A stretch of DNA of 64,000 bases from a bacterium (GTDB taxonomy: Bacteria; Patescibacteriota; Minisyncoccia; Phycocordibacterales; Phycocordibacteraceae): NCBI GenBank assembly GCA_023269085.1, contig JAHFML010000001.1, positions 11,966 to 75,965 of the forward strand, read 5' to 3'. The position numbers were made by a program, and so were the translations under genes. Shown in pieces: positions 1 to 64,000 of the stretch. How positions within the stretch are numbered: position 1 is the stretch's first letter; each line of letters opens with the position of its first letter. The notes beneath the pieces are model-generated. The model did not search any database, was not told where the DNA came from, and was given only the letters and a program-made list of their open reading frames with translations.

Positions 1-1723
1 CGGGGGAGGAAGAGGTGGTCGTCGCGGCCTTGGGCCAGGCCTTGGCCGCGACGCCGTGCCCGCCGACATAGGGAGAGTCTTCCGCCTTGAGTGAGTCGAA
101 GAGTGCGCGCATCACGTTCACCGACTGCTCCCCCGCCCCTGACGGCCCGCGCTCAAGCACGACCGCGAAGGCGTACTGTGGGTGCTCGTAGGGAAAGAAT
201 CCTTCGACCCAGGAGTTGTCGTACTGATTGTGCACGCCGGTCTGCGCCGTGCCAGTCTTCGCGGCGACGCTCACATACGGCAGACTGATCGCTTGCGAGA
301 GCGCGCTCACGACGCCCCGCCGCATCCCCGCGCGCACCGTCGCGAGTGCCGACGGGGCGACCGGCACCTTCACTCCGATCGGCGTCTCATTCGCGATAAG
401 CGTCGGTGTGAAGAGCGTTCCGCCGTTCGCAATCGCGGCCGTCGCGCAGGCCATCTGGATCGGCGTCACCTGCATCGAATATTGTCCGATGGCGGTGAAG
501 TAGGTATCGCCCAAGTACCACGATTCGTTGAAGACGGCCTTCTTCCACGCGGGCGTCGGGAGGTTCCCTGCCGCTTCACCGGGCAGGTCGATACTGGTCG
601 TCGTGCCAAGACCGAATTGCCGATACCAATAATTGAGCCGGTCGATACCGAGCCCTTTCTGGCCTTGGAATCCGCCACCGACTTGATAGAAAAAGACATC
701 AGATGACCATGCGATCGCCTTCTCGACGTCGACCGGACCGAGGGCTTTCCATCCGCGATAGATAAAGGTCTTCCCTGGATGATACGGGTCAGGGAGTGAA
801 AGCGAGCCCGGATCGTTGATAACCGTCGCGGGCGTGATGATGCCATCAGTAAGCGCGCCCGCCGCGACAAAAGGCTTCACGATCGATCCTGGCGCATACA
901 CGCCCTGTATCGCGTGATCAAGAAACGGATGTCCTGTGTTAGTGTTGTAGGCCGCGATAGTGCCGGCCGGATTACCGCTCGCCATAACGTTCGCGTCATA
1001 GCTCGGATACGAGACGAGTGCGCGCACGGCACCCGTATTGACATCAAGGATGACACCGGCACCCGCGATAAAGCCGTGTCTGTTTGCGGTGTCGGCAATC
1101 GCCTTCGCGAGATTCTTCTGCAGACCAGCATCGATCGAGAGTGCGAGCGTCCCGCCGTTCTTCGCGGGAATGATCGTACCCGATGATCGCACCTTCCCAT
1201 TCACGTCCGTCTCGGTGAGCTGCTTGCCGTTCTCGCCGGTGAGGAGCGCGTTGTAGCGCGCTTCGAGACCGGTAATACCACGTTCGTCCATGTCATAATA
1301 GACACCATGCGCATCTTTCTTCGGATACGAGACATAGCCCGTCACCTGGCTCAATGACGGAATAGTATACTGTCGTTCTATCGAGCCATCTGCTTGTTCG
1401 ACATTCTCAGCAATAACGACACCCCGCATGTCAGTAATCACGCCGCGAGGCGCGAAGAGTGTCGTCACCGCGAGACTGTTGTGCGCGCTCTCGACGGCAT
1501 AGAGCGCACCATCACGCACTTCGATACTCCACGCACGAATGATAAGAATGCTGAACAGACCGATAAGCACGCCACCTACCATGAGATAAGCCTGCCGCGA
1601 GAGCGGCGTCTCGATACGCCCTTCAAACTGTTGCTGATTGAAGTCCGGCGTATTCGACGAATCGAGGAATATCTCGTCAGGAGCGATTTCTGGATCGTAC
1701 CGCCGCTTCTTCCGCCACATCAT
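1..1723 (-). CDS. mrdA: Penicillin-binding protein 2 (peptidoglycan D,D-transpeptidase). The 3' part of the gene runs off the window start.
   Basis: Reverse-strand translation is open from the ATGATG at 1723-1718 to position 1. It shows the SIVKP (SxxK) and KTGT PBP motifs. It lies directly upstream of mreD/mreC/mreB with a start/stop overlap. It is absent from the ORF track, presumably only because no stop falls inside the window. Confidence 0.8.
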   Translation of the reverse strand, partial: MMWRKKRRYDPEIAPDEIFLDSSNTPDFNQQQFEGRIETPLSRQAYLMVGGVLIGLFSILIIRAWSIEVRDGALYAVESAHNSLAVTTLFAPRGVITDMRGVVIAENVEQADGSIERQYTIPSLSQVTGYVSYPKKDAHGVYYDMDERGITGLEARYNALLTGENGKQLTETDVNGKVRSSGTIIPAKNGGTLALSIDAGLQKNLAKAIADTANRHGFIAGAGVILDVNTGAVRALVSYPSYDANVMASGNPAGTIAAYNTNTGHPFLDHAIQGVYAPGSIVKPFVAAGALTDGIITPATVINDPGSLSLPDPYHPGKTFIYRGWKALGPVDVEKAIAWSSDVFFYQVGGGFQGQKGLGIDRLNYWYRQFGLGTTTSIDLPGEAAGNLPTPAWKKAVFNESWYLGDTYFTAIGQYSMQVTPIQMACATAAIANGGTLFTPTLIANETPIGVKVPVAPSALATVRAGMRRGVVSALSQAISLPYVSVAAKTGTAQTGVHNQYDNSWVEGFFPYEHPQYAFAVVLERGPSGAGEQSVNVMRALFDSLKAEDSPYVGGHGVAAKAWPKAATTTSSSP

Positions 1724-1974
1724 CCCCTCATACTACTCGTCTGAAGCCGACTACGCACGAAGAGGACAGCGAGAGCCATCCCGAAACCGTATAGCGACCA
1801 CTGCGGCCAAGAACTCGCGTGAGGAGCGTAGTAGATTATGTCCATACCGACGCCGACGATCATCGGTAAGAACGGTTCGACGAAGGCAACGAACACTACG
1901 AGAAGCGCCGTAAATTGCCACGGGAAGACGACCATCGAAATGAGTGCCGCGGTAACAGAGATCGAACGTATCAT
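1720..1974 (-). CDS. mreD: Rod shape-determining protein MreD-like small membrane protein
   Basis: 84-aa hydrophobic ORF located between mreC and mrdA, with 4-nt overlaps at both ends. Confidence 0.5.
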   Translation of the reverse strand: MIRSISVTAALISMVVFPWQFTALLVVFVAFVEPFLPMIVGVGMDIIYYAPHASSWPQWSLYGFGMALAVLFVRSRLQTSSMRG

Positions 1975-2795
1975 GGGTGCGTTGATGTCGCGAAGGAGAT
2001 CGGCGTGACACCGGTCGCGCGAAGAATGACCACGGTGAGCGCGAAGAGGTTGCTCGCCGGCTCGATGCGAAGTGTATCAGAGGGCGAGAGCGGATCGCTG
2101 TCGACACGTACCACGTTCCCCGCAGCGCGTGCGCCCGGGCCCGGAAGGAATATGGTATCCCCGATCACCACCACCGCCGCCTTCGCCATCGTCGCCTGCC
2201 ACGTGCCGCCGCCAGCCCCGACAAGCGTGACGGCCGTGTTCGCCTTACCGATCCAACCATTCATCGAGATGCCCGGTGCGGTAAAGAGCGTCACTCGGGA
2301 GAAGTCCATAAGCACTTCTGACACTATGCCGATCGGCACGCCCCCATTGCCAAACGCTTCCATACCGAGCGCAACACCGCTTGACGAACCCGCGGCGACC
2401 ACAAGCGTATCGTAGGGGCTCTCGGGCGGGCGCGCGACGACGCCTGCGACAATCCCTGGCTTCTCCTCCGGCGCTTCTCCGATGAGCGCCGTGAGATTCT
2501 CCACCTTAGCGAGCAGTGTCTTATTCTCTTGCACGAGCGTGAGGTTCTGCTCTCTCTGCGAGTCGCGTTCAGCAGAGAGCGCGACCGTATTGCCAAACGA
2601 GTTCAAGAATGAGTGCACCGCGATAACGGAAGCGTCTGCCGTGCGGAATATCGGCGCGGTCGCCTGCCAAAAGAAATTAGGCGTGAGAAATCGCAGGGCA
2701 ACGAACATGACAAAGACGAATCCGGCAAGCACGGCTCGAAAGGCGCTCTTCGATGAGAGCAGCGCGTTACGCTTCGCTAAGAATATCCTCTTCAT
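1971..2795 (-). CDS. mreC: Rod shape-determining protein MreC
   Basis: 274 aa. N-terminal TM segment and coiled coil (LTLVQENKTLLAKVENL), then a beta-rich domain. Sits immediately downstream of mreB. Confidence 0.75.
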   Translation of the reverse strand: MKRIFLAKRNALLSSKSAFRAVLAGFVFVMFVALRFLTPNFFWQATAPIFRTADASVIAVHSFLNSFGNTVALSAERDSQREQNLTLVQENKTLLAKVENLTALIGEAPEEKPGIVAGVVARPPESPYDTLVVAAGSSSGVALGMEAFGNGGVPIGIVSEVLMDFSRVTLFTAPGISMNGWIGKANTAVTLVGAGGGTWQATMAKAAVVVIGDTIFLPGPGARAAGNVVRVDSDPLSPSDTLRIEPASNLFALTVVILRATGVTPISFATSTHP

Positions 2796-3819
2796 CGATG
2801 AAAAATTCTTCGTAGGGCTCGGGGTTCTCGGTCACGATGCCCGCGCCGCGCACAACCGCGGTGAGCGGGTCGGGAGCGACATGCACGGGGACCCCGAGCA
2901 TCTTCGCGAGCATCTCGGGGAGGCCGCGCAAGAGCGCCCCGCCGCCGAAGACCGTCACGCCGTGCTGGAGCACGTCTGAGAGGAGCTCGGGTGGCGTCGC
3001 CTCGATGACCTCTTTCATCGCGTCCATGAGCGCGTCGAGCGAGGGCGTGAGCGCGTCGCGGATATGCGCGTCGGTGAGCACGACCTCGCGCGGGAGACCG
3101 GTCGCGAGATCGCGGCCGCGGATACTCCGAGTGAGCGTCTCGCCAAGCGGCATCACCGAACCGATATCGATCTTGACCTCCTCGGCGGTCCGCTCGCCGA
3201 TGCCGAGCTTAAACTCGCTCCGCACATAGTCGATAATATTTTCATTGAAGCGATCGCCCGCGACCTGCGAGCTCTTCGAGGCGACGACGCCCTTGAGCGC
3301 GATGACGGCGATGTCGGTCGTCCCGCCGCCGATGTCGAGCACCATGGTGCCGACCGCCTCCGCCACCGGCAGCTTCGCGCCGATAGCGCCCGCAACCGGC
3401 TCTTCGAGAATGATAGCCTCTCGCGCACCCGCGTTCTTGGCGGCATCGCGCACCGCGCGGCTCTGCACGTTGGTCACGCCGGTCGGCACGCCGATCACGA
3501 TACGCGGGCCGAAGAGCCGCGTGCGGCCGCCCTGCGCTTTGTTGATGAGATACGAGAGCAACTCCTCGGTCACTTCGAAGTCAGAGATGACGCCGTGAGA
3601 GAGCGGCCGCACGGCGCGGATATGCGCAGGCGTCTTCCCCGACATTATCTTCGCCTCCTTCCCCACCGCGACCACTTGGTGCGTCTTGTCGTTGACCGCG
3701 ACAACCGAAGGTTCGTTGATCACGACGCCCTTCCCGCGCACATAGACGAGCGTATTCGCGGTCCCGAGATCGATCGCGATATCGTTGCTGAAGAAGGTGC
3801 TCTTCGAGAATCGGGCCAT
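2767..3819 (-). CDS. mreB: Rod shape-determining protein MreB (actin homolog)
   Basis: N-terminus IAIDLGTANTLVYV and a DIGGGTTD phosphate-binding motif. 350 aa. Confidence 0.9.
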   Translation of the reverse strand: MARFSKSTFFSNDIAIDLGTANTLVYVRGKGVVINEPSVVAVNDKTHQVVAVGKEAKIMSGKTPAHIRAVRPLSHGVISDFEVTEELLSYLINKAQGGRTRLFGPRIVIGVPTGVTNVQSRAVRDAAKNAGAREAIILEEPVAGAIGAKLPVAEAVGTMVLDIGGGTTDIAVIALKGVVASKSSQVAGDRFNENIIDYVRSEFKLGIGERTAEEVKIDIGSVMPLGETLTRSIRGRDLATGLPREVVLTDAHIRDALTPSLDALMDAMKEVIEATPPELLSDVLQHGVTVFGGGALLRGLPEMLAKMLGVPVHVAPDPLTAVVRGAGIVTENPEPYEEFFIDEEDILSEA

Positions 3820-3830
3820 AAAAATAGGCG

Positions 3831-5075
3831 CTAGGCGCTAGGCGCTAATAACGCCTCACGTGATTTCTTTTCAACTTTTCCCGTCGCCCGATCGACCACC
3901 TCGAAGACGCCACTCGCGACCGCCTCGCGACCGACGATGACGCGCTTCGGGATGCCGAGTAGATCGCTCTCGGCAAATTTCTCGCCCGCGCGCAGGTCGC
4001 GATCATCGTACAAGACCTCGACACCGGCTTTTTGCAAATCGACATACAGCGCCTCAGCGACTTTTGAGATTTCATCATCACCCTTACCGAGGGAGACGAG
4101 ATGCACCGCAAAGGGCGCGACGCTCAGGGACCAGACGAGGCCTTTTTCGTCGCCAAATGTTTCTGCGATGACACCCATGAGGCGCGAGATGCCGATGCCG
4201 AAACAGCCCATGATCGGGAGTTGGTCCTTCCCCTCCCTATCTTTATACGTGAACGAAAAATCTTTGGCATATTTTGTACCAAGATCAAAAATGTTGCCTA
4301 CCTCGGAAGCCTTCGCGCGCGAAAGTTCTCCCGCGTTACAACGGGTGCAAGCGTTGCCTTCTTTCTGATCGCTGATCTCAGCGTTGACGCAATAGGAGCA
4401 GTGATTGCAATACAAAATGTCATCTTCACCCGCGTCGGTGAGCACCATGAATTCATACGAGAGCTTCGTCGTGAACGCGCCTCCTGACGCTTCGGTCGCC
4501 TTCGCAATTAGGCCGAGGCGTGAGTATATTTTCAAATAGGCTTCTTTCACCTCTGCATAGAACCGATCGAAATCTTCTTGTGTCTCGTGGAAGGAGTACA
4601 TGTCCTTCATCGTGAACTCGCGACCGCGCATGATGCCGCTCTTGGCGCGGAGCTCATCGCGGTATTTCTGCCCGATCTGATAGATGGCAACGGGCAGATC
4701 TTTATACGAAGTGAGATATTCGCGCGCGATCGGCGTCACTATTTCTTCTTCGCTCTGGCCGACTGTGTACTCCTTTTCAGTTCGACTCATGAGTTTGAAC
4801 ACGACATCGACTGAATCCCACGCGCCCGTCTGCTTCCACGGCTCGCTCGGGTGCAGAGTCGCCATGCGAATCTCTTGTCCTCCAACCGCATCCATCTCTT
4901 CGCGCACGACACGCTCAATCTTTTCGAGCACGCGGCGACCAAGCGGCAGATACGAATAGACACCCGCCATCTCCTTGTGCACGAAGCCCGCGCGCACGAG
5001 GAGCTGGGCGTTCTTCGAGACTTCGTCGGCGGGTGCCTCCCGCCGCGCCTTGGTGAAGAGCTGTGATTGTCGCAT
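3831..5075 (-). CDS. proS: Prolyl-tRNA synthetase. No INS editing domain; a Cys4 (CxxC...CxxC) insertion sits in its place.
   Basis: Class II aaRS motifs (FTMKDMYSF; GCFGIGISRLMG) and a C-terminal anticodon-binding domain. Start taken at ATG 5075 (MRQSQLF). The part of the ORF upstream of that is Arg/His-rich read-through. Confidence 0.85.
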   Translation of the reverse strand: MRQSQLFTKARREAPADEVSKNAQLLVRAGFVHKEMAGVYSYLPLGRRVLEKIERVVREEMDAVGGQEIRMATLHPSEPWKQTGAWDSVDVVFKLMSRTEKEYTVGQSEEEIVTPIAREYLTSYKDLPVAIYQIGQKYRDELRAKSGIMRGREFTMKDMYSFHETQEDFDRFYAEVKEAYLKIYSRLGLIAKATEASGGAFTTKLSYEFMVLTDAGEDDILYCNHCSYCVNAEISDQKEGNACTRCNAGELSRAKASEVGNIFDLGTKYAKDFSFTYKDREGKDQLPIMGCFGIGISRLMGVIAETFGDEKGLVWSLSVAPFAVHLVSLGKGDDEISKVAEALYVDLQKAGVEVLYDDRDLRAGEKFAESDLLGIPKRVIVGREAVASGVFEVVDRATGKVEKKSREALLAPSA

Positions 5076-5107
5076 GCTCTGTAGTATACGCCCGCTTAGT
5101 GCGCAGA

Positions 5108-5161
5108 GCAAAACAAGGTCGAACCTTAAATCCGAATCCTCAAGGTTCGACCTTGTTTTGC
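5108..5161. repeat. Palindromic hairpin element, family B copy 1: a perfect 20-bp stem (gcaaaacaaggtcgaacctt / aaggttcgaccttgttttgc) with a 14-nt loop
   Basis: Seen directly in the sequence. Lies between the rseP stop (5162) and the proS start. Related copies occur at 10228-10269 and 63732-63774. Confidence 0.8.
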
Positions 5162-6259
5162 TCACCCAACAATCTTGAAAATGTCGTGGGCGGTGATGAC
5201 GAGCATGAGGAGGATGAGGAAGGCGAAACTCACGGCATTTACATTTTGTGCGATGCGCGCTTTGATCGGGCATCGGGTGATACCTTCGATAATCACGAAG
5301 AGGAGACGACCGCCGTCGAGTGCAGGGATAGGGATGAGGTTGATGAGGGCGAGATTAATCGAGATAATAGCCATGATTGAAAGGAGATCGCCGATACCTT
5401 GTGCCGACGCGTTCCCGACGACGCCCGCGATGCCGACCGGCCCCGAGACCTGCGAGAGATCAGCCGAGAAGGTGAAGACGCCGTAGAAGAAATGCGCGAG
5501 CCCGGTCGCGGTGAGCACCGTCGCGCCCCACGTGAGCGACGCGCCTTGCACGAGTGACTCGGTGAAGGAGAGCGGCACGACCCCGATGGTCGCCACCGAG
5601 ACCCCGAGCGCGTAGCGCGAGGGGTCAGCGGGAACGACGCCCGCCGCGGGCGCCGCGACGACACTCTTCTCTTGCCCGTTACGCTTCACCTCAAGCGTGA
5701 CCTCGTGCCCGTCGCTCGCGGCGATGAAGGTCGAGAAGCTCTTCGGGTCGGCGGCATGCCACGCTCCCAGCATGTCCGGCGTGTTCACCACCACTTTAAG
5801 AATCGAGTCGCCCGGGAGAAGCCCAGCGCGCGCGGCGGGAGAACCGGGGAGCACGTCGGCGACCGCGAGCTCTGTGTGCGTCGCGGTCGCGACCTCGCTC
5901 TCGTCGAGCGCGCGCGGCGTGCCCGCGACAAGCGCGCCCGTGATGAGCACATACGCGAAGAGCATGTTCATCGCGATGCCAGCGACCAGCACGACGGCTT
6001 GCAAGATACGCGGCTTTGACGTGAACGAACGTTCGCCCTCTGCGCCGTCTTCGCCATATATCCGCACGAAGCCGCCGAAGGGCAGCCAGTTGAGCGTGTA
6101 CTCGGTCCCGCCCCACTTCCCTATCGTGAGAGCCTTCGGCGGGTAGCCAAGGCCGAACTCGTCGACGCGCATGCCCGAGAGCTTCGCGGCGATGAAGTGC
6201 CCGAGCTCATGCACCACGATGAGCGCAACGATGACAATGACAAAAATGAGGATATGCAT
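5162..6259 (-). CDS. rseP: RIP metalloprotease RseP (site-2 protease, M50 family)
   Basis: HELGHF zinc motif in TM1, a PDZ-like middle region, and a C-terminal LDGG motif. 365 aa. Confidence 0.85.
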   Translation of the reverse strand: MHILIFVIVIVALIVVHELGHFIAAKLSGMRVDEFGLGYPPKALTIGKWGGTEYTLNWLPFGGFVRIYGEDGAEGERSFTSKPRILQAVVLVAGIAMNMLFAYVLITGALVAGTPRALDESEVATATHTELAVADVLPGSPAARAGLLPGDSILKVVVNTPDMLGAWHAADPKSFSTFIAASDGHEVTLEVKRNGQEKSVVAAPAAGVVPADPSRYALGVSVATIGVVPLSFTESLVQGASLTWGATVLTATGLAHFFYGVFTFSADLSQVSGPVGIAGVVGNASAQGIGDLLSIMAIISINLALINLIPIPALDGGRLLFVIIEGITRCPIKARIAQNVNAVSFAFLILLMLVITAHDIFKIVG

Positions 6260-6265
6260 TATTTA

Positions 6266-6817
6266 TTACTGTGCTATTTCGGTCTCCTTTTTCTCCAGAT
6301 GCTTGGCGAAGGAGTCGTTGCCAAGGTCGATGAGCTTCTGCACCTCGGTCTTGAGCCGTGCGACTTCGTCCTTGCCCATGCCGCCCTCCTTCTCGGCGGC
6401 GTCGAGCGCCTTGATAGCGTCGGTGCGATGTCCGCGGAGCGTCACGCGCGCCTGTTCGGTGCGGTCGCCCGCGATCTTCGAGAGCTGGGTGCGTCGTTCG
6501 CTCGTGAGCTCGGGGAATGAGACTCGCAAGCCCTGATCGTCCGTCGAGACACCGACGCCGAGATCTGCTTCGACAATCGCCTTCTCGACTGCTTTGGTAA
6601 GTGACTTGTCCCACGGGACGATGCGGAGCGTGCGGGCGTCTTCGACCGAGATCGCCGCGATATCGCGAAGCGGCGAGCGCGTGCCATAGGCCTCGGCCTT
6701 GACCCCGTCGAGCAGGGTCGGCGTCGCGCGGCCCGTGCGCACGCCCGAGAGCTCGCGCCCGAGCCACTCCTCGGTTTCGCTAATCTGCTCCTTCAATTTT
6801 GAAAAGTCGTATGCCAT
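6266..6817 (-). CDS. frr: Ribosome recycling factor
   Basis: 183 aa with an RRF-typical sequence (VRTGRATPTLLDGV...). Confidence 0.9.
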   Translation of the reverse strand: MAYDFSKLKEQISETEEWLGRELSGVRTGRATPTLLDGVKAEAYGTRSPLRDIAAISVEDARTLRIVPWDKSLTKAVEKAIVEADLGVGVSTDDQGLRVSFPELTSERRTQLSKIAGDRTEQARVTLRGHRTDAIKALDAAEKEGGMGKDEVARLKTEVQKLIDLGNDSFAKHLEKKETEIAQ

Positions 6818-6826
6818 ATGTGTGGA

Positions 6827-7528
6827 TTATAGCAGACCCTGCGGCGTCACGAGCGAGAGGTGTTCGAGAATCATCTTGACCGGCGCCGAACGGTCGTAGA
6901 GATACCCGCGCAGAGTTGCGATGTCGGACAAAAGCGCCGTGTGTCTTTGTATCGAAGTCTGACTTCGATACGCGGCCACCTCGATACCGTTCAGGAGCGC
7001 GATAGCCTCGTCGCGGTGCGCGCGACGCTCATCGTCATCCTTCCCACTCGCAAGCTTCTTCGCGATAGTGGTGCGCTTTTCTTTTGTCGCGGTGATGAAT
7101 TCTCGCGCGATCTCGGGAATAATGTGGGACATCGTAAGTCCCACATTGGATGTAGGACTTACGATGTCCGACATTGAGAGCACCTGCACGCGGGAGCGAA
7201 GCGTCGGCAAGAGCCCGCCGAGTGTCGGGAAGATGAGGAAGAGATGCGTGCCAAAAGGCGGCTCCTCGAAGACTTTGAGGAGCGCATTTTGCGCTTCGTG
7301 ATAGGCACGCGAAGCCGCGATGATAATCACGCGATGCTCACCCGCGAATGCCGCCCCCGCGGCGAGCTCCGTTACTCGCCGCGCATCTGCGACCGAGAAG
7401 AGACCGTACTGCAAAACGACTACATCGGGATTCCCCTCCGCTTTCATGCCCAAGTCGCGCTCGGCAAAGCCGAGCGCGACTGCTATCCCTTCCTCTGCCT
7501 CTCCCTCTATGACAAACGCGTGGTGCAT
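6827..7528 (-). CDS. holB: DNA polymerase III delta-prime subunit-like protein (clamp loader, no P-loop)
   Basis: NALLKVFEEPP box and SRV(Q) motif. No Walker A. 233 aa. Carries an in-frame palindromic insertion at 7131-7179. Confidence 0.65.
   Translation of the reverse strand: MHHAFVIEGEAEEGIAVALGFAERDLGMKAEGNPDVVVLQYGLFSVADARRVTELAAGAAFAGEHRVIIIAASRAYHEAQNALLKVFEEPPFGTHLFLIFPTLGGLLPTLRSRVQVLSMSDIVSPTSNVGLTMSHIIPEIAREFITATKEKRTTIAKKLASGKDDDERRAHRDEAIALLNGIEVAAYRSQTSIQRHTALLSDIATLRGYLYDRSAPVKMILEHLSLVTPQGLL
7131..7179. repeat. Nested palindrome inside the holB coding sequence: 15-bp arms ggacatcgtaagtcc / ggacttacgatgtcc (7137-7151 / 7165-7179) with a 13-nt loop, plus an overlapping aatgtggg / cccacatt pair
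   Basis: Seen directly in the sequence. The holB reading frame stays open through it. Confidence 0.8.
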
Positions 7529-7567
7529 CTGTCGATTATAGCTTGCTTTCCCCCACCCGCGTGGCGC

Positions 7568-7596
7568 TTGACTTTTTGTAGTGAGTGTGGTAGCTT
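7568..7596 (+). promoter_or_regulatory. Candidate sigma70-type promoter: -35 ttgact, 17-nt spacer, extended -10 tgg tagctt
   Basis: Spacing and hexamers read directly. Lies about 35 nt upstream of ATG 7631. Confidence 0.35.
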
Positions 7597-7630
7597 ATCC
7601 TCACGGACTAATGTTGGTCCGTGCAACCGA

Positions 7631-7873
7631 ATGGAGTCAATCATGTTGACCGAAGAGAGAAAAGGCCAAATCGCTCTGTTGTTCCTGAAAGACAAGATCC
7701 GTAACGAGGGTCTCAAGTTAAGTAAGGACAATAAGCGTCAAATCGGTAATACCGCCAAGTCGCTCGGCATCAATCCCGAAGAGGCAACGGAATTCGCCGA
7801 ATTGTTGGTGCGGGAATTCGTGGACGAAGTCTTTCCGCCAAAGGAAATGACTTGCAATAAGGTCCGGACATAA
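7631..7873 (+). CDS. Hypothetical small protein (80 aa)
   Basis: ORF beginning MESIMLTEERKG. Followed by an intrinsic terminator. No recognisable domain. Confidence 0.35.
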   Translation: MESIMLTEERKGQIALLFLKDKIRNEGLKLSKDNKRQIGNTAKSLGINPEEATEFAELLVREFVDEVFPPKEMTCNKVRT

Positions 7874-7973
7874 TCTGTCAGCGACAGGGTGAGCCATGAG
7901 GCTCCTAAACGGGTAATTGTACCTCCTCTCTTTTGAGAGCAAGGACAGAACAAGAACCGCGCCCCTCGCTTTA

Positions 7974-8000
7974 GGCCGCTCGCTTGCGAGCGGCCTTTTT
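7974..8000 (+). terminator. Rho-independent terminator (ggccgctcgc ttg cgagcggcc followed by ttttt)
   Basis: GC-rich 10-bp stem plus T-run, seen directly. Confidence 0.7.
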
Positions 8001-8005
8001 CGTTC

Positions 8006-9031
8006 TTACTGCTTCGCCAAGATGCTTTTTTGATAGGTGTTCAAATGCTTGAGCGCAATGCCGGTACCGCGCGCGACGCAGTAGTAGGGGTCTACAGCAA
8101 GCTTCGCGATGACGCCCGTGCGGCGGAACATGAGCTCGGGCATCTGGCGCAATTGCGACGAGCCGCCCGTGAGGATGATGCCGTTGTCGATGATGTCGGC
8201 CGCGAGCTCGGGCGGCGTATCTTGAAGCACTTTGCGCACCGCGTGCGTCATCTCGCGGAGCTCGCGCGCCATCGCCTGCACGATGTCGTTGCTCGAGATC
8301 TCGACCGTGCGCGGGAGGCCCGAGATCATGTCGCGCCCTTTGACCGCCATCGTGAGCTCTTCGGTCAAGGGCACCGCCGCGCCGATAGTTATCTTCACCT
8401 CCTCGGCCGTCTTGTCGCCGATCGAGAGATTGTGATGCTTCTTCACATGGTCGACGATGGCGCGATCGAGCCTATTCCCCGCACACTTCACGCTGGTCGA
8501 GGCGACGATACCGCCGAGCGAGATCACCGCGACATCGATCGTCCCGCCGCCGATGTCCGCGACCATGCGCCCCATCGGCTCGTGAATAGGGATGCCCGCA
8601 CCGATAGCCGCGAGGATAGGCTCCTTGACCACATACGCATTCTTCGCCCCCGCCTTGAGCGCCGCTTCGATGACCGCCCGCTTCTCGGTCGAGGTGACGC
8701 CTGCCGGCACCGAGACGAGCACCGTCGGCTTGAAAGGATTCATTCCGAGCGCGCGCCGCATGAAGTAGCGCAACATCGCCTCGGTCACGCGATAGTCCGC
8801 GATAACGCCGTCCTTCATCGGGCGATAGGCGATGATGTCCTCGTGCGTGCGGCCGATCATCTTCTTGGCTTCGAGGCCAATGGCGAGGATCTTGTTCTTG
8901 CCGCGGAGCCCGCGCTCGCGCGAGACTGCAACAACCGAGGGCTCGTTGATCACCACCCCCTTGCCGGGGACGAAAACGAGGACATTCGTTGTGCCAAGAT
9001 CGATACCAAGCTTTGGGGAAAACCAACTCAT
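8006..9031 (-). CDS. Second MreB/Mbl-family actin-like protein (paralog)
   Basis: 341 aa: GIDLGTTNVLVFV, DIGGGTIDVAV. Clearly homologous to the MreB at 2767-3819 but diverged. Confidence 0.85.
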   Translation of the reverse strand: MSWFSPKLGIDLGTTNVLVFVPGKGVVINEPSVVAVSRERGLRGKNKILAIGLEAKKMIGRTHEDIIAYRPMKDGVIADYRVTEAMLRYFMRRALGMNPFKPTVLVSVPAGVTSTEKRAVIEAALKAGAKNAYVVKEPILAAIGAGIPIHEPMGRMVADIGGGTIDVAVISLGGIVASTSVKCAGNRLDRAIVDHVKKHHNLSIGDKTAEEVKITIGAAVPLTEELTMAVKGRDMISGLPRTVEISSNDIVQAMARELREMTHAVRKVLQDTPPELAADIIDNGIILTGGSSQLRQMPELMFRRTGVIAKLAVDPYYCVARGTGIALKHLNTYQKSILAKQ

Positions 9032-9174
9032 TGCGGTAATGGTACACTACTCCTCATGCAAGGCGAAATGAACTTCAGCATCGAGGGCGGGTTGTCGCTC
9101 TCCGGTACGATGGCGCTACGGTATGACGCAAAACGAAACCGACTGTCTCCAGCCGGTTTATTTCGTCTTTAGTT

Positions 9175-9396
9175 TCAGTTCCTCCTTCTTGCTTCTTCCC
9201 GGAGGGCTTCTACCCTGTCTTCGGCAATATCGAAATCTTTAGTCGCCTCCGCAAGCTTAGAAACTTCGTGACCGACACCTTCATGGATGAGCCTCGCGAC
9301 CTGTTCTGAGCATCTTTTTGCTTCAGAAACAGCTTGGCCCAAGCGCGTCATGAGATTATCTTCCTTCAGCAACAAGTCTTTCATAATGAACTCCAA
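9175..9396 (-). CDS. Hypothetical small coiled-coil protein (73 aa)
   Basis: ORF only. Charged, helical composition. Confidence 0.3.
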   Translation of the reverse strand: MEFIMKDLLLKEDNLMTRLGQAVSEAKRCSEQVARLIHEGVGHEVSKLAEATKDFDIAEDRVEALREEARRRN

Positions 9397-9619
9397 AGAA
9401 CTAACCGTTTTCAGACTACCCTTCTAGGAAGGGATTCGCAATACGCACAGCGCGAGACTTTGGTAGTTATGTCCTCGCCAAGCAAGTCATCGAAGACCTC
9501 GTTGCCGCTCGAGTGATTGGTCTCGGATCCGCGAGCTGATGCTCGCCCGAATACCGGCGACCCTTCCCAGGGTCGCCGGAGTTGTTTTTATCCTGCGCCG
9601 ATGCGAGTACAATGAGCCT

Positions 9620-9904
9620 ATGAAATCCATCGGCGAGATGATGCCGGAGTTTGAGCGAAGACAGACGGCCGCGCCGAAGGGGCGGAAGCGTCTCACCGAG
9701 CGCGGTGAGCTGATGAAGTTTTTTTTACGCCATGTGAATCACGCCCGAGCGCGCGACGGCCTTGAGCCGATGACCATGGCGCACATGGGCGTCACGCTCG
9801 AGCAGATCCCGACGGCCGATCTCTATTATCTGAAAAGCGTTTGCAGTCAGGCTAAAGATTTCTCCAAGCGCTTCTGGTGGGAGCTCGACCCCGACAAACA
9901 CTAA
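9620..9904 (+). CDS. Hypothetical protein (94 aa, start at MKSIGEMM)
   Basis: ORF. The longer upstream extension of the track ORF is unlikely to be coding. A REP copy follows its stop. Confidence 0.35.
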   Translation: MKSIGEMMPEFERRQTAAPKGRKRLTERGELMKFFLRHVNHARARDGLEPMTMAHMGVTLEQIPTADLYYLKSVCSQAKDFSKRFWWELDPDKH

Positions 9905-9914
9905 CCTTGGCAAC

Positions 9915-9937
9915 GGGTGGACACCTAGTGTCCACCC
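9915..9937. repeat. REP-like palindrome gggtggacac-cta-gtgtccaccc, copy 1
   Basis: 10-bp stem with a 3-nt loop. Core 14-mer gacacctagtgtcc is shared by six sites in the window. Confidence 0.85.
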
Positions 9938-9940
9938 GAG

Positions 9941-9959
9941 TTGGACATCGGATGTCCAA
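9941..9959. repeat. Second palindrome ttggacatc-g-gatgtccaa adjacent to REP copy 1
   Basis: 9-bp arms. Shares ggacatcg/gatgtcc with the holB-internal element. Confidence 0.6.
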
Positions 9960-9999
9960 GTTAGTGCGACCGTGCCGTTTTCTGCTACAATCACGAGAC

Positions 10000-10566
10000 A
10001 TGAAAGAAATCGTGCAAGACGGAGCACCGGTGCTCCGCGATATCGCGAGTCTCGTCCCCGAGGACATGTTCGGCGGCCATGAGCTCGCGCAGATTATCGC
10101 CGACATGAAGACCGCCCTCGACCCCGAGCTCGAGGGCGTCGCTATCGCCGCACCGCAGATAGGCGTCTCGTATCGCATCTTCGTCGTGCGCAAGGATCGT
10201 ACCGTGACCCCTCCGCCGATGGACGACCAAGGTTCGACCTTAGCCCGAGATTCTCAAGGTCGAACCTTGAATGCGCCAAGCTACGAAGTCTACATCAATC
10301 CTGAAATTATAAAGACCTCGCGACGGCGCGCGAGCGTCGACGAAGGATGTCTCTCGGTGCGCGGTATCTACGGCTCGACACGGCGACATGAGCGCGTCAC
10401 CGTTCGCGCGCGGAATAGTGATGGCTCCCGCTTCGAGCGCGGCGGCGGCGGCATCATGGCGCAGATATTCGAACACGAGGTCGACCATTTGAACGGCATC
10501 CTCTTCACCGACCATGCCGAGCGTCTTGTCCACATCGAACATGAACCAAATGAGCGTATCACCTAA
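10000..10566 (+). CDS. def: Peptide deformylase, carrying an in-frame insertion of about 14-16 aa derived from a palindromic element
   Basis: Motifs GVAIAAPQIG, EGCLS and HEVDHLNG in the canonical order. Start taken at MKEIVQDG. Confidence 0.85.
   Translation: MKEIVQDGAPVLRDIASLVPEDMFGGHELAQIIADMKTALDPELEGVAIAAPQIGVSYRIFVVRKDRTVTPPPMDDQGSTLARDSQGRTLNAPSYEVYINPEIIKTSRRRASVDEGCLSVRGIYGSTRRHERVTVRARNSDGSRFERGGGGIMAQIFEHEVDHLNGILFTDHAERLVHIEHEPNERIT
10228..10269. repeat. Palindromic hairpin element, family B copy 2, located inside the def CDS (arms caaggttcgacctt / aaggtcgaaccttg, 14-nt loop)
   Basis: Seen directly. 42 nt. Lies between def motifs 1 and 2, where this Def is about 16-20 aa longer than the E. 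coli spacing (recalled from memory). Confidence 0.8.
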
Positions 10567-11377
10567 GTTTGCCTTCTTCGGCACGCCGGCTGTTGCGGCG
10601 ACAACGCTTGCACATCTTATTGAAAACGATTTTATCCCAACACTCGTCGTCACCTCGCCCGACGCACCGCGCGGGCGTGGCCTTGTCCTAACTCCGTCGC
10701 CGACCAAGGTGCTCGCGCTCGAAAACAGCATCCCCGTCATGACACCGAGCGTGCTCGACGAAAGTGCTATTGCTGATATTAAAAAATATACTTGCGAATA
10801 CGCCGTCGTGGTCGCCTACGGCAAGATATTCCCCGACGCGTTCTTCACTGTGTTTCCTCGAGGCATGTTGAATGTGCACTACTCTCTCTTGCCGAAATAT
10901 CGCGGCGCGACGCCGCTCGAAACCGCACTCTTGCGGGGCGAAAAGGAAACTGGTGTGACAGTACAGAAGGTCGTGTGCGAGGTGGACGCGGGTGATATTC
11001 TCGCACAAGAAGCGATTCAAATTGGTGCGGGAGAAACTGCGCGCACTCTCCGACCGCGACTCATCGAGATGGGCGCTGAGCTCCTCGTCGCGACGCTTCC
11101 GGCATTTGAGCGTGGCGAGGTCCGCGCCGTGCCGCAAGACTCCTCTCGCGCCACGCGCGCCTACAAGATAAAAAAAGAAGACGGCCTCCTCGACCTCGCG
11201 GGAGATGCACGAGAGAATTGGAACAAGTATCGCGCCTACGCCGACTCTATCGGCACATATTTTATGAAAGAGGGGAAACGAGTGAAGATTACGGACGCGG
11301 AATTTGTCCGTCAGCCGACGGACAAATTCCGCGTCCTGCGCATCATCCCCGAGGGCAAGCGCGAGCAAGACTTCTAA
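10550..11377 (+). CDS. fmt: Methionyl-tRNA formyltransferase
   Basis: N-terminal FFGTP formyl-transferase fold, SLLPKYRGA motif and a C-terminal domain. Overlaps the def end by about 17 nt. Confidence 0.85.
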   Translation: MSVSPKFAFFGTPAVAATTLAHLIENDFIPTLVVTSPDAPRGRGLVLTPSPTKVLALENSIPVMTPSVLDESAIADIKKYTCEYAVVVAYGKIFPDAFFTVFPRGMLNVHYSLLPKYRGATPLETALLRGEKETGVTVQKVVCEVDAGDILAQEAIQIGAGETARTLRPRLIEMGAELLVATLPAFERGEVRAVPQDSSRATRAYKIKKEDGLLDLAGDARENWNKYRAYADSIGTYFMKEGKRVKITDAEFVRQPTDKFRVLRIIPEGKREQDF

Positions 11378-11724
11378 CGGCCGAAGCGCAGCATCCGCTT
11401 GAGCGCTGCGCCGCCGCGCCGCACGAAGCCGCGCTTCTTCCCTTGCGAGTTCTGCACCTCGCGCACGAGGTCATCACGCACCCGATCGACCGCACCCTCT
11501 AGGGTCGAGCTCTCGGCCTCGGCACGGAAGAGCTTCCCCTGCAGCGAGAGATTCCCCTCGGCATGATACTTCGCACCCGCGCGCTCGACCGCGATCGACT
11601 GCTCGATCTCACAGGTGAGCGCGCCGTCACCGGCAAACTTCTCAAGCGCTGAAAACTTCTCTTCGATAAGCTCCCGCATCGAGAGCGGCAGTTCGTGATT
11701 CGTTGCTTTGATAGTGATATTCAT
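11374..11724 (-). CDS. hpf: Ribosome hibernation promoting factor / ribosome-associated inhibitor A family
   Basis: 116 aa, MNITIKATNHELP..., a typical YfiA/HPF fold sequence. Confidence 0.75.
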   Translation of the reverse strand: MNITIKATNHELPLSMRELIEEKFSALEKFAGDGALTCEIEQSIAVERAGAKYHAEGNLSLQGKLFRAEAESSTLEGAVDRVRDDLVREVQNSQGKKRGFVRRGGAALKRMLRFGR

Positions 11725-11735
11725 AGTGCAGAATC

Positions 11736-11954
11736 TTAGTTGCTAACCCCTACCATTTTACCTCGAGAACGGTGTCCTGTCAGGATATGCACATCCTCAA
11801 CCCGTGCGCCGAATCGGAGCGCGACGAGCTCGCAGACCCGCCTATTCGCATGGTTCCCGCTCGCCGGCTCTCGCACGGCAATAAGGAGCGTGTCGCCCTT
11901 TTCTTCGACACTCTCCCGCCGCGCCCCCGGCGTCACGAATACTTTGAGGTACAT
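11736..11954 (-). CDS. YggU-like DUF167 protein
   Basis: 72 aa from M(YLKVFVTPGARRESV...GNHANRRVCELVA). The rest of the track ORF is Arg/Ser-rich and unlikely to be coding. Confidence 0.5.
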   Translation of the reverse strand: MYLKVFVTPGARRESVEEKGDTLLIAVREPASGNHANRRVCELVALRFGARVEDVHILTGHRSRGKMVGVSN

Positions 11955-12018
11955 AGGCGCATGATAGCAAACAACAACGCGCGCCGCAGAGCGGCGCGCG
12001 TTGTGCTTTTTGATCTCG

Positions 12019-12228
12019 TTAGATCTTGCTTGCGTTGAGAGCGTTCTTGCCCTTCGGGCTGTCACCGATCTCGAACGAAAGCCTGTCCCCTTCGCGAAGC
12101 TCGTCGAACGAAATGTTCTGGAGCTCGTTGGAGTGGAAGAAGAGGTCCTTGTCACCGGCGGCGGCACCATCAATCTTGATGAAGCCGAAGCCGTTGTCAT
12201 TCTTCTTGACGACTGTTCCTTGTGTCAT
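12019..12228 (-). CDS. Cold-shock protein (CspA family)
   Basis: 69 aa. GFGFI (RNP1-like) and DLFFHSNEL motifs. About 120-nt 5' leader. Confidence 0.85.
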   Translation of the reverse strand: MTQGTVVKKNDNGFGFIKIDGAAAGDKDLFFHSNELQNISFDELREGDRLSFEIGDSPKGKNALNASKI

Positions 12229-12349
12229 GCTGTGAAATGAAATATTCGACTAAAGTATCAATTCAGGCGCCGAAGATAGAAGCTCGATCCCACTTCTCTG
12301 GATCCAACTCTGGTTGATGTATTGAGCCTATCATGCCTCAATTATTTTG

Positions 12350-13342
12350 TCAAATCGCATTCAACGCGGTGCGGGTGCGCGGGCCGACCGAGCCGACCAC
12401 TTCGAGCCCGTGCGCTTTTTGAAAGTTCTTCACCGCGGCGGCCGTGAGCGTGCCATAGTAGCCGGTTATGGGGCCGGCGTAGACACCAAGCGTCGTGAGC
12501 TTGTTCTGGAGCGCCGTCACGGCCGCGCCGCGCGAGCCGAGAGCGAGATAGGTGGTGAAGCGGTAGGCGCTCGTGTTCGCGCTCGGAGTTGCCGGCGCCG
12601 TACTCGGCGCCGGAGTGGTTGGCGCGGGCGCTGTCGTTGCCACCGCGCTCGTGGTCGTCGCGACGTTTGGCGTCGTCGACGCGACAGGATTGATCACCGT
12701 CACCGGCACGATCGTCTGCGCGCTGTGCCCCTGAGAGTCCCACGCGCGCACCGTGAGCGCATGCGTCCCCAAGTCATCGGTGGTCGGCTTCCATGAAAAC
12801 GCACCGTTCGCATCGACATTGCTCTGTACGAGCGTCGTCATCGCCGTCGCATCATAGACGCCATAACTCGGCATGACGAAGCCGGGCGCCACAATACTGA
12901 AGGTGACAGGACTGCGCACCACGACCGTCCCGCTCGTTGGCAACAAATTAGACACGACAACGGTCTTACTCGTGACGATAATCGTCACGGTCGACGATGC
13001 GGCGTGCGTATAGGCATCGCTCACCGAGACCATAATAACGTGCCTCCCTGCGTCCCCCGACGCGGGCGTCCATGTGAAGAACCCGATGTTGTCGATATGC
13101 CCGCCCGGCCCAGCGGCTATCGCGGCAGTCGGCGCGAAGGCGTCGGCGATCTGGTAGACCGGATCGATGAACCCTGACGCGAGCGCTGAAAACGAGACTG
13201 GAGTCCCCGGATCAATCGCACCCATGGGCGACACCCCGGCGATATAGACTGATCCGCCCGCCGCGTGCGCTCGCGCAGTAACGCCGACACAAGAAATAAG
13301 TATACAGAGACTGAAAACAAGCCCGCATGATATATATTTCAT
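12350..13342 (-). CDS. Secreted repeat protein with a C-terminal peptidoglycan-binding (PG_binding_1-like) domain
   Basis: Signal peptide, Ig-like repeats, Thr/Pro/Ala linker, C-terminal YAGPITGYYG...NFQKAHGL. Confidence 0.55.
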   Translation of the reverse strand: MKYISCGLVFSLCILISCVGVTARAHAAGGSVYIAGVSPMGAIDPGTPVSFSALASGFIDPVYQIADAFAPTAAIAAGPGGHIDNIGFFTWTPASGDAGRHVIMVSVSDAYTHAASSTVTIIVTSKTVVVSNLLPTSGTVVVRSPVTFSIVAPGFVMPSYGVYDATAMTTLVQSNVDANGAFSWKPTTDDLGTHALTVRAWDSQGHSAQTIVPVTVINPVASTTPNVATTTSAVATTAPAPTTPAPSTAPATPSANTSAYRFTTYLALGSRGAAVTALQNKLTTLGVYAGPITGYYGTLTAAAVKNFQKAHGLEVVGSVGPRTRTALNAI

Positions 13343-13371
13343 GCTCCTATTCTACAACAAAGAATCCCTGA

Positions 13372-14364
13372 TTAGGACTTCAGCCCGTCAATAACTTCCA
13401 CACTTTCCTTCGCGTCGGTAAGGAACTTCTTAACAATCTCGAGATTCGCATTGTCCTCTTCACTCGGCGTCTCACCGCTCGCGAGCAGATGGCCCTCGTA
13501 TTCGGCGAGATCGTCCGTGAGCCAGAGGTACGCCGCGAATAGCAAGTCTTCGTTCTTCTTGGTCTCGTCGACGATAATCACCATCATCTCGGGCACGGTG
13601 AATGCTTTCTTATACGGTCGGTCGGCAGAAAGCAGAGCTTGTTCTATATCGGCGAGATGCAACATATCTTCAAGGACGCTGATATGAAGCGCGCCTATGG
13701 TCGCAGAATATTTCTCTAGTTTTTTATTGCCGTAATTGTGATGGTGTGCGGCGATATATGCCTCAACGAAAAGCCCCGCTTTCTCAAGAATTTCTCCTGA
13801 AAATCTCTCGTGTTCCTTCATAATTTCCATAAGAGTTTCGTCGCCGGTGAATCCGAGACCTTGCACTCTTGTGAGATCCTCGGGTGAGAGCACTTCACGT
13901 GCCGGGCTACGATACTTTTTGCGATCGGTCTCATGGAGAATCGAAAGCGGCAGCAAGATCTTGCCGAAGTCATGACCAATACATCCATTCTCGAATTCGT
14001 CTTCGGACACTCCCTCATTTTTCGAAAGGCGCCTGAAAGAGGTTCCCGCGATAATCTTATCCATCTTCATCTGTGCGATTCGGTAGGTCTCGCGACTATG
14101 CCGTGCGGTACCGGGATCGTACAGATCCTCAAGCGTGAATATCGCGCGCACCGTCTCATTCTTAAGATTGATCCCGTCGAGATCATACTCTTTGCTCACG
14201 CGCTTTTCTTCTTCTTCGAGCAATCCCTCCTGCTGGAGCATCTCGAGAGCTTTCCCCGGGTAGATTCCCATTCGTGCAATCGCTTCGGCGCGCAGATGAT
14301 GAGCGTTTTCGAGCGACTCCCTTCCCGCAGGGTGCGGCTTCTCGGCGGTCTCTGGGCGGTGCAT
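13372..14364 (-). CDS. HD-domain phosphohydrolase family protein
   Basis: H...HD...H...D pattern (GHDFGK, HETD). 330 aa. Confidence 0.5.
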   Translation of the reverse strand: MHRPETAEKPHPAGRESLENAHHLRAEAIARMGIYPGKALEMLQQEGLLEEEEKRVSKEYDLDGINLKNETVRAIFTLEDLYDPGTARHSRETYRIAQMKMDKIIAGTSFRRLSKNEGVSEDEFENGCIGHDFGKILLPLSILHETDRKKYRSPAREVLSPEDLTRVQGLGFTGDETLMEIMKEHERFSGEILEKAGLFVEAYIAAHHHNYGNKKLEKYSATIGALHISVLEDMLHLADIEQALLSADRPYKKAFTVPEMMVIIVDETKKNEDLLFAAYLWLTDDLAEYEGHLLASGETPSEEDNANLEIVKKFLTDAKESVEVIDGLKS

Positions 14365-14437
14365 AGATCTTTTACGTGTCCTTTAGATTATACATCGGGA
14401 AATGATGTATGGGAAGTTATGCACTCTGTGCTCGAGA

Positions 14438-14908
14438 TTAGTTCCCCGAGAGTTCAGGGACCGAGGTGGCGCTGTCGCCGGTACCGGCGGGTGCCTTACA
14501 GGCGACCGCAGATGTCCGATACTGGTTCCATGCGGCGACCTGTGCGGTCTGCCACGACTTCTTCGCTATCTTCATCGACGCGGTGAAGGTCGACCATGCG
14601 GTCTTGACTGACGACTTCATTGCGGCGAGCGTCGTCTGCGTGTACGCCTGTTTGAGCGCCGCGGCACGAGCGCTATGCGCCGTATTCACTGACTGCGTAT
14701 ACGCCATCATGGCCACCCCGATCGCCGCCTCGCGCGCGTTCACTGCCGCACCGACACATACAATCTTGGCAGCTGCCGATGCTGTCGTCGTTGCTGTCGC
14801 GTTAGCTGTTGCCGAGACTGTCCCAGGTGTCACCATCGCAAAAGCAGGGAGAGCTGCGGCCAATAAGCTGATTGCTACTGTCGCACCCATAAGTATCTTG
14901 CGTGTCAT
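14438..14908 (-). CDS. Hypothetical secreted protein (signal peptide MTRKILMGATVAISLLAAALPAFA)
   Basis: ORF with a clear signal peptide and an Ala/Thr-rich body. An overlapping plus-strand ORF was rejected. Confidence 0.35.
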   Translation of the reverse strand: MTRKILMGATVAISLLAAALPAFAMVTPGTVSATANATATTTASAAAKIVCVGAAVNAREAAIGVAMMAYTQSVNTAHSARAAALKQAYTQTTLAAMKSSVKTAWSTFTASMKIAKKSWQTAQVAAWNQYRTSAVACKAPAGTGDSATSVPELSGN

Positions 14909-15049
14909 AGATTCTTAAATTATTTTGCTACTAAAAAATTGATCCCTACCTTACTAGTGTACCATGACACACTCACTGTCAGTGACTTCCCCGTCACGAG
15001 TAATGAAAGCCCCGCGGAGCGCATGGCTTCCACGGGGTTATAGACTTCT

Positions 15050-15346
15050 TTAATATTTGCTTTCCTGCAGTTTTTTTTCTAGCTGTCTTTTCCGAGACAG
15101 CGCCTCTTTGTTATCGGGATCCAGCGACAGCGCAATCCGATACGCCTCGAGCGCGTCCTCGGGTTTGAGACGAAACTCATCAAGAAGTCCGTTCAGGACA
15201 TACATGTGAGCACGGAACTGCGCTTCCTGTTCGCCGCATTGAATTCGTGCATCGACGTCAACATCAGACCATCGTGACAAATCTTGCGCTACCGTCAACA
15301 ACGAAAACAGACTCAAAAGAACTGCAACGAACGACTTTTTCATCAC
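15050..15346 (-). CDS. Small secreted TPR-like protein
   Basis: Signal peptide plus a helical repeat (AYRIALSLDPDNKEA). 98 aa. Confidence 0.4.
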   Translation of the reverse strand: MMKKSFVAVLLSLFSLLTVAQDLSRWSDVDVDARIQCGEQEAQFRAHMYVLNGLLDEFRLKPEDALEAYRIALSLDPDNKEALSRKRQLEKKLQESKY

Positions 15347-15428
15347 GAATCTCCTTACAGAAGTGATGTATGTGGTTGGACTTCAATCTTTAATATATAA
15401 CTGTAGCTAAGCCGTGTCAACACACTCT

Positions 15429-16421
15429 TTATTTCCCTCGACCGAAATACTTTTTCAAGAGCGCGACATGCTGTCCGTAGGTGTCCGAGCAGTGGAGCGT
15501 CTTCGCGTTATCGTGAAAGTAGAAGAGGCAGGTCGTCTGCTTCGGGTTGAGCGCCGCGAGCACCGCCGCAATACTCGGGCTCGCTATAGGGCCGGGCGGC
15601 AGCCCTTCGTTCACATAGGTATTGTAGGGCGACTTGAGCGACAGATCTCGCGGGCGCACGGAAGGCCACCACCCCGTCTTCCCTTCTCTCGCATCAGCCT
15701 TCGCATACTGAACCGTCGCGTCGAGCTGCAGTCGCATATTGGTAAAGAGCCGGTTCCATATGATCCCCGATACAATCCTCATATCATTTTTGTCGCTCGT
15801 CTCTCGCTCGATCATCGACGCGATGGTGAGTGCGTCGTCGAGCGGGACGACTGCCGCGACCGAGGCGGGATAGTGCGCGATGATGTCATCGTCAAATCGC
15901 TGTCGCAACAGTATCCGCACCTGTGCCGGCGTCGTGCGCGGCGCGACGACATATGCCCCCGGGAGGAATTCACCTTCGGCGAGGGTGGTGCTCTCCGTCG
16001 AAGCGAGGAATGTCTGCTGATCCTCTTTACTCCAGCCAAGCGTGGTGCCGAAGGCAGCGGCTGCCTGCTCTCGGCGATATCCGGGATCAATCACGACAAC
16101 GCGCGAGCTCCCTATCGGTATCGCCGCGGCGAGCGACTCGTACCACGGCGTCTCCATGAGAGCGGCGGCGATGCTCGCGAAGAGATCCCCCGCCCCGCCG
16201 ACTGCCGCCATGAGGAATGGTTTGGCACTCGTCAGCTGTTCATTCACAACAGAACTTTCGGTAATAGTCTTGTCCTTCGGGTGCACCGTGACGGGGAATG
16301 GCTGGATCGTCGTCAGAGCGGGCGGCGCAGGCTGCTCCCACGATACAACGCTCGGCAGGGAGAAGAAAATCGCCGCGGCGCCGATGAGCCCGACACCGAG
16401 ATATGAGAGAACGCGTTGCAT
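15429..16421 (-). CDS. mltG: Endolytic murein transglycosylase MltG (YceG family)
   Basis: N-terminal TM segment, then SMIERET...IWNRL...MRLQLDATVQY, the YceG signature. Start taken at MQRVLSYLG. Confidence 0.75.
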   Translation of the reverse strand: MQRVLSYLGVGLIGAAAIFFSLPSVVSWEQPAPPALTTIQPFPVTVHPKDKTITESSVVNEQLTSAKPFLMAAVGGAGDLFASIAAALMETPWYESLAAAIPIGSSRVVVIDPGYRREQAAAAFGTTLGWSKEDQQTFLASTESTTLAEGEFLPGAYVVAPRTTPAQVRILLRQRFDDDIIAHYPASVAAVVPLDDALTIASMIERETSDKNDMRIVSGIIWNRLFTNMRLQLDATVQYAKADAREGKTGWWPSVRPRDLSLKSPYNTYVNEGLPPGPIASPSIAAVLAALNPKQTTCLFYFHDNAKTLHCSDTYGQHVALLKKYFGRGK

Positions 16422-16461
16422 AGTGCCATAGTAGCACCAAACTTTTTTCTTATCGCGATTC

Positions 16462-16490
16462 TTGACAGATAACACTTTCAGGACGATACT
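16462..16490 (+). promoter_or_regulatory. Candidate sigma70 promoter: -35 ttgaca, 17-nt spacer, -10 gatact
   Basis: Perfect -35 hexamer about 55 nt upstream of ATG 16521, with an aaggag RBS. Confidence 0.4.
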
Positions 16491-16520
16491 GCTGGCGGCG
16501 CATTAGAAAAGGAGATTGCC

Positions 16521-16928
16521 ATGTCAGCGTCAGCAGTGCTTAATGTTGAATTGGGCAACGAGATGGTCCGCACCGACTCTCCTGAATTTGCCCTCGCTCA
16601 ATACGTCGTTCTTTACAGTATGAAGCTCGTCAAGGAGGAGTTTCGGGCAGTGCATCCTGAAGTCCCCGATTATGCCATCGAGTGTCGAGAAGTCGCTTTC
16701 GCTTGGGCTCCCGGGGCACGGATCTTGCCTATCGAGCGATACGGCGTGGTCCCCACGCAAGCAACCGGGCTCTGCGACAAAACGCTTGCCGAGCTTGGGG
16801 TTGAAAAAGGGATGGTGATCATCCTCGACGGCGTGCAGATGGACAACAAGTCGCGCGCGTTCGTCTGCACTATGGTCTTGGTGTCGACCTACAATCGGCA
16901 ACTATCACCCAACGACCTCCCCAATTGA
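16521..16928 (+). CDS. Hypothetical protein (135 aa)
   Basis: Strong RBS (aaaggag N7 atg) and an intrinsic terminator downstream. Confidence 0.45.
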   Translation: MSASAVLNVELGNEMVRTDSPEFALAQYVVLYSMKLVKEEFRAVHPEVPDYAIECREVAFAWAPGARILPIERYGVVPTQATGLCDKTLAELGVEKGMVIILDGVQMDNKSRAFVCTMVLVSTYNRQLSPNDLPN

Positions 16929-16950
16929 AATGGGGAGTCGGGACAAGAAA

Positions 16951-16987
16951 AGAGCGTCTGCGGTATGACCGCGACGCTCTTCTTTTT
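16951..16987 (+). terminator. Rho-independent terminator (agagcgtc...gacgctct followed by tcttttt)
   Basis: 8-bp stem with a structured loop, plus a T-run. Confidence 0.6.
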
Positions 16988-17000
16988 ATCCCCGCTTCAC

Positions 17001-17804
17001 TCAAGCGAAATCCGCGAATCGCTGATAGAAACGGTAGCGCTCCTTCGCTTTGGCGATGCGTGCCATGATCTCCTGCTGGCGTAATGCTGTCGTCCGATCC
17101 AAGACGGACTGCAATACATACTCCCGCAAATCTGCCTGCGCAGTCTTCAGCAAAGTCTCAACGCCTGAACAATATTTACCGCAGACCGCACTCGCCGAAG
17201 AGACTTCGCGCAAGAGATGTTCCATCTTCGACGCTTCGAGGAGCTGAAGCACCGTGTCGACGCCCGAGCTCCACGCAGGAACATCCCCCGAAAGCTCTGT
17301 TGTGAACAACTTATCGAGGAAGACAGTCGCGACCGCTCCGACATACAAGAAACGTCGCCGTGGCTGAGCAGAACCCCAGAGAAGCAGAGCGTCATCAAAC
17401 GAGACAACCTCTTCCTTCCGCTTCGAGGCAATGATATGGCCATGATAATTCCCTTCGTTCTCATCGGGCTTTCGTGCAAACGAAAACATCGAAAGTACGA
17501 CACCGCCATTCGCATCCTCCGTTTCTCCGAAACGACCAATGCCAATTGCCTCGAAGAGGTGTACGAAACGAAGTATGTTGATCGTCCCGACGGAAAAGGG
17601 CTTCCTGTCCCGCGCCACCTTGAGCGACACAAAACACTTCCCTTTCAGGTTCTCTGCCATTTCTGCAATTTCGACTAACTGCTCAGGAACCGGATTGCCA
17701 TCTTCACCAATGCTGCAGGTAAGAAATGTTTCTCCGTTCTTTGATTTCGTCACGGCATAGGTCCCTTCCGGAATCGGTGCCAAGAGATTTCTGATTTCGC
17801 ACAT
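17001..17804 (-). CDS. Hypothetical protein
   Basis: ORF with start taken at MCEIRNLL. No recognisable motif. Confidence 0.35.
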   Translation of the reverse strand: MCEIRNLLAPIPEGTYAVTKSKNGETFLTCSIGEDGNPVPEQLVEIAEMAENLKGKCFVSLKVARDRKPFSVGTINILRFVHLFEAIGIGRFGETEDANGGVVLSMFSFARKPDENEGNYHGHIIASKRKEEVVSFDDALLLWGSAQPRRRFLYVGAVATVFLDKLFTTELSGDVPAWSSGVDTVLQLLEASKMEHLLREVSSASAVCGKYCSGVETLLKTAQADLREYVLQSVLDRTTALRQQEIMARIAKAKERYRFYQRFADFA

Positions 17805-17900
17805 AATTATCCTCCAAAAAATAAATGAACTACTTGGAACATATAACCACAAATATCCTACTCGTACAAGAAACCGCCCGCTCGCTTCGCTGAAGGTCTA

Positions 17901-18215
17901 TTACGCGATGAGCCCAGGATACCGCTTGTCGATATCTGTTTGAATCTCTTTGGCTTCACGAAGAAGCTCGGCGTCTTTTACCGATGCTAAAATCTCGAAT
18001 ACGATATCGAGCTTTGCGATGATCGCGACACCCTCTTCATGAGATTGGATATTCCCATCAAGATCTTGATGCATCTCTGAGACAAGGCGCGTGGCGTGGT
18101 TGCGTGGTGACTCTCGTTCGATACAAGCATCGTGACGCACACCCTGCATGAACGATGCAAACCCCTGGCTCCATTTTTCCATATACTCATATAGTAGCAC
18201 CCAAAGCGAAACCAT
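17901..18215 (-). CDS. Hypothetical protein
   Basis: ORF only. Confidence 0.25.
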   Translation of the reverse strand: MVSLWVLLYEYMEKWSQGFASFMQGVRHDACIERESPRNHATRLVSEMHQDLDGNIQSHEEGVAIIAKLDIVFEILASVKDAELLREAKEIQTDIDKRYPGLIA

Positions 18216-18318
18216 AGGCCCCTCACCGCGACCCTACCACCAACCGAGCCCTGCGCTCGGTTTTTTATTTCATCTGGTGCTTTGTACCAAGAGTAAGAGT
18301 TTGCGTGGGACGATTTGC

Positions 18319-18795
18319 TTAATTAAGCATCCAGATCGAGAAGTTGAGATACGCCGCGAAGCTCACCCAGAGAATATATGGCACCAGAAGCCAAGCGGCT
18401 GGTTTGGAGATTTTAGCGAAAGCGATGATCGTGGCGAGAATGGCAAGCCAGAGGAAAATAATCTCAACAAGCGCACCGCCGGGAGAATGCAGACCGAAAA
18501 AGATAATTGACCAGAGCGTGTTCAACGCCAGCTGGCCGATAAATATGCCGAGAGCTATTTTCACATCTCTGCGCCCTACCCCCTTTCTCCAGACCAAGAA
18601 CGCCGCGATACCCATGAGCGCAAAGAGTGTCGTCCAAACCGGACCGAATACCCATGCTGGAGGATTGAGCGCCGGCCGAGCGAGCGTGGAATACCAGCCG
18701 GCAATGGATGGAGTTGTAAAGACCGAACCGATGATGCCGGCAAGCTCGGAAACGACAATGGCGATAATGAGTTTAAAGGTGTTGTTTATTTTCAT
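18319..18795 (-). CDS. tspO: TspO/MBR (tryptophan-rich sensory protein) family membrane protein
   Basis: GWYSTLARPALNPPAWVFGPVWTTL signature and 5 TM segments. Confidence 0.8.
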   Translation of the reverse strand: MKINNTFKLIIAIVVSELAGIIGSVFTTPSIAGWYSTLARPALNPPAWVFGPVWTTLFALMGIAAFLVWRKGVGRRDVKIALGIFIGQLALNTLWSIIFFGLHSPGGALVEIIFLWLAILATIIAFAKISKPAAWLLVPYILWVSFAAYLNFSIWMLN

Positions 18796-19063
18796 ATTTT
18801 TATTTTACAAACGCATCAGAAAAAATCATCTGCTCTTTGCCCTTTCTTGATTTATAAGCGGGTCTGTCCACTTTCGGAATATCCTTAATTTTTTGTCATG
18901 ATTGTTTTAATAAGTTCATCATAACAAACTGTCGGGCTCTTTTTCTGAAGGTATATTATCAAGCACTCTGCTCCGCATGGTCCGGGCGGTCAGGATAGCT
19001 TCGTGATGGCTATCATTGGAATTAGCAACGAGCTAATTCCAATCGGTTAGAGTTAGGGTAATT

Positions 19064-19810
19064 TCAGGTAGCGCTTCCCGTCGCAAGACTGGATTTGAAA
19101 TCAGTAAACAGCGCGTCGGGGCCGATTCCAAGAACAGATTCATACTGCCACCCGTTCTCGTCTGGCGTCGCGCCACGTTGCAACGCTGTGTAGAATTTGA
19201 AGTATGCTTCTTTGCCAAACCGAGTGATGAGGTAATCGGAAAAGAGCGCGGCGAGCGCGTAGTACTGGCGGGCAAAGTCGTCGGGCGTATCGAGCCACGC
19301 TTGATGCGAGACGAGAAGATCAGGCGAAAAAGTGAAGTGCTGATCGCTCATCGCCTCACGCACCGTACCGGTAAATGAATTGCCAAACCAGTCGTGCCCT
19401 ACCATTCGCTCGGCGAGCCCTTCTTGGATGAAGCCGACGGCTAAGCCGAGCGGCAGCGAGAGGAGATGCATATCTTCGTGCGGACCGATGATGCGATGTT
19501 CTTCGGTATAGAGCGCGTGCACGGCGAAATCGGCATAGACGGATTGCGCGAACCATGGATTCCCCATCAGTCGCTTCTTTGTATCGGCGTCTGGATAGAA
19601 ATAATAGGAAATGCTACGTTCGGGTGCCGGCAGATTGAGAAAGTCGAGAATATCGACACATGCCTTCTCTTGCGTCTCTACGATATAGTCAATCTCTTTC
19701 TCAGCAAGTGAACCGGCAACGTAGTGGGAGCGGTAGTGCGGCGATTCGCGCACGATCCACGGCGCGGTCTTGAACGCTTCGATGTAGCCGGGCAGATGTT
19801 GCTCAAACAT
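19064..19810 (-). CDS. Hypothetical protein with an HExxH motif (GPHEDMHLL), a possible metallohydrolase
   Basis: Start taken at MFEQHLPGYIEAF. The upstream part of the track ORF is unlikely to be coding. Confidence 0.35.
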   Translation of the reverse strand: MFEQHLPGYIEAFKTAPWIVRESPHYRSHYVAGSLAEKEIDYIVETQEKACVDILDFLNLPAPERSISYYFYPDADTKKRLMGNPWFAQSVYADFAVHALYTEEHRIIGPHEDMHLLSLPLGLAVGFIQEGLAERMVGHDWFGNSFTGTVREAMSDQHFTFSPDLLVSHQAWLDTPDDFARQYYALAALFSDYLITRFGKEAYFKFYTALQRGATPDENGWQYESVLGIGPDALFTDFKSSLATGSAT

Positions 19811-20159
19811 GAAAAGACTCTGGCATAGAGAACGGCCGCACCCGTATCGCCAACACGCCCTGCTTCTGCTCATCTTCGCGTGAATAGTATTGGTACATGG
19901 CCGAATACTCTTCTCTGCTCGCGCGTCCATACTGCTCGGGCGGGAATGCCGCATAGAGTTCTTGGAAGGTTGCAAATTGCAGGAGCTCCGATACTTCTGT
20001 CTCAATCTTTTGCTCTGGATCAGTCGCGAGTGAGAATTCTATCTCGTCGCCCACCTTCAGGAGCTGGCGCTTCTCGTCGTTGAGCCGAGCTTCAATCGTC
20101 TTACTCCCCTCTCGCATCTTCTCAAACTGATCGGGCTGTAATTTCATTTGGTGCTTCAT
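19803..20159 (-). CDS. ASCH (PUA-like) domain protein
   Basis: KTIEARLNDEKR...VGDEIEF pattern typical of ASCH. 118 aa. Confidence 0.55.
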   Translation of the reverse strand: MKHQMKLQPDQFEKMREGSKTIEARLNDEKRQLLKVGDEIEFSLATDPEQKIETEVSELLQFATFQELYAAFPPEQYGRASREEYSAMYQYYSREDEQKQGVLAIRVRPFSMPESFHV

Positions 20160-20222
20160 GTTGCGACTATTCTATATCAAAACCTGATCCCCGCCTCACC
20201 AACATAGTGGACGGGGACAAGA

Positions 20223-20789
20223 TTAAATATTCATACTTTGGTTGCGGAGATTCGTTTTAACTTCCTTATAGTTAGGAAGCATCTTGCCAACAAGACTCCA
20301 AAACTTCTTTGAATGATTGAATTCGCGCAGATGGCATAACTCATGGACGATCACATAGTCACGAGCGTCCATGGGCAGAAAGAGTATCTTGTAATTGAAA
20401 TTAAGATTCCCTCTCTTTGAGCAACTTCCCCACCGAGTCTTCTGATTTTTAATGTTGATCTGACTGAAGCTGAACTGGTAGATAGTATTAAAGTAATTTA
20501 CTCGTTCTACTGCGAGCGCATATGCTTCGTCCTTATATTTCAAGTAATCAGCCTTGCTATGACGAGCGACCGCCTTCCCGCTGAACTGTTTGAAGAACGC
20601 AATCTTTTTGAAAAGCCAGTCTGTCTTCTCTCGAATAAACTTTTCGACAACCGTCTCCTTGAGATCAAAGGGCGACGTGACCACAATCGTACCGTCACAA
20701 TATACTGCGAGACGCATCCTGCGAGCGCGATGACTTTTCCGAAGTGTATAGGTGATCTTTTTATCCTGAAGAGCTATTTGTTTCTCCAT
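20223..20789 (-). CDS. DUF45/YgjP-like zinc metallopeptidase (M48-like), the kind often linked to type I R-M loci
   Basis: WGSCS...YVIVHELCHLREFNHSKKFW signature. Lies immediately downstream of hsdR. Confidence 0.75.
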   Translation of the reverse strand: MEKQIALQDKKITYTLRKSHRARRMRLAVYCDGTIVVTSPFDLKETVVEKFIREKTDWLFKKIAFFKQFSGKAVARHSKADYLKYKDEAYALAVERVNYFNTIYQFSFSQINIKNQKTRWGSCSKRGNLNFNYKILFLPMDARDYVIVHELCHLREFNHSKKFWSLVGKMLPNYKEVKTNLRNQSMNI

Positions 20790-20791
20790 GA

Positions 20792-23698
20792 TTAGAATTT
20801 CTTCATTACAATATCGACCAAACGATTGAGATATTTGTGGAAGTCACTGACCTGAATACGATCCCGATACTCCTTAAGAACCAGCTCCTGCACGATGCGC
20901 TTCACCTCTTTCAAGAATTCATCGCGCTTGGATGACTCCTGCCATCCCTCGTCGAGAATATTTTCGAGACGATTGGTCATGTCCTTGATGAATTCACGAA
21001 CAATATCTTTATCTCCCCCAACGAACTCCGTCGAAACGACATAGAGACCGTACTCCTTGAGTGAATACCCGAGCTCTTTAGCTTCATCGCCTTTCTTCTT
21101 TATGTCGGCAAGGAGCTCCTGATACCGCTTGATGCGTTCCGAGAGATCAATCTGGTGCTGCTCGAATTCTTTGCGGATTAATCCCAGACGCTCACTGAAC
21201 TTTTTATACGCCGGATTCGTGTCTATGTTGATTGAGATCTCTTGTTTGAGCATCTTCTCGAGATTGAGTGCTTTCTCTTCGTCATCCATCTTGTTGAGCC
21301 GCTCCATGACATAGAGATCATTCACATTGAGCTCGCGGAAGTTCTTGGTGATACCTTCGTAATCAACGCGTTGCTGTATGAGTAGCTTCACCTTCTCCCC
21401 ATACTCCGCGAGAAGTTCAGCATCTGACATCTTCTCGCTGTACTCCTTTTCGAAGGCGAGATAAACGCTCGTAAGCCACTCGAATGTTCGCACAGACTCT
21501 TTCAAGAAAGGATCCGGCGAAAGAATCTCAAACAGAAGTTTGAGCCGTGCATATTTGCCCCGGAAGAACTTCTGCTTGTCGAGATTCTCTGCAAAGATCT
21601 TGAGACATCGACGCAAGTTATCAATAGACGGATCTTCGATATTAATGCCCGTAAAGATATCCATGGTCTCTCTAAGCACCTCGATAAATTCTTCTTTGAG
21701 TTTATCGATATTGAGCATCGCCGAATCAACGATACTCTCGTCAAAATTGAGTGCTTGATAGAGACTCTTGGTAATGCCGTAATAGTCGATGACCTTCCCT
21801 GCCCCCTTGTTTGGATAGACCCGATTGGTGCGCGCAATCGCTTGGAGCAGATTGTGATCCCAAAGCGGCTTGTCGAGATACATCACTTGTTCAACTGGCG
21901 CGTCAAAACCAGTCAGAAGCATGTCGCAGACGAGCAAGAATTTGAGTGAGCTGGTTGGGTTCTTGAATTCGTTGATTATCTTCTCACGCTTCGCCTTTGT
22001 CGTATTGTACTTACGCAAGTCCTCTGAATCCGTATTCGGGTCACCCGGCGAATAAACCACTTCTGACCATTCCTTCGGTACCAGTTGGTCGAATAACTTT
22101 TTATACTTTGCGACTGCCTCGCGGTCATAACAAACAACCTGCGCTTTGAATCCAGACGGCTCTACATACAGACGGTAATGCTCGACAATGTCCCGAGCCA
22201 CCGCCTCCATACGTCGGTCGAGCTTCACGATTGCTTCTTTCTTTCCATACTTCTTTGCCACCACATCACGCTCCTTATCTGAAAGGTCGGTCGTTAGCTC
22301 TTCGAACTGCTTATCGAGCTTCTCGTCATCAATAAAGAATTTAGAAAGCCGCGCTTCGTAGGTCACAGGGAGCGTTGCGCCATCATCGATAGCTTGTTGG
22401 ATGGAATAGTAATCCAAGTATCGCTCTCCTTCTTCTCCGAAGTTGCGGTGCGTATTGAGAGTAACTCGATCGATCGGAGTACCAGTGAAGCCAAAGAAGA
22501 ACGCATTCTTCATCGCGCTTCGCAGATTGATAGCCGACACGCCCTCGTTGTCGCGATGCGCTTCATCCGAGAGCACGATGACATTCTCATCGAGATTCTC
22601 GATATCCTTACCAAGTTCCGAGAACTTCTGGATAGTCGTGATGAAAACTCCACGCTCCGGTGACTGTATTTTCTTCTCCAAATCAGCTCGCGACTCCACC
22701 CGAACCACATTTTTACCGCCGCAATTGACGAAGGTCTCATATATCTGGTCATCAAGATCAATGCGGTCGACGAGAATGAATACCTTCGGATTCTTGAGCT
22801 CTTTGTTGTAGCGGAGCTTCCATGCGGTGAAGAACATGGTGAGCGACTTCCCCGAGCCTTGGGTATGCCAGATGAGCCCGCGCTTTTTATCTCCTTCAAG
22901 CACCCGCTCGACAATCTTGTTGGTAGCCCGCAATTGCTGATATCGCGCGATCTTCTTGATCGTCTGTTCCTTCTCCTTCTCGAAGAGAATAAAGTTCTGA
23001 ATGATATCCAGAAGTCGCTCCTTCTCAAGAAGCGAGACGAGTGTCGCCTCAAGATTCCCTTCTTCAGATTTCTCAAGTTCATCATCTTTCCATTCCAAGA
23101 AGTACTGCACTGGCGCATAAGTTGCTCCATACACTGTCTTCAATCCGTCAGTCGCTACATTGAAACAGTTTGGCCAAAAGAGTTTAAACGCGTTCCGCTC
23201 GTAACGCTTGATCTGTCCGACTGCGTTTGCATAATCCACATTAGTTGCAGCTGTAGGGCTCTTGGCCTCTATATCGACTACTGGCAAGCCGTTCAGAAAT
23301 ATCATTATGTCCGGGCGGATGTTTTCGGAATTACCCTCAAAATAGAACTGATTAGTGACGACGAAGTGATTATTGGCAGGAGTAGTAAAATCTACGATGA
23401 AGTAGTCGCGCATTTTGCCCGTCTGCGGATCCTTGAGATTTACCCCATTGCGCATGACATTCAAGAACGCCTCATTGTTATCGACCTTCTTCACCTCGCG
23501 CACTACCGAAAGTGCCTCGTCATCTTCAATTCCGTTTATCTTCTTCACCGCTTCGAGCAAAAGCGATGTAATGATGTATTCATTCTCAAACTCGCGCAAT
23601 TTCGCAAATTCCGTAGGCACAACATATTCGTATCCCAAACGCTCCCGAAGAAACTTCAGGATATGATTCTCGACCGTGTATTGTTCGTTGAATTTCAT
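20792..23698 (-). CDS. hsdR: Type I restriction enzyme R subunit (HsdR)
   Basis: 968 aa. Walker A HTQGSGKSLTM and DEAH box (LSDEAHR). N-terminal nuclease region. Helicase motifs. Confidence 0.9.
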   Translation of the reverse strand: MKFNEQYTVENHILKFLRERLGYEYVVPTEFAKLREFENEYIITSLLLEAVKKINGIEDDEALSVVREVKKVDNNEAFLNVMRNGVNLKDPQTGKMRDYFIVDFTTPANNHFVVTNQFYFEGNSENIRPDIMIFLNGLPVVDIEAKSPTAATNVDYANAVGQIKRYERNAFKLFWPNCFNVATDGLKTVYGATYAPVQYFLEWKDDELEKSEEGNLEATLVSLLEKERLLDIIQNFILFEKEKEQTIKKIARYQQLRATNKIVERVLEGDKKRGLIWHTQGSGKSLTMFFTAWKLRYNKELKNPKVFILVDRIDLDDQIYETFVNCGGKNVVRVESRADLEKKIQSPERGVFITTIQKFSELGKDIENLDENVIVLSDEAHRDNEGVSAINLRSAMKNAFFFGFTGTPIDRVTLNTHRNFGEEGERYLDYYSIQQAIDDGATLPVTYEARLSKFFIDDEKLDKQFEELTTDLSDKERDVVAKKYGKKEAIVKLDRRMEAVARDIVEHYRLYVEPSGFKAQVVCYDREAVAKYKKLFDQLVPKEWSEVVYSPGDPNTDSEDLRKYNTTKAKREKIINEFKNPTSSLKFLLVCDMLLTGFDAPVEQVMYLDKPLWDHNLLQAIARTNRVYPNKGAGKVIDYYGITKSLYQALNFDESIVDSAMLNIDKLKEEFIEVLRETMDIFTGINIEDPSIDNLRRCLKIFAENLDKQKFFRGKYARLKLLFEILSPDPFLKESVRTFEWLTSVYLAFEKEYSEKMSDAELLAEYGEKVKLLIQQRVDYEGITKNFRELNVNDLYVMERLNKMDDEEKALNLEKMLKQEISINIDTNPAYKKFSERLGLIRKEFEQHQIDLSERIKRYQELLADIKKKGDEAKELGYSLKEYGLYVVSTEFVGGDKDIVREFIKDMTNRLENILDEGWQESSKRDEFLKEVKRIVQELVLKEYRDRIQVSDFHKYLNRLVDIVMKKF

Positions 23699-23704
23699 AT
23701 TCGT

Positions 23705-24595
23705 TTATTTCTTCTGTCCATTTCTTAAGATGACAAAACGTATTAGCGAGCCGGTCATGCTAACTACCATCTCCGAATCGTCTCTGTTAAATTCTTTGCA
23801 TGTACCGTGCTTTATTTCATCCATCCAGTTGCGTAAGTTTTTGAAAAGTTCTTTTTGATGACCATTCAATCCTAGAGCTTTTGAGTCGGTCTTGTCTGAT
23901 ATATGCTTAAAACCTTTTTCTCTTTTGCCAGATACTGATTTTACCAACTCATCGCAAGCCGTGTACATGTCCTCAATAACATCTTTGTAGTGCGCTTGTG
24001 TCTTCGCTGTCAAAAATTCCTTTAGCCCATTTTCAAAATGAGAAAGAACGTGTTCAAATCTTTCGTCCGTCTCTAGTAATCCAAGGGTATTTTTAATATC
24101 CGTCTCAAATTTCTTTGAAGTAGTTGGCAAGATCTGTGGCGCTTTTCGTTTATAGATCTTTATGGTCACCCCTAGCATAGGAAAATCATTGAGATATTTT
24201 TCTATACGTTTCGCAAGTTGATCTAATTCAGCTCGCACAAAATCATGTTCTGCTACAACATTCAGCAATACTTGTAATCGCAACAAATATTCTTCGAAAG
24301 ATCCTGAGAAACGGTCTGATATCTCACCGTCAATCATTCGCTTCAATCCAGATGAATAATCTGTGCCATACCAATCGTCGATATCAAAAAATAACTGGCG
24401 ACACACTTCATCTAATATAGCCGACTGAAGTTCCCAGAGTTTTGTACTGTCTTGATACACACTAGGAGAGATGATCGGCCCCAATGCATCGATGATTTCA
24501 CCCTTTAAATATTTCTTGCACCCGACTCGAACACTCTCAATATTGAGTTTGAGTCCAAAGCGGGAATATAAATCTTGATTTGTATTATTGTTCAT
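23705..24595 (-). CDS. Hypothetical 296-aa protein embedded between hsdS and hsdR
   Basis: Translationally coupled with hsdS (ATGA overlap). Lys/Glu-rich and helical. No motif recognised by eye. Its position suggests a defence or abortive-infection passenger. Confidence 0.5.
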   Translation of the reverse strand: MNNNTNQDLYSRFGLKLNIESVRVGCKKYLKGEIIDALGPIISPSVYQDSTKLWELQSAILDEVCRQLFFDIDDWYGTDYSSGLKRMIDGEISDRFSGSFEEYLLRLQVLLNVVAEHDFVRAELDQLAKRIEKYLNDFPMLGVTIKIYKRKAPQILPTTSKKFETDIKNTLGLLETDERFEHVLSHFENGLKEFLTAKTQAHYKDVIEDMYTACDELVKSVSGKREKGFKHISDKTDSKALGLNGHQKELFKNLRNWMDEIKHGTCKEFNRDDSEMVVSMTGSLIRFVILRNGQKK

Positions 24596-25809
24596 ACTTT
24601 TACTCTTTGCTTTCCACTCAACAAATCCTGCATCAGACCTTTTTTCAGTCCTGTGAGTTTTTCCTTCAACTCCTGATTGATCGTCATTTTATCGTCAACC
24701 GATGAAAGCACTTCGGAGATTTTCTTAATCTCATCAATGTTTGATGGCTTCGGAATTGGAATGGAGAACAGCCTATCCTTGTTGAGTTTTGGTTGAGCCA
24801 TGCCAGTTAGAAAAGGCTCGAGATTGATCATATTCAGATAGTCTTGTATATACTTCTGAAGAAATCGATCTTCAAACCTTTGAAGGTGTGCATGATTATT
24901 TACCCAATATTTTCCAATAGCAGTAAAAGCAATCGGGTAATTCCTATCTTTTAGATTCGCGCCATCTTCTGAAATCAAGAGCAACTCTTCATCAAATATA
25001 TAGTCGCCAACATAATCCACAATTCCTGTTGCCCCATAATAAGGATAAGATCCTGATTCACGCTTTGATTTGGTAATAGGAATTCGCTTGTTATCTAGAT
25101 TAGATGAAATATCATTTAGGTTCACAATTTCCCAATCTCTTGGAATCTCACCGATCTCAGTTTTCTTATATTTTGTATGGCCAATGCCTTTGGTAAAAAG
25201 TTGCTGTGTCAGTCCGTGCTTGAGCTTTTTGGTCATAGCAATAATCTCGTCAGTTTTCTGAATTTCTTCATCGACAGAGGTGAGAATCTCAGCAATCTTC
25301 TTTTGTTCCTGCTTGGACTCTGGGAAGAGTATGCTTACTCCCAGAAAATCGTGCTTGGATAGATTAAAACGTGTACTACCTTTTGCATGCGCAGCAATTT
25401 CTTTCCTGAAGACAGACCCTCTGAAAAGGTAGCCTCCGAAAGTTGGATCGAGCAGGTCCTTCTCGGGACGGAATATGAAACAGAAACTGTTCAAATACAA
25501 TTCCACTGGGTCCGAGACCACAGCGGAAGACATTCCGACCTCCTCCGGAGTTTCAGAGCTGGTCGTAAAAATATAGTCCCCATACCGTATCTGATTTTGT
25601 CTCTCTCCATCTTTTATCTCCACGAGGTTAGTAAAATCTTTGTCAAGATGAGGATTACGAAAGACATTCATGTATGGAATGAATGGTCTTCCACTACCAA
25701 AATCTTTCTTAGATTTCCCAGTAAGACCTCCTAAGGTATTACCTAGATCCTCAAGCTTTACTCGTTTCCACTGTGGAGGAACGTTGCGTTGTGAAAGTTT
25801 ACTACTCAT
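24592..25809 (-). CDS. hsdS: Type I R-M specificity subunit (HsdS)
   Basis: Two target-recognition domains separated by conserved helical spacers. Start taken at MSSKLSQRN. Confidence 0.8.
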   Translation of the reverse strand: MSSKLSQRNVPPQWKRVKLEDLGNTLGGLTGKSKKDFGSGRPFIPYMNVFRNPHLDKDFTNLVEIKDGERQNQIRYGDYIFTTSSETPEEVGMSSAVVSDPVELYLNSFCFIFRPEKDLLDPTFGGYLFRGSVFRKEIAAHAKGSTRFNLSKHDFLGVSILFPESKQEQKKIAEILTSVDEEIQKTDEIIAMTKKLKHGLTQQLFTKGIGHTKYKKTEIGEIPRDWEIVNLNDISSNLDNKRIPITKSKRESGSYPYYGATGIVDYVGDYIFDEELLLISEDGANLKDRNYPIAFTAIGKYWVNNHAHLQRFEDRFLQKYIQDYLNMINLEPFLTGMAQPKLNKDRLFSIPIPKPSNIDEIKKISEVLSSVDDKMTINQELKEKLTGLKKGLMQDLLSGKQRVKV

Positions 25810-27616
25810 CTTTAAATTCAATCTCGGTGAAGAGCGCCTTGATGTTCGCTTTTGTGCCATCACTCAACGTAACTTCCCCGGCCCTTGCCTTCTGAAGAAA
25901 CTTGCGTGCAAGCAAAACCTTATCGGGCTTCGGGTTCAGATTCTTGATGTATTCAGAATTTGCGGAAGTATAGACCAGAGACTCGTCTTCCATAACATAA
26001 TTCTTAAAATCCTCTGGGCTGAATATGTCCGCAATGGTTGATCCGTCTTTTTTGAGAACCGTCTTGATGGCATCAGGCAGAACTTTCCATGCCTTCAAGT
26101 TTTTGACCCCATCTTTCTTCCCTTGATCATTATCAAAAAGATAATGTACATCTGCGCCCCACCCCTCCAATATTGTTCCCACGATGCCCATGTTTGGAGC
26201 ACCACCACCATTTATAAAGTTGGTTTTAAGATCTTTCTTTTCAAGCTCCTTGAAAGCACGAAGAAAGAATACATCCTCTGGACCTTCTACGACCACGTTG
26301 TCCTTCTGATCGAGATTGGTGATCGAGTCATTAATGCCGAGGCCGATTGCAGTAAGGATAGGAGTGAGTGTTTCCTTATCAGCAGTCGGGTGTGCATGTA
26401 TCTTCCCCAAGATCTTAGTGCCCGTCCCATCTGAAGGCTTCTCGACGAGCCTGATGTTCTCGAGGTTGTCTTCGGTAATAAGGTAAGGGGAATGTGTGGA
26501 GAAGACGACTGGATTTTCATTCGTGTGTGCCAACAAAACCTGAAGAAGGTCTTTCTGTGCTTTTGCATGCAGGTAAAGTCCCGGTTCATCAATTAGTATG
26601 ACGTTGGGTTTATCTTCCTGAAGCCTTGCAACAATCTTCACGTAAAATGACAAGTACCACTGCTGACCCTTACTTCGTTGTGACGGATAGTAAAGTTTGT
26701 TATTTTCAACGATCCAGAAGTTTATGTCGGTGCCGTCTTTCTTCACCTGTAACTTTATCTTGTCTTGAGTCCAATATTTATCGAACTTCTCCGAGAAGTC
26801 GACGTTTACGGAAGTCTCGTGATTTACTTGCTCTTGTTGATTGGTCGAGGCCATCTTTGCGGTCGAGAAATTACTGACATGCTCAAGATCTTGAGCCCAT
26901 TCATTCGATGTAAGTGAGGCGATTGGGATTGATTTCGGGAACTCATCATCAAAAGATGAGAAGAGAACAAAATATGGCAACTGTGATTTTACAAACTCTG
27001 CAACAAAATCTGTCACGAGCTTCTCCTGAGCGTAGTAATCGTCAGACATTTTTTCTATCATGATCACTTCGGCGACTACATCTGTAAGGCCCGCATTCTG
27101 GGACTTAAAAGTTACAACTTCTGTCTTAAAATCACTAAGTTTCTTTTTTTCGAGGTTTGGAAACTTAACACCGGCTCCTGAGGATTTGATCAGAGCATCT
27201 ATCTTCTTGATAGACTCTTGGATCTGTTTCTTGGAGATTTCATAAATATTTGGGAGATTAATTTGCTTACGTGACTCTGGATCAACGATATACGTCGTGA
27301 CTCCGAATTTCTTGGTTAATGTAATTACTGCATCCTTTGTAACGGTTTTATCAGTACCGATAGCCTTAAGAATTTCATTCGTCTCAGAGTCCGGAAGAAC
27401 AAAAGTGATGGATATCTCTGGAACACCTTCGCCATCTATTGGTTTGGCTTCCTGTCTGATAGTTTTATCTTGATGGAAATCCTCCAATGCTTCCAAAACA
27501 GATGTCTTTCCGGATTCATTCTTACCGGCAAGAATGGTCAGTTTCTCGCTGAAATAACAGTCGCCTGAATCAACAATAGACTTATAGTGCTTGATTCTAA
27601 ATTTGGTGAGTTTCAT
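25802..27616 (-). CDS. OLD-family ATP-dependent endonuclease-like protein (N-terminal ABC-type ATPase, C-terminal TOPRIM)
   Basis: Walker A LAGKNESGKTSVLEAL. Walker B/D-loop ILIDEPGLYLH. TOPRIM-like VVVEGPEDVFFL...LFDNDQG. 604 aa, located between hsdM and hsdS. Confidence 0.65.
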   Translation of the reverse strand: MKLTKFRIKHYKSIVDSGDCYFSEKLTILAGKNESGKTSVLEALEDFHQDKTIRQEAKPIDGEGVPEISITFVLPDSETNEILKAIGTDKTVTKDAVITLTKKFGVTTYIVDPESRKQINLPNIYEISKKQIQESIKKIDALIKSSGAGVKFPNLEKKKLSDFKTEVVTFKSQNAGLTDVVAEVIMIEKMSDDYYAQEKLVTDFVAEFVKSQLPYFVLFSSFDDEFPKSIPIASLTSNEWAQDLEHVSNFSTAKMASTNQQEQVNHETSVNVDFSEKFDKYWTQDKIKLQVKKDGTDINFWIVENNKLYYPSQRSKGQQWYLSFYVKIVARLQEDKPNVILIDEPGLYLHAKAQKDLLQVLLAHTNENPVVFSTHSPYLITEDNLENIRLVEKPSDGTGTKILGKIHAHPTADKETLTPILTAIGLGINDSITNLDQKDNVVVEGPEDVFFLRAFKELEKKDLKTNFINGGGAPNMGIVGTILEGWGADVHYLFDNDQGKKDGVKNLKAWKVLPDAIKTVLKKDGSTIADIFSPEDFKNYVMEDESLVYTSANSEYIKNLNPKPDKVLLARKFLQKARAGEVTLSDGTKANIKALFTEIEFKDE

Positions 27617-27623
27617 AGACGCA

Positions 27624-29447
27624 TCAATAATTCAATTCGTTAAGAAAGCCCTCGACCTTTTTATCTATTTCCGCTCGTTCTTTCTCCAGCGCCACGAGCT
27701 CCTTACGCACCGCAGACACATCGATCTCTTCCTCCTTGTCGCCATTCTCGATATAGCGACGAACATTGAGATTGAATTCGTTCTCTTCGATTTCTTTGAG
27801 ATCTATTACGCGAGCATAGTTCTCGACATCAGCGTAGTTGTCGTAGGCGCGGATAATCTTCTGAATGTCTTGCACGCGAAGCGAGTTCTGATTCTTCCCT
27901 TCGGAGAAGTCCTTTTCGGCATCAATGACAAGCACCTTGTCCTTGCGATTCTCTGGTTTGTTCTTGTTGAAAATGAGAATGGCCGCTGGGATGCTGGTGC
28001 CGTAGAAGAGTTTGGACGGGAGTGCGATTACCGCTTCAAGAAGGTCGTTCTTGAGCAGTTGCTCGCGGATACGCCCCTCTGCGCCACCACGGAAGAGGAC
28101 ACCATGCGGGAGCACAATGCCCGCGCGACCATTTGAATTCATCGACTTGATGATGTGGAGGACAAAAGCATAGTCGGCGTTCTTGTCCGGTGGCATATCA
28201 TAGCCATCGACGCGACCGTATTTGTCGAATTTGAAGAGTTCGTATTCCCAATCCTTGATTGAGTAGGGTGGGTTCGCAACCACAATATCAAAAGTCTTGA
28301 GCGAACCGTTTGGATTGAGGAATTGCGGATTCACGAGTGTATCGCCGCGCTGTATGTCAGCACTGTCGAGTCCGTGCAGGAACATGTTGATCTTGGCAAT
28401 GGCGTAGGTCCCGATGTTGAGCTCCTGACCATAGAGATAAAGAGTGCGGGCAACTGACTCACCCTCTTTCTCTTTCAAGTGATGAAAGGCCTCGAGAAGG
28501 AAACCGCCCGATCCGACCGTCGGGTCATAGATATGGTCCTTCTTGTGCGGTTTAAGAATCTGAATGATCACACCTTCTACTTCGCGTGGGGTATAAAATT
28601 CTCCGCCTTTCTTGCCTGCGTCAGCCGCGAATTGCTTAATGAGATATTCATAGGCATCGCCGAGCAGATCGGAATTGATATAGGTATCACCGAAGTTGTA
28701 CTGCGAGAAATGATTGAGAAGACGCTGAAGCGTCTCATTCGGGAAGCGATCCTTATTAGCAAAATCGAGATCGTCAAAAATCTTATCAAGCTTCGGGCTA
28801 TTGGCATTCGCAAGCTTCTCGAAGACCTCGTTGAGCTTCACGCCGATGTTTTCTGCGCGTTCCTCGATAACTGACCAACGACACTCCTTGGGGACCTGGA
28901 AGCGATGATTATAATCGGCGCGGGCGATCGTTTCATCCTTGAATTCATCCATTACCCGCGCGTACTCCTCGTCCCACACGTCGCTGATGCGCTTATAGAA
29001 AAGAAGTCCGAAGATGTATTTCTTGTAATCCGAGCTGTCGATCTTACCACGAAGGATGTCGGCGCTCTTCCAGAGAAATTGTTCGAGCTGTGGCAGAGTA
29101 AGTTTGCTCCCCATCTTGTCGACGATCGTCTGAATGTCCTGTGGGCGATACTTACGATCGCCGCGCTTACCAGCACGAAGAGGCACCAAGATCCCATCTT
29201 TCTCCCAATTGCGAAGAGTATCGGGGTGGATATTAAAAATTTCGGCTACCTGGCCGATAGAGAGCAAATCTGGCATGTCTTTAAGCTTTGCTTGAATATC
29301 TTTTCGCATATCTATACGCCTCATCCTATCGCCGCACAAATATAATGTCAAGCGTTCATAGGTCTTCATAGGTCTGCATCCTAACTTACGGCTTAAAATA
29401 AGGATAATCTGGTTACCAACAGCTCGGATTTGTGCTCTGGACTTCAA
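27624..29447 (-). CDS. hsdM: Type I R-M DNA methyltransferase subunit (HsdM) with an in-frame N-terminal MerR/excisionase-like HTH extension
   Basis: N6-adenine MTase motifs (NPPY, FYTP) and an HsdM N-terminal domain (LEQFLWKSADILRG). Upstream of it, in the same frame, about 70 aa with LSIGQVAEIFNIHPDTLRNWEKDGIL. Candidate starts are 29447, 29324 and 29309. Confidence 0.85.
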   Translation of the reverse strand: MKSRAQIRAVGNQIILILSRKLGCRPMKTYERLTLYLCGDRMRRIDMRKDIQAKLKDMPDLLSIGQVAEIFNIHPDTLRNWEKDGILVPLRAGKRGDRKYRPQDIQTIVDKMGSKLTLPQLEQFLWKSADILRGKIDSSDYKKYIFGLLFYKRISDVWDEEYARVMDEFKDETIARADYNHRFQVPKECRWSVIEERAENIGVKLNEVFEKLANANSPKLDKIFDDLDFANKDRFPNETLQRLLNHFSQYNFGDTYINSDLLGDAYEYLIKQFAADAGKKGGEFYTPREVEGVIIQILKPHKKDHIYDPTVGSGGFLLEAFHHLKEKEGESVARTLYLYGQELNIGTYAIAKINMFLHGLDSADIQRGDTLVNPQFLNPNGSLKTFDIVVANPPYSIKDWEYELFKFDKYGRVDGYDMPPDKNADYAFVLHIIKSMNSNGRAGIVLPHGVLFRGGAEGRIREQLLKNDLLEAVIALPSKLFYGTSIPAAILIFNKNKPENRKDKVLVIDAEKDFSEGKNQNSLRVQDIQKIIRAYDNYADVENYARVIDLKEIEENEFNLNVRRYIENGDKEEEIDVSAVRKELVALEKERAEIDKKVEGFLNELNY

Positions 29448-29502
29448 AGACGGTCTGCGTCATTCATTGGGTTATATGGAAACAGCCGCAATTCGCACCC
29501 CA

Positions 29503-30804
29503 ATGACATTCGAGCAAGCCGTTACAAGCCCCGTTCGATACTGCCTCTATGCCCGCAAGAGCACCGAACAGGACGAGCTTCAAGCCGACTCGCAGATCAA
29601 GGAGATGAGCGAGGCGGCCATCAGAGACGGATTGGAGATAGCTGAAGTCAGAAAAGAATCGCACTCGGCCAAGGAGTCTGGCCAGCGACCGGTCTTCAAG
29701 AAGATGCTCGAAGATATACGCAGAGGTATGTTCAACGGCATCATCGCGTGGGATCCATCCCGTATAAGCCGCAACGCTGGAGACCTCGGATCAGTCGTCG
29801 ATCTAATGGACCAGAAGCTTATCGTCGATATCCGAACGCATGGGCAACGATTTACCAACTCGCCGAATGAGAAATTCCTCTTGATGATTCTCTGTAGCCA
29901 GGCGAAGCTCGAGAATGATCATAAGGGAGAGAACGTGAAGCGCGGTCTCCGAGCGAAGTGCGACATGGGATATCGACCCGGCGTCTCGCCGATCGGTTAC
30001 ATCCATGACAAATATGCTGACAAAGGACAAAAGCGCGTTCTCGTCGATCCTAAGCGTGCGCCGATTGTCAAGCAGATGTTCGAGAAGGTCGCGTACGAAG
30101 ATTGGAGCGGTCGCGACTTGCATGAATGGTTTGTGCAAACCGGCTTCATGACCCGATCTGGCAAACGTGTGGCGCTCTCGGGCATCTACAGGATGCTCAA
30201 GGATACTTTCTATTACGGGGAGTTCGAATATCCTGAAGGGAGCGGAAAAATCTACCGAAGTGCCGTCGAGTCAATTATAACGAAGGAGCTATTCCTCAAG
30301 GCCCAAGCAAATCTGCAGGCTCCCCCACGCAGACATCCCGGCACCAACGAGTTCGGATTCACCCGCCTCTTCATCTGTGGCGCGTGCGGCTCCGGTATCA
30401 CTGCCGAAGAAAAGTTCAAGAACCTCAAGAATGGTGCTCGCAATCGGTATGTTTATTATCACTGCACTCGGTATAACGATAAACGCTGTAAAGAGAAACC
30501 GATTCGTGAAGAAAACCTTGTTGAGCAATTGCTGCGGATTATCGACAAGGTCGATAACAATGAGATTGGTGCCCGTGCGCAGATCGGTAAAGAGGTCGCG
30601 CGATATCGTCAGATTGCTTATGGCGTCCTCGGTTACGAACCAGAGCTTGTTCGAGTACCGCCTGAAGCCGATGTGAGACAGTACACGAAGCACGTACTCA
30701 AGTACGGCACCAAGGAAGAGCGGCGGGAGATAATTGGGTGTCTCGATGGAAGAATTGAACTCAAGAGCAAGAATCTTGGTATACGAATCTTTGCAGAATG
30801 CTAA
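29503..30804 (+). CDS. Large serine recombinase (resolvase/invertase catalytic domain, recombinase domain and zinc ribbon)
   Basis: YARKSTEQDE catalytic Ser region. A C-x2-C...C-x-C zinc ribbon (CGACGSG...YYHCTRYNDKRC). Divergent from hsdM. The longest ORF starts at 29467. Confidence 0.8.
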   Translation: MTFEQAVTSPVRYCLYARKSTEQDELQADSQIKEMSEAAIRDGLEIAEVRKESHSAKESGQRPVFKKMLEDIRRGMFNGIIAWDPSRISRNAGDLGSVVDLMDQKLIVDIRTHGQRFTNSPNEKFLLMILCSQAKLENDHKGENVKRGLRAKCDMGYRPGVSPIGYIHDKYADKGQKRVLVDPKRAPIVKQMFEKVAYEDWSGRDLHEWFVQTGFMTRSGKRVALSGIYRMLKDTFYYGEFEYPEGSGKIYRSAVESIITKELFLKAQANLQAPPRRHPGTNEFGFTRLFICGACGSGITAEEKFKNLKNGARNRYVYYHCTRYNDKRCKEKPIREENLVEQLLRIIDKVDNNEIGARAQIGKEVARYRQIAYGVLGYEPELVRVPPEADVRQYTKHVLKYGTKEERREIIGCLDGRIELKSKNLGIRIFAEC

Positions 30805-30813
30805 GATTCGGTA

Positions 30814-31347
30814 ATGACATACGCTCAAGCCGAAGCTTCATTTGGACGCTTCAAAGAGAGATTGCGCGAGCGTCTTGGTCTTAAAAAAGTCAAGAAACAA
30901 GTGCACGATCAGCGAACCAAAGATACTTTCGCAAAATCAGATCCTGACACCAAGATGAAAGTAATTGGGCCGCAGTTGGAATTCTTCACATCCTCCGTGT
31001 CGCGGAAGTCTGATCTACTCCCGACAATAGCAACACTTGTAGCTACTTTGATAGTTGTTGCTACTTTGAATCATGATTTGGTACCTCTACAGCCAAAAGA
31101 GACGAAAACGATTTTGACTCTATTCCTCATACTTATTCCAAGCACTCTGCATTACTACATAAAGCTTATGGAACGTACTGCCAGACAAGCTGTCGATGTA
31201 ATCGATTCATATCAAGGATTTAACGCCTTTGATAAACTTGGGCCGATTTCTTTCTTGCAATACCTAAGTTCCGATATTCCGATAATTATTGTCTATATTC
31301 TCTATGGGGTCGTCGGGCTTATAATCTTTAGAGTTTGGTTCGGATAG
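30814..31347 (+). CDS. Hypothetical membrane protein
   Basis: ORF with C-terminal TM helices. AT-rich. Confidence 0.35.
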   Translation: MTYAQAEASFGRFKERLRERLGLKKVKKQVHDQRTKDTFAKSDPDTKMKVIGPQLEFFTSSVSRKSDLLPTIATLVATLIVVATLNHDLVPLQPKETKTILTLFLILIPSTLHYYIKLMERTARQAVDVIDSYQGFNAFDKLGPISFLQYLSSDIPIIIVYILYGVVGLIIFRVWFG

Positions 31348-31359
31348 GTGCTTCCATAA

Positions 31360-31395
31360 CGACCCATCCCCGGCCTTTCGGACGGGGATGGGTCG
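31360..31395. terminator. Stable 12-bp hairpin cgacccatcccc...ggggatgggtcg with a weak U-tract on either strand, between the island and the tRNA 3' end
   Basis: Seen directly. Possibly a bidirectional terminator or processing signal. Confidence 0.35.
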
Positions 31396-31452
31396 GTTGC
31401 ACAGGATTCATCTGCTCCGCGGGTAGGATTCGAACCTACGACCAACTCGTTA

Positions 31453-32032
31453 CACGTTGCCTCTTGTTACCAAGAGAGTGGACTATATCATCACCCGTAT
31501 CTGTTCTCACAGATCGAGGGTGCGAGGCGCTTCGTCCTTCGATTATTCTCAGGACTACTCCCTTGCGGGATAGTCTCTACACCTTCCTCTCGACATGCGC
31601 CGAGAGACTTGGCTCGGGATTGCCCACAGCATTTCCTCTGTTAGGGGTTCCCCGAATTCACCTCGTGTTCGACCTGAATCTCTTCAGGAAGCTGCGTAAT
31701 GCCTGCGTGCACTTCACGGTGACAATTCGCACAAACAAGAGCGCATTTATCGATTTCTTCTTTGATTTTTTCCCATGATCTCGTGAGCCCTTTTGTCGAG
31801 AGACCGAAGTCTTTCTTCGTAGGATCTTTATGGTGAAAATCAAGCGCTCCTGAATAACGATCGTAACCGCAAATAATGCACTTCCCGCCTTTGTACTCAC
31901 GCGCCATTTCTCGAAGTTTTTTACGACGTTCAGTAACAGCTTTGCGCAAATACTCTGCACGGTCGGCATAAGTCCTTTTTTCTTTTGGCATACTCAGATA
32001 AGTATACCATTGGGTTTCGGACTTGAACCACA
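31453..32032 (-). other. Intervening sequence inside the tRNA anticodon loop, a candidate ORF-containing group I intron (boundaries +/-2 nt)
   Basis: The 5' exon ends in U and the insert ends in G. The insert contains two GNRA-tetraloop hairpins (cucuug-GUAA-caagag at 31461-31476 and uccc-GCAA-ggga at 31561-31572, both read on the minus strand). The same-strand HNH ORF lies within it. Classic P1/P7 elements were not confidently identified by eye. Confidence 0.45.
31641..31991 (-). CDS. Small HNH endonuclease (116 aa) encoded within the tRNA intervening sequence
   Basis: CIICG...LDFHHKDP...CANCH: a HNH/His-Me finger with two CxxC pairs. Same orientation as the tRNA. Confidence 0.7.
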   Translation of the reverse strand: MPKEKRTYADRAEYLRKAVTERRKKLREMAREYKGGKCIICGYDRYSGALDFHHKDPTKKDFGLSTKGLTRSWEKIKEEIDKCALVCANCHREVHAGITQLPEEIQVEHEVNSGNP

Positions 32033-32150
32033 GCGAGCCGCTCTACCACTGAGCTACCGCGGAATATTTTTAGCACCAGAACACTCACCCACCTCGCTAT
32101 GAGGCGGTGTTCATAGTCTACCTGAAAAATCGCGAGCCGCAACAGCGACA

Positions 32151-32470
32151 CTAGGAAGCGACGGGGAGGCCAGCGGCAACCCAGGCGAGGAGGCCGCCCG
32201 AGACGCTTCGTGCCTGCGGCACGCCGTGCGCGTGGAGAATATCGACCGCGTGCGCGCTCCGTGCGCCCGAGCGGCAGATGACATCGATTGTCTCGTAGGC
32301 ATTCAATTCGCCTACCTTGTCTTCGATCTCATCGAGCGGGATATTGAGCGCGCCCTCGATGCCCTGTTCTCTGACCTCCGCGGGTGTGCGGACATCGAGC
32401 AAGAGGCCGCCCGGCTTCCCGAGGCGTGCGAAAGCCTCAGCGGGAGCGATGCTGGGCGTCGAGGGGAAGA
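32151..32470 (-). CDS. Rhodanese-domain sulfurtransferase
   Basis: LLDVRTPAEV...NIPL...CRSGARSA active-site Cys loop. Likely start at MFGFF/MLSFL. The longer track ORF (to 32603) is doubtful. Confidence 0.65.
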
Positions 32471-32519
32471 ATCCAAACATATGCAGAAAGGATAGCATTC
32501 CGCTATACTGCGAACAATC

Positions 32520-33413
32520 ATGCCGAAGAGCCGCCGCGCACAGAAAATTTTTTATCTCGTCTATGCCGTTATGCTCGTCAGCGGCGTGTTCCTTGTCGCG
32601 CAATCAGCAGTACCAATAAACGGGCGTGAGAAGAACGACGAAACTCGCTATGCTGAGACCCCCGCCACCGCGACTATCCCCGCGAAGGCGGCGAGCGGCT
32701 CGTCGCAGGACGAGGCGCTCGCCGTACCGATCTTGGTTTATCATATCGTGCGGCCATCCTACCCGAGCGATAGTACGGAGGTGAAAAAGCTCGCTCATAC
32801 TCCCGAAATCTTCGACGCGGAGCTCTCCTATCTCGCCGCCGCGGGGTACCACATCGTGCCCCTCGCGGCGCTCGTGAGCCATATCACGCGCGAGACACCG
32901 CTTCCCCCGCACTCCATCGTTATCACCTTCGACGACGGCTGGCGCGACCAGTTTGAATACGCCTTCCCTATTTTGAAAAAATATCACGCCACCGCAACCT
33001 TCTTCATCTTCACCAACGCCATCGGCCGGCACGCGTTCATCTCGTGGGACAATCTGCGCGAGATGCTCGCCGCGGGCATGACGGTCGGTGCGCATTCGCG
33101 CTCGCACCCCTTCCTCACCAAGATCACCGATCCCTCGAAGCTCTGGGACGAGATTAGCGGAAGCAAAGTGATCATTGAGAAGAACCTCGGTGTGCCGGTC
33201 ACCGCCTTCGCCTACCCCTTCGGCCAATACAACGCGAGCTCAACCACGCTCGTCGAGAAAGCCGGCTATACGGCCGCGCGCGGCGATTACGTGAACAAGA
33301 AGATACCGCAGTCGTTCTCAAATAGATACATTCTCAACGCGCTCAACGCACCTGTCACGCTCGATCGCTTCGAATACGCCTTCCCCGCTCCAGCTACGAC
33401 GACGGCTCGATGA
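32520..33413 (+). CDS. Polysaccharide deacetylase (NodB homology domain) with an N-terminal TM segment
   Basis: ITFDDGWRDQ...HS.SHP motif pattern. 297 aa. Confidence 0.8.
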   Translation: MPKSRRAQKIFYLVYAVMLVSGVFLVAQSAVPINGREKNDETRYAETPATATIPAKAASGSSQDEALAVPILVYHIVRPSYPSDSTEVKKLAHTPEIFDAELSYLAAAGYHIVPLAALVSHITRETPLPPHSIVITFDDGWRDQFEYAFPILKKYHATATFFIFTNAIGRHAFISWDNLREMLAAGMTVGAHSRSHPFLTKITDPSKLWDEISGSKVIIEKNLGVPVTAFAYPFGQYNASSTTLVEKAGYTAARGDYVNKKIPQSFSNRYILNALNAPVTLDRFEYAFPAPATTTAR

Positions 33414-34056
33414 GCTTGTAGTCGTGCGGGAAGAGCTTCTTCGAGACGATAAACACGCCATACGCCATGAAGGGCGCCGCGAAGACGTCGATCGAGTAGT
33501 GCACATGCGCGAGCAGGACCGCTGTGCCGAACACCGCCGATACGAGGAGGAACATGAAGCGAGCGCGCTTCTCCCTCCAGAAGACAAGGGCGAGGAGGAA
33601 TGGCAGACCCGTGTGACCGGAGAAGAAGAGTCCTGTTTGGAAATTGAGATATCGATAGATCGTGTCGAAGAGACCAAGATCGAGAATCATATGATCAGGA
33701 TAGATCCCGACATGAGTAAGAGAGGTACAGAGCGCACGCACCGAGACGAAGAGCGCAAGCGCCTTCAACGCGAAGAGGGCGTGCCGTGGCCGTCGCAGGA
33801 CGAAGAGCGTCCCGACGATGATAGCGACGAACGCCATCTCGACGATGATGAAGTTCAGGTCGATAGCAGGAATGTTGTCGAGGATAATGTCGCCGACCGG
33901 GACCGTCGTCGGGCGGAGCATGTAGGTGAAAGCGTAGACATTCGCGAAATGTTCGAGCAGATATGAGACGAAGAGTAGGACACCGGCCGCGATGAGCGAG
34001 TCGCGCCACTTCGCCGTGAAGAGATCCCGTATCCTCATCGGGTGCGTAGATTCCAT
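33394..34056 (-). CDS. PAP2-superfamily membrane phosphatase
   Basis: SGHTG (PSGH) and HVHYSID (SRxxxxxHxxxD-like) motifs. Multi-pass membrane protein. Confidence 0.5.
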   Translation of the reverse strand: MESTHPMRIRDLFTAKWRDSLIAAGVLLFVSYLLEHFANVYAFTYMLRPTTVPVGDIILDNIPAIDLNFIIVEMAFVAIIVGTLFVLRRPRHALFALKALALFVSVRALCTSLTHVGIYPDHMILDLGLFDTIYRYLNFQTGLFFSGHTGLPFLLALVFWREKRARFMFLLVSAVFGTAVLLAHVHYSIDVFAAPFMAYGVFIVSKKLFPHDYKLIEPSS

Positions 34057-34057
34057 A

Positions 34058-34480
34058 TTATTTCACCGCCTTCGCGGCGCAGGTCGCACACTTACAGCCG
34101 AAGGGCTTGATGTGCTCGTTCACATACTCCTCGCCGTAGTCATAGGTGAGCTCGTCGCCCAGCTTGATGCTTTTGATCGCGTCGATCCAGACCTTCCCGC
34201 GCACGACGTTCGGTTCGCAGTTCGGCTTGCAGGCACAATTGATATAGCGGGCGAAGTTGCCGCGCTCTGCCCCATCGATCGTCTTGCGGTTCGACACTTC
34301 AAAAAGATATTTGCTCTTGCTCGAATATTCCTCCTCCTTGGATATCTCGCGGCCGAAGTATTCGATGATGCGCTCGCCCTTCTTGAAGGCGCGCGTCGCG
34401 AAGAGCCCGAGGCCCGCGCTCGACTTCCCCACCCGAAGCCCCGCGGGGCATACCGGCTTCTTTTCTGTTTTCGTTTCCAT
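34058..34480 (-). CDS. SET-domain protein (putative lysine methyltransferase)
   Basis: NFARYINCACKPNCEP (NHSCxPN-like), ELTYDYG (ELxxDY) and a post-SET CKCATC cysteine cluster. 140 aa. Confidence 0.7.
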   Translation of the reverse strand: METKTEKKPVCPAGLRVGKSSAGLGLFATRAFKKGERIIEYFGREISKEEEYSSKSKYLFEVSNRKTIDGAERGNFARYINCACKPNCEPNVVRGKVWIDAIKSIKLGDELTYDYGEEYVNEHIKPFGCKCATCAAKAVK

Positions 34481-34508
34481 ATCGCTCTACTCTACTGTAT
34501 CCCGCGCG

Positions 34509-35171
34509 TCATTCCAAATTTATTGAAGTCGGCCACTCGGGGACAGAGCCGGCAGAGCGCTCCATGGCGTCGGCTCTTCGTACAAAGCGCCAGTTGCCTC
34601 TCGGCACGAGGTCGTAGTGCTGTGCCGATGCGAGCGCATCGGCAATATGCCAGAGATTCTCTCCTGAGGTAATCCAGTCTGTGCCGTAGCGGCGTAGGTC
34701 GAGCGGCCGGCTATAGCACTCAAGCGTCTTCTCGCCCGAGGGGAGGAACCACTCGTTGAAGTAGGAGGCCGCGAGCTCGCGCGGCGAGCGGTAGATCGGG
34801 TCGCGGAAGCGGAGCACCGCGTGATTCGTCTTGCTCACGGCGCCCCACGCACCATTGCGCTCATAGAGCGCGACGACATGGTCAACATCGCCTCGGCCCA
34901 TCCTCGCTGAGAGGTCCATGATGAGCGGCTTCTCGCCTCTGATCCAGAGCGCGGCGGCGGCGAGGAGCGCGCCCTCGATGCAGTGGCACTCCCGCGCGCG
35001 GAGGACCGCGCGCGGCGACCTCTGCGTATCGCCTTCCCTCTCAAAATTCATCGGGAGCGCGTCGATGAAGTCTTGGATCTGTATCGGTGTCTTGAGCGCG
35101 GCGAGCGTCGCAAACTCCTCGCGGGTGAGGCCCGACATCGCGCGCAGGAGGCGCTCAATCTTTTGCATCAT
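34509..35171 (-). CDS. Hypothetical protein, a possible transglutaminase-like Cys-His-Asp fold (CHCIEGALLAAAALW)
   Basis: Weak motif resemblance only. Confidence 0.35.
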   Translation of the reverse strand: MMQKIERLLRAMSGLTREEFATLAALKTPIQIQDFIDALPMNFEREGDTQRSPRAVLRARECHCIEGALLAAAALWIRGEKPLIMDLSARMGRGDVDHVVALYERNGAWGAVSKTNHAVLRFRDPIYRSPRELAASYFNEWFLPSGEKTLECYSRPLDLRRYGTDWITSGENLWHIADALASAQHYDLVPRGNWRFVRRADAMERSAGSVPEWPTSINLE

Positions 35172-35190
35172 GCCCTAAGCATAGCGCATA

Positions 35191-35230
35191 AAAAAGCCGC
35201 CGCCCGGGAGGGCGGCGGCTTCTTCTATTT
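35191..35230. terminator. Bidirectional rho-independent terminator (gccgccgccc-ggga-gggcggcggc flanked by A5 and T-rich runs)
   Basis: 10-bp GC stem. Serves the minus-strand 3D-domain gene (the U-run lies on the minus transcript). Confidence 0.7.
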
Positions 35231-35231
35231 A

Positions 35232-35843
35232 TTATCTGACCGCGAGCGACGTACTCTGCTTCTCTACGAGTGCCGCAAGCTCCTCTTGCGTCTTCGGGAG
35301 ATACTTCATGCCGACATGCCCGACAACGCGATAGGTCACGCCGTGACAATTGCCGAGGACATCCGCGGCATTCCGCGCATGACCGTTCGGGCTCACGAAA
35401 TTCGCGTCGGTCGGCAATAGGACATCGAGCCGGTTGCTGTAGCGCGCGTTCATCGTATCTTCGATGACGCGATACCCGATGAGTGGCACGACGACGCTAT
35501 AGCCGCAGTCATCCTTTGACGACGTGATATTCGCGCCGTCGAGCTCGATAATCGTACCGAAGGGCAATTCGCCGCCGAGGTCCTGCGAGCGCGCCGCGAC
35601 AATCTCTGGATTCGAATACGCGCCCGAGGCGGTCTCGAAGGGGTTGTCGTCGGTCTGCTCGACCACGGCGTTATAGCCCGTGAGGGCAATAGTGCGGCTC
35701 GGGCCGGCCGCGGGAGCGGTAACGGCGACTGGCGCGACCAGAGCGGTCTGCGCATGTGCCGGTGTTGCGGGCGCGTTCACCAAGGGGAACGCGGTTGCAC
35801 CGACCAAAAGCGAAAAGCCCATCAGGGCTCCTAATATTGGCAT
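35232..35843 (-). CDS. 3D-domain (MltA-like / YocH-YuiC family) cell-wall protein
   Basis: Signal peptide, then LTGYNAVVEQTDDNPFETASG. The conserved Asp residues of the 3D domain are present. Confidence 0.65.
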   Translation of the reverse strand: MPILGALMGFSLLVGATAFPLVNAPATPAHAQTALVAPVAVTAPAAGPSRTIALTGYNAVVEQTDDNPFETASGAYSNPEIVAARSQDLGGELPFGTIIELDGANITSSKDDCGYSVVVPLIGYRVIEDTMNARYSNRLDVLLPTDANFVSPNGHARNAADVLGNCHGVTYRVVGHVGMKYLPKTQEELAALVEKQSTSLAVR

Positions 35844-35925
35844 AGGATGTGATTACCGAAATAGTCAATAACTACCTCGTATCCCGAGCTTAGCATATTG
35901 ACATTTTATTGTCAAGGTATTGTGC

Positions 35926-36468
35926 TCAGCTTTTTTGGACGACTTTCACTATGAAAAAACGGTGCGCAAGGTAGTGTGTGCCATAGGCGATGGCGACGCC
36001 GAGGAGCGCGCCGCCGAGGATGTCAGAGGGATAGTGCACGCCGGCGATCACGCGGCTCACGGCCACGATCGTCGCGGCGACGAAGAAGCCGATGCCCCAC
36101 TTCTTATTATAGAGATAGACCGCCATCGCGAGCGCGAAGAAGAAGGTCGCGTGGCCCGAGGGGAATGACCACGACGACTCGCTCAAGAGCTGGTGCGCGT
36201 GGAGCGTGAGGAACGGCCGCGGTCGATGATAGAAGAAGCGGATGATCTCGACTGCGCCGAAGCGCGCGAGGAGGCCGGCGATGCCCGTGACTACCAGCAT
36301 CTCCCATTTCTCTCGTTTCGATTTATCCGAGAAGAATACGAGTACGAGAAGCGCGACGACGATCAGATACGGGAGATACGCGGCGAAGAATACGATACTG
36401 CTGTCAGCGAGGCGCGACTGCCCTGCGAGCAAATTCAATGCAAAGAAAAGTTGGGTGTCGAGAGTCAT
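35926..36468 (-). CDS. PAP2 family undecaprenyl-diphosphatase / PgpB-like phosphatase
   Basis: YHRPRPF (KxxxxxxRP), PSGHA, SRVIAGVHYPSD motifs. 180 aa. Confidence 0.75.
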   Translation of the reverse strand: MTLDTQLFFALNLLAGQSRLADSSIVFFAAYLPYLIVVALLVLVFFSDKSKREKWEMLVVTGIAGLLARFGAVEIIRFFYHRPRPFLTLHAHQLLSESSWSFPSGHATFFFALAMAVYLYNKKWGIGFFVAATIVAVSRVIAGVHYPSDILGGALLGVAIAYGTHYLAHRFFIVKVVQKS

Positions 36469-36498
36469 GCTTCATACTATATACTATCTCTACCCCTC

Positions 36499-38154
36499 AT
36501 GCCGCGCCCTACCCTCTCCTCACTTTTATCATTCGACTATATCGCCTTCCTCGCGATGGCTGTTGCGCTCTTGACCCACGAGTGGCTCGCGGGCGGCGTT
36601 GTCGCACTTATGTATGTGAGCGGCCACACGCTCGAACGCTATGCCTCGCGACGCGCTGAAGCTTCGCTCAAAGGGCTTCTCTCGCGCATACCGAAGACTG
36701 CGCTGGTGAAAGATGCCGCTAACAAGATTGTCGAGACGCCGCTCGCCGAGGTGACTGTCGGCGCGACGATCGTCGTGCGCGACGGCGAGCTCGTGCCGCT
36801 CGACGGCCTGCTCGCCTCGAGCGCCGCCACGCTCGACCTCGCGAACCTCACGGGCGAATCTATCCCTGAGTCGATCACGCAAGGCGCGGTCGTGAAGAGT
36901 GGCTCGGTGAATGTGGGCGAAGCCTTCGATCTCACGGTGTCGGGGACGCTCGCGACCTCGACCTATGCGCGCATCGTCGATCTCGTGCGCGAAGCGAAGA
37001 TGCACGAGCCGCCCTTCGTCCGCCTCGCGGCGAAGGCGAACGCTCCCTTCACCCTCATCACGCTCGTGCTCGCGGGTGGCGTCTATCTCGCGACCGGCGA
37101 CCTCACGCGCCTGCTCGCGGTGCTCGTCATCGCGACGCCCTGCCCGCTCCTCATCAGCGCGCCGGTCGCCTTCATCGGCGGGCTCTCGCGCGCCGCGAGC
37201 CGGAACATCATCGTGAAGACGCCCGCGACGCTCGAGGCGCTCGCGCGTGTCACGACTATCTTCTTCGATAAGACGGGGACGCTCACTATCGGCGCACCGC
37301 GTCTCGTCGATATCACGCTCATGGCCGATGGCGCGACCGAGCTCCAAGCGCTCTCGCACGCCGCGGCGCTCGAGTTCCATTCTATCCACCCGCTCGCACG
37401 CGCAGTGATCATAGCGGCACGCGCGCATCGCCTCACGCCGGCTCCCGCGCGCGAGGTCGTCGAGACGGTCGGCACGGGCATCATCGGTGTCGTCGACGGT
37501 TATCGCCTCTCGATCGAACAAGCACCCGCCGACGCGCGACGCGTCGGCGGTATCTCGCTCTTACTCAAGAAGGATGACACGCCCTTCGCGCTACTCCACT
37601 TCACCGACGAGCTCAAGGACCACGCGAAGGGCTTGCTCGCCCTGCTCGCCCGCCAAGGCTACACGATCGCGATACTCACGGGCGACCGCAAGGAGCACGC
37701 GCTCGCGATATTCGCCGGATCGCGGCTCACTATTCACGCCGGATGCACTCCCGAGGACAAATATCGCTATGTCGAGGAGGCGCGAGCACGCGGCGAAGTG
37801 GTCGCGATGGTCGGCGACGGGTTGAACGATGCGCCCGCACTCGCTTCGGCTGATGTCGGCATCGTCTTCTCGGGCACCGAGAACAGCGCCTCGATCGAGG
37901 CGGCTGATGTCGCGATACTCGGCCATGACGTCAGCACCTTGCACGAGCTCTTCGCGCTCGCACGCCGCTCGGTGCGTGTCGCGAACGAGAGCGTCTACAG
38001 CGGCATCAGCCTCTCGGTCATCGGCATGCTCGCCGCCGCGCTCGGCCATATCCCGCCGGTTACCGGCGCGATCCTGCAAGAAGGCATTGATGTCGTCGCT
38101 ATCACGAACGCACTCCGCGCGGCCTTCCGGCCGCGCGGAGAATCTGCGCTATAA
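36499..38154 (+). CDS. P-type ATPase, P1B-like (heavy-metal) core without an N-terminal metal-binding domain
   Basis: TPCPL (CPx-type), FDKTGTLT, MVGDGLNDAPAL motifs. Start taken at ATG 36499. The upstream ORF extension overlaps the PAP2 gene and was rejected. Confidence 0.75.
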   Translation: MPRPTLSSLLSFDYIAFLAMAVALLTHEWLAGGVVALMYVSGHTLERYASRRAEASLKGLLSRIPKTALVKDAANKIVETPLAEVTVGATIVVRDGELVPLDGLLASSAATLDLANLTGESIPESITQGAVVKSGSVNVGEAFDLTVSGTLATSTYARIVDLVREAKMHEPPFVRLAAKANAPFTLITLVLAGGVYLATGDLTRLLAVLVIATPCPLLISAPVAFIGGLSRAASRNIIVKTPATLEALARVTTIFFDKTGTLTIGAPRLVDITLMADGATELQALSHAAALEFHSIHPLARAVIIAARAHRLTPAPAREVVETVGTGIIGVVDGYRLSIEQAPADARRVGGISLLLKKDDTPFALLHFTDELKDHAKGLLALLARQGYTIAILTGDRKEHALAIFAGSRLTIHAGCTPEDKYRYVEEARARGEVVAMVGDGLNDAPALASADVGIVFSGTENSASIEAADVAILGHDVSTLHELFALARRSVRVANESVYSGISLSVIGMLAAALGHIPPVTGAILQEGIDVVAITNALRAAFRPRGESAL

Positions 38155-38163
38155 TCAGAATAT

Positions 38164-38862
38164 ATGAACGACCTCACCCCGAACGCCGGTAAAAAATTGA
38201 CCATCGAGACCTTGCAGGGAAGCTACGCGCGTCTGCCCGTGAAGACGCACACAATCACCGCCGACGACGACATAATTGCCGTCGCGAAGAAGTACGCCGC
38301 GCCCTATCTGCAAGCCGGTGATCAACTCTTCATGAGCGAGCGCATCGTCGCTATCAGCCAAGGCCGCGCCTATCCGATCAAAGATATTCATCCGTCATGG
38401 CTCGCGAAGCTCCTCGTGCGCTTCGTGCATAAGTCGCCCTACGGCATCGGACTCGGGAGCCCGTGGACCATGGAGCTCGCCCTGTGTGAGGCGGGCGCGC
38501 CGCGCATGCTCCTCGCTGCGGCCGCCTCGGCGCTCACCAAGCCCTTCGGCATGCGCGGCATTTTCTATAAAGTAGTCGGCAACAACATCAACGCCATCGA
38601 CGGCCCGTGCTCGTATACCCTCCCTCCTTACAACGAATATGCGAAACTCGGCCCCGCGAAGCCCGACAAGGTCGCGCGCGAGATCTCGGCGACCATCGGC
38701 TGCCCTGTCGTCATCATCGACGCGAACGATCTCGGCGTGGTCGTGCTCGGCAAGTCTGACGCGAGCATCTCAAGCGCTCTCTGCGGTGAAATATTCAAAG
38801 ATAATCCACTCGGACAATCTACCGAGCAGACGCCGCTGTGTATTGTGCGCAAGACAAGCTGA
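38164..38862 (+). CDS. CofE/F420-0:gamma-glutamyl ligase-like family protein (uncertain)
   Basis: Weak family resemblance. 232 aa. Confidence 0.35.
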   Translation: MNDLTPNAGKKLTIETLQGSYARLPVKTHTITADDDIIAVAKKYAAPYLQAGDQLFMSERIVAISQGRAYPIKDIHPSWLAKLLVRFVHKSPYGIGLGSPWTMELALCEAGAPRMLLAAAASALTKPFGMRGIFYKVVGNNINAIDGPCSYTLPPYNEYAKLGPAKPDKVAREISATIGCPVVIIDANDLGVVVLGKSDASISSALCGEIFKDNPLGQSTEQTPLCIVRKTS

Positions 38863-38894
38863 CCCTGATGCTATTATAAAGGAAATCTCTTGAT

Positions 38895-40322
38895 ATGAGC
38901 TTTCCTTTCATAGCGAATATCACCGCACTGCTCTTTTCGCTCTTTGTCGGCGGACTCTTGCTCGGCACGCTCTTCGCCCATATGAAGGGTCGTGACGTCA
39001 AAGCGAAGTTCTCAATCTCACCCGCGCCAAAGCCGCGATTGCAGAAGCTCCGTCGACGGTTCCGCATGCTCATGTTCGGCTGGGAGTTCCCGCCCTTCAA
39101 TAGCGGTGGGCTCGGCGTCGCCTGTCTCGGCCTCGTGCATGCGCTCGCCGAGAAGGATCTCGATATTACCTTCGTCATGCCGAAGCGGCTGCCCTCGGGC
39201 GTACCCTTCGCGAGAATGGTCTCGGCCGACATCGACGCGATGAAGTCGCTCGCTGGCATTGAGGGTGTCACTATCCACGCTATCAACTCGCCGGTCACGC
39301 CCTATCTCACGAACGAAACCTATCTCTATCAGGCGCAATATGCGGATGGTACGCCGGTCTATGGGAGCGACCTCGTGAGCGAGGCGCGGCGCTACGCCTA
39401 CCTCGGCGGCCGCCTCGCCGCCGAAGAGCCGCACGACATCATCTACGCGCACGACTGGCTCACCTTCGGCGCGGGCCGCGAAGCGAAACGCGTCTCGGGG
39501 AAGCCGCTCGCGGTGCAGGTGCATTCGACCGAATTTGATCGCGCCGGCGGCGAGAATATCGACCAGCGCATCTACGATCTCGAGCGCGCTGGCATGCACG
39601 CCGCTGATAAGATCGTTACGGTCTCTAATCGAACGAGGCAGATCGTCGCCGAGCGCTACGGCGTCGCGATGCACAAGATACACACGGTCTGGAACGGCAT
39701 CGACGACCTCACCGCGCCGACCGCCAGCCCGACAATGACTACAGCGCGTCTCGCCGCGCTCAAAGCGGCTGGCTACAAGATCGTTCTCTTCATGGGCCGC
39801 ATCACGATTCAGAAGGGCCCTGATTATTTCGTCCGCGCCGCGCGACGAGTTCTCGACCGCGATCCGAATGTCCTCTTCATCCTCGCGGGCTCGGGCGATA
39901 TGGAACGCCAGATGATGCATCTCGCCGCATCGCTCGACATCGCCGACAAGATGCTCTTCCCCGGCTTCCTCCGCGGCCACGACCAGTACGAGGCCTACAA
40001 GCTCGCAGACCTCTTCGTGATGCCCTCCGTCTCTGAGCCTTTCGGTCTCACCGCACTCGAGGCGATGCGCCTCGGCACGCCCGTCATCGTCTCGAAGCAG
40101 TCCGGCGTCGCCGAGGCTATCAGCCAAGACCTGCAGGTCGACTTCTGGGACGTCGATCGGATGTCCGAGCTTATGATTTCTATTCTTGAATCTCCCACCA
40201 TTCACGCTGGGGCAGTGAAGCGCGGTCAGAACGAGGCGGCGGCGCTCACGTGGGAGCGTGCGGCCGAGAATATCCGTGAGAACATCGTCGACCTGCTTCT
40301 CCCCGCCCATTCTTTCGCATGA
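38895..40322 (+). CDS. GT4-family glycosyltransferase, glycogen/alpha-glucan synthase-like
   Basis: WEFPPFNSGGLGV N-terminal motif and a C-terminal EPFGLTALEAMRLGTPVIVSKQSGVAE (EX7E). The start may be the internal M at about 39064. Confidence 0.65.
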   Translation: MSFPFIANITALLFSLFVGGLLLGTLFAHMKGRDVKAKFSISPAPKPRLQKLRRRFRMLMFGWEFPPFNSGGLGVACLGLVHALAEKDLDITFVMPKRLPSGVPFARMVSADIDAMKSLAGIEGVTIHAINSPVTPYLTNETYLYQAQYADGTPVYGSDLVSEARRYAYLGGRLAAEEPHDIIYAHDWLTFGAGREAKRVSGKPLAVQVHSTEFDRAGGENIDQRIYDLERAGMHAADKIVTVSNRTRQIVAERYGVAMHKIHTVWNGIDDLTAPTASPTMTTARLAALKAAGYKIVLFMGRITIQKGPDYFVRAARRVLDRDPNVLFILAGSGDMERQMMHLAASLDIADKMLFPGFLRGHDQYEAYKLADLFVMPSVSEPFGLTALEAMRLGTPVIVSKQSGVAEAISQDLQVDFWDVDRMSELMISILESPTIHAGAVKRGQNEAAALTWERAAENIRENIVDLLLPAHSFA

Positions 40323-41512
40323 AATCCATCTGCCTTTATCTCCAGATCCATCAACCCTATCGCGTGAAGCGTTATGGGCTCTTCGACATCGGCCACGATC
40401 ATGACTACTTCAACGACGCAGGCGAGGGCGACTTGAACAACAGCCGCATCCTGCGCAAGGTCGCGGGCAAGTCCTATCGCCCGACCGCTGAGCTCCTGCT
40501 CGCGCTCCTCGAACGCCACCACGAGTTCAAAGTGTCACTCTCCTTCTCCGGCATCGTGCTCGAGCAGCTCGCCCTTGACGCGCCCGAGGTGCTCGACCTC
40601 TTCAAGCGCATGGCCGCGACCGGCCGCGTCGAGATCCTCGCCGAGACGTATTACCACTCGCTCGCATTCTTCTATTCACGCGCCGAGTTCGAACGCCAAG
40701 TCGAGAAGCACGCGGATCTCGTGAAGCGACTCTTCGGCGTAACCCCGCGCGTCTTCCGCAATACCGAGCTCTCCTACCGCAACGATCTCGGCCTCTGGGC
40801 CGACGAGCAGGGCTACGCGGGCATCATCACCGAGGGCTGGGACCCGGTCTTGGGCTGGCGCAGCCCCAACTATGTCTATCGCCCGCGCGGCGCCAAGGGC
40901 GCGCGTCTTCTCCTTAAGAATTATCGCCTCTCCGACGACGTCGCCTTCCGCTTCTCCTCGCGCTCATGGGCCGGCTGGCCACTCACCACCGAGAAGTTCG
41001 GCCAATGGGTCGCCGAGGCCGAGGGTGACACGGTCAACCTCTTCATGGACTACGAGACCTTCGGCGAACATCAGTGGGAGGACACCGGCATCTTCAACTT
41101 CCTCGAGCACTTGCCTGCTGAATTACTCAAGAACCAAGGTCTCGATTTCAAAACCCCATCCGAAGTCATTGCTTCTTACGAGGCACGGGACGAGGTCGAC
41201 GTGCCGCACACCCTCACCTGGGCCGACACCGACCGCGACCTCACCGCATGGGTCGGCAACGATCTCCAGCGTTCGGCTATCGACGCGGTGTATCGGCTCG
41301 AGCCGGCTGTTCTCGCATCGGGAGATGTCGGTATTACTGAAGATTGGCGACGTCTCCAGACCTCTGATCACTTCTATTATATGTGTACCAAGTGGTTCGC
41401 CGACGGCGACGTTCACGCCTACTTCTCGCCCTACGCGTCGCCCTATGACGCCTTCAACGCCTACATGCACGCCTACAAAGATCTCGAATGGCGTCTGCGC
41501 ACGGCGCCCTGA
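40319..41512 (+). CDS. Glycoside hydrolase family 57-like protein (alpha-glucan branching/amylase type)
   Basis: N-terminal LYLQIHQPYR pattern typical of GH57. Co-located with other glucan genes. Confidence 0.5.
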   Translation: MKSICLYLQIHQPYRVKRYGLFDIGHDHDYFNDAGEGDLNNSRILRKVAGKSYRPTAELLLALLERHHEFKVSLSFSGIVLEQLALDAPEVLDLFKRMAATGRVEILAETYYHSLAFFYSRAEFERQVEKHADLVKRLFGVTPRVFRNTELSYRNDLGLWADEQGYAGIITEGWDPVLGWRSPNYVYRPRGAKGARLLLKNYRLSDDVAFRFSSRSWAGWPLTTEKFGQWVAEAEGDTVNLFMDYETFGEHQWEDTGIFNFLEHLPAELLKNQGLDFKTPSEVIASYEARDEVDVPHTLTWADTDRDLTAWVGNDLQRSAIDAVYRLEPAVLASGDVGITEDWRRLQTSDHFYYMCTKWFADGDVHAYFSPYASPYDAFNAYMHAYKDLEWRLRTAP

Positions 41513-41517
41513 TTATC

Positions 41518-43482
41518 ATGCGCTCCCTCGTCCTCGGCAACGGCTCGCTCCTCGTCACGCTCGATTCGAGAGGCGAGGTGCGCGACCTCTACTTCCCCAA
41601 CATCGGTCTTGAGAATCATGTCGGCGGGAGCCTGCGCCACCGCATCGGCGTCTATGTCGACGGCGCGCTCTCCTGGCTCTCAGACGAGCCGCGCTGGGAA
41701 ATCGAGGTTGGCTGTGAAGAAGATTCGCTCGAGAGCCGCATCAGGGCGTCGAATCCGGCGCTCGAGGTTAGCCTCGACTTCAGAGATGTCGTCTACAACG
41801 AGAGCGACATCTTTCTCCGCCACGTTGTCGTCACCAATCTCGCCACGCGCGAGCGCGAGATAAAAATATATTTCGGACACGAATTCGAAATTCATCGCTC
41901 CGTCGGCGGCGACACCGCCTACTTCGACCCTGAGTCGGGCACTATCATTCACTACAAAGGCAAGCGCGTCTTCCTCGTCAATGGGACCTGCGACCAAGAG
42001 CGCTTTTCTGATTATGCGGTCGGCTTCCTCCACTCTGAAGGCCGGCAGGGCACCTACCGCGACGCCGAAGATGGCGCGCTCTCCAAGAATCCTATCGAGC
42101 ATGGCCTCGTCGATTCGGTCATCGGCTTCTATCATCATTACGGCCCGGGCGCCGAGAAAACGATCCACTACTGGCTCGCGGCGAGCGACTCGATCGCGCG
42201 CGCGCACGAGCTCGACGCCTACGTCTTGCGCAAGACGCCGGAGCACTTGCTCAAGACCGCCGGCAACTATTGGCGCGCATGGGTCAACAAATATCCGTGG
42301 AGCTTCTACGGTATGTCGCGAGAGATGATCGTGCTCTTCAAGCGCTCGCTCATGTTCATGCGCGCGCACGTCGACAACGGCGGCGGCATCATCGCCTCTT
42401 CTGACGCCGAGATTCTCCAGTATGGCGAAGACACCTACGCCTATGTCTGGCCGCGCGACGCCTCCTATGCGGCGCTCGCGCTCGATCACGCGGGCGATGT
42501 CAACGTCGCCGAACGCTTCTTCAATTTCTGCAATGCCGTCATCAGCAAAGACGGCTACTTCATGCACAAATATCTGCCCGACCAGTCGCTCGGCTCCTCC
42601 TGGCACCCGTGGATCCGGAACGGCGAGCTCCAGCTCCCTATCCAAGAAGACGAGACCGCGCTCGTCATCTGGTCGCTCGCGAAGCATTATGAGCACAGCC
42701 GCGACCTCGAGTTCATCGAGCGGCTTTATAATTCGCTCATCGAGAAAGGCGCGAATTTCATGGCGGCGTATCGCGACCCGACGACTGGCCTGCCGAAGCC
42801 GTCCTACGATTTGTGGGAGGAGCGGCACGGCGTCTCGACCTATACCGCCGCCGCCGTCTTCGGCGCGCTCTCTGCTGCGGCTGATATCGCGAAGATGCTG
42901 GGCAAAGAGGACCGCGAGCAATTCTATCGTGCGACCGCGGGTGAAGTCCGCGAGGGCATCTTGAAGCATCTCGTCGGCGGCGAGTGCGGCTTCGTGAAGA
43001 TGCTCGAGACGAGCGGCGCGACGGCGGTCTGTAATCAGACCGCCGACATGTCGAGCGCGTACGGGCTCTTCTCCTTCGGAGTACTCGCGCCTGACGATCC
43101 GCGGCTCACGAGCGCCTTCGCCGATACCGTCGCGAAGCTCAGCGTGCAAGGCGGCATCGGGCGCTATGAGCACGATCGCTACTATGCAGTGAGCGATGTC
43201 GGCAATCCATGGTTCATCTGCACGCTCTGGCAGGCGGAATATCTGATTGCCCGCGCGAAGAGCGAGGAGGACCTCGCACCAGTCTTGGCGATATTCGACT
43301 GGGTCACCAAGCGCGCGCTCCCCTCCGGCGTGCTCTCTGAGCAGATCCGTGCGACCGACGGCGCGCCCTGCTCGGTCGCGCCCCTCATGTGGAGCCACGC
43401 GGGCTATGTGAACGCCGTCTTGCAATATCTCGACAAACTCGCCGAGCTCGGCGTCTGCCCGAACTGCAATCCCGCGCCATAA
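41518..43482 (+). CDS. Glycoside hydrolase family 15 (glucoamylase/glucodextranase-like)
   Basis: N-terminal beta-sandwich plus (alpha/alpha)6 catalytic domain with WPRDASY. 655 aa. Confidence 0.75.
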   Translation: MRSLVLGNGSLLVTLDSRGEVRDLYFPNIGLENHVGGSLRHRIGVYVDGALSWLSDEPRWEIEVGCEEDSLESRIRASNPALEVSLDFRDVVYNESDIFLRHVVVTNLATREREIKIYFGHEFEIHRSVGGDTAYFDPESGTIIHYKGKRVFLVNGTCDQERFSDYAVGFLHSEGRQGTYRDAEDGALSKNPIEHGLVDSVIGFYHHYGPGAEKTIHYWLAASDSIARAHELDAYVLRKTPEHLLKTAGNYWRAWVNKYPWSFYGMSREMIVLFKRSLMFMRAHVDNGGGIIASSDAEILQYGEDTYAYVWPRDASYAALALDHAGDVNVAERFFNFCNAVISKDGYFMHKYLPDQSLGSSWHPWIRNGELQLPIQEDETALVIWSLAKHYEHSRDLEFIERLYNSLIEKGANFMAAYRDPTTGLPKPSYDLWEERHGVSTYTAAAVFGALSAAADIAKMLGKEDREQFYRATAGEVREGILKHLVGGECGFVKMLETSGATAVCNQTADMSSAYGLFSFGVLAPDDPRLTSAFADTVAKLSVQGGIGRYEHDRYYAVSDVGNPWFICTLWQAEYLIARAKSEEDLAPVLAIFDWVTKRALPSGVLSEQIRATDGAPCSVAPLMWSHAGYVNAVLQYLDKLAELGVCPNCNPAP

Positions 43483-43499
43483 GCGCTATACTGTTTGAT

Positions 43500-44477
43500 A
43501 TGGAAGACCAGATTCTGAATTTCAATACTCAATTCGCGTGGGAGCCGGAGATAGAGAACGAGGGACGATTGCCCGAGACTTTTTCGCACCTGATCGTCTG
43601 CGGGATGGGCGGCTCGCACCTCGGCGCGCGACTGCTCATGGGCGCTGACTCGACGCTCCCGCTCACCATCCACAGCGACTACGGCCTCCCGCGCGAGCCG
43701 GATGAGCGCTTGCAGAGCGCCCTCATCGTCGCGAGCTCCTATTCGGGCGAGACCGAAGAGACGCTCGATGCGGCGCGCGCCGCCGCGGCGCGCGGTCTCT
43801 CGGTCGCCTGTGTCACGACCGGCGGTGCGCTCGCCGCGCTTGCCCGCGAACAAAACTTGCCGTTCATTCTTATACCGAAAGATGGTATCGAGCCGCGCAT
43901 GGCGGTTGGCGCGTCGATGCTCGCGCTCGCACGGCTCCTGCGTAATGCCGATCTCGAGCGCGCGATTCGCGAGGCTGGTACGCGCGTCGATGTGATGGCC
44001 GGAAAAGAAGTCGGCGCCAATCTCGCGCGGAGCATCGCCGAGCGCATCCCCGTCGTCTATGCCTCGACAGCGAACGCTGGCCTCGCCTACTTCTTGAAGA
44101 TTGCGCTCAACGAGACCGGCAAGCTCCCCGCCTTCTCTAATCTCTTCCCCGAGCTCTGCCACAACGAGCTCTCGGGCTTCGACACCACGCCGCTCGCGCG
44201 CCCGCTCGCCGAACATCTCCACGCTATCATCCTCGCCGACCCGAGCGACCACCCGCGCATAGGGAAGCGCCAACAGATCGTGCGCGCGATGCTCGAAGAG
44301 CGCGGCGTCACCGTGTCGGTCATCGAAATCGCGGGAGCGATGCCACTCGACAAGGCGTTCTCAACTATTCTCACCGGCGTCTGGGCCGCCATCGCGCTCG
44401 CCGCGCGCTATCAGGTGCCCGACGACGCCGCGACGCCGATTATCGCGGACTTCAAAGCGAAGATGCTCGAATCATGA
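43500..44477 (+). CDS. Bifunctional phosphoglucose/phosphomannose isomerase (SIS-domain, PGI/PMI type)
   Basis: VCGMGGSHLGARLL SIS motif. 325 aa from MEDQILNF. Confidence 0.65.
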   Translation: MEDQILNFNTQFAWEPEIENEGRLPETFSHLIVCGMGGSHLGARLLMGADSTLPLTIHSDYGLPREPDERLQSALIVASSYSGETEETLDAARAAAARGLSVACVTTGGALAALAREQNLPFILIPKDGIEPRMAVGASMLALARLLRNADLERAIREAGTRVDVMAGKEVGANLARSIAERIPVVYASTANAGLAYFLKIALNETGKLPAFSNLFPELCHNELSGFDTTPLARPLAEHLHAIILADPSDHPRIGKRQQIVRAMLEERGVTVSVIEIAGAMPLDKAFSTILTGVWAAIALAARYQVPDDAATPIIADFKAKMLES

Positions 44478-45283
44478 TTATCGTTGCTGACATTGGCGGG
44501 ACCCACCTGCGCATCGCGGCGAGCGACACGCCTGACACGTTCGAAGAGCCGGTCGTCGTCGACACGCCGGTCGCCTTCGATGAGGGTGTTGCGGCCTTTG
44601 CCGCAGCCGTACGCACCGCCGCCAAAGATCGCCCCGTTACTGGCGCGGTCGCTGGCATCGCGGGAGTCTTTTCGCGTGATCGTCACATGCTCCTCATCTC
44701 TCCGCACTTGCCCGAATGGTGCGGCCGCGATATTGCAGGCGCCTTCAGCGCGGCTATCAGCGCACCGGTCGAGGTCGAGAACGATGTCGTGCTCGGCGCT
44801 CTTGGCGAAGCGCATCACGGCGCTGGTAGGGGTGCCGCGATTGTCGTCTATGTCGCGGTCGGCACCGGCGTGGGCGGCGCACGCGTCTCTCACGGCGCCG
44901 TTGAGCCTGCGACCTTCGGCTTCGAGATCGGTCACCAGCTCCTCGGCACGGGCGAGGGCGCACCCGAGTGGGAGTCGCTGATCTCGGGCACTGGGATCGA
45001 GAATCGTTATAACGCGCCCGCCGCCGAGATCACCGATCCGGCCGTGTGGGAGCGGTGCGCTGACGATTTCGCCTATGGGCTCTACAACACGCTTCTGCAT
45101 TGGTCGCCCGAGCGTGTCGTCCTCGGTGGGTCGGCCTTCAAAGGCACCGCTGCAATCCCGCTCGAACGCGTCCGCACGACGCTTGGCGCTATCAATCAAT
45201 ACCTGCCCGAGCTGCCCGAGCTCTGTCTTGCCGAGCTCGACTACCCCGGCCTCTACGGCGCCCTCGTCAGGAGCGCCTCCTAA
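44474..45283 (+). CDS. ROK-family glucokinase
   Basis: MIIVADIGGTHLRIA ATP-binding N-terminus. EIGHQ motif. Confidence 0.7.
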   Translation: MIIVADIGGTHLRIAASDTPDTFEEPVVVDTPVAFDEGVAAFAAAVRTAAKDRPVTGAVAGIAGVFSRDRHMLLISPHLPEWCGRDIAGAFSAAISAPVEVENDVVLGALGEAHHGAGRGAAIVVYVAVGTGVGGARVSHGAVEPATFGFEIGHQLLGTGEGAPEWESLISGTGIENRYNAPAAEITDPAVWERCADDFAYGLYNTLLHWSPERVVLGGSAFKGTAAIPLERVRTTLGAINQYLPELPELCLAELDYPGLYGALVRSAS

Positions 45284-45286
45284 GCG

Positions 45287-45311
45287 CGGGTGGACACCTA
45301 GTGTCCACCCG
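45287..45311. repeat. REP-like palindrome, copy 2 (cgggtggacacctagtgtccacccg)
   Basis: Identical core. Lies immediately after the ROK stop and before the terminator hairpin. Confidence 0.85.
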
Positions 45312-45319
45312 TTAGGCAT

Positions 45320-45344
45320 AAAAAAGAGCCACCGAAGTGGCTCT
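45320..45344 (-). terminator. Rho-independent terminator for the minus-strand gene 45369-46010 (agagccac-cgaa-gtggctct, U-run on the minus transcript)
   Basis: Stem-loop flanked by A5 on plus, which is U5 on the minus strand. Confidence 0.6.
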
Positions 45345-45368
45345 TGAAGGCGGCGAGACTTGGTAGCC

Positions 45369-46010
45369 CTAGCTGTCGATACTTTTCTGCGCTTGGGCGA
45401 ACAGGGCGCGTTGTTCAATGGGAAGATCGAGGTCATCCTTTGCCACGCGGAGCGCGGCGTTGAATGCTGCTCGTGCGGTCAGGACATTTCTTGCTGTCCT
45501 GATGACAGCCTCCTCCGATATCGCAATATTCAGACGCTTTTTCAGAAACTCGGCTTCGGCACGCAACACGGCATTGGCGAGACCAACGAGCACCATCTCG
45601 ACGAATGCCACATTGCACAACCAATTTTTGTCGTCTTGGCTGGAATAAAGCACCTCGACCTTCTGGCGGAACTCTTCGAGTTGTCCACTGACAACGGCAA
45701 ATTGATCACTAAACTTCATAGAGCGCAATATCGCGAAGGAAGATATTGCCACTACGACACACCCCATGATTACGAGAAGTATTGGACTTAACTGCTTACA
45801 TTTGGGAGCAATAACCACAGTCAAAACAAAGATATTTAGAAGAAGGAAACCGAAACCAAGGAAATACCAGAATTTCTTTCCTTCTTGCAGAAGATCAAGT
45901 TGTGTAGCCTTCTCCTTCAGCGAACCAACCTCGGGATGCCGGCGTTCGTAGCCGGCGATGAGATCGTCATGGACATGCTCGATGAGAGCACTGATGTCTT
46001 TCGTTTTCAT
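45369..46010 (-). CDS. Hypothetical membrane protein
   Basis: ORF with two TM helices. Confidence 0.4.
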   Translation of the reverse strand: MKTKDISALIEHVHDDLIAGYERRHPEVGSLKEKATQLDLLQEGKKFWYFLGFGFLLLNIFVLTVVIAPKCKQLSPILLVIMGCVVVAISSFAILRSMKFSDQFAVVSGQLEEFRQKVEVLYSSQDDKNWLCNVAFVEMVLVGLANAVLRAEAEFLKKRLNIAISEEAVIRTARNVLTARAAFNAALRVAKDDLDLPIEQRALFAQAQKSIDS

Positions 46011-46173
46011 TTCGAACCCCTTTTCAAGGTGCCTTTGGCGGCCACGGTCTTTCGGACACGCTTGCGAGCTTTCGACCCGCGAGCGTAGGGCCTCTCGGCC
46101 GTCGTGTAGCCCAAAATAGCCCAGGCGACTATTCCGTGCATATTAGAGCACTTACCTACTATTTATGCAAGAG

Positions 46174-46223
46174 CACCCTGCGGGTGGACACCGGGTGGAC
46201 ACCTAGTGTCCACCCGCAGGGTG
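46174..46223. repeat. REP-like element, copy 3: extended 18-bp hairpin caccctgcgggtggacac...gtgtccacccgcagggtg with a duplicated left half-site
   Basis: Seen directly. Lies 8 nt upstream of the transposase-like gene. Confidence 0.85.
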
Positions 46224-46230
46224 TATACTG

Positions 46231-46932
46231 ATGCGTATGGGATATCGAGAATCGGTTACTGACTCCTATGTGCATGTCTATAATCGCGGCGCGAAGAAGC
46301 TTGATATATTTCGTGAACATGCCGACCTCTTTCGTCTTATGTACGGCCTCTACTATTTCAACAACGAAAATCCGATGTCCGCTTCGTGGGTGCGCGATGT
46401 TGAACGCGCAGGAGGCATGCACACTTTCGCATGGCCGGAACATTGGGAACCGCGCGCGCCGCTCGTCTCAATACTCGCATTCACCATCATGCCGAACCAT
46501 TTTCATATCGTCTTGAAGGAGATTGTTGACGGCGGTGTCGGGAAGTTTATGCATCGGGTCAGCATGAGTTATTCAAAATTCATCAACGAAAAATATGCTG
46601 AGAACGGTAGCTTATTCCAGGGCACGTATAAAGCTCGGCGTATTGACGACGAAACAGATCTCCACAATTTATTGGTCTACACGATGATCAAGAACCCTTT
46701 TGAACTATACCCGAGCGGCCTGCGGCACGCGTGCCAGAATTTTGATCAAGCGTACGATCATGCTCTTGCGTATCCTCTCACGAGTCTCGCCGAATACGTA
46801 GAGCATACGAGCCCCGCAATACTTGATCATGGCCTGCTACGCGACATCGGCGAGGACCGGAGTGCTTTCAAAGAATTTGCCCGAGAGAGCATGGCGCATC
46901 ATCTCGATCAGATGAACATATTCGATTTCTAG
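46231..46932 (+). CDS. IS200-like / REP-associated tyrosine transposase (RAYT)-like protein (Y1 HUH family)
   Basis: N-terminal YVHVYNRGAKKLDIF (the YHV.NRG signature of the PF01797-like family). HuH motif MPNHFHIVL. Downstream Tyr candidates. REP copies flank it on both sides. Confidence 0.65.
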   Translation: MRMGYRESVTDSYVHVYNRGAKKLDIFREHADLFRLMYGLYYFNNENPMSASWVRDVERAGGMHTFAWPEHWEPRAPLVSILAFTIMPNHFHIVLKEIVDGGVGKFMHRVSMSYSKFINEKYAENGSLFQGTYKARRIDDETDLHNLLVYTMIKNPFELYPSGLRHACQNFDQAYDHALAYPLTSLAEYVEHTSPAILDHGLLRDIGEDRSAFKEFARESMAHHLDQMNIFDF

Positions 46933-46947
46933 CCGTAGCGAACTCGG

Positions 46948-46973
46948 ACGGGTGGACACCTAGTGTCCACCCG
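46948..46973. repeat. REP-like palindrome, copy 4, between the convergent transposase and helicase genes
   Basis: acgggtggacacctagtgtccacccgt. Confidence 0.85.
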
Positions 46974-46978
46974 TCTGG

Positions 46979-48676
46979 TTATTTCCTGTCGAGGAGCCGC
47001 ACGAGGCGGATGACTTCAAATGAATATTTGCCGCGGAGAGCATGGAAGACGGGCGCGAGCTTGTCGTCCTTCTCTTCTGCGAGCGCGAGCTGTATCTCTT
47101 CGACAATCTCGGGAGCCGGCAAGAGATGACGGAAGTCTTCGGGCGCGAGGCGTTCGAGCTCAGCGAGCTCTTCGAGATGATGCACAATAGTCGAGACGAC
47201 GAAGCCACGCGCCTTGGCGACGGCCGCGAGCCCGGTCGCCTCGCGGGCGGCCTGCAGAGTCTCGGCGAGGCGGCCGGGGAGTGCGTCTGAACGCGCGCCG
47301 CTCTGCAGCGCGCGTTTCCCCTTCCCTTTTTCCCGCATCTTCTTCTCTTCACCCGGTGTGAGCCACGCGCCGCCCATCGCGGTGACGAATTTCTTCTGCA
47401 TTCCCTCGACCTCCTTCTCCGGCATCTCGGTGAACGCCTCGCGCGCCGCATCGCTCGCGGCTCTGAAATCCCCGTCCTTCTTCAAAATCTCTGGGTGGAC
47501 CTCAAGCGCGCGCTCGTTCAAGCCGGTGAGGTAGAGGCCGCTCAAGCGCCGCACACGCGAGAGTGCGACATACCCTTGCCCATATTCAAAGGCGCGAGAG
47601 AGATCGATGATCGCCGCGTCCATGCTCATCCCCTGGCTCTTGTGCACCGTCATCGCATAGGCGAGGCGGAGCGGGATCTGCGCGACGCTCGCCTTCACCT
47701 TCCCCTGCTCCTCGACCTGCCACTCCATCGGCTCGGTGTGCACCCGCACACCCTCCTTCGTCTTCACGACTGGCGTGCCGTCGTCACCCCAACCCGTCAC
47801 GACACCGAGCGTGCCATTCACGAACCTCCCTTGCGGCGAGTTCTTGGTGAACATCACCGCGGCGCCTTCTTTGAGCTCGAGAATCTCGGGCGAGAGACAG
47901 CCGCGCTTCAGCCCTTCGACCAAGCTATCCTTGCCCTTTGAGCTCATATAAAACTTCTTCACGACGCCCGTGATCGCGGCGAGCGCGGCGGTGTTTATTC
48001 TATCGACATCGACATTATGCGAGAAGAGCTGGGGCGTGCCCGCTGGCGCGTCGATCCCCGCGCGCCGCGCGTCGAGGTGTCCGCGATGCTCTTCGATGAC
48101 TTCGCCGCGCCGGATAGCCGAGAGCACGCTGAGGAAGTCGGCGTCATCCTGCCGATACTGCTCGGTCAGGTAGCAGGTGATAAGATTCAAGTCGCGCCAC
48201 ACGCTCGAGGTATAGCAGAAGATCGATTCTTTATTCCGCGATATGGGCGGCAGCTGGAAGAAGTCTCCGACGAGGATCACGGTGAGCCCGCCAAAGGGCA
48301 GGTCGACCCGCCGCACCTCGCGACACACTGCGTCCGCCATCGCGAGGGTCGCGGCCGAGAGCATCGAAACCTCTTCGATAATAAGCACCTTCGCCTTCCC
48401 GATGCGCTTCGCGACATGCTCTTTGGTCGCGATGCGGTCGATGTCGGCCGGAGAGAGCGACTCGCTGATGCCGATGCCGCTCCACGAGTGCAGGGTCATC
48501 CCGCCCACGTGCGTCGCCGCGATGCCGGTCGCCGCCGTGACCGCGGACTCGATACCCGAGGCGCGGAGCCAGTCGACAAAGGCGTTGACTGTGTGCGTCT
48601 TACCGCTCCCCGGCTCGCCCGTGAGGAAGACGTTCGCACCGGTCTTCAATATCTTGAGCGCTTCGCCTTGAGTCAT
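46979..48676 (-). CDS. PIF1/RecD-like 5'-3' DNA helicase with a C-terminal helicase-associated HTH region
   Basis: Walker A GEPGSGKTH, a Pif1-family motif set, and a C-terminal 2B/SH3-like region. Confidence 0.75.
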   Translation of the reverse strand: MTQGEALKILKTGANVFLTGEPGSGKTHTVNAFVDWLRASGIESAVTAATGIAATHVGGMTLHSWSGIGISESLSPADIDRIATKEHVAKRIGKAKVLIIEEVSMLSAATLAMADAVCREVRRVDLPFGGLTVILVGDFFQLPPISRNKESIFCYTSSVWRDLNLITCYLTEQYRQDDADFLSVLSAIRRGEVIEEHRGHLDARRAGIDAPAGTPQLFSHNVDVDRINTAALAAITGVVKKFYMSSKGKDSLVEGLKRGCLSPEILELKEGAAVMFTKNSPQGRFVNGTLGVVTGWGDDGTPVVKTKEGVRVHTEPMEWQVEEQGKVKASVAQIPLRLAYAMTVHKSQGMSMDAAIIDLSRAFEYGQGYVALSRVRRLSGLYLTGLNERALEVHPEILKKDGDFRAASDAAREAFTEMPEKEVEGMQKKFVTAMGGAWLTPGEEKKMREKGKGKRALQSGARSDALPGRLAETLQAAREATGLAAVAKARGFVVSTIVHHLEELAELERLAPEDFRHLLPAPEIVEEIQLALAEEKDDKLAPVFHALRGKYSFEVIRLVRLLDRK

Positions 48677-49158
48677 GAGGGCACAGTCGCACTGGCCTGC
48701 AAGCGGCGCGTCGCGACGAGCGAGGTTATATACGCGAGGATGAAGAAGATCATGCCGGTGAAGCAGGGGCTCGCGAGCGGCGAGAGGCCCGGCGTGCAGG
48801 AGACCGAGATCGCACCCGCGATGACCTTGTAGTAGATCAGCACCTCATACGCGACGACCGTCGCCGCGAAGACAGAACAGCAGAGCAAGAAGATGCTCAA
48901 ACGCTTCTCGCGCAGATACGTCGTCGTCTGATAGACCGAGAGCGACCACACCAAGGCGACGATGAAGCCGAGAGAGCCGTAGAGGCAGGCCGTCTTGAGC
49001 GGATTCGGCACGGTGCACCCGACGAAGTGGAAGAAGGTGTGATAGGTCGCGTAGAAGGTCGTCACTTGCGGCACGAGCTTTGACCACGCGAACATCGAGC
49101 CGACTAAGAGGAACACGGTCTGGAGGGCGACGAGCCCGCGCGCTTGGGTGGTAGGCAT
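48673..49158 (-). CDS. Hypothetical membrane protein
   Basis: ORF with 4 predicted TM segments. Confidence 0.35.
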   Translation of the reverse strand: MPTTQARGLVALQTVFLLVGSMFAWSKLVPQVTTFYATYHTFFHFVGCTVPNPLKTACLYGSLGFIVALVWSLSVYQTTTYLREKRLSIFLLCCSVFAATVVAYEVLIYYKVIAGAISVSCTPGLSPLASPCFTGMIFFILAYITSLVATRRLQASATVPS

Positions 49159-49171
49159 GTGAGATGATGTG

Positions 49172-49354
49172 CTAATTGGTTTCGCGACACTCTTGCACTA
49201 CTCTACGCTGTTCTGCATTCGCTTCACGCAATACCTGACGAATGACCTTTGCTTTGTGACCAGAAGATTTGCTAAAGAAATCCGAAAAATCGCTAGAGGT
49301 TTTCTTCCCTCCGCTCCGGAAAGCACCGAAAAATCCTTTTATTTCATTGGTCAT
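49172..49354 (-). CDS. Small basic protein (60 aa), translationally coupled to the upstream zeta-toxin-like gene
   Basis: ATGA overlap with 49351-50055. Confidence 0.3.
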   Translation of the reverse strand: MTNEIKGFFGAFRSGGKKTSSDFSDFFSKSSGHKAKVIRQVLREANAEQRRVVQECRETN

Positions 49355-50055
49355 ACAAGTATCTCAGTGAGTACATCTACAGAGTAGCGGTCATCTGCCA
49401 GACGGTCAAGCTCATTTGCAGGAACATTCAATCGCACTTCTCCCTCGTTCGCCGCATAATTTTTGATGAGAATGTTCAGTTCAATATTCTTACCAAACAT
49501 ATCCTTTACGATTCGGACATTGGCACGCGACTCAAAGAATGCATTGATGAAGACTTCTTTGGAGATTCGACGCGCTTCGCGTACCTCACGTGCTTTGGTA
49601 AACTCCCAAGCACGTATCGGATCTTGATATATAAACCAAATCTCGATCTTTCGTCCGTGTTTTAACGACCTTTCAATATTCTCAGAAGCTCCCGCATAGA
49701 TAAACGTGCTATCCATAATGCAGTTTATCTCTTTATCGAGAGCATAATCGTACAAGAAGTTAACCCCCTTGTTTGCCGCCTTTTGGAAGAGGTGCGCGTT
49801 ACCCCCAAGATAGCTGGGGCATAAACTTCGTATTTCATCCGCGTCTATGCGTACGGGCGTATCTCTAAATCTTCTGACCAGACCCTTCGACACTTCCGTC
49901 TTACCTGCTCCGGGAGAACCCGCCATAAAGAGCGAGACCGGATTGGTGACGGCATGGCAGAGAGAGGGCGGACAAAACGTGTCGAGAACAAGCTTTTTAT
50001 TATGTTTGATGAATTCGAGTGCCTCATCCTCAATACGCTTTTCTTCTTCAGTCAT
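49351..50055 (-). CDS. Zeta-toxin-family P-loop kinase-like protein
   Basis: Walker A MAGSPGAGKT plus the downstream D..R of zeta/PezT-like kinases. Confidence 0.6.
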   Translation of the reverse strand: MTEEEKRIEDEALEFIKHNKKLVLDTFCPPSLCHAVTNPVSLFMAGSPGAGKTEVSKGLVRRFRDTPVRIDADEIRSLCPSYLGGNAHLFQKAANKGVNFLYDYALDKEINCIMDSTFIYAGASENIERSLKHGRKIEIWFIYQDPIRAWEFTKAREVREARRISKEVFINAFFESRANVRIVKDMFGKNIELNILIKNYAANEGEVRLNVPANELDRLADDRYSVDVLTEILV

Positions 50056-50087
50056 GTCTCCATTCTACCTCGCGCCGGCCGCAGTTT

Positions 50088-51311
50088 CTATGAAAATCCC
50101 TCGTTATACTCCTTCAAGCGTTCGGCAGGATCGCAGAATTCGACACCCACAGGATCGAACTCCTTCGGATCAAATTCTTCTCCCTCCTCGAGCATGAGCC
50201 ACTCGCGCATATCGGCATATTCTCCATGCGTGGGATTCTTAAGAATTCTTTGCAAGTCGTCATATCCGCCAACGCCGCCGCAATCTTCTGGCGGGCAGGC
50301 ATTCTTACCGCCGGTGCATTGCGGGTAGGTTGATCCATTTTCGCGTGAGGCCTCGCCTTCAAAGAGCACGGTGTGATCCCATCCGTCGCCAAAGTCGTAC
50401 TCATAGACGCACTGTTGCATGCGTGATCCGAACCAATTCGCGACGCATTCTTTTCGTTCATCAAAAGTCTCACCCGGTTCTCTCTCTGCTTCTGCATTTG
50501 GGAACTCGATATACAAAGTCTCGCCCCGCGCACCATTTCGCTTCGATTTCGTCTGACTACGCGTGTCAATGCGAAAGGCGTGCAAATGGCTGTCCGTCCA
50601 GCCCATCGCATCTTGAATAGCACAGTGTAGATCAAAAAAGGTGTATGCCGCCGGCACGACTATTCGCCGCCACACCTTGGGCGTGCTGTCATTAAGCGTT
50701 ACCTTGAAGGTCATCACGCGAGAACCATCGGCGCGATGCTTCACTTGTCGTTCAACATTCTGCATAACCTCTTCCGTCTTGAACGCATCCATGAGCTTCT
50801 CGTGATCACCGCCCTCTCCCTTGCGGATAAGATCGCAGACCGCGCAATTATCGCACCCTTCAAACTCGGCTTTGATAGAAACATACGGATTCTCAATGAG
50901 CCAGTGGTGTAGATACTTCCCCGCCTCGTCATCAACATATTGCTCCCACGCGTCGATCCACCCATCGCCATGCTCCTCGAGAAATTCTTCCATTGCTCGC
51001 CATCCGCCCGTAACGAGGATAGGGCGTGCGCGCGACGCCTCGCTTGGCGCCATAACTTCTAGGATAGAATCGATGAAATCACGAGCCATGCTACCACGCT
51101 CCGCATCAGTAAACCGTTCAACCGAAAGATAGCGCTTCGTCGCTCCGATCTCCTTGACCCAGCATTCGAGACTTTTTGCTGAGGAGATCTCGATGAGCGC
51201 TCCTGTCTCGGTATCCAGATACACCCGTGGATATTCGCCGTCAAAAAGCATCGCGTCTGCCAATCGTTCTACATCGACAGGCACGCCGTTCGGCAATAGG
51301 TATTCGTACAT
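50088..51311 (-). CDS. pRiA4b ORF-3-like family protein (C-terminal half) with an unknown N-terminal domain
   Basis: VWRRIVVPAAYTFFDLHCAIQDAMGWTDSHLHAF...YDFGDGWDH signature. Confidence 0.55.
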   Translation of the reverse strand: MYEYLLPNGVPVDVERLADAMLFDGEYPRVYLDTETGALIEISSAKSLECWVKEIGATKRYLSVERFTDAERGSMARDFIDSILEVMAPSEASRARPILVTGGWRAMEEFLEEHGDGWIDAWEQYVDDEAGKYLHHWLIENPYVSIKAEFEGCDNCAVCDLIRKGEGGDHEKLMDAFKTEEVMQNVERQVKHRADGSRVMTFKVTLNDSTPKVWRRIVVPAAYTFFDLHCAIQDAMGWTDSHLHAFRIDTRSQTKSKRNGARGETLYIEFPNAEAEREPGETFDERKECVANWFGSRMQQCVYEYDFGDGWDHTVLFEGEASRENGSTYPQCTGGKNACPPEDCGGVGGYDDLQRILKNPTHGEYADMREWLMLEEGEEFDPKEFDPVGVEFCDPAERLKEYNEGFS

Positions 51312-51395
51312 ACCCTGTCAGAATATGCTTTCCCTACCTTTCTCGCAACTGCGCCATGCGGTGTCTTTCTGTGTTTGTTTTGATATACTGGAGCT

Positions 51396-52433
51396 ATGGA
51401 CAAAAAATCACTCATTTCGGGAATAGAGAGGCAACGCGGCTCGCAGGTTATCACCTATATAACGAGCGACCGCCCGGGGCCAGTCGGTGCGCGCGTCGCG
51501 CCAGACATCATCCCGCTTTTCAGCAAGCAACTGCGCGAGATCGCTCCCGCCGGCAAGGTGCCCAAGATTGATCTCTTCATCTACAGCGCGGGTGGCGACA
51601 CGATGGTCCCCTGGCGGCTCGTCTCGATGATCCGTGAACACTGCGATCAGTTCTCGGTACTCGTCCCCTACAAGGCGCACAGCGCGGCGACGATGATCGC
51701 GCTCGGCGCGGACGAGATAGTGATGAGCGACCTCTCGGAGATCTCGCCCATCGACCCTTCGACCGCGAATGTCTTCAACCCGCCCGAGCCCGGCAATCCG
51801 CAAGGGCGCATCCCCATCTCGGTCGAGGATGTCATCGCCTACTTCGACCTCGCCAAGAATAAGTTCGGCATCAAGAGCGACGAAGATCTGACCAAGATCT
51901 TTGTGCAATTCATCGAGGCGAGCCCCGAGGTGCACCCGCTCGCGCTCGGCAACGTCAACCGCACGCACAATCTCATCCGCCTTATCGCCAAGCGCCTCTT
52001 GAAGAGTCACAACAAGCCGCTTCGCGACGATGAGATCGAGAAGGTCGTCGAATACTTCACCGAGAAGCTCTACAGCCACCAATACTTCATCGGCCGAAAG
52101 GAGGCGCGCGAGGAGCTCGGCGTGAAGTCGGTCATCGATGCTCCCGCTGAGCTCGCTACAGCAATGAACGATCTTTATGAAGTCTATCGCGAAGAGATGG
52201 GCCTCGGCGCGACCGTCTGGAACCCCGAGTTCGAGCTCGGCGCGAACACGAGCCAGAAGCAGGTAACCTATCCAATAGCGATTATTGAGAGCACTACACT
52301 CGCGAACCGCTTCGAGACGACAATCGAATTCAAGCGCCAGCAGGCGATGGTCCAACAACAGACCCCCGCCGGTATGATGCAAGTCCCGCAAGAGCAGGTC
52401 GGCTTCCGCGTCCTCGAGCAGGGGTGGAGGTAA
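51396..52433 (+). CDS. SDH-family ClpP-fold serine protease (S49/SppA-like, soluble)
   Basis: DLFIYSAGGDTMV and HSAATMIALGADE motifs. Confidence 0.6.
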   Translation: MDKKSLISGIERQRGSQVITYITSDRPGPVGARVAPDIIPLFSKQLREIAPAGKVPKIDLFIYSAGGDTMVPWRLVSMIREHCDQFSVLVPYKAHSAATMIALGADEIVMSDLSEISPIDPSTANVFNPPEPGNPQGRIPISVEDVIAYFDLAKNKFGIKSDEDLTKIFVQFIEASPEVHPLALGNVNRTHNLIRLIAKRLLKSHNKPLRDDEIEKVVEYFTEKLYSHQYFIGRKEAREELGVKSVIDAPAELATAMNDLYEVYREEMGLGATVWNPEFELGANTSQKQVTYPIAIIESTTLANRFETTIEFKRQQAMVQQQTPAGMMQVPQEQVGFRVLEQGWR

Positions 52434-52436
52434 TTT

Positions 52437-53168
52437 TTGTTTGTTCACGACATGCTGGTTTTTATCGACGAAACGGGAGATCATGATTTGGTAAAGATCG
52501 ACCCGCAATATCCGCTCTTTGGTCTCGGCGCGCTTTTGATAGATGAAAAAGAATACGCCAGACTCGACGCGAAAATTCGAGCGCTGAAAGAAGAATATTT
52601 CGAGAGCGCCGACTTCATACTCCATTCATCCGAACTTAAGCGCCCTACAGACAAGCGGAGTGATCCACGCAACGCGGTGATGCTCGACGCGACAATCAGA
52701 CGACGATTTTATGAAGCGTTCGATGCGCAAATTATTTCCGCCTTCAATTTCAAGCTTGTCGCCTGCTTCATCCACAAGCCGACAATGGTTGGCACCTACA
52801 AATTCCCCGCCGATCCATATTATTTCTCATTTGAGAATCTGCTCAATCGTATCTTGCGTCATGGCGGAGAGAAAAATCTAATCCGTGCGGAGAAGAGAGG
52901 CGACCGGCTCGACACGGAGCTCATCGCAGAATATGAGCGGCTCTTGAAGGTCGGCCTGCGTTTCTATCCTGCAGACACACTCGCAAAGCGCACGACACTG
53001 GAGCTTGTCGCGAAAAAGGATTGTGTGAATGGTTTGCAGATCATAGACCTCATACTCGCCTCTCTCGCGCGGGACTTTCTCGGGAAGACTGCGAAAATGG
53101 TAGGGAACGATCCGTCCCCCACCTTGCTCAAAAAGAAATACGCCTGCCCGTCGACCGTCTTCCCCTAG
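52437..53168 (+). CDS. DUF3800-family protein
   Basis: N-terminal FIDETGD (DES-like) and QIID (QxxD) motifs. 4-nt gap from the protease gene. Confidence 0.55.
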   Translation: MFVHDMLVFIDETGDHDLVKIDPQYPLFGLGALLIDEKEYARLDAKIRALKEEYFESADFILHSSELKRPTDKRSDPRNAVMLDATIRRRFYEAFDAQIISAFNFKLVACFIHKPTMVGTYKFPADPYYFSFENLLNRILRHGGEKNLIRAEKRGDRLDTELIAEYERLLKVGLRFYPADTLAKRTTLELVAKKDCVNGLQIIDLILASLARDFLGKTAKMVGNDPSPTLLKKKYACPSTVFP

Positions 53169-53399
53169 TTCTATCCCTTGTATGAAAAGGGGCAAGGGAG
53201 CCCCCCGCATACGCAGTGAGCTCCCTCTGCCTTATTCCCAATATAGCACATCTTCTGCGGTCAAGCGAATGTTGTGGAAACCACCGCCCGTCCTCGCATC
53301 TCCAATTTCAACTTGCGTGCCTACTGTGCAGGAGTAGAATGAGCGCATGAGCACCCTACACGCGTTCGCTTTATATATTTTTGAGCAAGATAAAAAATT

Positions 53400-53777
53400 A
53401 TGAGACAGGAATTTGTGATAGTTTGTGAGTCGGCCATTGTCGCAAAAGATACCGGGAATCTTTACATCCTCGGTATTTTCGAAAATGTTTCCGTACCGGG
53501 CGTTCCAGTTCTGCAACCAAAATTAGTTGTAGTTACTCGCTTTAGTGAAGCAACAGGAGAACATAAACATGAGATAGTTATACGTCACGACTCTGGCATA
53601 GAAACAGCCCGTTTGCAGGGAAAAATAAATTTTGGCACAAACAATAAAGCCCAATATATCGGGACTTTTATTGGTCTTACCTTCCCTAAGATAGGGATGT
53701 ACTATATCGAAATCTATGCTGATGGCATACTACAGCCGATGAAAGGAGAGTTTAATGTCAATATCGTCCATCAATAA
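53400..53777 (+). CDS. Hypothetical protein (125 aa)
   Basis: ORF in an AT-rich stretch. Confidence 0.3.
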   Translation: MRQEFVIVCESAIVAKDTGNLYILGIFENVSVPGVPVLQPKLVVVTRFSEATGEHKHEIVIRHDSGIETARLQGKINFGTNNKAQYIGTFIGLTFPKIGMYYIEIYADGILQPMKGEFNVNIVHQ

Positions 53778-54084
53778 AATGCCTGTAACAAATACCAGTC
53801 AAAATGAAGACACTGTAGAGCCGCAGTCAAAATTAGGGTCAGAAACTGGAACAAGCGGTACAGAAGGGGACAGTAAAGACCTAACACGAGACCTCGCTGA
53901 AGTGTTTGCCAAGATTCCACTACCGAGACTGTTCCTATTATTAATGTTTCTTTCCTATATGGTAGTTGCTTTTAGTAAGGGCCAACAAGGTATTGGGTAT
54001 CGAGACTTTTTTCTCTTGATTGGTTTTACACTAATTGCTTCAATATTTCATTTTTTCCTTAAGCGGTGGCTCGGGAGCAGATAA
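53755..54084 (+). CDS. Hypothetical small membrane protein
   Basis: ORF with a C-terminal TM pair. Confidence 0.25.
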   Translation: MSISSINKMPVTNTSQNEDTVEPQSKLGSETGTSGTEGDSKDLTRDLAEVFAKIPLPRLFLLLMFLSYMVVAFSKGQQGIGYRDFFLLIGFTLIASIFHFFLKRWLGSR

Positions 54085-54183
54085 TATCTTGTTGTTATCT
54101 GATCAATCTCCCGCATAACCCGCCCCGTCTCGGCGAGAGCGACGATGATTTGCTGATAATACTCGAGGTCAGCAACAACTTGC

Positions 54184-54594
54184 TTATGAATGGCGGATTC
54201 CGAAATGCTGTAAGAACTCAAGAGTCGTTGTCGAATAGCCACTTGGCACTATGGAAACCGTAAAACCAGACATCTCTAACGCATTCGCCACAGATACGGT
54301 AGCTGTTTGATTTTCTATCAACAAAGAGTCCATTAGGCGGTAGCGAAAGAAATGTCCGTCTTCACCCTGATTCACGTATAGAGGATCAACGGTAAACGAT
54401 GATAGCGGCTTGAAAATATCCTGAAGGATCATCTGTCCGGTGTTTGACTGTTGTATAGCTCGCGCTTCCACATACACTTGCCCGCCTGACATAAATGCCT
54501 CCGCCAAAGTTATTGAGGAAGAAGAATCAGAAACGGAAAACGTCCCGCTTCCAAAGGAACCTTCTGCACCGAGAATTACAACAGACGTTGTCAT
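54184..54594 (-). CDS. Hypothetical protein (136 aa)
   Basis: ORF. Overlaps a 64-aa minus-strand ORF (54048-54242) whose 3' end is partially duplicated at 54638-54692. Confidence 0.3.
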   Translation of the reverse strand: MTTSVVILGAEGSFGSGTFSVSDSSSSITLAEAFMSGGQVYVEARAIQQSNTGQMILQDIFKPLSSFTVDPLYVNQGEDGHFFRYRLMDSLLIENQTATVSVANALEMSGFTVSIVPSGYSTTTLEFLQHFGIRHS

Positions 54595-54699
54595 ATGAAC
54601 AGTATACCATAACGAGATTCTACTGCACGATTTTATTTATTTCCCGCATCACCCGCCCCGTCTCGGCGAGGGCGATGATTATTTTGTCGAATATTTTAC

Positions 54700-54927
54700 T
54701 TATCGTGGCGTAAGCCCAATCTCATATTCACCACCAGCACTATCCCAAGCACTTGAAATCTGATAAATACCAATAATGTGTTCAGTATTTATTTCATATT
54801 GGTAAGTCTTTTTGAAGAATTTCTTAAATGCGTCCACTTGATTTTCTTCATTTGAAATAACTATGACATCTGCGTCATTGCTATTTTCCATTTCATTGAA
54901 ATATTGAGCCAGATAAAGTTCGTGCAT
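54700..54927 (-). CDS. Hypothetical small protein (75 aa)
   Basis: ORF downstream of the Mrr-like gene. Confidence 0.25.
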   Translation of the reverse strand: MHELYLAQYFNEMENSNDADVIVISNEENQVDAFKKFFKKTYQYEINTEHIIGIYQISSAWDSAGGEYEIGLTPR

Positions 54928-54936
54928 ATTAATTCA

Positions 54937-55953
54937 TTATAGAACATATCGTTCAACAGGAAAACTTGTTTCTCCGATAATATGATGGAGTTCATTTATA
55001 CCAATTAGATTAATCGGCGTCTTGTATTCGGAACCTGCCTCTCGAATAGCGCTAGCGGTAAAGTGACTCGTTGAAATAATTACTCCTTGCGTATTCAATC
55101 CCATACTCCCTCGCAAATTAGCGACTTCGTTTCTTCCTACGGAATGCTTCCATCTCTTGACTTGGAACGAGTACTGCAGATTTATTGAGACAGGATTTCT
55201 AAGTGTAGCGTTTACATCAACCCCATCATCTCCACTCTTTTTTGTAACGCGCACATCAGAAAAACCAACATGACTTATGAGATTACTCACAACCACTTCA
55301 AACCTATATGGATCTACCGTCATAAATTTCAGTTTCATCTTTTCAACATCTCTTAGTCTTTCTACCTCATGTGCGTCTATTGTCTCTGTTTCGGCAGCTT
55401 CTTTTGCTATGGAGGTATCACCTTCAAATGTATTCTCTTTAATCTTATTGAAAATGGGAGTGAACGGGTCTGTAAATTCTCCGATTTTAAGAGACGGGAT
55501 TTCTGATATTATTTTGAATTCAAAAACAAGGACTTTTCGCATAGATCCTTCATGATCAAGCTGATAATCCTCGTAGTGTCTCAACAGGTATAGGAATCCT
55601 ATAAATTTATATTTGTTTGTATCTTCTTTTATAAAACCTAGAATTGGTATTGGCTTGTCTATTTGTTCCAAAAGTCTTTTGTTTACACCGGAAATATGCT
55701 GTTCTCCTTTTAGTCCAGCGCCCGTGTATGTAAGAATATCTTCTTCGATACGATCTGCGTATGGATTTCTGATAGCATCTTTGTCTGCTTCTGTAGAAGT
55801 TATGAGAACAACGAAGTCCAATTCTTTTTGGGAGTTTAATTTTGGCCTTATCCCTCCAAGATTGGCAACGTCAAGCGCGTAATGAATTTGGTCATTTGTA
55901 TAATACTTACCGACTTCAAGTATCGTTGGTGTTACGAGTTGTCTCATATACAA
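54937..55953 (-). CDS. Mrr-like type IV restriction endonuclease (C-terminal Mrr_cat PD-(D/E)xK domain, N-terminal putative modified-DNA-binding domain)
   Basis: C-terminus FEVVVSNLISHVGFSDVRVTKKSGDDGVDV...QVKRW...GVIISTSHFTASA matches the Mrr catalytic domain pattern. Confidence 0.65.
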   Translation of the reverse strand: MYMRQLVTPTILEVGKYYTNDQIHYALDVANLGGIRPKLNSQKELDFVVLITSTEADKDAIRNPYADRIEEDILTYTGAGLKGEQHISGVNKRLLEQIDKPIPILGFIKEDTNKYKFIGFLYLLRHYEDYQLDHEGSMRKVLVFEFKIISEIPSLKIGEFTDPFTPIFNKIKENTFEGDTSIAKEAAETETIDAHEVERLRDVEKMKLKFMTVDPYRFEVVVSNLISHVGFSDVRVTKKSGDDGVDVNATLRNPVSINLQYSFQVKRWKHSVGRNEVANLRGSMGLNTQGVIISTSHFTASAIREAGSEYKTPINLIGINELHHIIGETSFPVERYVL

Positions 55954-56120
55954 AAAGAAACTTGCCTTCTGCTTTCAGAGAAGAGACGCGAGAGCGAACC
56001 CACGATCTTGAGCATCTCTTGATAGTAACCAACGCGTTCTGTGTCTTGATTGTTCAGAAACATGATTGAATCATACCAGAAATTCCTTTAAATCGCTTTA
56101 TGAAAAAGGAAGGACTGGTT

Positions 56121-56142
56121 TGTAGACACCTAGTGTCCTACA
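56121..56142. repeat. REP-like variant, copy 5 (tgtagacacctagtgtcctaca)
   Basis: Core 14-mer identical, flanks diverged. Lies 3' of the minus-strand gene 56183-56512. Confidence 0.75.
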
Positions 56143-56182
56143 CTTCGGTGGGAACGGGCGCGGGCGCGGAGGAGCTTGAAGA

Positions 56183-56512
56183 CTATGAGGAGCGCGCTGA
56201 TGACAGAGAAGACTTCGCCCATGAGGCGGGCGGCGTCGTCGCGATATACAGGAAGGCGAGCGGCAGAGCCCACACCACGAACTTGAGCCACGACTTGAAG
56301 ATCTCGCGCGGTACGAAAACGAGGATGATGGTGATGGGGAGGGTGTAGAGGGCGAAGAAATATAAAGGATATGTTATTTCTGGAATAATTTGCTCTATTA
56401 TTGTTCGATAACACATATGGTCAATACTTACACACCACTGACTAAAATTACCGAACCCGACAGCTATCAAAGCAACTACAGCAGGCACAAATTGCATCAT
56501 TCTTGATTTCAT
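56183..56512 (-). CDS. Hypothetical membrane protein
   Basis: ORF with 3 TM segments. Confidence 0.35.
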   Translation of the reverse strand: MKSRMMQFVPAVVALIAVGFGNFSQWCVSIDHMCYRTIIEQIIPEITYPLYFFALYTLPITIILVFVPREIFKSWLKFVVWALPLAFLYIATTPPASWAKSSLSSARSS

Positions 56513-56587
56513 AATTTAGAAAAAGTTTATGAGAGCGGCCCAGAGCCTATGCAGGTTAGTATAAACCCCGCTCGCCAAATTCTAATT

Positions 56588-56609
56588 TGTAGACACCTAG
56601 TGTCCTATA
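56588..56609. repeat. REP-like variant, copy 6 (tgtagacacctagtgtcctata)
   Basis: Core 14-mer identical. Lies 3' of the minus-strand gene 56597-57025. Confidence 0.75.
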
Positions 56610-57025
56610 TTTCTGCGAGCACGGAGGAGGATGACAAGTGTGGTGATGATATAGACGATGCCAAGGAGCTGGGTCATCGCTTCGTAGTCCGGATGGCTCG
56701 ACGAGAGGAGCGAGAGGATGGATGTCGGGGAGAAGAAGATGACGGCAATAAGAGCGATCGGGAGGAACCAGCGGCTCATGCGCCACCACGCACGGAGGCC
56801 CGCCTCATTCGCAAAGAGGAGGATCACACCCGCGACCGCGAGCATCTCTCCCGCGGCGATGAGTGGCCAACCAATACTTACAGCAGCATCGGCTAAACAA
56901 ATATAATTCTGGTCTGCTTGTCTTGTACAGAAACCAAAAACAGTTGGGTCGCTTAAGAATTCACCAACTAAATACATAACCCCCGCAAGAGTCAGAAAAG
57001 ATAATTTCGGTTTCCAATTTTTCAT
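56597..57025 (-). CDS. Hypothetical membrane protein
   Basis: ORF starting MKNWKPKLSF with 4 TM segments. Confidence 0.4.
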   Translation of the reverse strand: MKNWKPKLSFLTLAGVMYLVGEFLSDPTVFGFCTRQADQNYICLADAAVSIGWPLIAAGEMLAVAGVILLFANEAGLRAWWRMSRWFLPIALIAVIFFSPTSILSLLSSSHPDYEAMTQLLGIVYIITTLVILLRARRNIGH

Positions 57026-57687
57026 AAGATATGCGTGAGTGCGCTCCAGAGACGGCTCCACGCGCCCTGCCACCAATGATACACCGGCACGGTCGTTGTC
57101 GCTGAGTGCGAATCTGATAACGCCGCGGCGGCGGTCTGCGAAATAGCCGGCATCGATGACTTTTTGGGTGTGGCGAGAGTCGGGCGCGCTCTCATGATCG
57201 AAGCCGCATTGTGTGTCGAGCTCGCAGTGAGAAGCTGCTTGACTGGGACAACGCTTGCTGATACTGGCGCGCTCGTTGCAACTGGCGCAGAGCTATGAGT
57301 GGTGATAGGTACCGAGATGCTCCCCGGTGAAGAAGCCGCCACGGCGCGAGCCGGAGGAGCGGGTGGCTGATACGCGACGAGCGCCCCCGCCTTGGGCGTC
57401 ATGACACTGTCGGGCGTGCCGTCACCATTCAGATCGAGCGAGAGCGGCGAGAGTGTTTGTGTCGCGTCGAGTGAGAAGGTCGCCTGCGTGTTCGCGGTGA
57501 CGGGAATGTCGGCGAGCGTTGTCTCCCCCGTCACACCGCCGTCTGCATCGAGGCTCTGCACCTGGATATTCGCGAGCCCCGTGCCCGAGCCGCTCACTCG
57601 CACCGAGTAGGGCGCGCCCTGCGGCAGATAGATGAACTTCTCGTCGCCCGAGGTGGGGATAAAATAAAGAAGGTATACTGCGAGCAT
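57022..57687 (-). CDS. Hypothetical secreted/anchored low-complexity (Ser/Thr/Ala/Pro-rich) protein
   Basis: Start taken at MLAVYLLYFIP. Its start codon overlaps the divergent plus-strand gene start by 2 nt. Uncertain. Confidence 0.25.
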   Translation of the reverse strand: MLAVYLLYFIPTSGDEKFIYLPQGAPYSVRVSGSGTGLANIQVQSLDADGGVTGETTLADIPVTANTQATFSLDATQTLSPLSLDLNGDGTPDSVMTPKAGALVAYQPPAPPARAVAASSPGSISVPITTHSSAPVATSAPVSASVVPVKQLLTASSTHNAASIMRARPTLATPKKSSMPAISQTAAAALSDSHSATTTVPVYHWWQGAWSRLWSALTHIL

Positions 57688-59380
57688 GATGACCACCGAT
57701 GCATTGAAAAGCGCGCTGACCAAAGTGATGAAGGGCGAGGTGAGCGATGATGAAGGCGCGCGACGCAGAGCGTCGCGCGACACCTCCCTCTTCACCCGCA
57801 CACCTTCGCTCGTCGTGTACCCCAAGAACGCCGCAGACGTGAGTGCCGCGGTGAAAGAGGTAGCCCGCGCCCGCTCCGCGGGCGCGGAAGTCTCTCTCAC
57901 CGCTCGCGCCGCGGGCACCGACATGTCGGGCGGCCCGCTCACGACCAGCGTCGTGATCTCCTTCACCGAACACATGAATCATATGGGCACTGTTGAACCT
58001 GGGACACGGATGTCCAAGTTGAGTGCCGGCTATGCCGTGTGCGAGCCCGGCGTCCTCTATCGCGACTTCGAGAAAGCGACCCTCGCGAAGAATCTCATCC
58101 TCCCCTCTTACCCCGCATCACGCGAGCTCGCGGCGATGGGCGGCATCGTCGGCAACGACTCGGGCGGCGAACGCACCCTCGCCTACGGCAAGACCGCCCG
58201 CTATGTCGAGGAGCTCGAGGTCGTCCTCTCGGACGGCTCACTCGCGACTTTCAAATCGCTCACGCCAGAAGAGGTCGAGGATAAAAAGAAATTGCAAACG
58301 CTCGAGGGCACTATCTATCGCGATATGGACGCGCTTCTCTCTAAGAACGCCGCGCTCATCGAGGCGCATCGCCCGAAGGTGTCGAAGAATGCCGCCGGCT
58401 ACGCGTTGTGGGACATCCGCGACGAGCGCACCGGCGCGACCAATCTCGCGAAGCTCATCACCGGCTCGCAGGGGACGCTCGCACTCTGGCACCATGCGAG
58501 GCTCGGCCTCGTCACACCGAAGGAGCATCGTGCGATGCTCGTCATCTTCTTGAACGACCTCGCTATCCTCCCCGAGATAGTTGCGCGGGTCCTCAAAGAA
58601 AATCCCGAATCCTTTGAGAGCTATGACGATCACACCTTCTCGCTCGCGGTGAAGTTCATGCCGCAGATGCTCGCGCAGATGGGCTTCACCAAGGCCGCAC
58701 GGCTCGGGGTGAGCTTCATCCCCGAGGCCTTCATGGTCGCGACCGGCGGCGTGCCGAAGCTCATCCTCATGGCCGAGTTCGCTGAAGCGACAATCGAAGA
58801 AGCGGATCGCCGCGCCACTGCCGCCCGCGCCGCGCTTGCCGATCTCAATCTGCAAACGAAAATCGAGAAGAACGAAAAAGAATCGGAGAAGTACTGGATC
58901 GTCCGTCGCGAGAGCTTCAATCTCTTGCGTAAGAACATGCACGGTCTTCACACCGCGCCCTTCATCGACGACTTCGTGGTCCCGCCCGCGAGCTATCCGG
59001 AGTTCTTGCCGAAGCTCGACGCGCTCCTTGCAAAATATTCGACGCACTTCATCTACACCATCGCGGGTCACATCGGCAACGGCAACTTCCACATCATCCC
59101 GCTCATGGATATCAGCAACCCAGAGAATCGTCAGGTCGTCCTCGACCTCGCGCCCGAAGTCTATCGGCTCGTCATATCGGTTGGTGGTACCACGACCGGC
59201 GAGCACAACGACGGCATTGTCCGCACGCCGTATCTCCCGATGCTCTATGGCAACGAGATGATTGCGCTCTTCGCGCAGACGAAAAATATCTTCGACCCGC
59301 AAAATATTTTCAATCCGGGTAAAAAAGTCGGCGGCACCTTCGACGACATCAAGCGCGACATGATCACCGAGAATACATAA
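57686..59380 (+). CDS. FAD-linked oxidase (GlcD / D-lactate dehydrogenase-like, FAD_binding_4 plus C-terminal domain)
   Basis: 564 aa. FAD-binding N-terminal domain pattern and a C-terminal HNDGIV region. Confidence 0.75.
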   Translation: MMTTDALKSALTKVMKGEVSDDEGARRRASRDTSLFTRTPSLVVYPKNAADVSAAVKEVARARSAGAEVSLTARAAGTDMSGGPLTTSVVISFTEHMNHMGTVEPGTRMSKLSAGYAVCEPGVLYRDFEKATLAKNLILPSYPASRELAAMGGIVGNDSGGERTLAYGKTARYVEELEVVLSDGSLATFKSLTPEEVEDKKKLQTLEGTIYRDMDALLSKNAALIEAHRPKVSKNAAGYALWDIRDERTGATNLAKLITGSQGTLALWHHARLGLVTPKEHRAMLVIFLNDLAILPEIVARVLKENPESFESYDDHTFSLAVKFMPQMLAQMGFTKAARLGVSFIPEAFMVATGGVPKLILMAEFAEATIEEADRRATAARAALADLNLQTKIEKNEKESEKYWIVRRESFNLLRKNMHGLHTAPFIDDFVVPPASYPEFLPKLDALLAKYSTHFIYTIAGHIGNGNFHIIPLMDISNPENRQVVLDLAPEVYRLVISVGGTTTGEHNDGIVRTPYLPMLYGNEMIALFAQTKNIFDPQNIFNPGKKVGGTFDDIKRDMITENT

Positions 59381-59402
59381 CAGAGCGCCGCATGAAGCGG
59401 CG

Positions 59403-59717
59403 CTAAGGGATAACTGTGTGGGCTCTTTCTGTTTCAGAAAAGATTCGGAGGATAACCTCCGCGAGTTCGTTATATCTTGCTTCAAGCCGCACCCTGACCC
59501 TTTCGATCTCCTCAAGACACAAGACTTCTTGAGCAAGAAGCTCATTTAGCTCTTCTGTGAGTCCTCTTATCTGATTGTCATTTGCGTTGAACATCTGGCG
59601 AGATCCTTTGCAGTCACGAAGAACAATCGTCGCTAACTTTCTCAGATCCACCATGCCTTCACATATCCCGCCAAGACGACGAGCAATTCTCTTCTTCTGT
59701 TCCCACTCCTTTTCCAT
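59403..59717 (-). CDS. Hypothetical coiled-coil protein
   Basis: ORF from MEKEWEQKK. Confidence 0.25.
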   Translation of the reverse strand: MEKEWEQKKRIARRLGGICEGMVDLRKLATIVLRDCKGSRQMFNANDNQIRGLTEELNELLAQEVLCLEEIERVRVRLEARYNELAEVILRIFSETERAHTVIP

Positions 59718-59873
59718 CACACGACTCCGAAGCTGCTCCTCTCCTACCCTATCACGCGATCGGGGCGACAGTTGGTCATTCAGAATGAAATGTGGGGACA
59801 GGCGCGTAGTAAGCGGTAGCACGCTATACTGATCGGCGTACTCGTTATCTCCTTATTTCTTTACCCTTTTTCC

Positions 59874-61667
59874 ATGATCACGCTTCCCGCTCCTGTTCGC
59901 GTCGTTTGGCAGAAGATACAAGGCTACGCACTCGCGCACAAAGCCATAGCGACTATTATCGCGCTCGTCCTTCTCTATGGCGGTTGGTCGCTCTATGGCC
60001 GACTCACCGCGCCCTCGACCGCGACGCGTTACGTGACCGCCACGGCAGCGACCGGCACCGTCGTCGCGACGATGAGCGAGACCGGCCAAGTCTCGGCGAG
60101 CTCGAACATCGATATTCTCGCGAAGTCTTCGGGCGAGGTGCTCTCACTCCCGGTCGTACCGGGCACCCATGTCGACGCCGGTTCAGCACTCGCGAGCATT
60201 GACCCGACGACCGCCCTCCAGAATGTGACCAGCGCGCGTCAAGCGCTCCAGTCGGCGCAGATCGCGCTCGCGAAGCTCCAAGAACCCGCCGCCACCTCGA
60301 CGCGCACGGGGGCTGAGAATGCGAGCGCGGCCGCAGCGGCCGCGCTCGTCCAGACGCACCAGACCGGCTATAACGACATCTCGACCGCCTTCCTCACTTT
60401 ACCGAACGTCATCACGAGCCTCGACACCGTCCTCCACGGTACGACGGTCCCGGGCCGCACGAGCGAGCAGAACGAGAATGCCTATAGCGACATGGTCGAG
60501 TCGCTTGACCCGAGCGTCGTGCAATATCGAACCGCGGCAGAGAGCGCCTACCAGAAAGCGTATGCCGCCTACACCAAAGCGCTCGCCGACTTCAAAGCGA
60601 CACCGCGCAACGCGAGTGATACGGCAATCGAGTCGCTCTTGACCGAATCCTATGCCGCGGCGGCCGATCTCTCTGATGCGCTCAAGGCTTCGACCAACTT
60701 CCTCAACTTCGTGAACACCACGCTCACGAGCCACACGCTCGCGCTCCCCACAACACTCGCTCCGCATATCGCGACGCTCACGGCGAACACCACGACGACC
60801 AACACCTCCGTCGCCGCGCTCTCGAGTGATGTCGCGAACGTGACCAGCGGCGAGCGTGCGGTCGCCGCAGCCAAGGCGTCGCTCGATGCGACGATCGCCG
60901 GCGCTGACCCGCTCGATGTGCAATCGTCGCAGCTCTCGCTCCAGATGAAGCAGGATGCTCTTGAAATTGCACAGCAGGCGCTCGCCGATACGATCGTGCG
61001 TGCGCCCTTCAGCGGTACCGTCGCCAAAGTGAATGTGCAGAAGTACGCAACGATCGGCTCGGGCACGTCGGTCGCCACGCTCGTGAGCGATAACCAGAGC
61101 GTTGATATCTCGGTCAACGAAGTCGACGCCGCGAAGCTCAAGGTCGGGGAGAAGGCGACGATCACCTTCGACGCGCTCGCGAACATTTCTATCGCGGGCA
61201 CCGTCGCGACAGTGAATACTATCGGCACCGCCTCTTCGGGCGTCGTCTCCTATGCGGCGATGATCACCTTCGATACGCCGAACCAGGACGTGAAGCCCGG
61301 CATGAGCGCGACCGTCAGCATCATCACCGGCACCGCGACGGGTATCACTATCCCGAGCGCCGCCGTGAAGGGTGCGACCGGACAGAGCTATGTCCAAGTC
61401 TTCAATCCACCGCTCGCCAATTCTGCGACGAGCCCCGGAGCGACCTCGACGACACCGCCCGTGCGCACCCCCGTCATTCTCGGGCTCTCGGGCGACACCG
61501 AGGTTATCGTCGAACGCGGTCTCGTCGCCGGCGATCAGGTCGTGACGCAGACCACCGCCGGAGCGACCGCGGCAACCGCCGCCTCTTCTGCCGCACGCAA
61601 CACCTCGGTCTTCGGCGGCGGCAGTACGCGCCCTAGCGGTGGCGGCGCAGTCCTCCGCGGACTCTAA
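59874..61667 (+). CDS. Efflux periplasmic adaptor (HlyD/MacA-like membrane fusion protein) with a long coiled-coil
   Basis: N-terminal TM, a lipoyl/beta-barrel (IVRAPFSGTVAKVNV) and an Ala/Thr-rich coiled-coil. Precedes the ABC ATPase and FtsX permease. Confidence 0.7.
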   Translation: MITLPAPVRVVWQKIQGYALAHKAIATIIALVLLYGGWSLYGRLTAPSTATRYVTATAATGTVVATMSETGQVSASSNIDILAKSSGEVLSLPVVPGTHVDAGSALASIDPTTALQNVTSARQALQSAQIALAKLQEPAATSTRTGAENASAAAAAALVQTHQTGYNDISTAFLTLPNVITSLDTVLHGTTVPGRTSEQNENAYSDMVESLDPSVVQYRTAAESAYQKAYAAYTKALADFKATPRNASDTAIESLLTESYAAAADLSDALKASTNFLNFVNTTLTSHTLALPTTLAPHIATLTANTTTTNTSVAALSSDVANVTSGERAVAAAKASLDATIAGADPLDVQSSQLSLQMKQDALEIAQQALADTIVRAPFSGTVAKVNVQKYATIGSGTSVATLVSDNQSVDISVNEVDAAKLKVGEKATITFDALANISIAGTVATVNTIGTASSGVVSYAAMITFDTPNQDVKPGMSATVSIITGTATGITIPSAAVKGATGQSYVQVFNPPLANSATSPGATSTTPPVRTPVILGLSGDTEVIVERGLVAGDQVVTQTTAGATAATAASSAARNTSVFGGGSTRPSGGGAVLRGL

Positions 61668-61673
61668 CCTGCC

Positions 61674-62411
61674 ATGATCGATCTCCGCAATATCACGAAG
61701 ACCTACGGCTCGGGCCCCGAGGCCTACACCGCCCTCCGCAGCATCACCTTCTCGATCGACGAAGGCGAGTTCGTCGCTATTATGGGCCCCTCGGGCTCGG
61801 GCAAGTCGACCCTCATGCACATTCTCGGCTGTCTCGACACGCCGAGCCAAGGGACCTTCTCGCTTGATGGCCGCGATGTGTCGACGATGACCGACGACGA
61901 ACTCGCCGAGGTGCGCAAGGACAAAATAGGCTTCGTCTTCCAATCCTTCAATCTCCTCCCGCGCACGACCGTCCTGCGCAATGTCCTGCTCCCGCTCGTG
62001 TACGCCGGCATCGACCACGCCGAACGCGAAGATCGCGCCGAGCAGGCGCTTCTCGCCGCCGGGCTCACGCCAGAATATTTCTCGCACCTCTCCAATCAGC
62101 TCTCAGGTGGCCAGATCCAGCGCGTCGCTATCGCCCGCGCGCTCGTGAACGATCCGGCGCTCATCCTCGCCGATGAGCCGACCGGAAACCTCGATTCGCG
62201 TACGAGCCTTATCGTGCTCGGCACGCTCCAAGAGCTGAACCGCGCGCATGGCCGCACGATTATCCTCATCACCCACGAGCCCGACATCGCCGAGCACGCC
62301 GACCGCATCATCCGCCTCCGCGATGGCGAGATTGTCTCTGACGAGAAAAATAAAAAGGTTCGCGACGCAGTCGGCGAGACGCAATTATATGACGATAAAA
62401 ATACGGTATGA
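61674..62411 (+). CDS. ABC transporter ATP-binding protein (MacB/LolD type)
   Basis: GPSGSGKSTL, LSGGQIQRVAIARAL, ILADEPTGNLD. Confidence 0.9.
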   Translation: MIDLRNITKTYGSGPEAYTALRSITFSIDEGEFVAIMGPSGSGKSTLMHILGCLDTPSQGTFSLDGRDVSTMTDDELAEVRKDKIGFVFQSFNLLPRTTVLRNVLLPLVYAGIDHAEREDRAEQALLAAGLTPEYFSHLSNQLSGGQIQRVAIARALVNDPALILADEPTGNLDSRTSLIVLGTLQELNRAHGRTIILITHEPDIAEHADRIIRLRDGEIVSDEKNKKVRDAVGETQLYDDKNTV

Positions 62412-63643
62412 AAAATCGCGACCTCATTGACGAAACCTACGCCGCCCTCTCGGCGAACAAATCGCGCTCGGCGCTCACTATTCTCGGCATCGTGATAGGC
62501 ATCGCCTCGGTCATTGCGCTCACTGCTATCGGCCAGGGCGCGCAGAATTCTATCCAGTCCTCGATCCAATCGATCGGCTCGAACCTTATCGAGGTCTTGC
62601 CGGGCGCGGCGCGACAAATAGGCTTCGGCGCTTCGGGCGGCCGCGGCACCGCACGCTCGCTCACGAATGCGGACAAAACAGCGGTCGCGAATGTTGCAAA
62701 TATCGCGGCGATCTCGGGCGAATATTCGAGCCGCTTCCAGGTCGCCGCGGCAGGAGCGAACACGAACACCTCCGTCGATGGCGTCGACGCGGCGTATGCA
62801 AGCATCCGCAATCTCGTGATCGATCAGGGGACGTTCATCACTGATGTACAATCTTCTTCGCTCGCTCGCGTCGCGGTCGTCGGGCCCACCGTCGTCACCG
62901 ATCTCTTCGGCGCTTCTGCGGTCGCGAGCGACGCTATCGGGGCTCGTATCCGCATCAATAATTTACAATTCACTATTCAAGGCGTCACGAAGACGAAGGG
63001 CGGCTCGGGCTTCGGCAATCAGGACACGATGATCTATATCCCGATCGGCACCGCGCTCCAGTACTTCGCCGGCGCGAGCAACCAGTATCTCTCGACTATC
63101 GACATCCAAGCAGCCGATCAGACCAGCATGACGCAGGTACAAAATGACGTGACAAGCCTGCTCCTCACGCGGCACAATATCACCGACTCGACCAAAGCCG
63201 ACTTCAGCATCTTGAATCAGGCCGACATCGTCTCGACCGCCTCGAGCATCACCTCGACCTTCACCACGCTCCTCGCGGCGGTCGCGGGCATCTCGCTCAT
63301 CGTCGGCGGTATCGGTATCATGAACATGATGCTCACGACCGTCACCGAGCGCATGCGCGAGATCGGGCTCCGCAAGGCTATCGGCGCAACGCGAAGAGAT
63401 ATCAATATGCAATTCCTCGCTGAGGCGGTCGCGCTCACCTTCGTCGGCGGCGCGCTCGGCATCGCGCTCGGCTGGGGCGTCTCGTATCTCGTGTCATCGT
63501 TCGGCATCGTCCAAGCGCAAGTGACGCTCTCCTCCGTCCTGCTCGCCTTCGGCGTCTCGGCCGCGATCGGCATCGTCTTCGGCTGGTATCCGGCCCGCCG
63601 CGCCTCGAACCTGAACCCGATCGACGCGCTACGGTATGAATAA
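62408..63643 (+). CDS. ABC transporter permease (FtsX/MacB-type, 4 TM with a large periplasmic loop)
   Basis: N-terminal TM, periplasmic domain, C-terminal FtsX fold. 4-nt overlap with the ATPase gene. Confidence 0.85.
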   Translation: MKNRDLIDETYAALSANKSRSALTILGIVIGIASVIALTAIGQGAQNSIQSSIQSIGSNLIEVLPGAARQIGFGASGGRGTARSLTNADKTAVANVANIAAISGEYSSRFQVAAAGANTNTSVDGVDAAYASIRNLVIDQGTFITDVQSSSLARVAVVGPTVVTDLFGASAVASDAIGARIRINNLQFTIQGVTKTKGGSGFGNQDTMIYIPIGTALQYFAGASNQYLSTIDIQAADQTSMTQVQNDVTSLLLTRHNITDSTKADFSILNQADIVSTASSITSTFTTLLAAVAGISLIVGGIGIMNMMLTTVTERMREIGLRKAIGATRRDINMQFLAEAVALTFVGGALGIALGWGVSYLVSSFGIVQAQVTLSSVLLAFGVSAAIGIVFGWYPARRASNLNPIDALRYE

Positions 63644-63731
63644 AAAATATTCGAGAGGCGTACTAGACGCAAGTCTCGAAAAGTGTGAGTGGCACGCTTG
63701 ACGATGCCGACACCGACCGCCCAATAACTCG

Positions 63732-63774
63732 CAAGGTTCGACCTTTGGCCCAAAATCTTCAAGGTCGAACCTTG
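63732..63774. repeat. Palindromic hairpin element, family B copy 3 (caaggttcgacctt / aaggtcgaaccttg, 15-nt loop)
   Basis: Seen directly. Intergenic, followed by gaat as in copy 2. Confidence 0.8.
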
Positions 63775-63898
63775 AATACCGTTATCCACAGTTGGCTTGC
63801 GTTTCGCGCACATTTCTGGCATATTATAGGTACTCGCAGAGTATCCGAGCTCCGATAGGTGTTCAGTTTCGGCGAGATTAACCGGTTTAGATCTACAC

Positions 63899-64000
63899 AT
63901 GGATAATCCTCAGGCAGCAGCAGTACAAGGGAACAAGCTTTACGTAGGCGGCATTCCCTATCGCTCAACCGAAGATGATATGAAGAAGGCCTTTAGCGAG
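63899..64000 (+). CDS. RNA-binding protein with RRM domain (5' part only; runs off the window)
   Basis: MDNPQAAAVQGNKLYVGGIPYRSTEDDMKKAF contains RNP2 (LYVGGI). Confidence 0.5.
   Translation, partial: MDNPQAAAVQGNKLYVGGIPYRSTEDDMKKAFSE

Follow-up and report, generated by a model that had tools for sequence, protein, structure and literature searches.

The minus strand of the 64-kb stretch of DNA that we analysed (hereafter the window) carries a tRNA-Asn(GUU) gene that spans 32063-31415 and is interrupted in its anticodon loop, after U35 (Table 1). Both halves of the tRNA had been recognized in the initial annotation, which placed the 3′ half correctly at 31452-31415; the 5′ half, given there as 32064-32031, was off by one base and lies at 32063-32030. 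As had been described, the insert is preceded by an exon U and has G as its last base; its exact length of 577 nt replaces an estimate of roughly 580 nt. The acceptor stem forms seven of seven pairs and the anticodon stem five of five, including one G-U pair, and the D-loop (AGUGGUA) and T-loop (UUCGAAU) are as first reported. CCA is absent from the encoded 3′ exon.

Once the insert is removed in silico, ARAGORN recognizes a cloverleaf with anticodon GUU. In fact, in silico splicing at either of two candidate junctions gives a tRNA that the program accepts, as Asn-GUU or Thr-UGU, and when introns are allowed ARAGORN reports Thr(tgt) i(33,577). Under default settings it calls zero tRNAs in the entire 64-kb window, a silence that reflects a known blind spot and is no argument against a tRNA. 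The nearest named relatives of ProS (3831-5273) are proteins of Paceibacterota, Minisyncoccia or Patescibacteria (82-88% identity), and the named relatives of the HNH protein encoded in the insert come from CPR lineages. Judging from these sequences, the host is a bacterium of the Patescibacteria (Paceibacterota/Minisyncoccia-like). We conclude that its tRNA-Asn(GUU) gene is very probably split between positions 35 and 36 by a group I intron of subgroup IA with an HNH nuclease gene in the P1 loop.

Table 1. Features of the interrupted tRNA-Asn gene and its surroundings (positions in the window).
Feature	Positions	Strand	Basis
tRNA-Asn(GUU) 5′ exon, positions 1-35, ending ...C32 U33 G34 U35	32030-32063	-	Sequence; ARAGORN on in silico splice; exon finder
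Group I intron, 577 nt, between tRNA positions 35/36; first G 32029, terminal (omega) G 31453	31453-32029	-	RF00028; exon boundaries; 34 uninterrupted genes
Predicted start-codon hairpin GGUAUACUU-AUCU-GAGUAUGCC, ORF start (31991-31989) in 3′ arm	31987-32008	-	MFE
HNH endonuclease ORF, 116 aa, stop TAA 31643-31641, in P1 loop (L1)	31641-31991	-	PF01844; PHROG; homologue comparison
Putative internal guide sequence (IGS) GCAGC, P1 with exon C32-U35 (32033-32030) and G31 (32034)	31691-31695	-	Placed via ORF-less homologues
P2 hairpin CCUGAA-GAGA-UUCAGG	31673-31688	-	Both-side changes in 4/6 pairs; 96% of cells paired
P3 5′ strand, partner 31529-31523	31659-31665	-	98% paired; both-side changes in 4/7 pairs
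P4-P5-P6 domain	31582-31655	-	RF00028 alignment and 51-intron alignment
P4	31655-31650 with 31619-31614	-	97-100% paired, covarying
P5	31647-31645 with 31625-31623	-	Poor alignment, 56% paired
P6	31612-31611 with 31583-31582	-	
P6a	31607-31601 with 31592-31586	-	Hand-drawn
P7 5′ strand GACUA, partner 31485-31481; guanosine-binding helix	31571-31575	-	Invariant in 51/51 aligned introns
P7.1 and P7.2 region, putative mark of subgroup IA	31534-31570	-	Insertion relative to RF00028
P7.1, GCAA loop	31570-31567 with 31562-31559	-	Covaries, 91% paired
P7.2	31555-31551 with 31538-31534	-	Hand-drawn
P3 3′ strand	31523-31529	-	51-intron alignment
P8 (31522-31518 with 31496-31492), distal stem and GAGA loop (31508-31505)	31492-31522	-	94% paired; both-side changes in 4/5 pairs
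J8/7 (AUGAUA) and P7 3′ strand UAGUC	31481-31491	-	Columns invariant in intron alignment
P9 hairpin, GUAA loop (31470-31467)	31460-31477	-	RF00028 and 51-intron alignment
tRNA-Asn 3′ exon, U36 A37 A38 ... discriminator G73	31415-31452	-	Sequence; in silico splice; exon finder
G+C-rich hairpin, 13-15 bp, GAAA loop, 20 nt past tRNA 3′ end	31360-31395	-	Sequence

Ribozyme core and HNH reading frame

The insert had been proposed as a candidate group I intron, and a covariance model locates the core: RF00028 matches 31749-31460, from P3 to P9, with 67.5 bits (gathering score 50 bits; whole-window E = 5.7e-15). Compared with this model, the intron has 39 additional nt between P7 and the P3 3′ strand, which fold as two hairpins, and our assignment of the intron to subgroup IA is based on this P7.1/P7.2 insertion. 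GNRA-capped hairpins are present, four in number (L2 GAGA, L7.1 GCAA, L8 GAGA and L9 GUAA) rather than the two counted initially.

To place the intron in a family, related loci were fetched by way of the HNH protein, as the best 80 of at least 591 that encode relatives of it. At least 64 of these 80 have the arrangement ...CUGU, 498-716 nt, G-UAA... within a perfect tRNA-Asn cloverleaf. Scores for RF00028 at homologous loci were 55.8-80.4 bits, and the threshold was passed by 17 of the 20 loci scanned. When 51 introns are aligned, 90.9% of cells are paired, compared with 33-49% in controls in which the partner strand was slid, and cells with changes on both sides number 396 versus 37-78 in the same controls; the observed values were reached in none of 500 shuffles. 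Changes on both sides occur in 26 pairs, and the covarying helices are P2, P3, P4, P7.1, P8 and P9, with P7 invariant.

The guide sequence was positioned by comparison with introns at the same insertion site that lack an ORF, in which GCAGC lies seven nt past the splice site; the homologue L021, for example, has the layout CTGT/CAGCAAG-GCAGC-TT-P2 (the slash marks the splice site). Because the guide is so close to the splice site in these ORF-less introns, the ORF in the window would reside in L1. P1 at the 5′ splice site would then include a wobble between U35 (32030) and G 31695. Across the intron family GCAGCTTCC is invariant, and so is the guide GCAGCUUCC, regardless of tRNA position 31. 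P1 is only 4-5 bp long and, with the guide constant in this way, exhibits no covariation in the family, and the register that we propose for it is suggested by position and by analogy with the ORF-less introns. No conserved P10 pairing was found in the family; the only pairing possible in the window, UAA:UUA, is offset by one base, and its partner bases vary.

The same-strand 116-aa ORF inside the insert encodes an HNH endonuclease, as had been annotated, with matches to Pfam PF01844 (22.7 bits, marginal against a cutoff of 21.4 bits) and to PHROG 2255 (1.8e-31). Among 36 HNH homologues the residues of the Cys4 and His/Asn/His motifs are constant: C38, C41, H53, H54, C87, N89, C90 and H91 are invariant, and H95 is conserved in at least 90%. 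Values of pN (0.07-0.26) are far below those of pS (0.68-0.95), and by this measure the ORF is under strong purifying selection. An AlphaFold2 model of the protein has a pLDDT of 83.7, with residues 106-116 below 50. The best Foldseek matches of this model are all HNH nucleases (Cap5, T4 endonuclease VII, Cas9 HNH and Gme HNH), none of them a significant structural relative (E ≥ 0.2), and the best match by sequence in the PDB is the HNH domain of a group II maturase (E = 2e-4). No additional DNA-binding or target-recognition domain is recognizable in this small protein. Its closest homologue is 91% identical, and an exact-sequence look-up found no match on record.

In its last 19 codons the ORF runs through the IGS and P2 as well as the 5′ strands of P3, P4 and P5. 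At the other end, the predicted hairpin that holds the start codon has an MFE of -11.9 kcal/mol, compared with -4.3 kcal/mol for shuffled upstream sequence (family mean -9.5 versus -4.5). Because the start codon lies in this hairpin and the 3′ end of the ORF crosses the guide and P2-P5, translation and folding of the ribozyme probably exclude each other, an arrangement that would probably hold expression of the nuclease low. The hairpin can also be read as a -10-like motif, TGnTATACT, and a TGnTATAAT-like motif is found 6-12 nt upstream of the ORF start in 40 of 56 loci. A promoter before the ORF is at best a tentative idea: a sigma-70 scan did not call the motif, as a -35 element is absent, and the motif overlaps the covarying hairpin.

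Choice of splice site and integrity of the tRNA gene

Two splice sites had been offered in the initial annotation, one after U35 that restores the loop CUGUUAA of tRNA-Asn(GUU) and one after U33 that yields the loop CUUGUAA of a tRNA-Thr(UGU). The latter, in which the intron is shifted two bases upstream to 33/34, is what ARAGORN reports, and in the window this reading, too, leaves a U before the intron and a G at its end. Among 65 homologous introns, however, the G that would be terminal in the Thr reading is A or T in 25, whereas splicing at 35/36 keeps both U-1 and the terminal G in all 65. Related loci that lack the insert, for which the initial annotation had suggested a search, point to the same site. 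The uninterrupted 38-nt junction is present in 100 metagenome loci, and in 34 of these contigs the whole intron-less tRNA-Asn is identical, in 72 of 72 positions, to the predicted spliced product. The gene also has U1-A72 with G73, which is the usual pattern for tRNA-Asn. Splicing after U35 is thus the correct choice on the evidence of the homologous introns and the 34 identical uninterrupted genes, and a tRNA-Thr spliced at 33/34 is extremely improbable.

The same miscall by two bases is documented in the study of Nakagawa et al. (mSystems 2026, PMC13011429), where ARAGORN and tFind misname tRNA-Asn genes with 35/36 introns as Thr(UGU) 33/34. According to that study, two 35/36 introns, from tRNA-Asn and tRNA-Asp, self-splice precisely in vitro, and their sequenced products establish excision at 35/36. 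By analogy, the pre-tRNA in the window would fold such that the guide GCAG(C) and exon nucleotides C32-U33-G34-U35 form P1 with its U35-G wobble, and an external guanosine bound in P7 would bring about cleavage after U35. The terminal G (31453) would next occupy the same site, and ligation of the exons would yield the anticodon loop CUGUUAA. These steps are proposed from the anatomy of the intron and from the homologues spliced in vitro.

The locus might instead be a dead tRNA pseudogene, disrupted by a mobile element that has decayed and lost the ability to splice, with a functional tRNA-Asn elsewhere in the genome. Our view is limited to 64 kb in which there is no other tRNA, and it does not imply that this copy is essential. 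A decayed element is nevertheless hard to reconcile with an intron in which every column invariant across the 51 homologues is intact and every core helix pairs, with exons that match uninterrupted genes throughout their 72 nt, and with an HNH ORF that is intact and under purifying selection. Moreover, intron-bearing and intron-less copies for one anticodon rarely share a genome (PMC13011429). We consider a pseudogene very unlikely.

Homing and the neighbouring island

For the 116-aa zinc-ribbon HNH nuclease, homing would be the most likely role. In this scenario the protein would cleave tRNA-Asn genes that lack the intron, close to where it inserts, and repair of the cut would bring in a copy of the intron. 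Presence of the intron is polymorphic at an otherwise identical tRNA-Asn target, as the 34 identical intron-less alleles demonstrate. An alternative, which we regard as unlikely, is that the intron splices while its HNH protein acts as a maturase, a domesticated nuclease or an independently moving selfish gene. ORF-less relatives are self-sufficient in splicing in vitro (PMC13011429), and the protein is tiny, with no recognizable target-recognition domain. Ribozymes of at least two kinds carry the ORF, some having P7.1/P7.2 and others lacking them; close homologues are free-standing directly upstream of tRNA-Asn genes with short ORF-less introns (L021, L033 and L061), and other HNH homologues lie downstream of tRNA-Asn (L026, L028 and L034). 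Free-standing copies beside the target gene are, however, compatible with the ways in which homing genes are known to enter introns. The ORF is also tightly tied to the 35/36 site of tRNA-Asn: 64 or more of the 80 best homologues lie inside the intron at that site, and an HNH homologue is near only one of 100 intron-less loci. Together with the difference in intron presence between identical tRNA alleles, and with strong purifying selection, which is consistent with an active nuclease, this distribution favours homing.

An AT-rich island had been noted to end at the tRNA 3′ half, and a low-GC island of ~20.2-31.35 kb does abut the 3′ end of the tRNA gene; its GC content is 0.38-0.50, compared with ~0.6 elsewhere, and is similar to that of the intron. 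The G+C-rich hairpin lies between the tRNA and a convergent island gene. It was not called as an intrinsic terminator and has no T-run, and a match to mir-7445 at this hairpin was dismissed as a spurious, sub-threshold chance match.

Given the position and composition of this island, it could be a serine-recombinase island that integrated into the tRNA gene and delivered the intron along with a replacement 3′ exon. Of 43 intron-bearing loci, 15 do have a convergent large serine recombinase downstream of tRNA-Asn, at a distance of 0.2-1.7 kb. Yet 18 of 100 intron-less tRNA-Asn genes exhibit the same arrangement and 28 of the 43 intron-bearing loci lack it, from which we take the intron and the island to be independent. 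Also, the 3′ end of the tRNA is not duplicated within the window. The island is not flanked by any convincing direct repeats, and a search of the fetched loci for the same neighbourhood without the island found none with both flanks. Joint delivery of intron and exon by the island is highly improbable.

Relation to known introns and significance

The tRNA-Ile intron of Azoarcus and the tRNA-Leu intron of Anabaena are ORF-less members of subgroup IC3 located at 36/37 or 34/35. They share with the present intron a place in the anticodon loop and a P1 formed with anticodon-loop bases, and differ from it in lacking an ORF, in insertion site (35/36 here) and in subgroup, the P7.1/P7.2 elements here suggesting IA. 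Group I introns of phages, such as those of SPO1 (I-HmuI, of the HNH type) and of T4 td (I-TevI), encode HNH or GIY-YIG endonucleases. As in the window, the nuclease gene of these introns occupies a peripheral loop and its end intrudes into ribozyme elements, and RNA structure around the start restrains translation, as it may do here. The phage introns differ in that they interrupt protein-coding genes and encode larger nucleases with separate DNA-binding modules, and the HNH protein has no significant match to phage intron nucleases in sequence or structure (PDB, Foldseek). In cyanobacteria, a tRNA-fMet intron carries a gene for a PD-(D/E)XK homing endonuclease and tRNA-Arg(CCU) introns carry LAGLIDADG genes (PMC13011429); these likewise combine an anticodon-loop group I intron of a bacterial tRNA with a homing endonuclease gene, in other tRNAs, at other sites (33/34 or 36/37) and with other nuclease families.

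The closest precedent is the class of subgroup-IA introns at position 35/36 of Patescibacteria tRNA-Asn(GUU) described by Nakagawa et al. (PMC13011429; preprint 10.1101/2025.07.03.662931). Among 95 complete Patescibacteria genomes they reported 15 such introns, four with PF01844 HNH genes. An HNH-bearing bacterial tRNA intron had been called unusual in the initial annotation, a view made out of date by this class and by the at least 591 loci that encode HNH relatives. The present locus is a further case of this class published in 2025-26, with which it has in common the host phylum, tRNA, insertion site, U-1, terminal G and subgroup-IA features, as well as an HNH (PF01844) gene, found in a subset, the failure of default tools and the Thr(UGU) 33/34 miscall. 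It is apparently absent from the table of that study, the nearest HNH protein being 91% identical. Neither the location of the ORF, in L1 and across the guide and P2-P5, nor the hairpin at its start codon, nor the existence of free-standing copies is described in the consulted portions of PMC13011429. Earlier, group I introns at novel positions in the anticodon loops of bacterial tRNA genes, including those of metagenomic unnamed phyla, were mapped computationally with tFind (Williams 2020, bioRxiv 10.1101/2020.01.27.920355). Its class Asn.4Ug corresponds to the class of the present locus according to Nakagawa et al. (PMC13011429), and its main text contains neither endonuclease analysis nor experiments.

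From complete genomes only, Nakagawa et al. concluded that mobility is limited (PMC13011429). The comparative data gathered here suggest that the endonuclease-bearing form is far more widespread than the four cases published in that study, that empty target alleles exist, and that the family reaches beyond Patescibacteria. Relatives of the nuclease are found at no fewer than 591 loci in species-representative genomes, copies are also carried on Acidobacteriota (Blastocatellia) contigs, and identical tRNAs are commonly found without the intron. We tentatively raise the possibility, to which we give somewhat less than even weight, that the HNH-bearing tRNA-Asn 35/36 intron constitutes one actively homing lineage and not a rare, largely immobile curiosity. 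As the predicted pairing of the guide is limited to C32-U33-G34-U35, every tRNA with a GUN anticodon (Asn, Asp, His or Tyr) would be a potential host.

For genome annotation, default tRNA finders overlook this tRNA-Asn gene and intron-aware finders misname it tRNA-Thr. Such genomes therefore seem to lack tRNA-Asn, which distorts estimates of completeness for Patescibacteria. The locus does not overturn current understanding; it bears on how introns persist in reduced genomes, whether by homing or because they are hard to lose.

The interrupted tRNA gene and its identity

The two exons at this locus, when joined, form a 72 nt cloverleaf with an acceptor stem of 7/7 pairs, an anticodon stem of 5/5 pairs including one G-U, and canonical D- and T-loops, as the initial annotation had described from the window sequence. 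Its coordinates for the 3′ half also held, and its 5′ half had begun one base too high. That annotation offered two splicing options, and ARAGORN accepts both spliced forms: the 72 nt product is called tRNA-Asn(GUU), and junctions shifted two bases upstream yield tRNA-Thr(UGU). At default settings ARAGORN finds zero tRNA genes in the whole 64-kb window; once introns are permitted, its call is Thr(tgt), interrupted by a 577 nt intron at position 33. The same two-base miscall of such genes by ARAGORN and tFind has been described (Nakagawa et al., PMC13011429).

We rejected the Thr reading (site 33/34), which in 25 of the 65 introns compared puts A or T in place of the terminal G. With splicing at 35/36, all 65 have U-1 and a terminal G. 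A metagenome scan with the 38 nt spliced junction recovered the insert-free homologues whose existence had been in question: the gene is uninterrupted in 100 loci, 34 of which match the predicted Asn product of the window over all 72 nt. On sequence grounds, the interrupted gene is assigned to Asn, not Thr.

Coordinates of features at the intron locus and elsewhere in the window
Feature	Position	Strand	Details
tRNA 5′ exon	32063-32030	-	TCCGCGGTAGCTCAGTGGTAGAGCGGCTCGCTGT
Start-codon hairpin	32008-31987	-	GGUAUACUU-AUCU-GAGUAUGCC; ends the 38 nt from splice site to AUG
HNH ORF	31991-31641	-	116 aa
Rfam Intron_gpI match	31749-31460	-	67.5 bits, gathering score 50, E = 5.7e-15
Guide	31695-31691	-	register from ORF-less introns
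P2	31688-31673		
tRNA 3′ exon	31452-31415	-	TAACGAGTTGGTCGTAGGTTCGAATCCTACCCGCGGAG
Hairpin past tRNA	31360-31395		GAAA loop
Small membrane protein	30814-31347		island
Large serine recombinase	29467-30804		island; convergent with tRNA
HsdM	27624-29447		island; type I restriction-modification
AAA_15 ATPase	25802-27616		island; listed within type I restriction-modification system
HsdS	24592-25863		island; type I restriction-modification
HsdR	20792-23698		island; type I restriction-modification
YgjP-like peptidase	20223-20789		island
Prolyl-tRNA ligase	3831-5273		
Second low-GC stretch	about 45000-56500		accessory-looking

The ribozyme and the overlapping HNH reading frame

Intron_gpI is the sole Rfam family above threshold in the window, and its alignment contains P3, P4-P6, P7, P8 and P9, which bears out the earlier proposal of a candidate group I intron. 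Relative to the model, the intron has 39 extra nt after P7 and before the P3 3′ strand, which form two hairpins, P7.1 (UCCC-GCAA-GGGA) and P7.2 (GUCCU...AGGAC). Such helices are the hallmark of subgroup IA, and by them the intron is placed in that subgroup. The insert holds four GNRA-capped hairpins rather than the two first counted. To score the fold, the structure drawn for the window intron was applied to an alignment of 51 introns running from the guide to the 3′ exon. Standard pairs occupy 90.9% of cells, against 33-49% when partners are slid by 1-3 columns, and 396 cells carry changes on both sides, against 37-78; in 500 shuffles, neither value was attained. Compensatory changes occur in P2, P3, P4, P7.1, P8 and P9, P7 is invariant, P5 aligns poorly, and no P10 is evident in the fold analysis.

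The register of the internal guide sequence was fixed via ORF-less introns at the same site. The intron of the related locus L021 reads CUGU|CAGCAAG-GCAGC-UU-[P2 hairpin]-...P3, with a P1 loop of seven bases, and those of L033 and L061 are similar. The guide GCAG(C) pairs with C32-U33-G34-U35, with a U35-G wobble, and in the window also with G31. As GCAGCUUCC is invariant in the family whatever the base at tRNA position 31, P1 comprises about four base pairs with invariant anticodon-loop bases; for the same reason of invariance, covariation support for P1 is nil.

Given the position of the guide, the ORF occupies the P1 loop (L1). Its last 19 codons overlap the guide, P2 and the 5′ strands of P3, P4 and P5, and its stop codon lies just beyond the last of these. 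The same-strand HNH frame noted previously was upheld by a marginal pass of the Pfam HNH model (22.7 versus 21.4 bits) and a strong match to phage HNH families (PHROG 2255, E = 1.8e-31). The protein has more than 1,200 homologues, the named ones from candidate-phyla-radiation lineages. The two CxxC pairs and the residues of the His/Asn/His motif do not vary among 36 aligned homologues, and the sequence beyond ...GITQLP.EI is ragged. The AlphaFold2 model (pLDDT 83.7) is confident save for residues 106-116. Searches of solved structures gave no significant fold match (best E = 0.2, all HNH nucleases), and the best sequence match there is the HNH domain of a group II intron maturase (E = 2e-4). 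Over 84 codons in 54 homologues, non-synonymous differences are 0.07-0.26 per site and synonymous differences 0.68-0.95, that is, saturated; purifying selection therefore acts on the protein. C-terminal tails vary in length in the protein alignment, with stops from P2 to beyond P5 (window 31641-31699), and consist of translated conserved ribozyme sequence, such as ...VEHEVNSGNP and ...VEKRGEFGE. The 'TQLP' residues are probably conserved because they encode the guide, and the disordered, ragged C-terminus probably arises because the end of the ORF doubles as ribozyme sequence.

The HNH AUG sits in the 3′ arm of a hairpin with a minimum free energy of -11.9 kcal/mol, versus -4.3 for shuffled upstream sequence; the mean over 56 loci is -9.5 versus -4.5 kcal/mol. 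The stems vary in sequence among loci (for example CUGAUAUAA/UUAUGUCAG and GGCAUAAAG/UUUUAUGCC), and no Shine-Dalgarno sequence precedes the AUG. Translation of intron nucleases is limited in phage intron endonucleases, and by this analogy we infer that the hairpin would limit translation of the HNH ORF; unchecked ribosomes entering the guide and P2-P5 would disrupt ribozyme folding. The same stretch contains a TGnTATAAT-like sequence, resembling an extended -10 element, 6-12 nt before the AUG in 40 of the 56 loci, and a promoter scan made no call there. The stretch may be a translation block, a leaderless-mRNA promoter, or both.

Related loci and the adjoining island

A scan of GTDB (one genome per species) with the HNH alignment gave at least 600 pattern matches, at least 591 of them confirmed, and the best 80 of these were examined. 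The exon finder detected a perfect tRNA-Asn cloverleaf in 64 of them, each divided in the form ...CUGU | 498-716 nt | ...G-UAA... with an HNH ORF inside; several others share this layout but are interrupted by contig ends. RF00028 scored above threshold in 17 of 20 loci scanned. P7.1/P7.2 are absent at the same site in L050, L021 and L033, where P7 leads directly to the P3 3′ strand, though these introns still share the guide GCAGCUU and P2. As L050 carries an HNH ORF, at least two ribozyme backgrounds host the nuclease gene.

The HNH gene is free-standing upstream of the tRNA in L021, L033 and L061, downstream in L026, L028 and L034, and also in L049. Such homologues retain the start-codon hairpin, and the tRNA-Asn beside them has a short ORF-less intron (176-226 nt) or none. 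The HNH gene of L034 is followed by a short duplicate of the tRNA 3′ end (CCCGCGGAGC). Arrangements of this kind may represent steps by which a nuclease gene invades an intron. HNH-bearing 35/36 introns also occur on Acidobacteriota-labelled contigs (L070, L052 from Pyrinomonadaceae, and L039). For L070, a 172-kb Blastocatellales contig, the label looks right, since an MscS-like neighbour has Blastocatellia/Acidobacteria relatives at 71-100% identity. Other loci bear labels from outside Patescibacteria (Gammaproteobacteria, Omnitrophota, Methylomirabilota and Burkholderiales), which are provisional. In the window, the prolyl-tRNA ligase is 82-88% identical to the nearest named Paceibacterota, Minisyncoccia or Patescibacteria proteins.

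The AT-rich island said to end at the tRNA 3′ half is indeed a low-GC stretch of about 11 kb (20223-31347) directly 3′ of the tRNA; no second copy of the tRNA end and no flanking direct repeats were found in the window. A large serine recombinase convergent to tRNA-Asn, mostly 0.5-0.6 kb downstream, accompanies 15 of 43 intron-bearing loci (L002, L007, L009, L012, L016, L027, L036, L043, L045, L046, L048, L050, L062, L067 and L080) and 18 of 100 intron-less loci (metagenome loci L083, L086, L099, L102, L110 and others). Because it adjoins both kinds, island and intron are independent users of the gene, and serine-recombinase islands seem to have integrated repeatedly at the 3′ flank of tRNA-Asn in these bacteria, irrespective of the intron. 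Between the two convergent genes, 20 nt past the tRNA, is a long G+C-rich hairpin followed by no T-run; a sub-threshold mir-7445 microRNA match there is spurious. The second low-GC stretch encodes a Y1 (IS200-like) transposase-like ORF, a RecD2-like helicase, a zeta toxin, a PRiA4_ORF3 protein, DUF3800, DUF6941 and an Mrr-type restriction endonuclease.

Relation to the published intron class

New tRNA intron classes were mapped computationally earlier (Williams, 2020 preprint). Nakagawa et al. (PMC13011429; preprint 10.1101/2025.07.03.662931) surveyed 95 complete Patescibacteria genomes and report 35/36 group I introns in 15 tRNA-Asn(GUU) genes; nearly all the introns were classed as subgroup IA, and four carry PF01844 HNH genes. 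One tRNA-Asn and one tRNA-Asp 35/36 intron self-spliced precisely in vitro, with excision at 35/36 seen in the sequenced products. The initial view that an HNH-bearing bacterial tRNA intron would be unusual is thus superseded. The window locus has every testable defining feature of this class, and its original interpretation was accordingly right: judged from its sequence, it is a genuine and intact group I intron of mobile type in tRNA-Asn, belonging to a class described only recently. In the same paper, IA introns with homing endonuclease genes at 35/36 are reported from Patescibacteria only, with the remark that draft genomes might reveal more. Relative to the sections of that paper available to us, several unreplicated observations, mostly from related loci, go slightly further: how many HNH-bearing copies draft genomes contain, the placement of the ORF in L1, the sequence it shares with the guide and P2-P5, the hairpin at its start codon, the free-standing HNH genes adjoining tRNA-Asn, the Blastocatellales copy and the recurrent serine-recombinase islands. 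Guide nucleotides 31695-31692 pair only with C32-U33-G34-U35, which is common to tRNAs with GUN anticodons (Asn, Asp, His and Tyr), and a guide that needs only these shared bases would explain why the published 35/36 introns lie in Asn, Asp and Tyr genes.

Follow-up and report, generated by a model that had tools for sequence, protein, structure and literature searches.

Does a gene for a Y1 HUH protein, lying between copies of a perfect palindrome in the genome of a Paceibacterota (CPR) bacterium, form with these palindromes a REP/RAYT-type system, or does it belong with something else, namely a plain insertion sequence, a set of regulatory sites or a fortuitous recurrence of short sequences? 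What is known of REP/RAYT systems comes almost exclusively from Proteobacteria, Cyanobacteria and Bacteroidetes, and a literature search for RAYT/REP terms together with Patescibacteria found no paper linking the two. The stretch of DNA analysed, hereafter the window, covers 64,000 nucleotides (64 kb), and the original prediction made on it had read the locus as a REP/RAYT-like module. With a probability of about 75%, the reading favoured here is that of a REP/RAYT-type system (“REPtron”), i.e., a Y1 HUH ssDNA endonuclease/transferase acting with its cognate palindromes. As such, it is a RAYT-like system of the known REP/RAYT kind, in a phylum for which the literature searches yielded no description.

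Among the observations behind this reading, (i) the members of the family are each bracketed by their own perfect “double-foot” palindrome, of the form 5′ GT[AG]G...C[TC]AC 3′ in the clade of the window, (ii) solo copies of the repeat occur elsewhere in the genome, and (iii) the Y1 gene is carried by a 1.7-kb block with a REP at each end, inserted where two convergent genes overlap at their 3′ ends. Hundreds of members of the family are present in Paceibacterota, the genomes of which are very small and streamlined and where persistent repeats are unexpected; these streamlined genomes thus provide a compact setting to ask what RAYTs do for their host. The features of the locus are collected in Table 1.

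Table 1. Positions in the 64-kb window of the Y1 gene, its repeats and the insertion that carries them.
Feature	Position	Strand	Description
REP1	9914-9938		Solo identical 25-mer; intergenic, upstream of def
REP1b	9941-9959		Variant palindrome TTGGACATCGGATGTCCAA adjoining REP1
REP-bounded insertion	45274-46978		About 1705 nt, comprising REP2, a terminator hairpin, hyp213, REP3, the Y1 gene and REP4
REP2	45287-45311		Identical 25-mer, 3 nt past the ROK stop codon; left end of the insertion
hyp213	45369-46010	-	Called gene, passenger in the insertion; GC 0.49 against 0.63-0.66 in its neighbours
REP3	46174-46223		Extended palindrome upstream of the Y1 gene; core 46192-46216
Y1 HUH (RAYT-like) transposase gene	46237-46932	+	231 aa; alternative ATG at 46231
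HUH codons H88-F89-H90	46498-46506	+	Invariant in 23 homologs; aligned with H59-M60-H61 of E. coli RayT
Codon of Y148	46678-46680	+	Putative catalytic tyrosine; motif Y-x3-K-N-P on helix aD
REP4	46947-46975		GACGGGTGGACAC-CTA-GTGTCCACCCGTC; right end of the insertion
REP5	56121-56142		GTAG-headed variant TGTAGACAC-CTA-GTGTCCTACA, bulged C, dG -4.4 kcal/mol
REP6	56588-56609		GTAG-headed variant; loop provides the TAG stop of a minus-strand ORF ending at 56597

The Y1 HUH protein

The open reading frame predicted at 46231-46932 on the forward strand was confirmed, and only its start is to be moved, likely to the second ATG, because the homologs open with MGYRE. At the protein level, the predicted N-terminus (YHV.NRG) and HUH motif (NHFHIVL) were recovered as SYVHVYNRG and, at codons 86-93, PNHFHIVL, respectively. 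As regards the profiles on which the identification had been made to depend, Pfam PF01797 (Y1_Tnp) is matched over residues 79-143 with 29 bits, above its gathering cut-off of 23, and is the only family retrieved by a Pfam scan at E values up to 1, whereas the NCBIfam RAYT equivalog NF047646 (REP_Tyr_transpos) scores 30.5 bits, below its cut-off of 80 bits. All 23 aligned members of the family nonetheless match this RAYT model sub-threshold (best E value of 3.6e-9), whereas only three of the 23 match the NCBIfam IS200 model (E value of 0.025). PADLOC and PHROGs returned no match for the protein. Elsewhere in the window, a 233-aa ORF at 6827-7528 was considered as a second Y1 copy and rejected, its translation bearing no resemblance to the Y1 protein.

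The AlphaFold (AF2) model (pLDDT 88.7, pTM 0.86) predicts the topology b1-aA-b-b(HUH)-aC-b4-aD, where H88-F-H90 would sit on a strand (88-95) and Y148 on a helix (139-155), followed by some 70 C-terminal residues (161-228) that form a helical domain, in which no HTH was identified. The top PDB match of this model by Foldseek is 4er8_A (E value of 5e-6, TM of 0.62 on target), the solved complex of the E. coli RAYT with hairpin DNA of a REP (Messing et al., 2012). The next matches are the TnpA proteins of ISDra2, IS608 and IS200, with E values of about 5e-4 to 2e-3. Transposases were found by this fold search alone, sequence searches of the PDB with the single protein or with the family profile retrieving none, 4ER8 included. 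A failure of the protein to match Y1 or RAYT profiles, which was to speak against the original prediction, is thus contradicted by both the Y1_Tnp score and the fold match to 4ER8.

In a profile alignment to E. coli RayT, H88/H90 correspond to H59/H61, FQ to W94-Q95 and Y148 to the catalytic Y115, a mapping that rests on motif register and fold match because the hhalign probability is very low (2.6%). At the position of the RayT metal ligand N119 (Y+4), the family has an invariant Lys, and its tyrosine motif reads Y-x3-K-N-[PTSVA], with Y-x3-N found only in a paralog at 28% identity (L025p2); in the protein of the window, these motifs are LFQG and YTMIKNP. H88, H90 and Y148 are kept invariant down to 28-45% identity. 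From sequence and model, the protein of the window is thus assigned a Y1 HUH fold with invariant HUH histidines and aD tyrosine, and catalysis is predicted.

Palindromic repeats in the window

The 25-nt palindrome bracketing the Y1 gene is CGGGTGGACAC-CTA-GTGTCCACCCG and occurs identically in four copies, at 9914, 45287, 46192 and 46949. Its 14-mer core, GACACCTAGTGTCC, is present at 9920, 45293, 46198, 46955, 56125 and 56592, all on the forward strand; the six predicted copies are hence confirmed, with a correction by one nucleotide for those at 45293, 56125 and 56592. Against these six, 0.18 are expected in 64 kb and none of 100 shuffles attained six, and the degenerate core GACAY-N1-6-RTGTC is found nine times in the window for 1.07 expected. 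The highest count of any 16-mer in the window is four, and all ten 16-mers reaching it belong to the Y1-flanking repeat, i.e., the excess of flanking 16-mers that enters the operational definition of RAYT/TnpA-REP (Nunvar, 2010; Bertels and Rainey, 2011; Bertels, 2017) is seen here at the scale of the window. A chance or compositional origin of the recurrence, for which the shortness of the core might be invoked, is practically negligible, since it is refuted by the shuffles, the 16-mer counts and the enrichment of hairpins in the flanks of the homologs described below; it also has to face a 25-mer identical at four sites and a pattern recurring in 26 independent genomes.

As single-stranded DNA, the four 25-mer copies (GGGTG-type) fold strongly, with energies from -13.6 to -26.5 kcal/mol and a z of roughly -6 to -8. 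The two hairpins predicted to bracket the gene, the upstream one with a duplicated half-site, are present as REP3 and REP4: in REP3 (dG -26.5 kcal/mol, z -7.6), 11 nt of the left arm are duplicated at 46181-46191, so that CGGGTGGACAC is read twice, and the palindrome ends 14 nt before the ATG at 46237, and REP4 (dG -17 kcal/mol) lies 14 nt past the Y1 stop codon and 3 nt ahead of the convergent PIF1 stop codon. Both are singlets in direct orientation, and the inverted arrangement that had been expected of the flanking REPs does not hold in the window. In REP5 and REP6, at 56.1 and 56.6 kb, the flanks are of the type TTGTAGACAC...GTGTCCTAYA, the head is GTAG, one C is bulged and folding is weak, at -3 to -4.4 kcal/mol. 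The variant core GACAT-CSG-ATGTC of REP1b is also found in two related loci (L013 and L023). All six cores have the same polarity, the CTA loop being on the forward strand, and GC skew is negative throughout the 64 kb; together, uniform polarity and uniformly negative skew fit a strand-specific, replication-linked process.

A stop codon directly precedes five of the six copies, much as originally stated for almost all of them, the exception being REP3, which lies between divergent genes. Such positions might suggest that the palindromes are host dsDNA operators, or terminators and mRNA stabilisers, and that the Y1-like protein recognises them as a DNA-binding regulator devoid of catalytic activity. 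Most solo copies are indeed hosted by 3′ gene ends and REP4, with a weakly T-rich tail, was scored as terminator-like, but no other copy in the window is followed by a T-tract, identical 25-mers at unrelated genes are left unexplained, and the HUH histidines and aD tyrosine are conserved as in an active nuclease. This regulatory explanation is regarded as very improbable, and the notion of an ordinary operator unique to the locus, raised along with the original prediction, is contradicted by the copies found elsewhere in the window.

Beyond the window, Rfam holds no family for these repeats and the exact 25-mer was not found in a one-genome-per-species collection. The use of a 19-mer in JGI metagenomes as a measure of abundance was abandoned, as it matched only seven times, each time singly, on contigs that are unrelated (GC 35-66%) and lack a Y1 gene. 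A putative intragenic REP in a FAD oxidase gene (58002) was also downgraded: the encoded loop looks inserted relative to PDB homologs, but the loop of the ortholog in L042 is only 2 aa shorter. Of note, two Logan contigs terminate exactly at REP4, and the repeats appear to break short-read assemblies.

Cognate palindromes across the family

Homology searches gave 304 matches to the Y1 protein, with Paceibacterota, Kaiserbacteria and the Patescibacteria group as named sources. For comparison, 26 related Paceibacterota loci from one-per-species genomes were taken together with two diverged paralogs, and a hairpin was called when 9 or more pairs formed with no more than 1 mismatch. On this basis, hairpins occur on both sides of the Y1 gene in 23 of 27 cases, the other four genes having weaker or imperfect ones, and their density reaches 8.3 per kb in the flanks for 0.77 per kb in the background (11-fold). 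Downstream, the hairpin starts at -13 to +56 nt relative to the Y1 stop codon. Upstream, the nearest hairpin ends 10-28 nt ahead of the start codon in most loci; a short spacing fixed in nearly all loci would agree with an operator, yet in L026, L028 and L029 a copy of the palindrome also lies in frame within the Y1 ORF (there is none inside the gene of the window), which the operator or terminator explanation does not account for.

The sequence of the palindrome follows the protein. In the clade of the window it is GACAC-N-GTGTC with outer stems tracking subclades, the double-foot forms being GTGGACAC...GTGTCCAC and GTAGACAC...GTGTCTAC, and in more distant clades GAGGTT-N-AACCTC, GAAGTC-N-GACTTC or GGAAGAC-N-GTCTTCC; all these classes are monophyletic on the Y1 protein tree. 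In L015 and L025, second paralogs at 28-35% identity each have their own, different palindrome. As such, the palindromes co-evolve with the Y1 protein, which is the signature of a REP/RAYT cognate pair. Own cognate palindromes flanking the gene, as expected of a RAYT, are therefore found in the window (REP3/REP4) and in the family at large, and the two-sided hairpins, the covariation with the protein tree and the paralog-specific palindromes together bear out the REP/RAYT-like interpretation first proposed.

Flanking copies across the family are direct in about 12 cases and inverted in 8, and REPIN-like inverted doublets flank the Y1 genes of L022 and L024. Outside the gene flanks, 22 core matches were counted in 270 kb for 4.6 expected, seven of which are in the window, and most related loci have palindromes only beside the Y1 gene. 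The dispersal of the repeat is real but modest, with about one copy per 10 kb in the window.

A REP-bounded insertion

Loci related to that of the window but devoid of the Y1 gene were located through relatives of the adjacent ROK protein. In three related genomes (L041, L042 and L043), the ROK gene is followed by the convergent PIF1 helicase gene with overlapping 3′ ends, and neither hyp213 nor a Y1 gene nor a REP core is found between them; one of these genomes comes from the same sample and its ROK is 84% identical. Since ROK directly abuts PIF1 in three relatives, the block of the window corresponds to an insertion of about 1.7 kb. Deletion of positions 45274-46978 restores collinearity with the empty site of L041 at the junction ...GTCAGGAG|TATTTC.... 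The left junction lies 13 nt ahead of REP2 and the right one 5-6 nt past the end of REP4, the new stop codon of ROK is supplied by the inserted DNA, and there is no obvious target duplication. The passenger gene hyp213 matched no family in Pfam, PADLOC or PHROG. A REP-bounded insertion is a further feature left unexplained by operators or terminators. The filled and empty sites, which stem from relatives co-occurring in one sample, offer a nucleotide-resolved case of a RAYT-like gene moving with repeats and a passenger, and bear on how REPs and REPtrons get mobilised.

Being carried by a 1.7-kb REP-bounded insertion, the Y1 gene behaves partly like an element of the IS200/IS605 type. Taken further, the whole could be an autonomous insertion sequence of that type, i.e., a selfish element made up of a Y1 transposase, subterminal hairpins at its left and right ends and a passenger gene, the solo hairpins then being decayed ends or MITE-like derivatives and no part of a REP system integrated into the host. 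The Y1 HUH fold is shared with IS608/ISDra2, as are same-strand hairpins just within both junctions, the direct orientation of the end copies, the lack of an obvious target duplication and a uniform orientation on one replichore; a unit with a subterminal hairpin at either end that is gained or missing in its entirety, as seen by comparison with the three empty sites, is likewise an IS200/IS605 trait. By contrast, the traits of subclass 1.1, namely Y-x3-Q, a protein of some 150 aa limited to the core and many near-identical copies, are not found: the protein of 231 aa is 80 aa longer with its C-terminal domain and lacks the Y-x3-Q of IS200 transposases (PMC6006769), the gene is present once in 64 kb with no near-identical duplicate in any locus, paralogs being only 28-35% identical, and tnpB is absent. 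Unlike such elements also, the family has a chromosomal slot conserved in many species, solo hairpins are dispersed independently of the gene, and it is the RAYT model of NCBIfam that members match in place of the IS200 one. An autonomous insertion sequence is on balance considered unlikely.

Proposed mechanism

For the favoured REP/RAYT-type system, a mechanism analogous to those of E. coli TnpA-REP and IS608/ISDra2 can be drawn from homology and anatomy. At the replication fork, the Y1 enzyme would bind the hairpin extruded from single-stranded DNA, cut beside it with formation of a 5′-phosphotyrosine link to Y148, the metal being held by H88/H90, and rejoin the strands after cutting. Single REPs would thereby be copied or moved and, occasionally, whole REP-bounded segments, including the enzyme's own gene. 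In most homologs, only some 10-28 nt separate the end of the upstream hairpin from the start codon, and this hairpin therefore probably also controls expression of the Y1 gene, as judged by analogy; a simple promoter scan found no sigma-70-like promoter directly upstream of this gene.

A bolder version of the mechanism would make same-strand REP pairs into portable transposon ends, the Y1 enzyme mobilising any segment between them. Such segments would include the Y1 gene together with hyp213 as its passenger (45274-46978), the cassette REP5-ORF109-REP6 (56121-56609), whose single gene ORF109 has no match in PADLOC or PHROGs, and perhaps also the defence-like island that separates REP4 from REP5. 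If true, active shuffling of cassettes would take place in streamlined CPR genomes, at a stage between IS200/IS605 elements and domesticated RAYTs; this version is quite doubtful.

Comparison with known systems

Among described systems, the one matched best in structure is E. coli RayT/TnpA-REP, placed in subclass 2.2 by Quentin et al., 2018 (PMC6006769); it shares the Y1 HUH fold, and the HUH and tyrosine registers of the two proteins align. In both systems, moreover, the gene is flanked by its own hairpins which recur elsewhere in the genome, the repeats show a GT[AG]G foot, and the protein extends C-terminally past the catalytic core. The differences are nonetheless numerous: identity is about 10% with no match at the sequence level, RayT has 165 aa where the protein of the window has 231, FQ stands here for WQ and Y-x3-K-N-P for Y-x3-N-P. 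Likewise, the repeats of the window are perfect palindromes with GT[AG]G paired, whereas E. coli REPs are imperfect hairpins with an unpaired 5′ GTAG, and they come in far fewer copies, as direct singlets instead of REPIN/BIME pairs.

The double-foot type of REP, GT[AG]G on the 5′ side and C[TC]AC on the 3′ side, is known from TnpAY1 subclass 2.4, corresponding to Bertels group 4 and encountered in Cyanobacteria, Bacteroidetes and others, with no CPR members described (Quentin et al., 2018, PMC6006769). The NH[IFV]H form of the HUH motif, the low copy number of the gene (PMC6006769) and REPs in frame within the transposase gene, here in three relatives, are further common points, such that double-foot REPs and in-frame REP copies within the gene are both seen at family level. 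Unlike the Y1 family, though, subclass 2.4 has the motifs WQ and YIxNNP, neither of which is found here, and a median length of 194 aa (PMC6006769).

The TIRYT/TIRtron, or subclass 2.1 (Di Nocera et al., 2013, PMC3733652; Quentin et al., 2018, PMC6006769), is near in protein length (median of 238 aa), in its NH[YF]H and FQ motifs and in the presence of a C-terminal tail domain. Its flanking repeats share GGGGWSAS, and the half-site GTGGACAC of the Y1 system is one position off GGGGACAC; in addition, some TIRs are self-complementary and the repeat families only moderately abundant. In contrast to the Y1 system, TIRYTs are described with flanking terminal inverted repeats and not with a hairpin at each end, their tyrosine motif is Y[IV]xLNP, and their tails match HTH profiles (Bac_DnaA_C, HTH_23/28) where Pfam detects none in the Y1 protein, so that the C-terminal HTH-like domain of the subclass is not recognised here. 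Even the signature of TnpAY1 class 2 as a whole, Y-x3-N-P (Quentin, 2018, PMC6006769), is missing from the family. Judged by its motifs, the Y1 family therefore fits no described subclass, and the unit as a whole keeps an IS-like mobility.

Inheritance of the Y1 gene

The operational definition of RAYT/TnpA-REP also asks for mainly vertical inheritance and for one gene per genome, free of recent duplicates. In at least eight species, the Y1 gene fills one and the same slot, SBP-MTase-[Y1]-gyrA, a constancy that argues against an autonomous insertion sequence; searched for in the 64-kb window, the SBP/MTase/gyrA slot is absent, the Y1 copy there being an insertion at another place. Against such an element also stands the identity of Y1, which overall tracks that of gyrA (rho of 0.61, a correlation largely driven by one outgroup). 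In its favour, the divergence of Y1 is at odds with that of the neighbouring SBP and methyltransferase genes (rho of -0.43 with SBP identity) and the Y1 gene is GC-poorer than its surroundings in 25 of 27 loci. Low GC as a sign of recent transfer was rejected, however, because these 25 loci include syntenic ones. Finally, L013 and L015 are 93% identical in gyrA and just 58% in Y1, which suggests replacement or transfer, and Y1 may have been repeatedly replaced in a preferred slot beside gyrA.

Base composition and gene neighbourhood

Of the 27 loci compared (the related loci L007-L032 and the window), 25 have a gene for the RAYT-like Y1 transposase that is poorer in GC than the 5 kb on either side of it, with a deficit of about 0.08 on average and 0.20 at most, and the Y1 genes found in the conserved gyrA slot, i.e., SBP-MTase-[Y1]-gyrA, are likewise GC-poor relative to their surroundings. 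Within the window, a stretch including large minus-strand ORFs (20000-28000) shows a GC content of 41-46% against 55-62% elsewhere and may correspond to a horizontally acquired region. As regards RNA elements, a full-length group I intron was detected; across the whole window the Rfam scan reported no rRNA and ARAGORN no tRNA.

Downstream of the Y1 gene, a defence- or mobile-looking island with patches of low GC (38% for Mrr) lies between REP4 on its left and REP5/REP6 on its right; in an 84%-ROK relative lacking this island, PIF1 and two small genes are directly followed by the FAD oxidase. REP5 and REP6, both in the same orientation, bracket one small membrane-like ORF (GC of 0.48 vs 0.58-0.62 for its neighbours), and the whole looks like a cassette bounded by REPs; the ORF next to this unit takes its stop codon, TAG, from the loop of REP6.

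Features of the window and of related loci, with their coordinates
Feature	Position	Strand	Remark
Group I intron	31460-31749	-	Rfam RF00028, 67.5 bits
ORFs in low-GC stretch (examples)	20792-23698, 25802-27616, 27624-29447	-	
Island	49351-55947		zeta toxin, PRiA4_ORF3, SDH-type protease, DUF3800, DUF6941, Mrr/SRA nuclease
REP5-ORF-REP6	56121-56609		
Bracketed ORF	56183-56512	-	
REPIN-like doublets	5115-5155, 10229-10270, 63733-63775		one of three in opposite orientation
Variant CCTGGGACACGGATGTCCAAGTTGAGTG	57999-58020		within FAD-oxidase gene 57689-59380
Palindrome-bearing ORF	6827-7528	-	perfect palindromes at 6949-6971 and 7121-7147
Left-arm duplication, window	46181-46191		CGGGTGGACAC x2
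Left-arm duplication, L022			downstream copy, TTGTAGAC x2
Left-arm duplication, L023			upstream copy, GGACAC x2
REP4 at contig ends	L001 10717-10745; L002 3171-3199		

Palindromes within coding sequences

Some palindromes reside inside genes. The repeat variant inside the FAD-oxidase gene shares the 13-mer GGATGTCCAAGTT with REP1b, itself a variant adjoining REP1. It codes for PGTRMSK, within a loop that exceeds its counterparts in PDB homologs by 5-7 aa but that of the ortholog from L042, one of the three genomes with an empty site, by only 2 aa; it is a possible intragenic REP. In GAGGTT-class relatives, the Y1 gene itself holds an in-frame copy of its cognate palindrome (L026 9950, L028 4158, L029 1773), which encodes (K/E)(Q/L)RLNL in the variable loop preceding the HUH strand. 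Separately, another ORF contains two perfect palindromes, GTATCGAAGTCTGACTTCGATAC and AATGTGGGACATCGTAAGTCCCACATT; the first is similar to the GAAGTC-class repeats flanking distant Y1 homologs and the second to CATGTGGGACATACTATGTCCCACATG (L004 49-75).

A second dispersed family consists of REPIN-like inverted doublets, AAGGTTCGACCTT-N14/15-AAGGTCGAACCTT, for which the window holds no cognate Y1 gene; the doublet at 10229-10270 lies within def, at a stretch variable among deformylases.

Contig ends at REP4 and arm duplications

For this organism, two short-read (Logan) contigs, independent of each other, both stop precisely at REP4, the palindrome downstream of the Y1 gene, which suggests that this repeat breaks assemblies; many Y1 homologs are found on contigs only about 1 kb long. 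In three genomes, i.e., that of the window, L022 and L023, the left arm of the palindrome is partly duplicated in tandem, and this recurrent duplication may be a trace left when strands were joined aberrantly at the stem.
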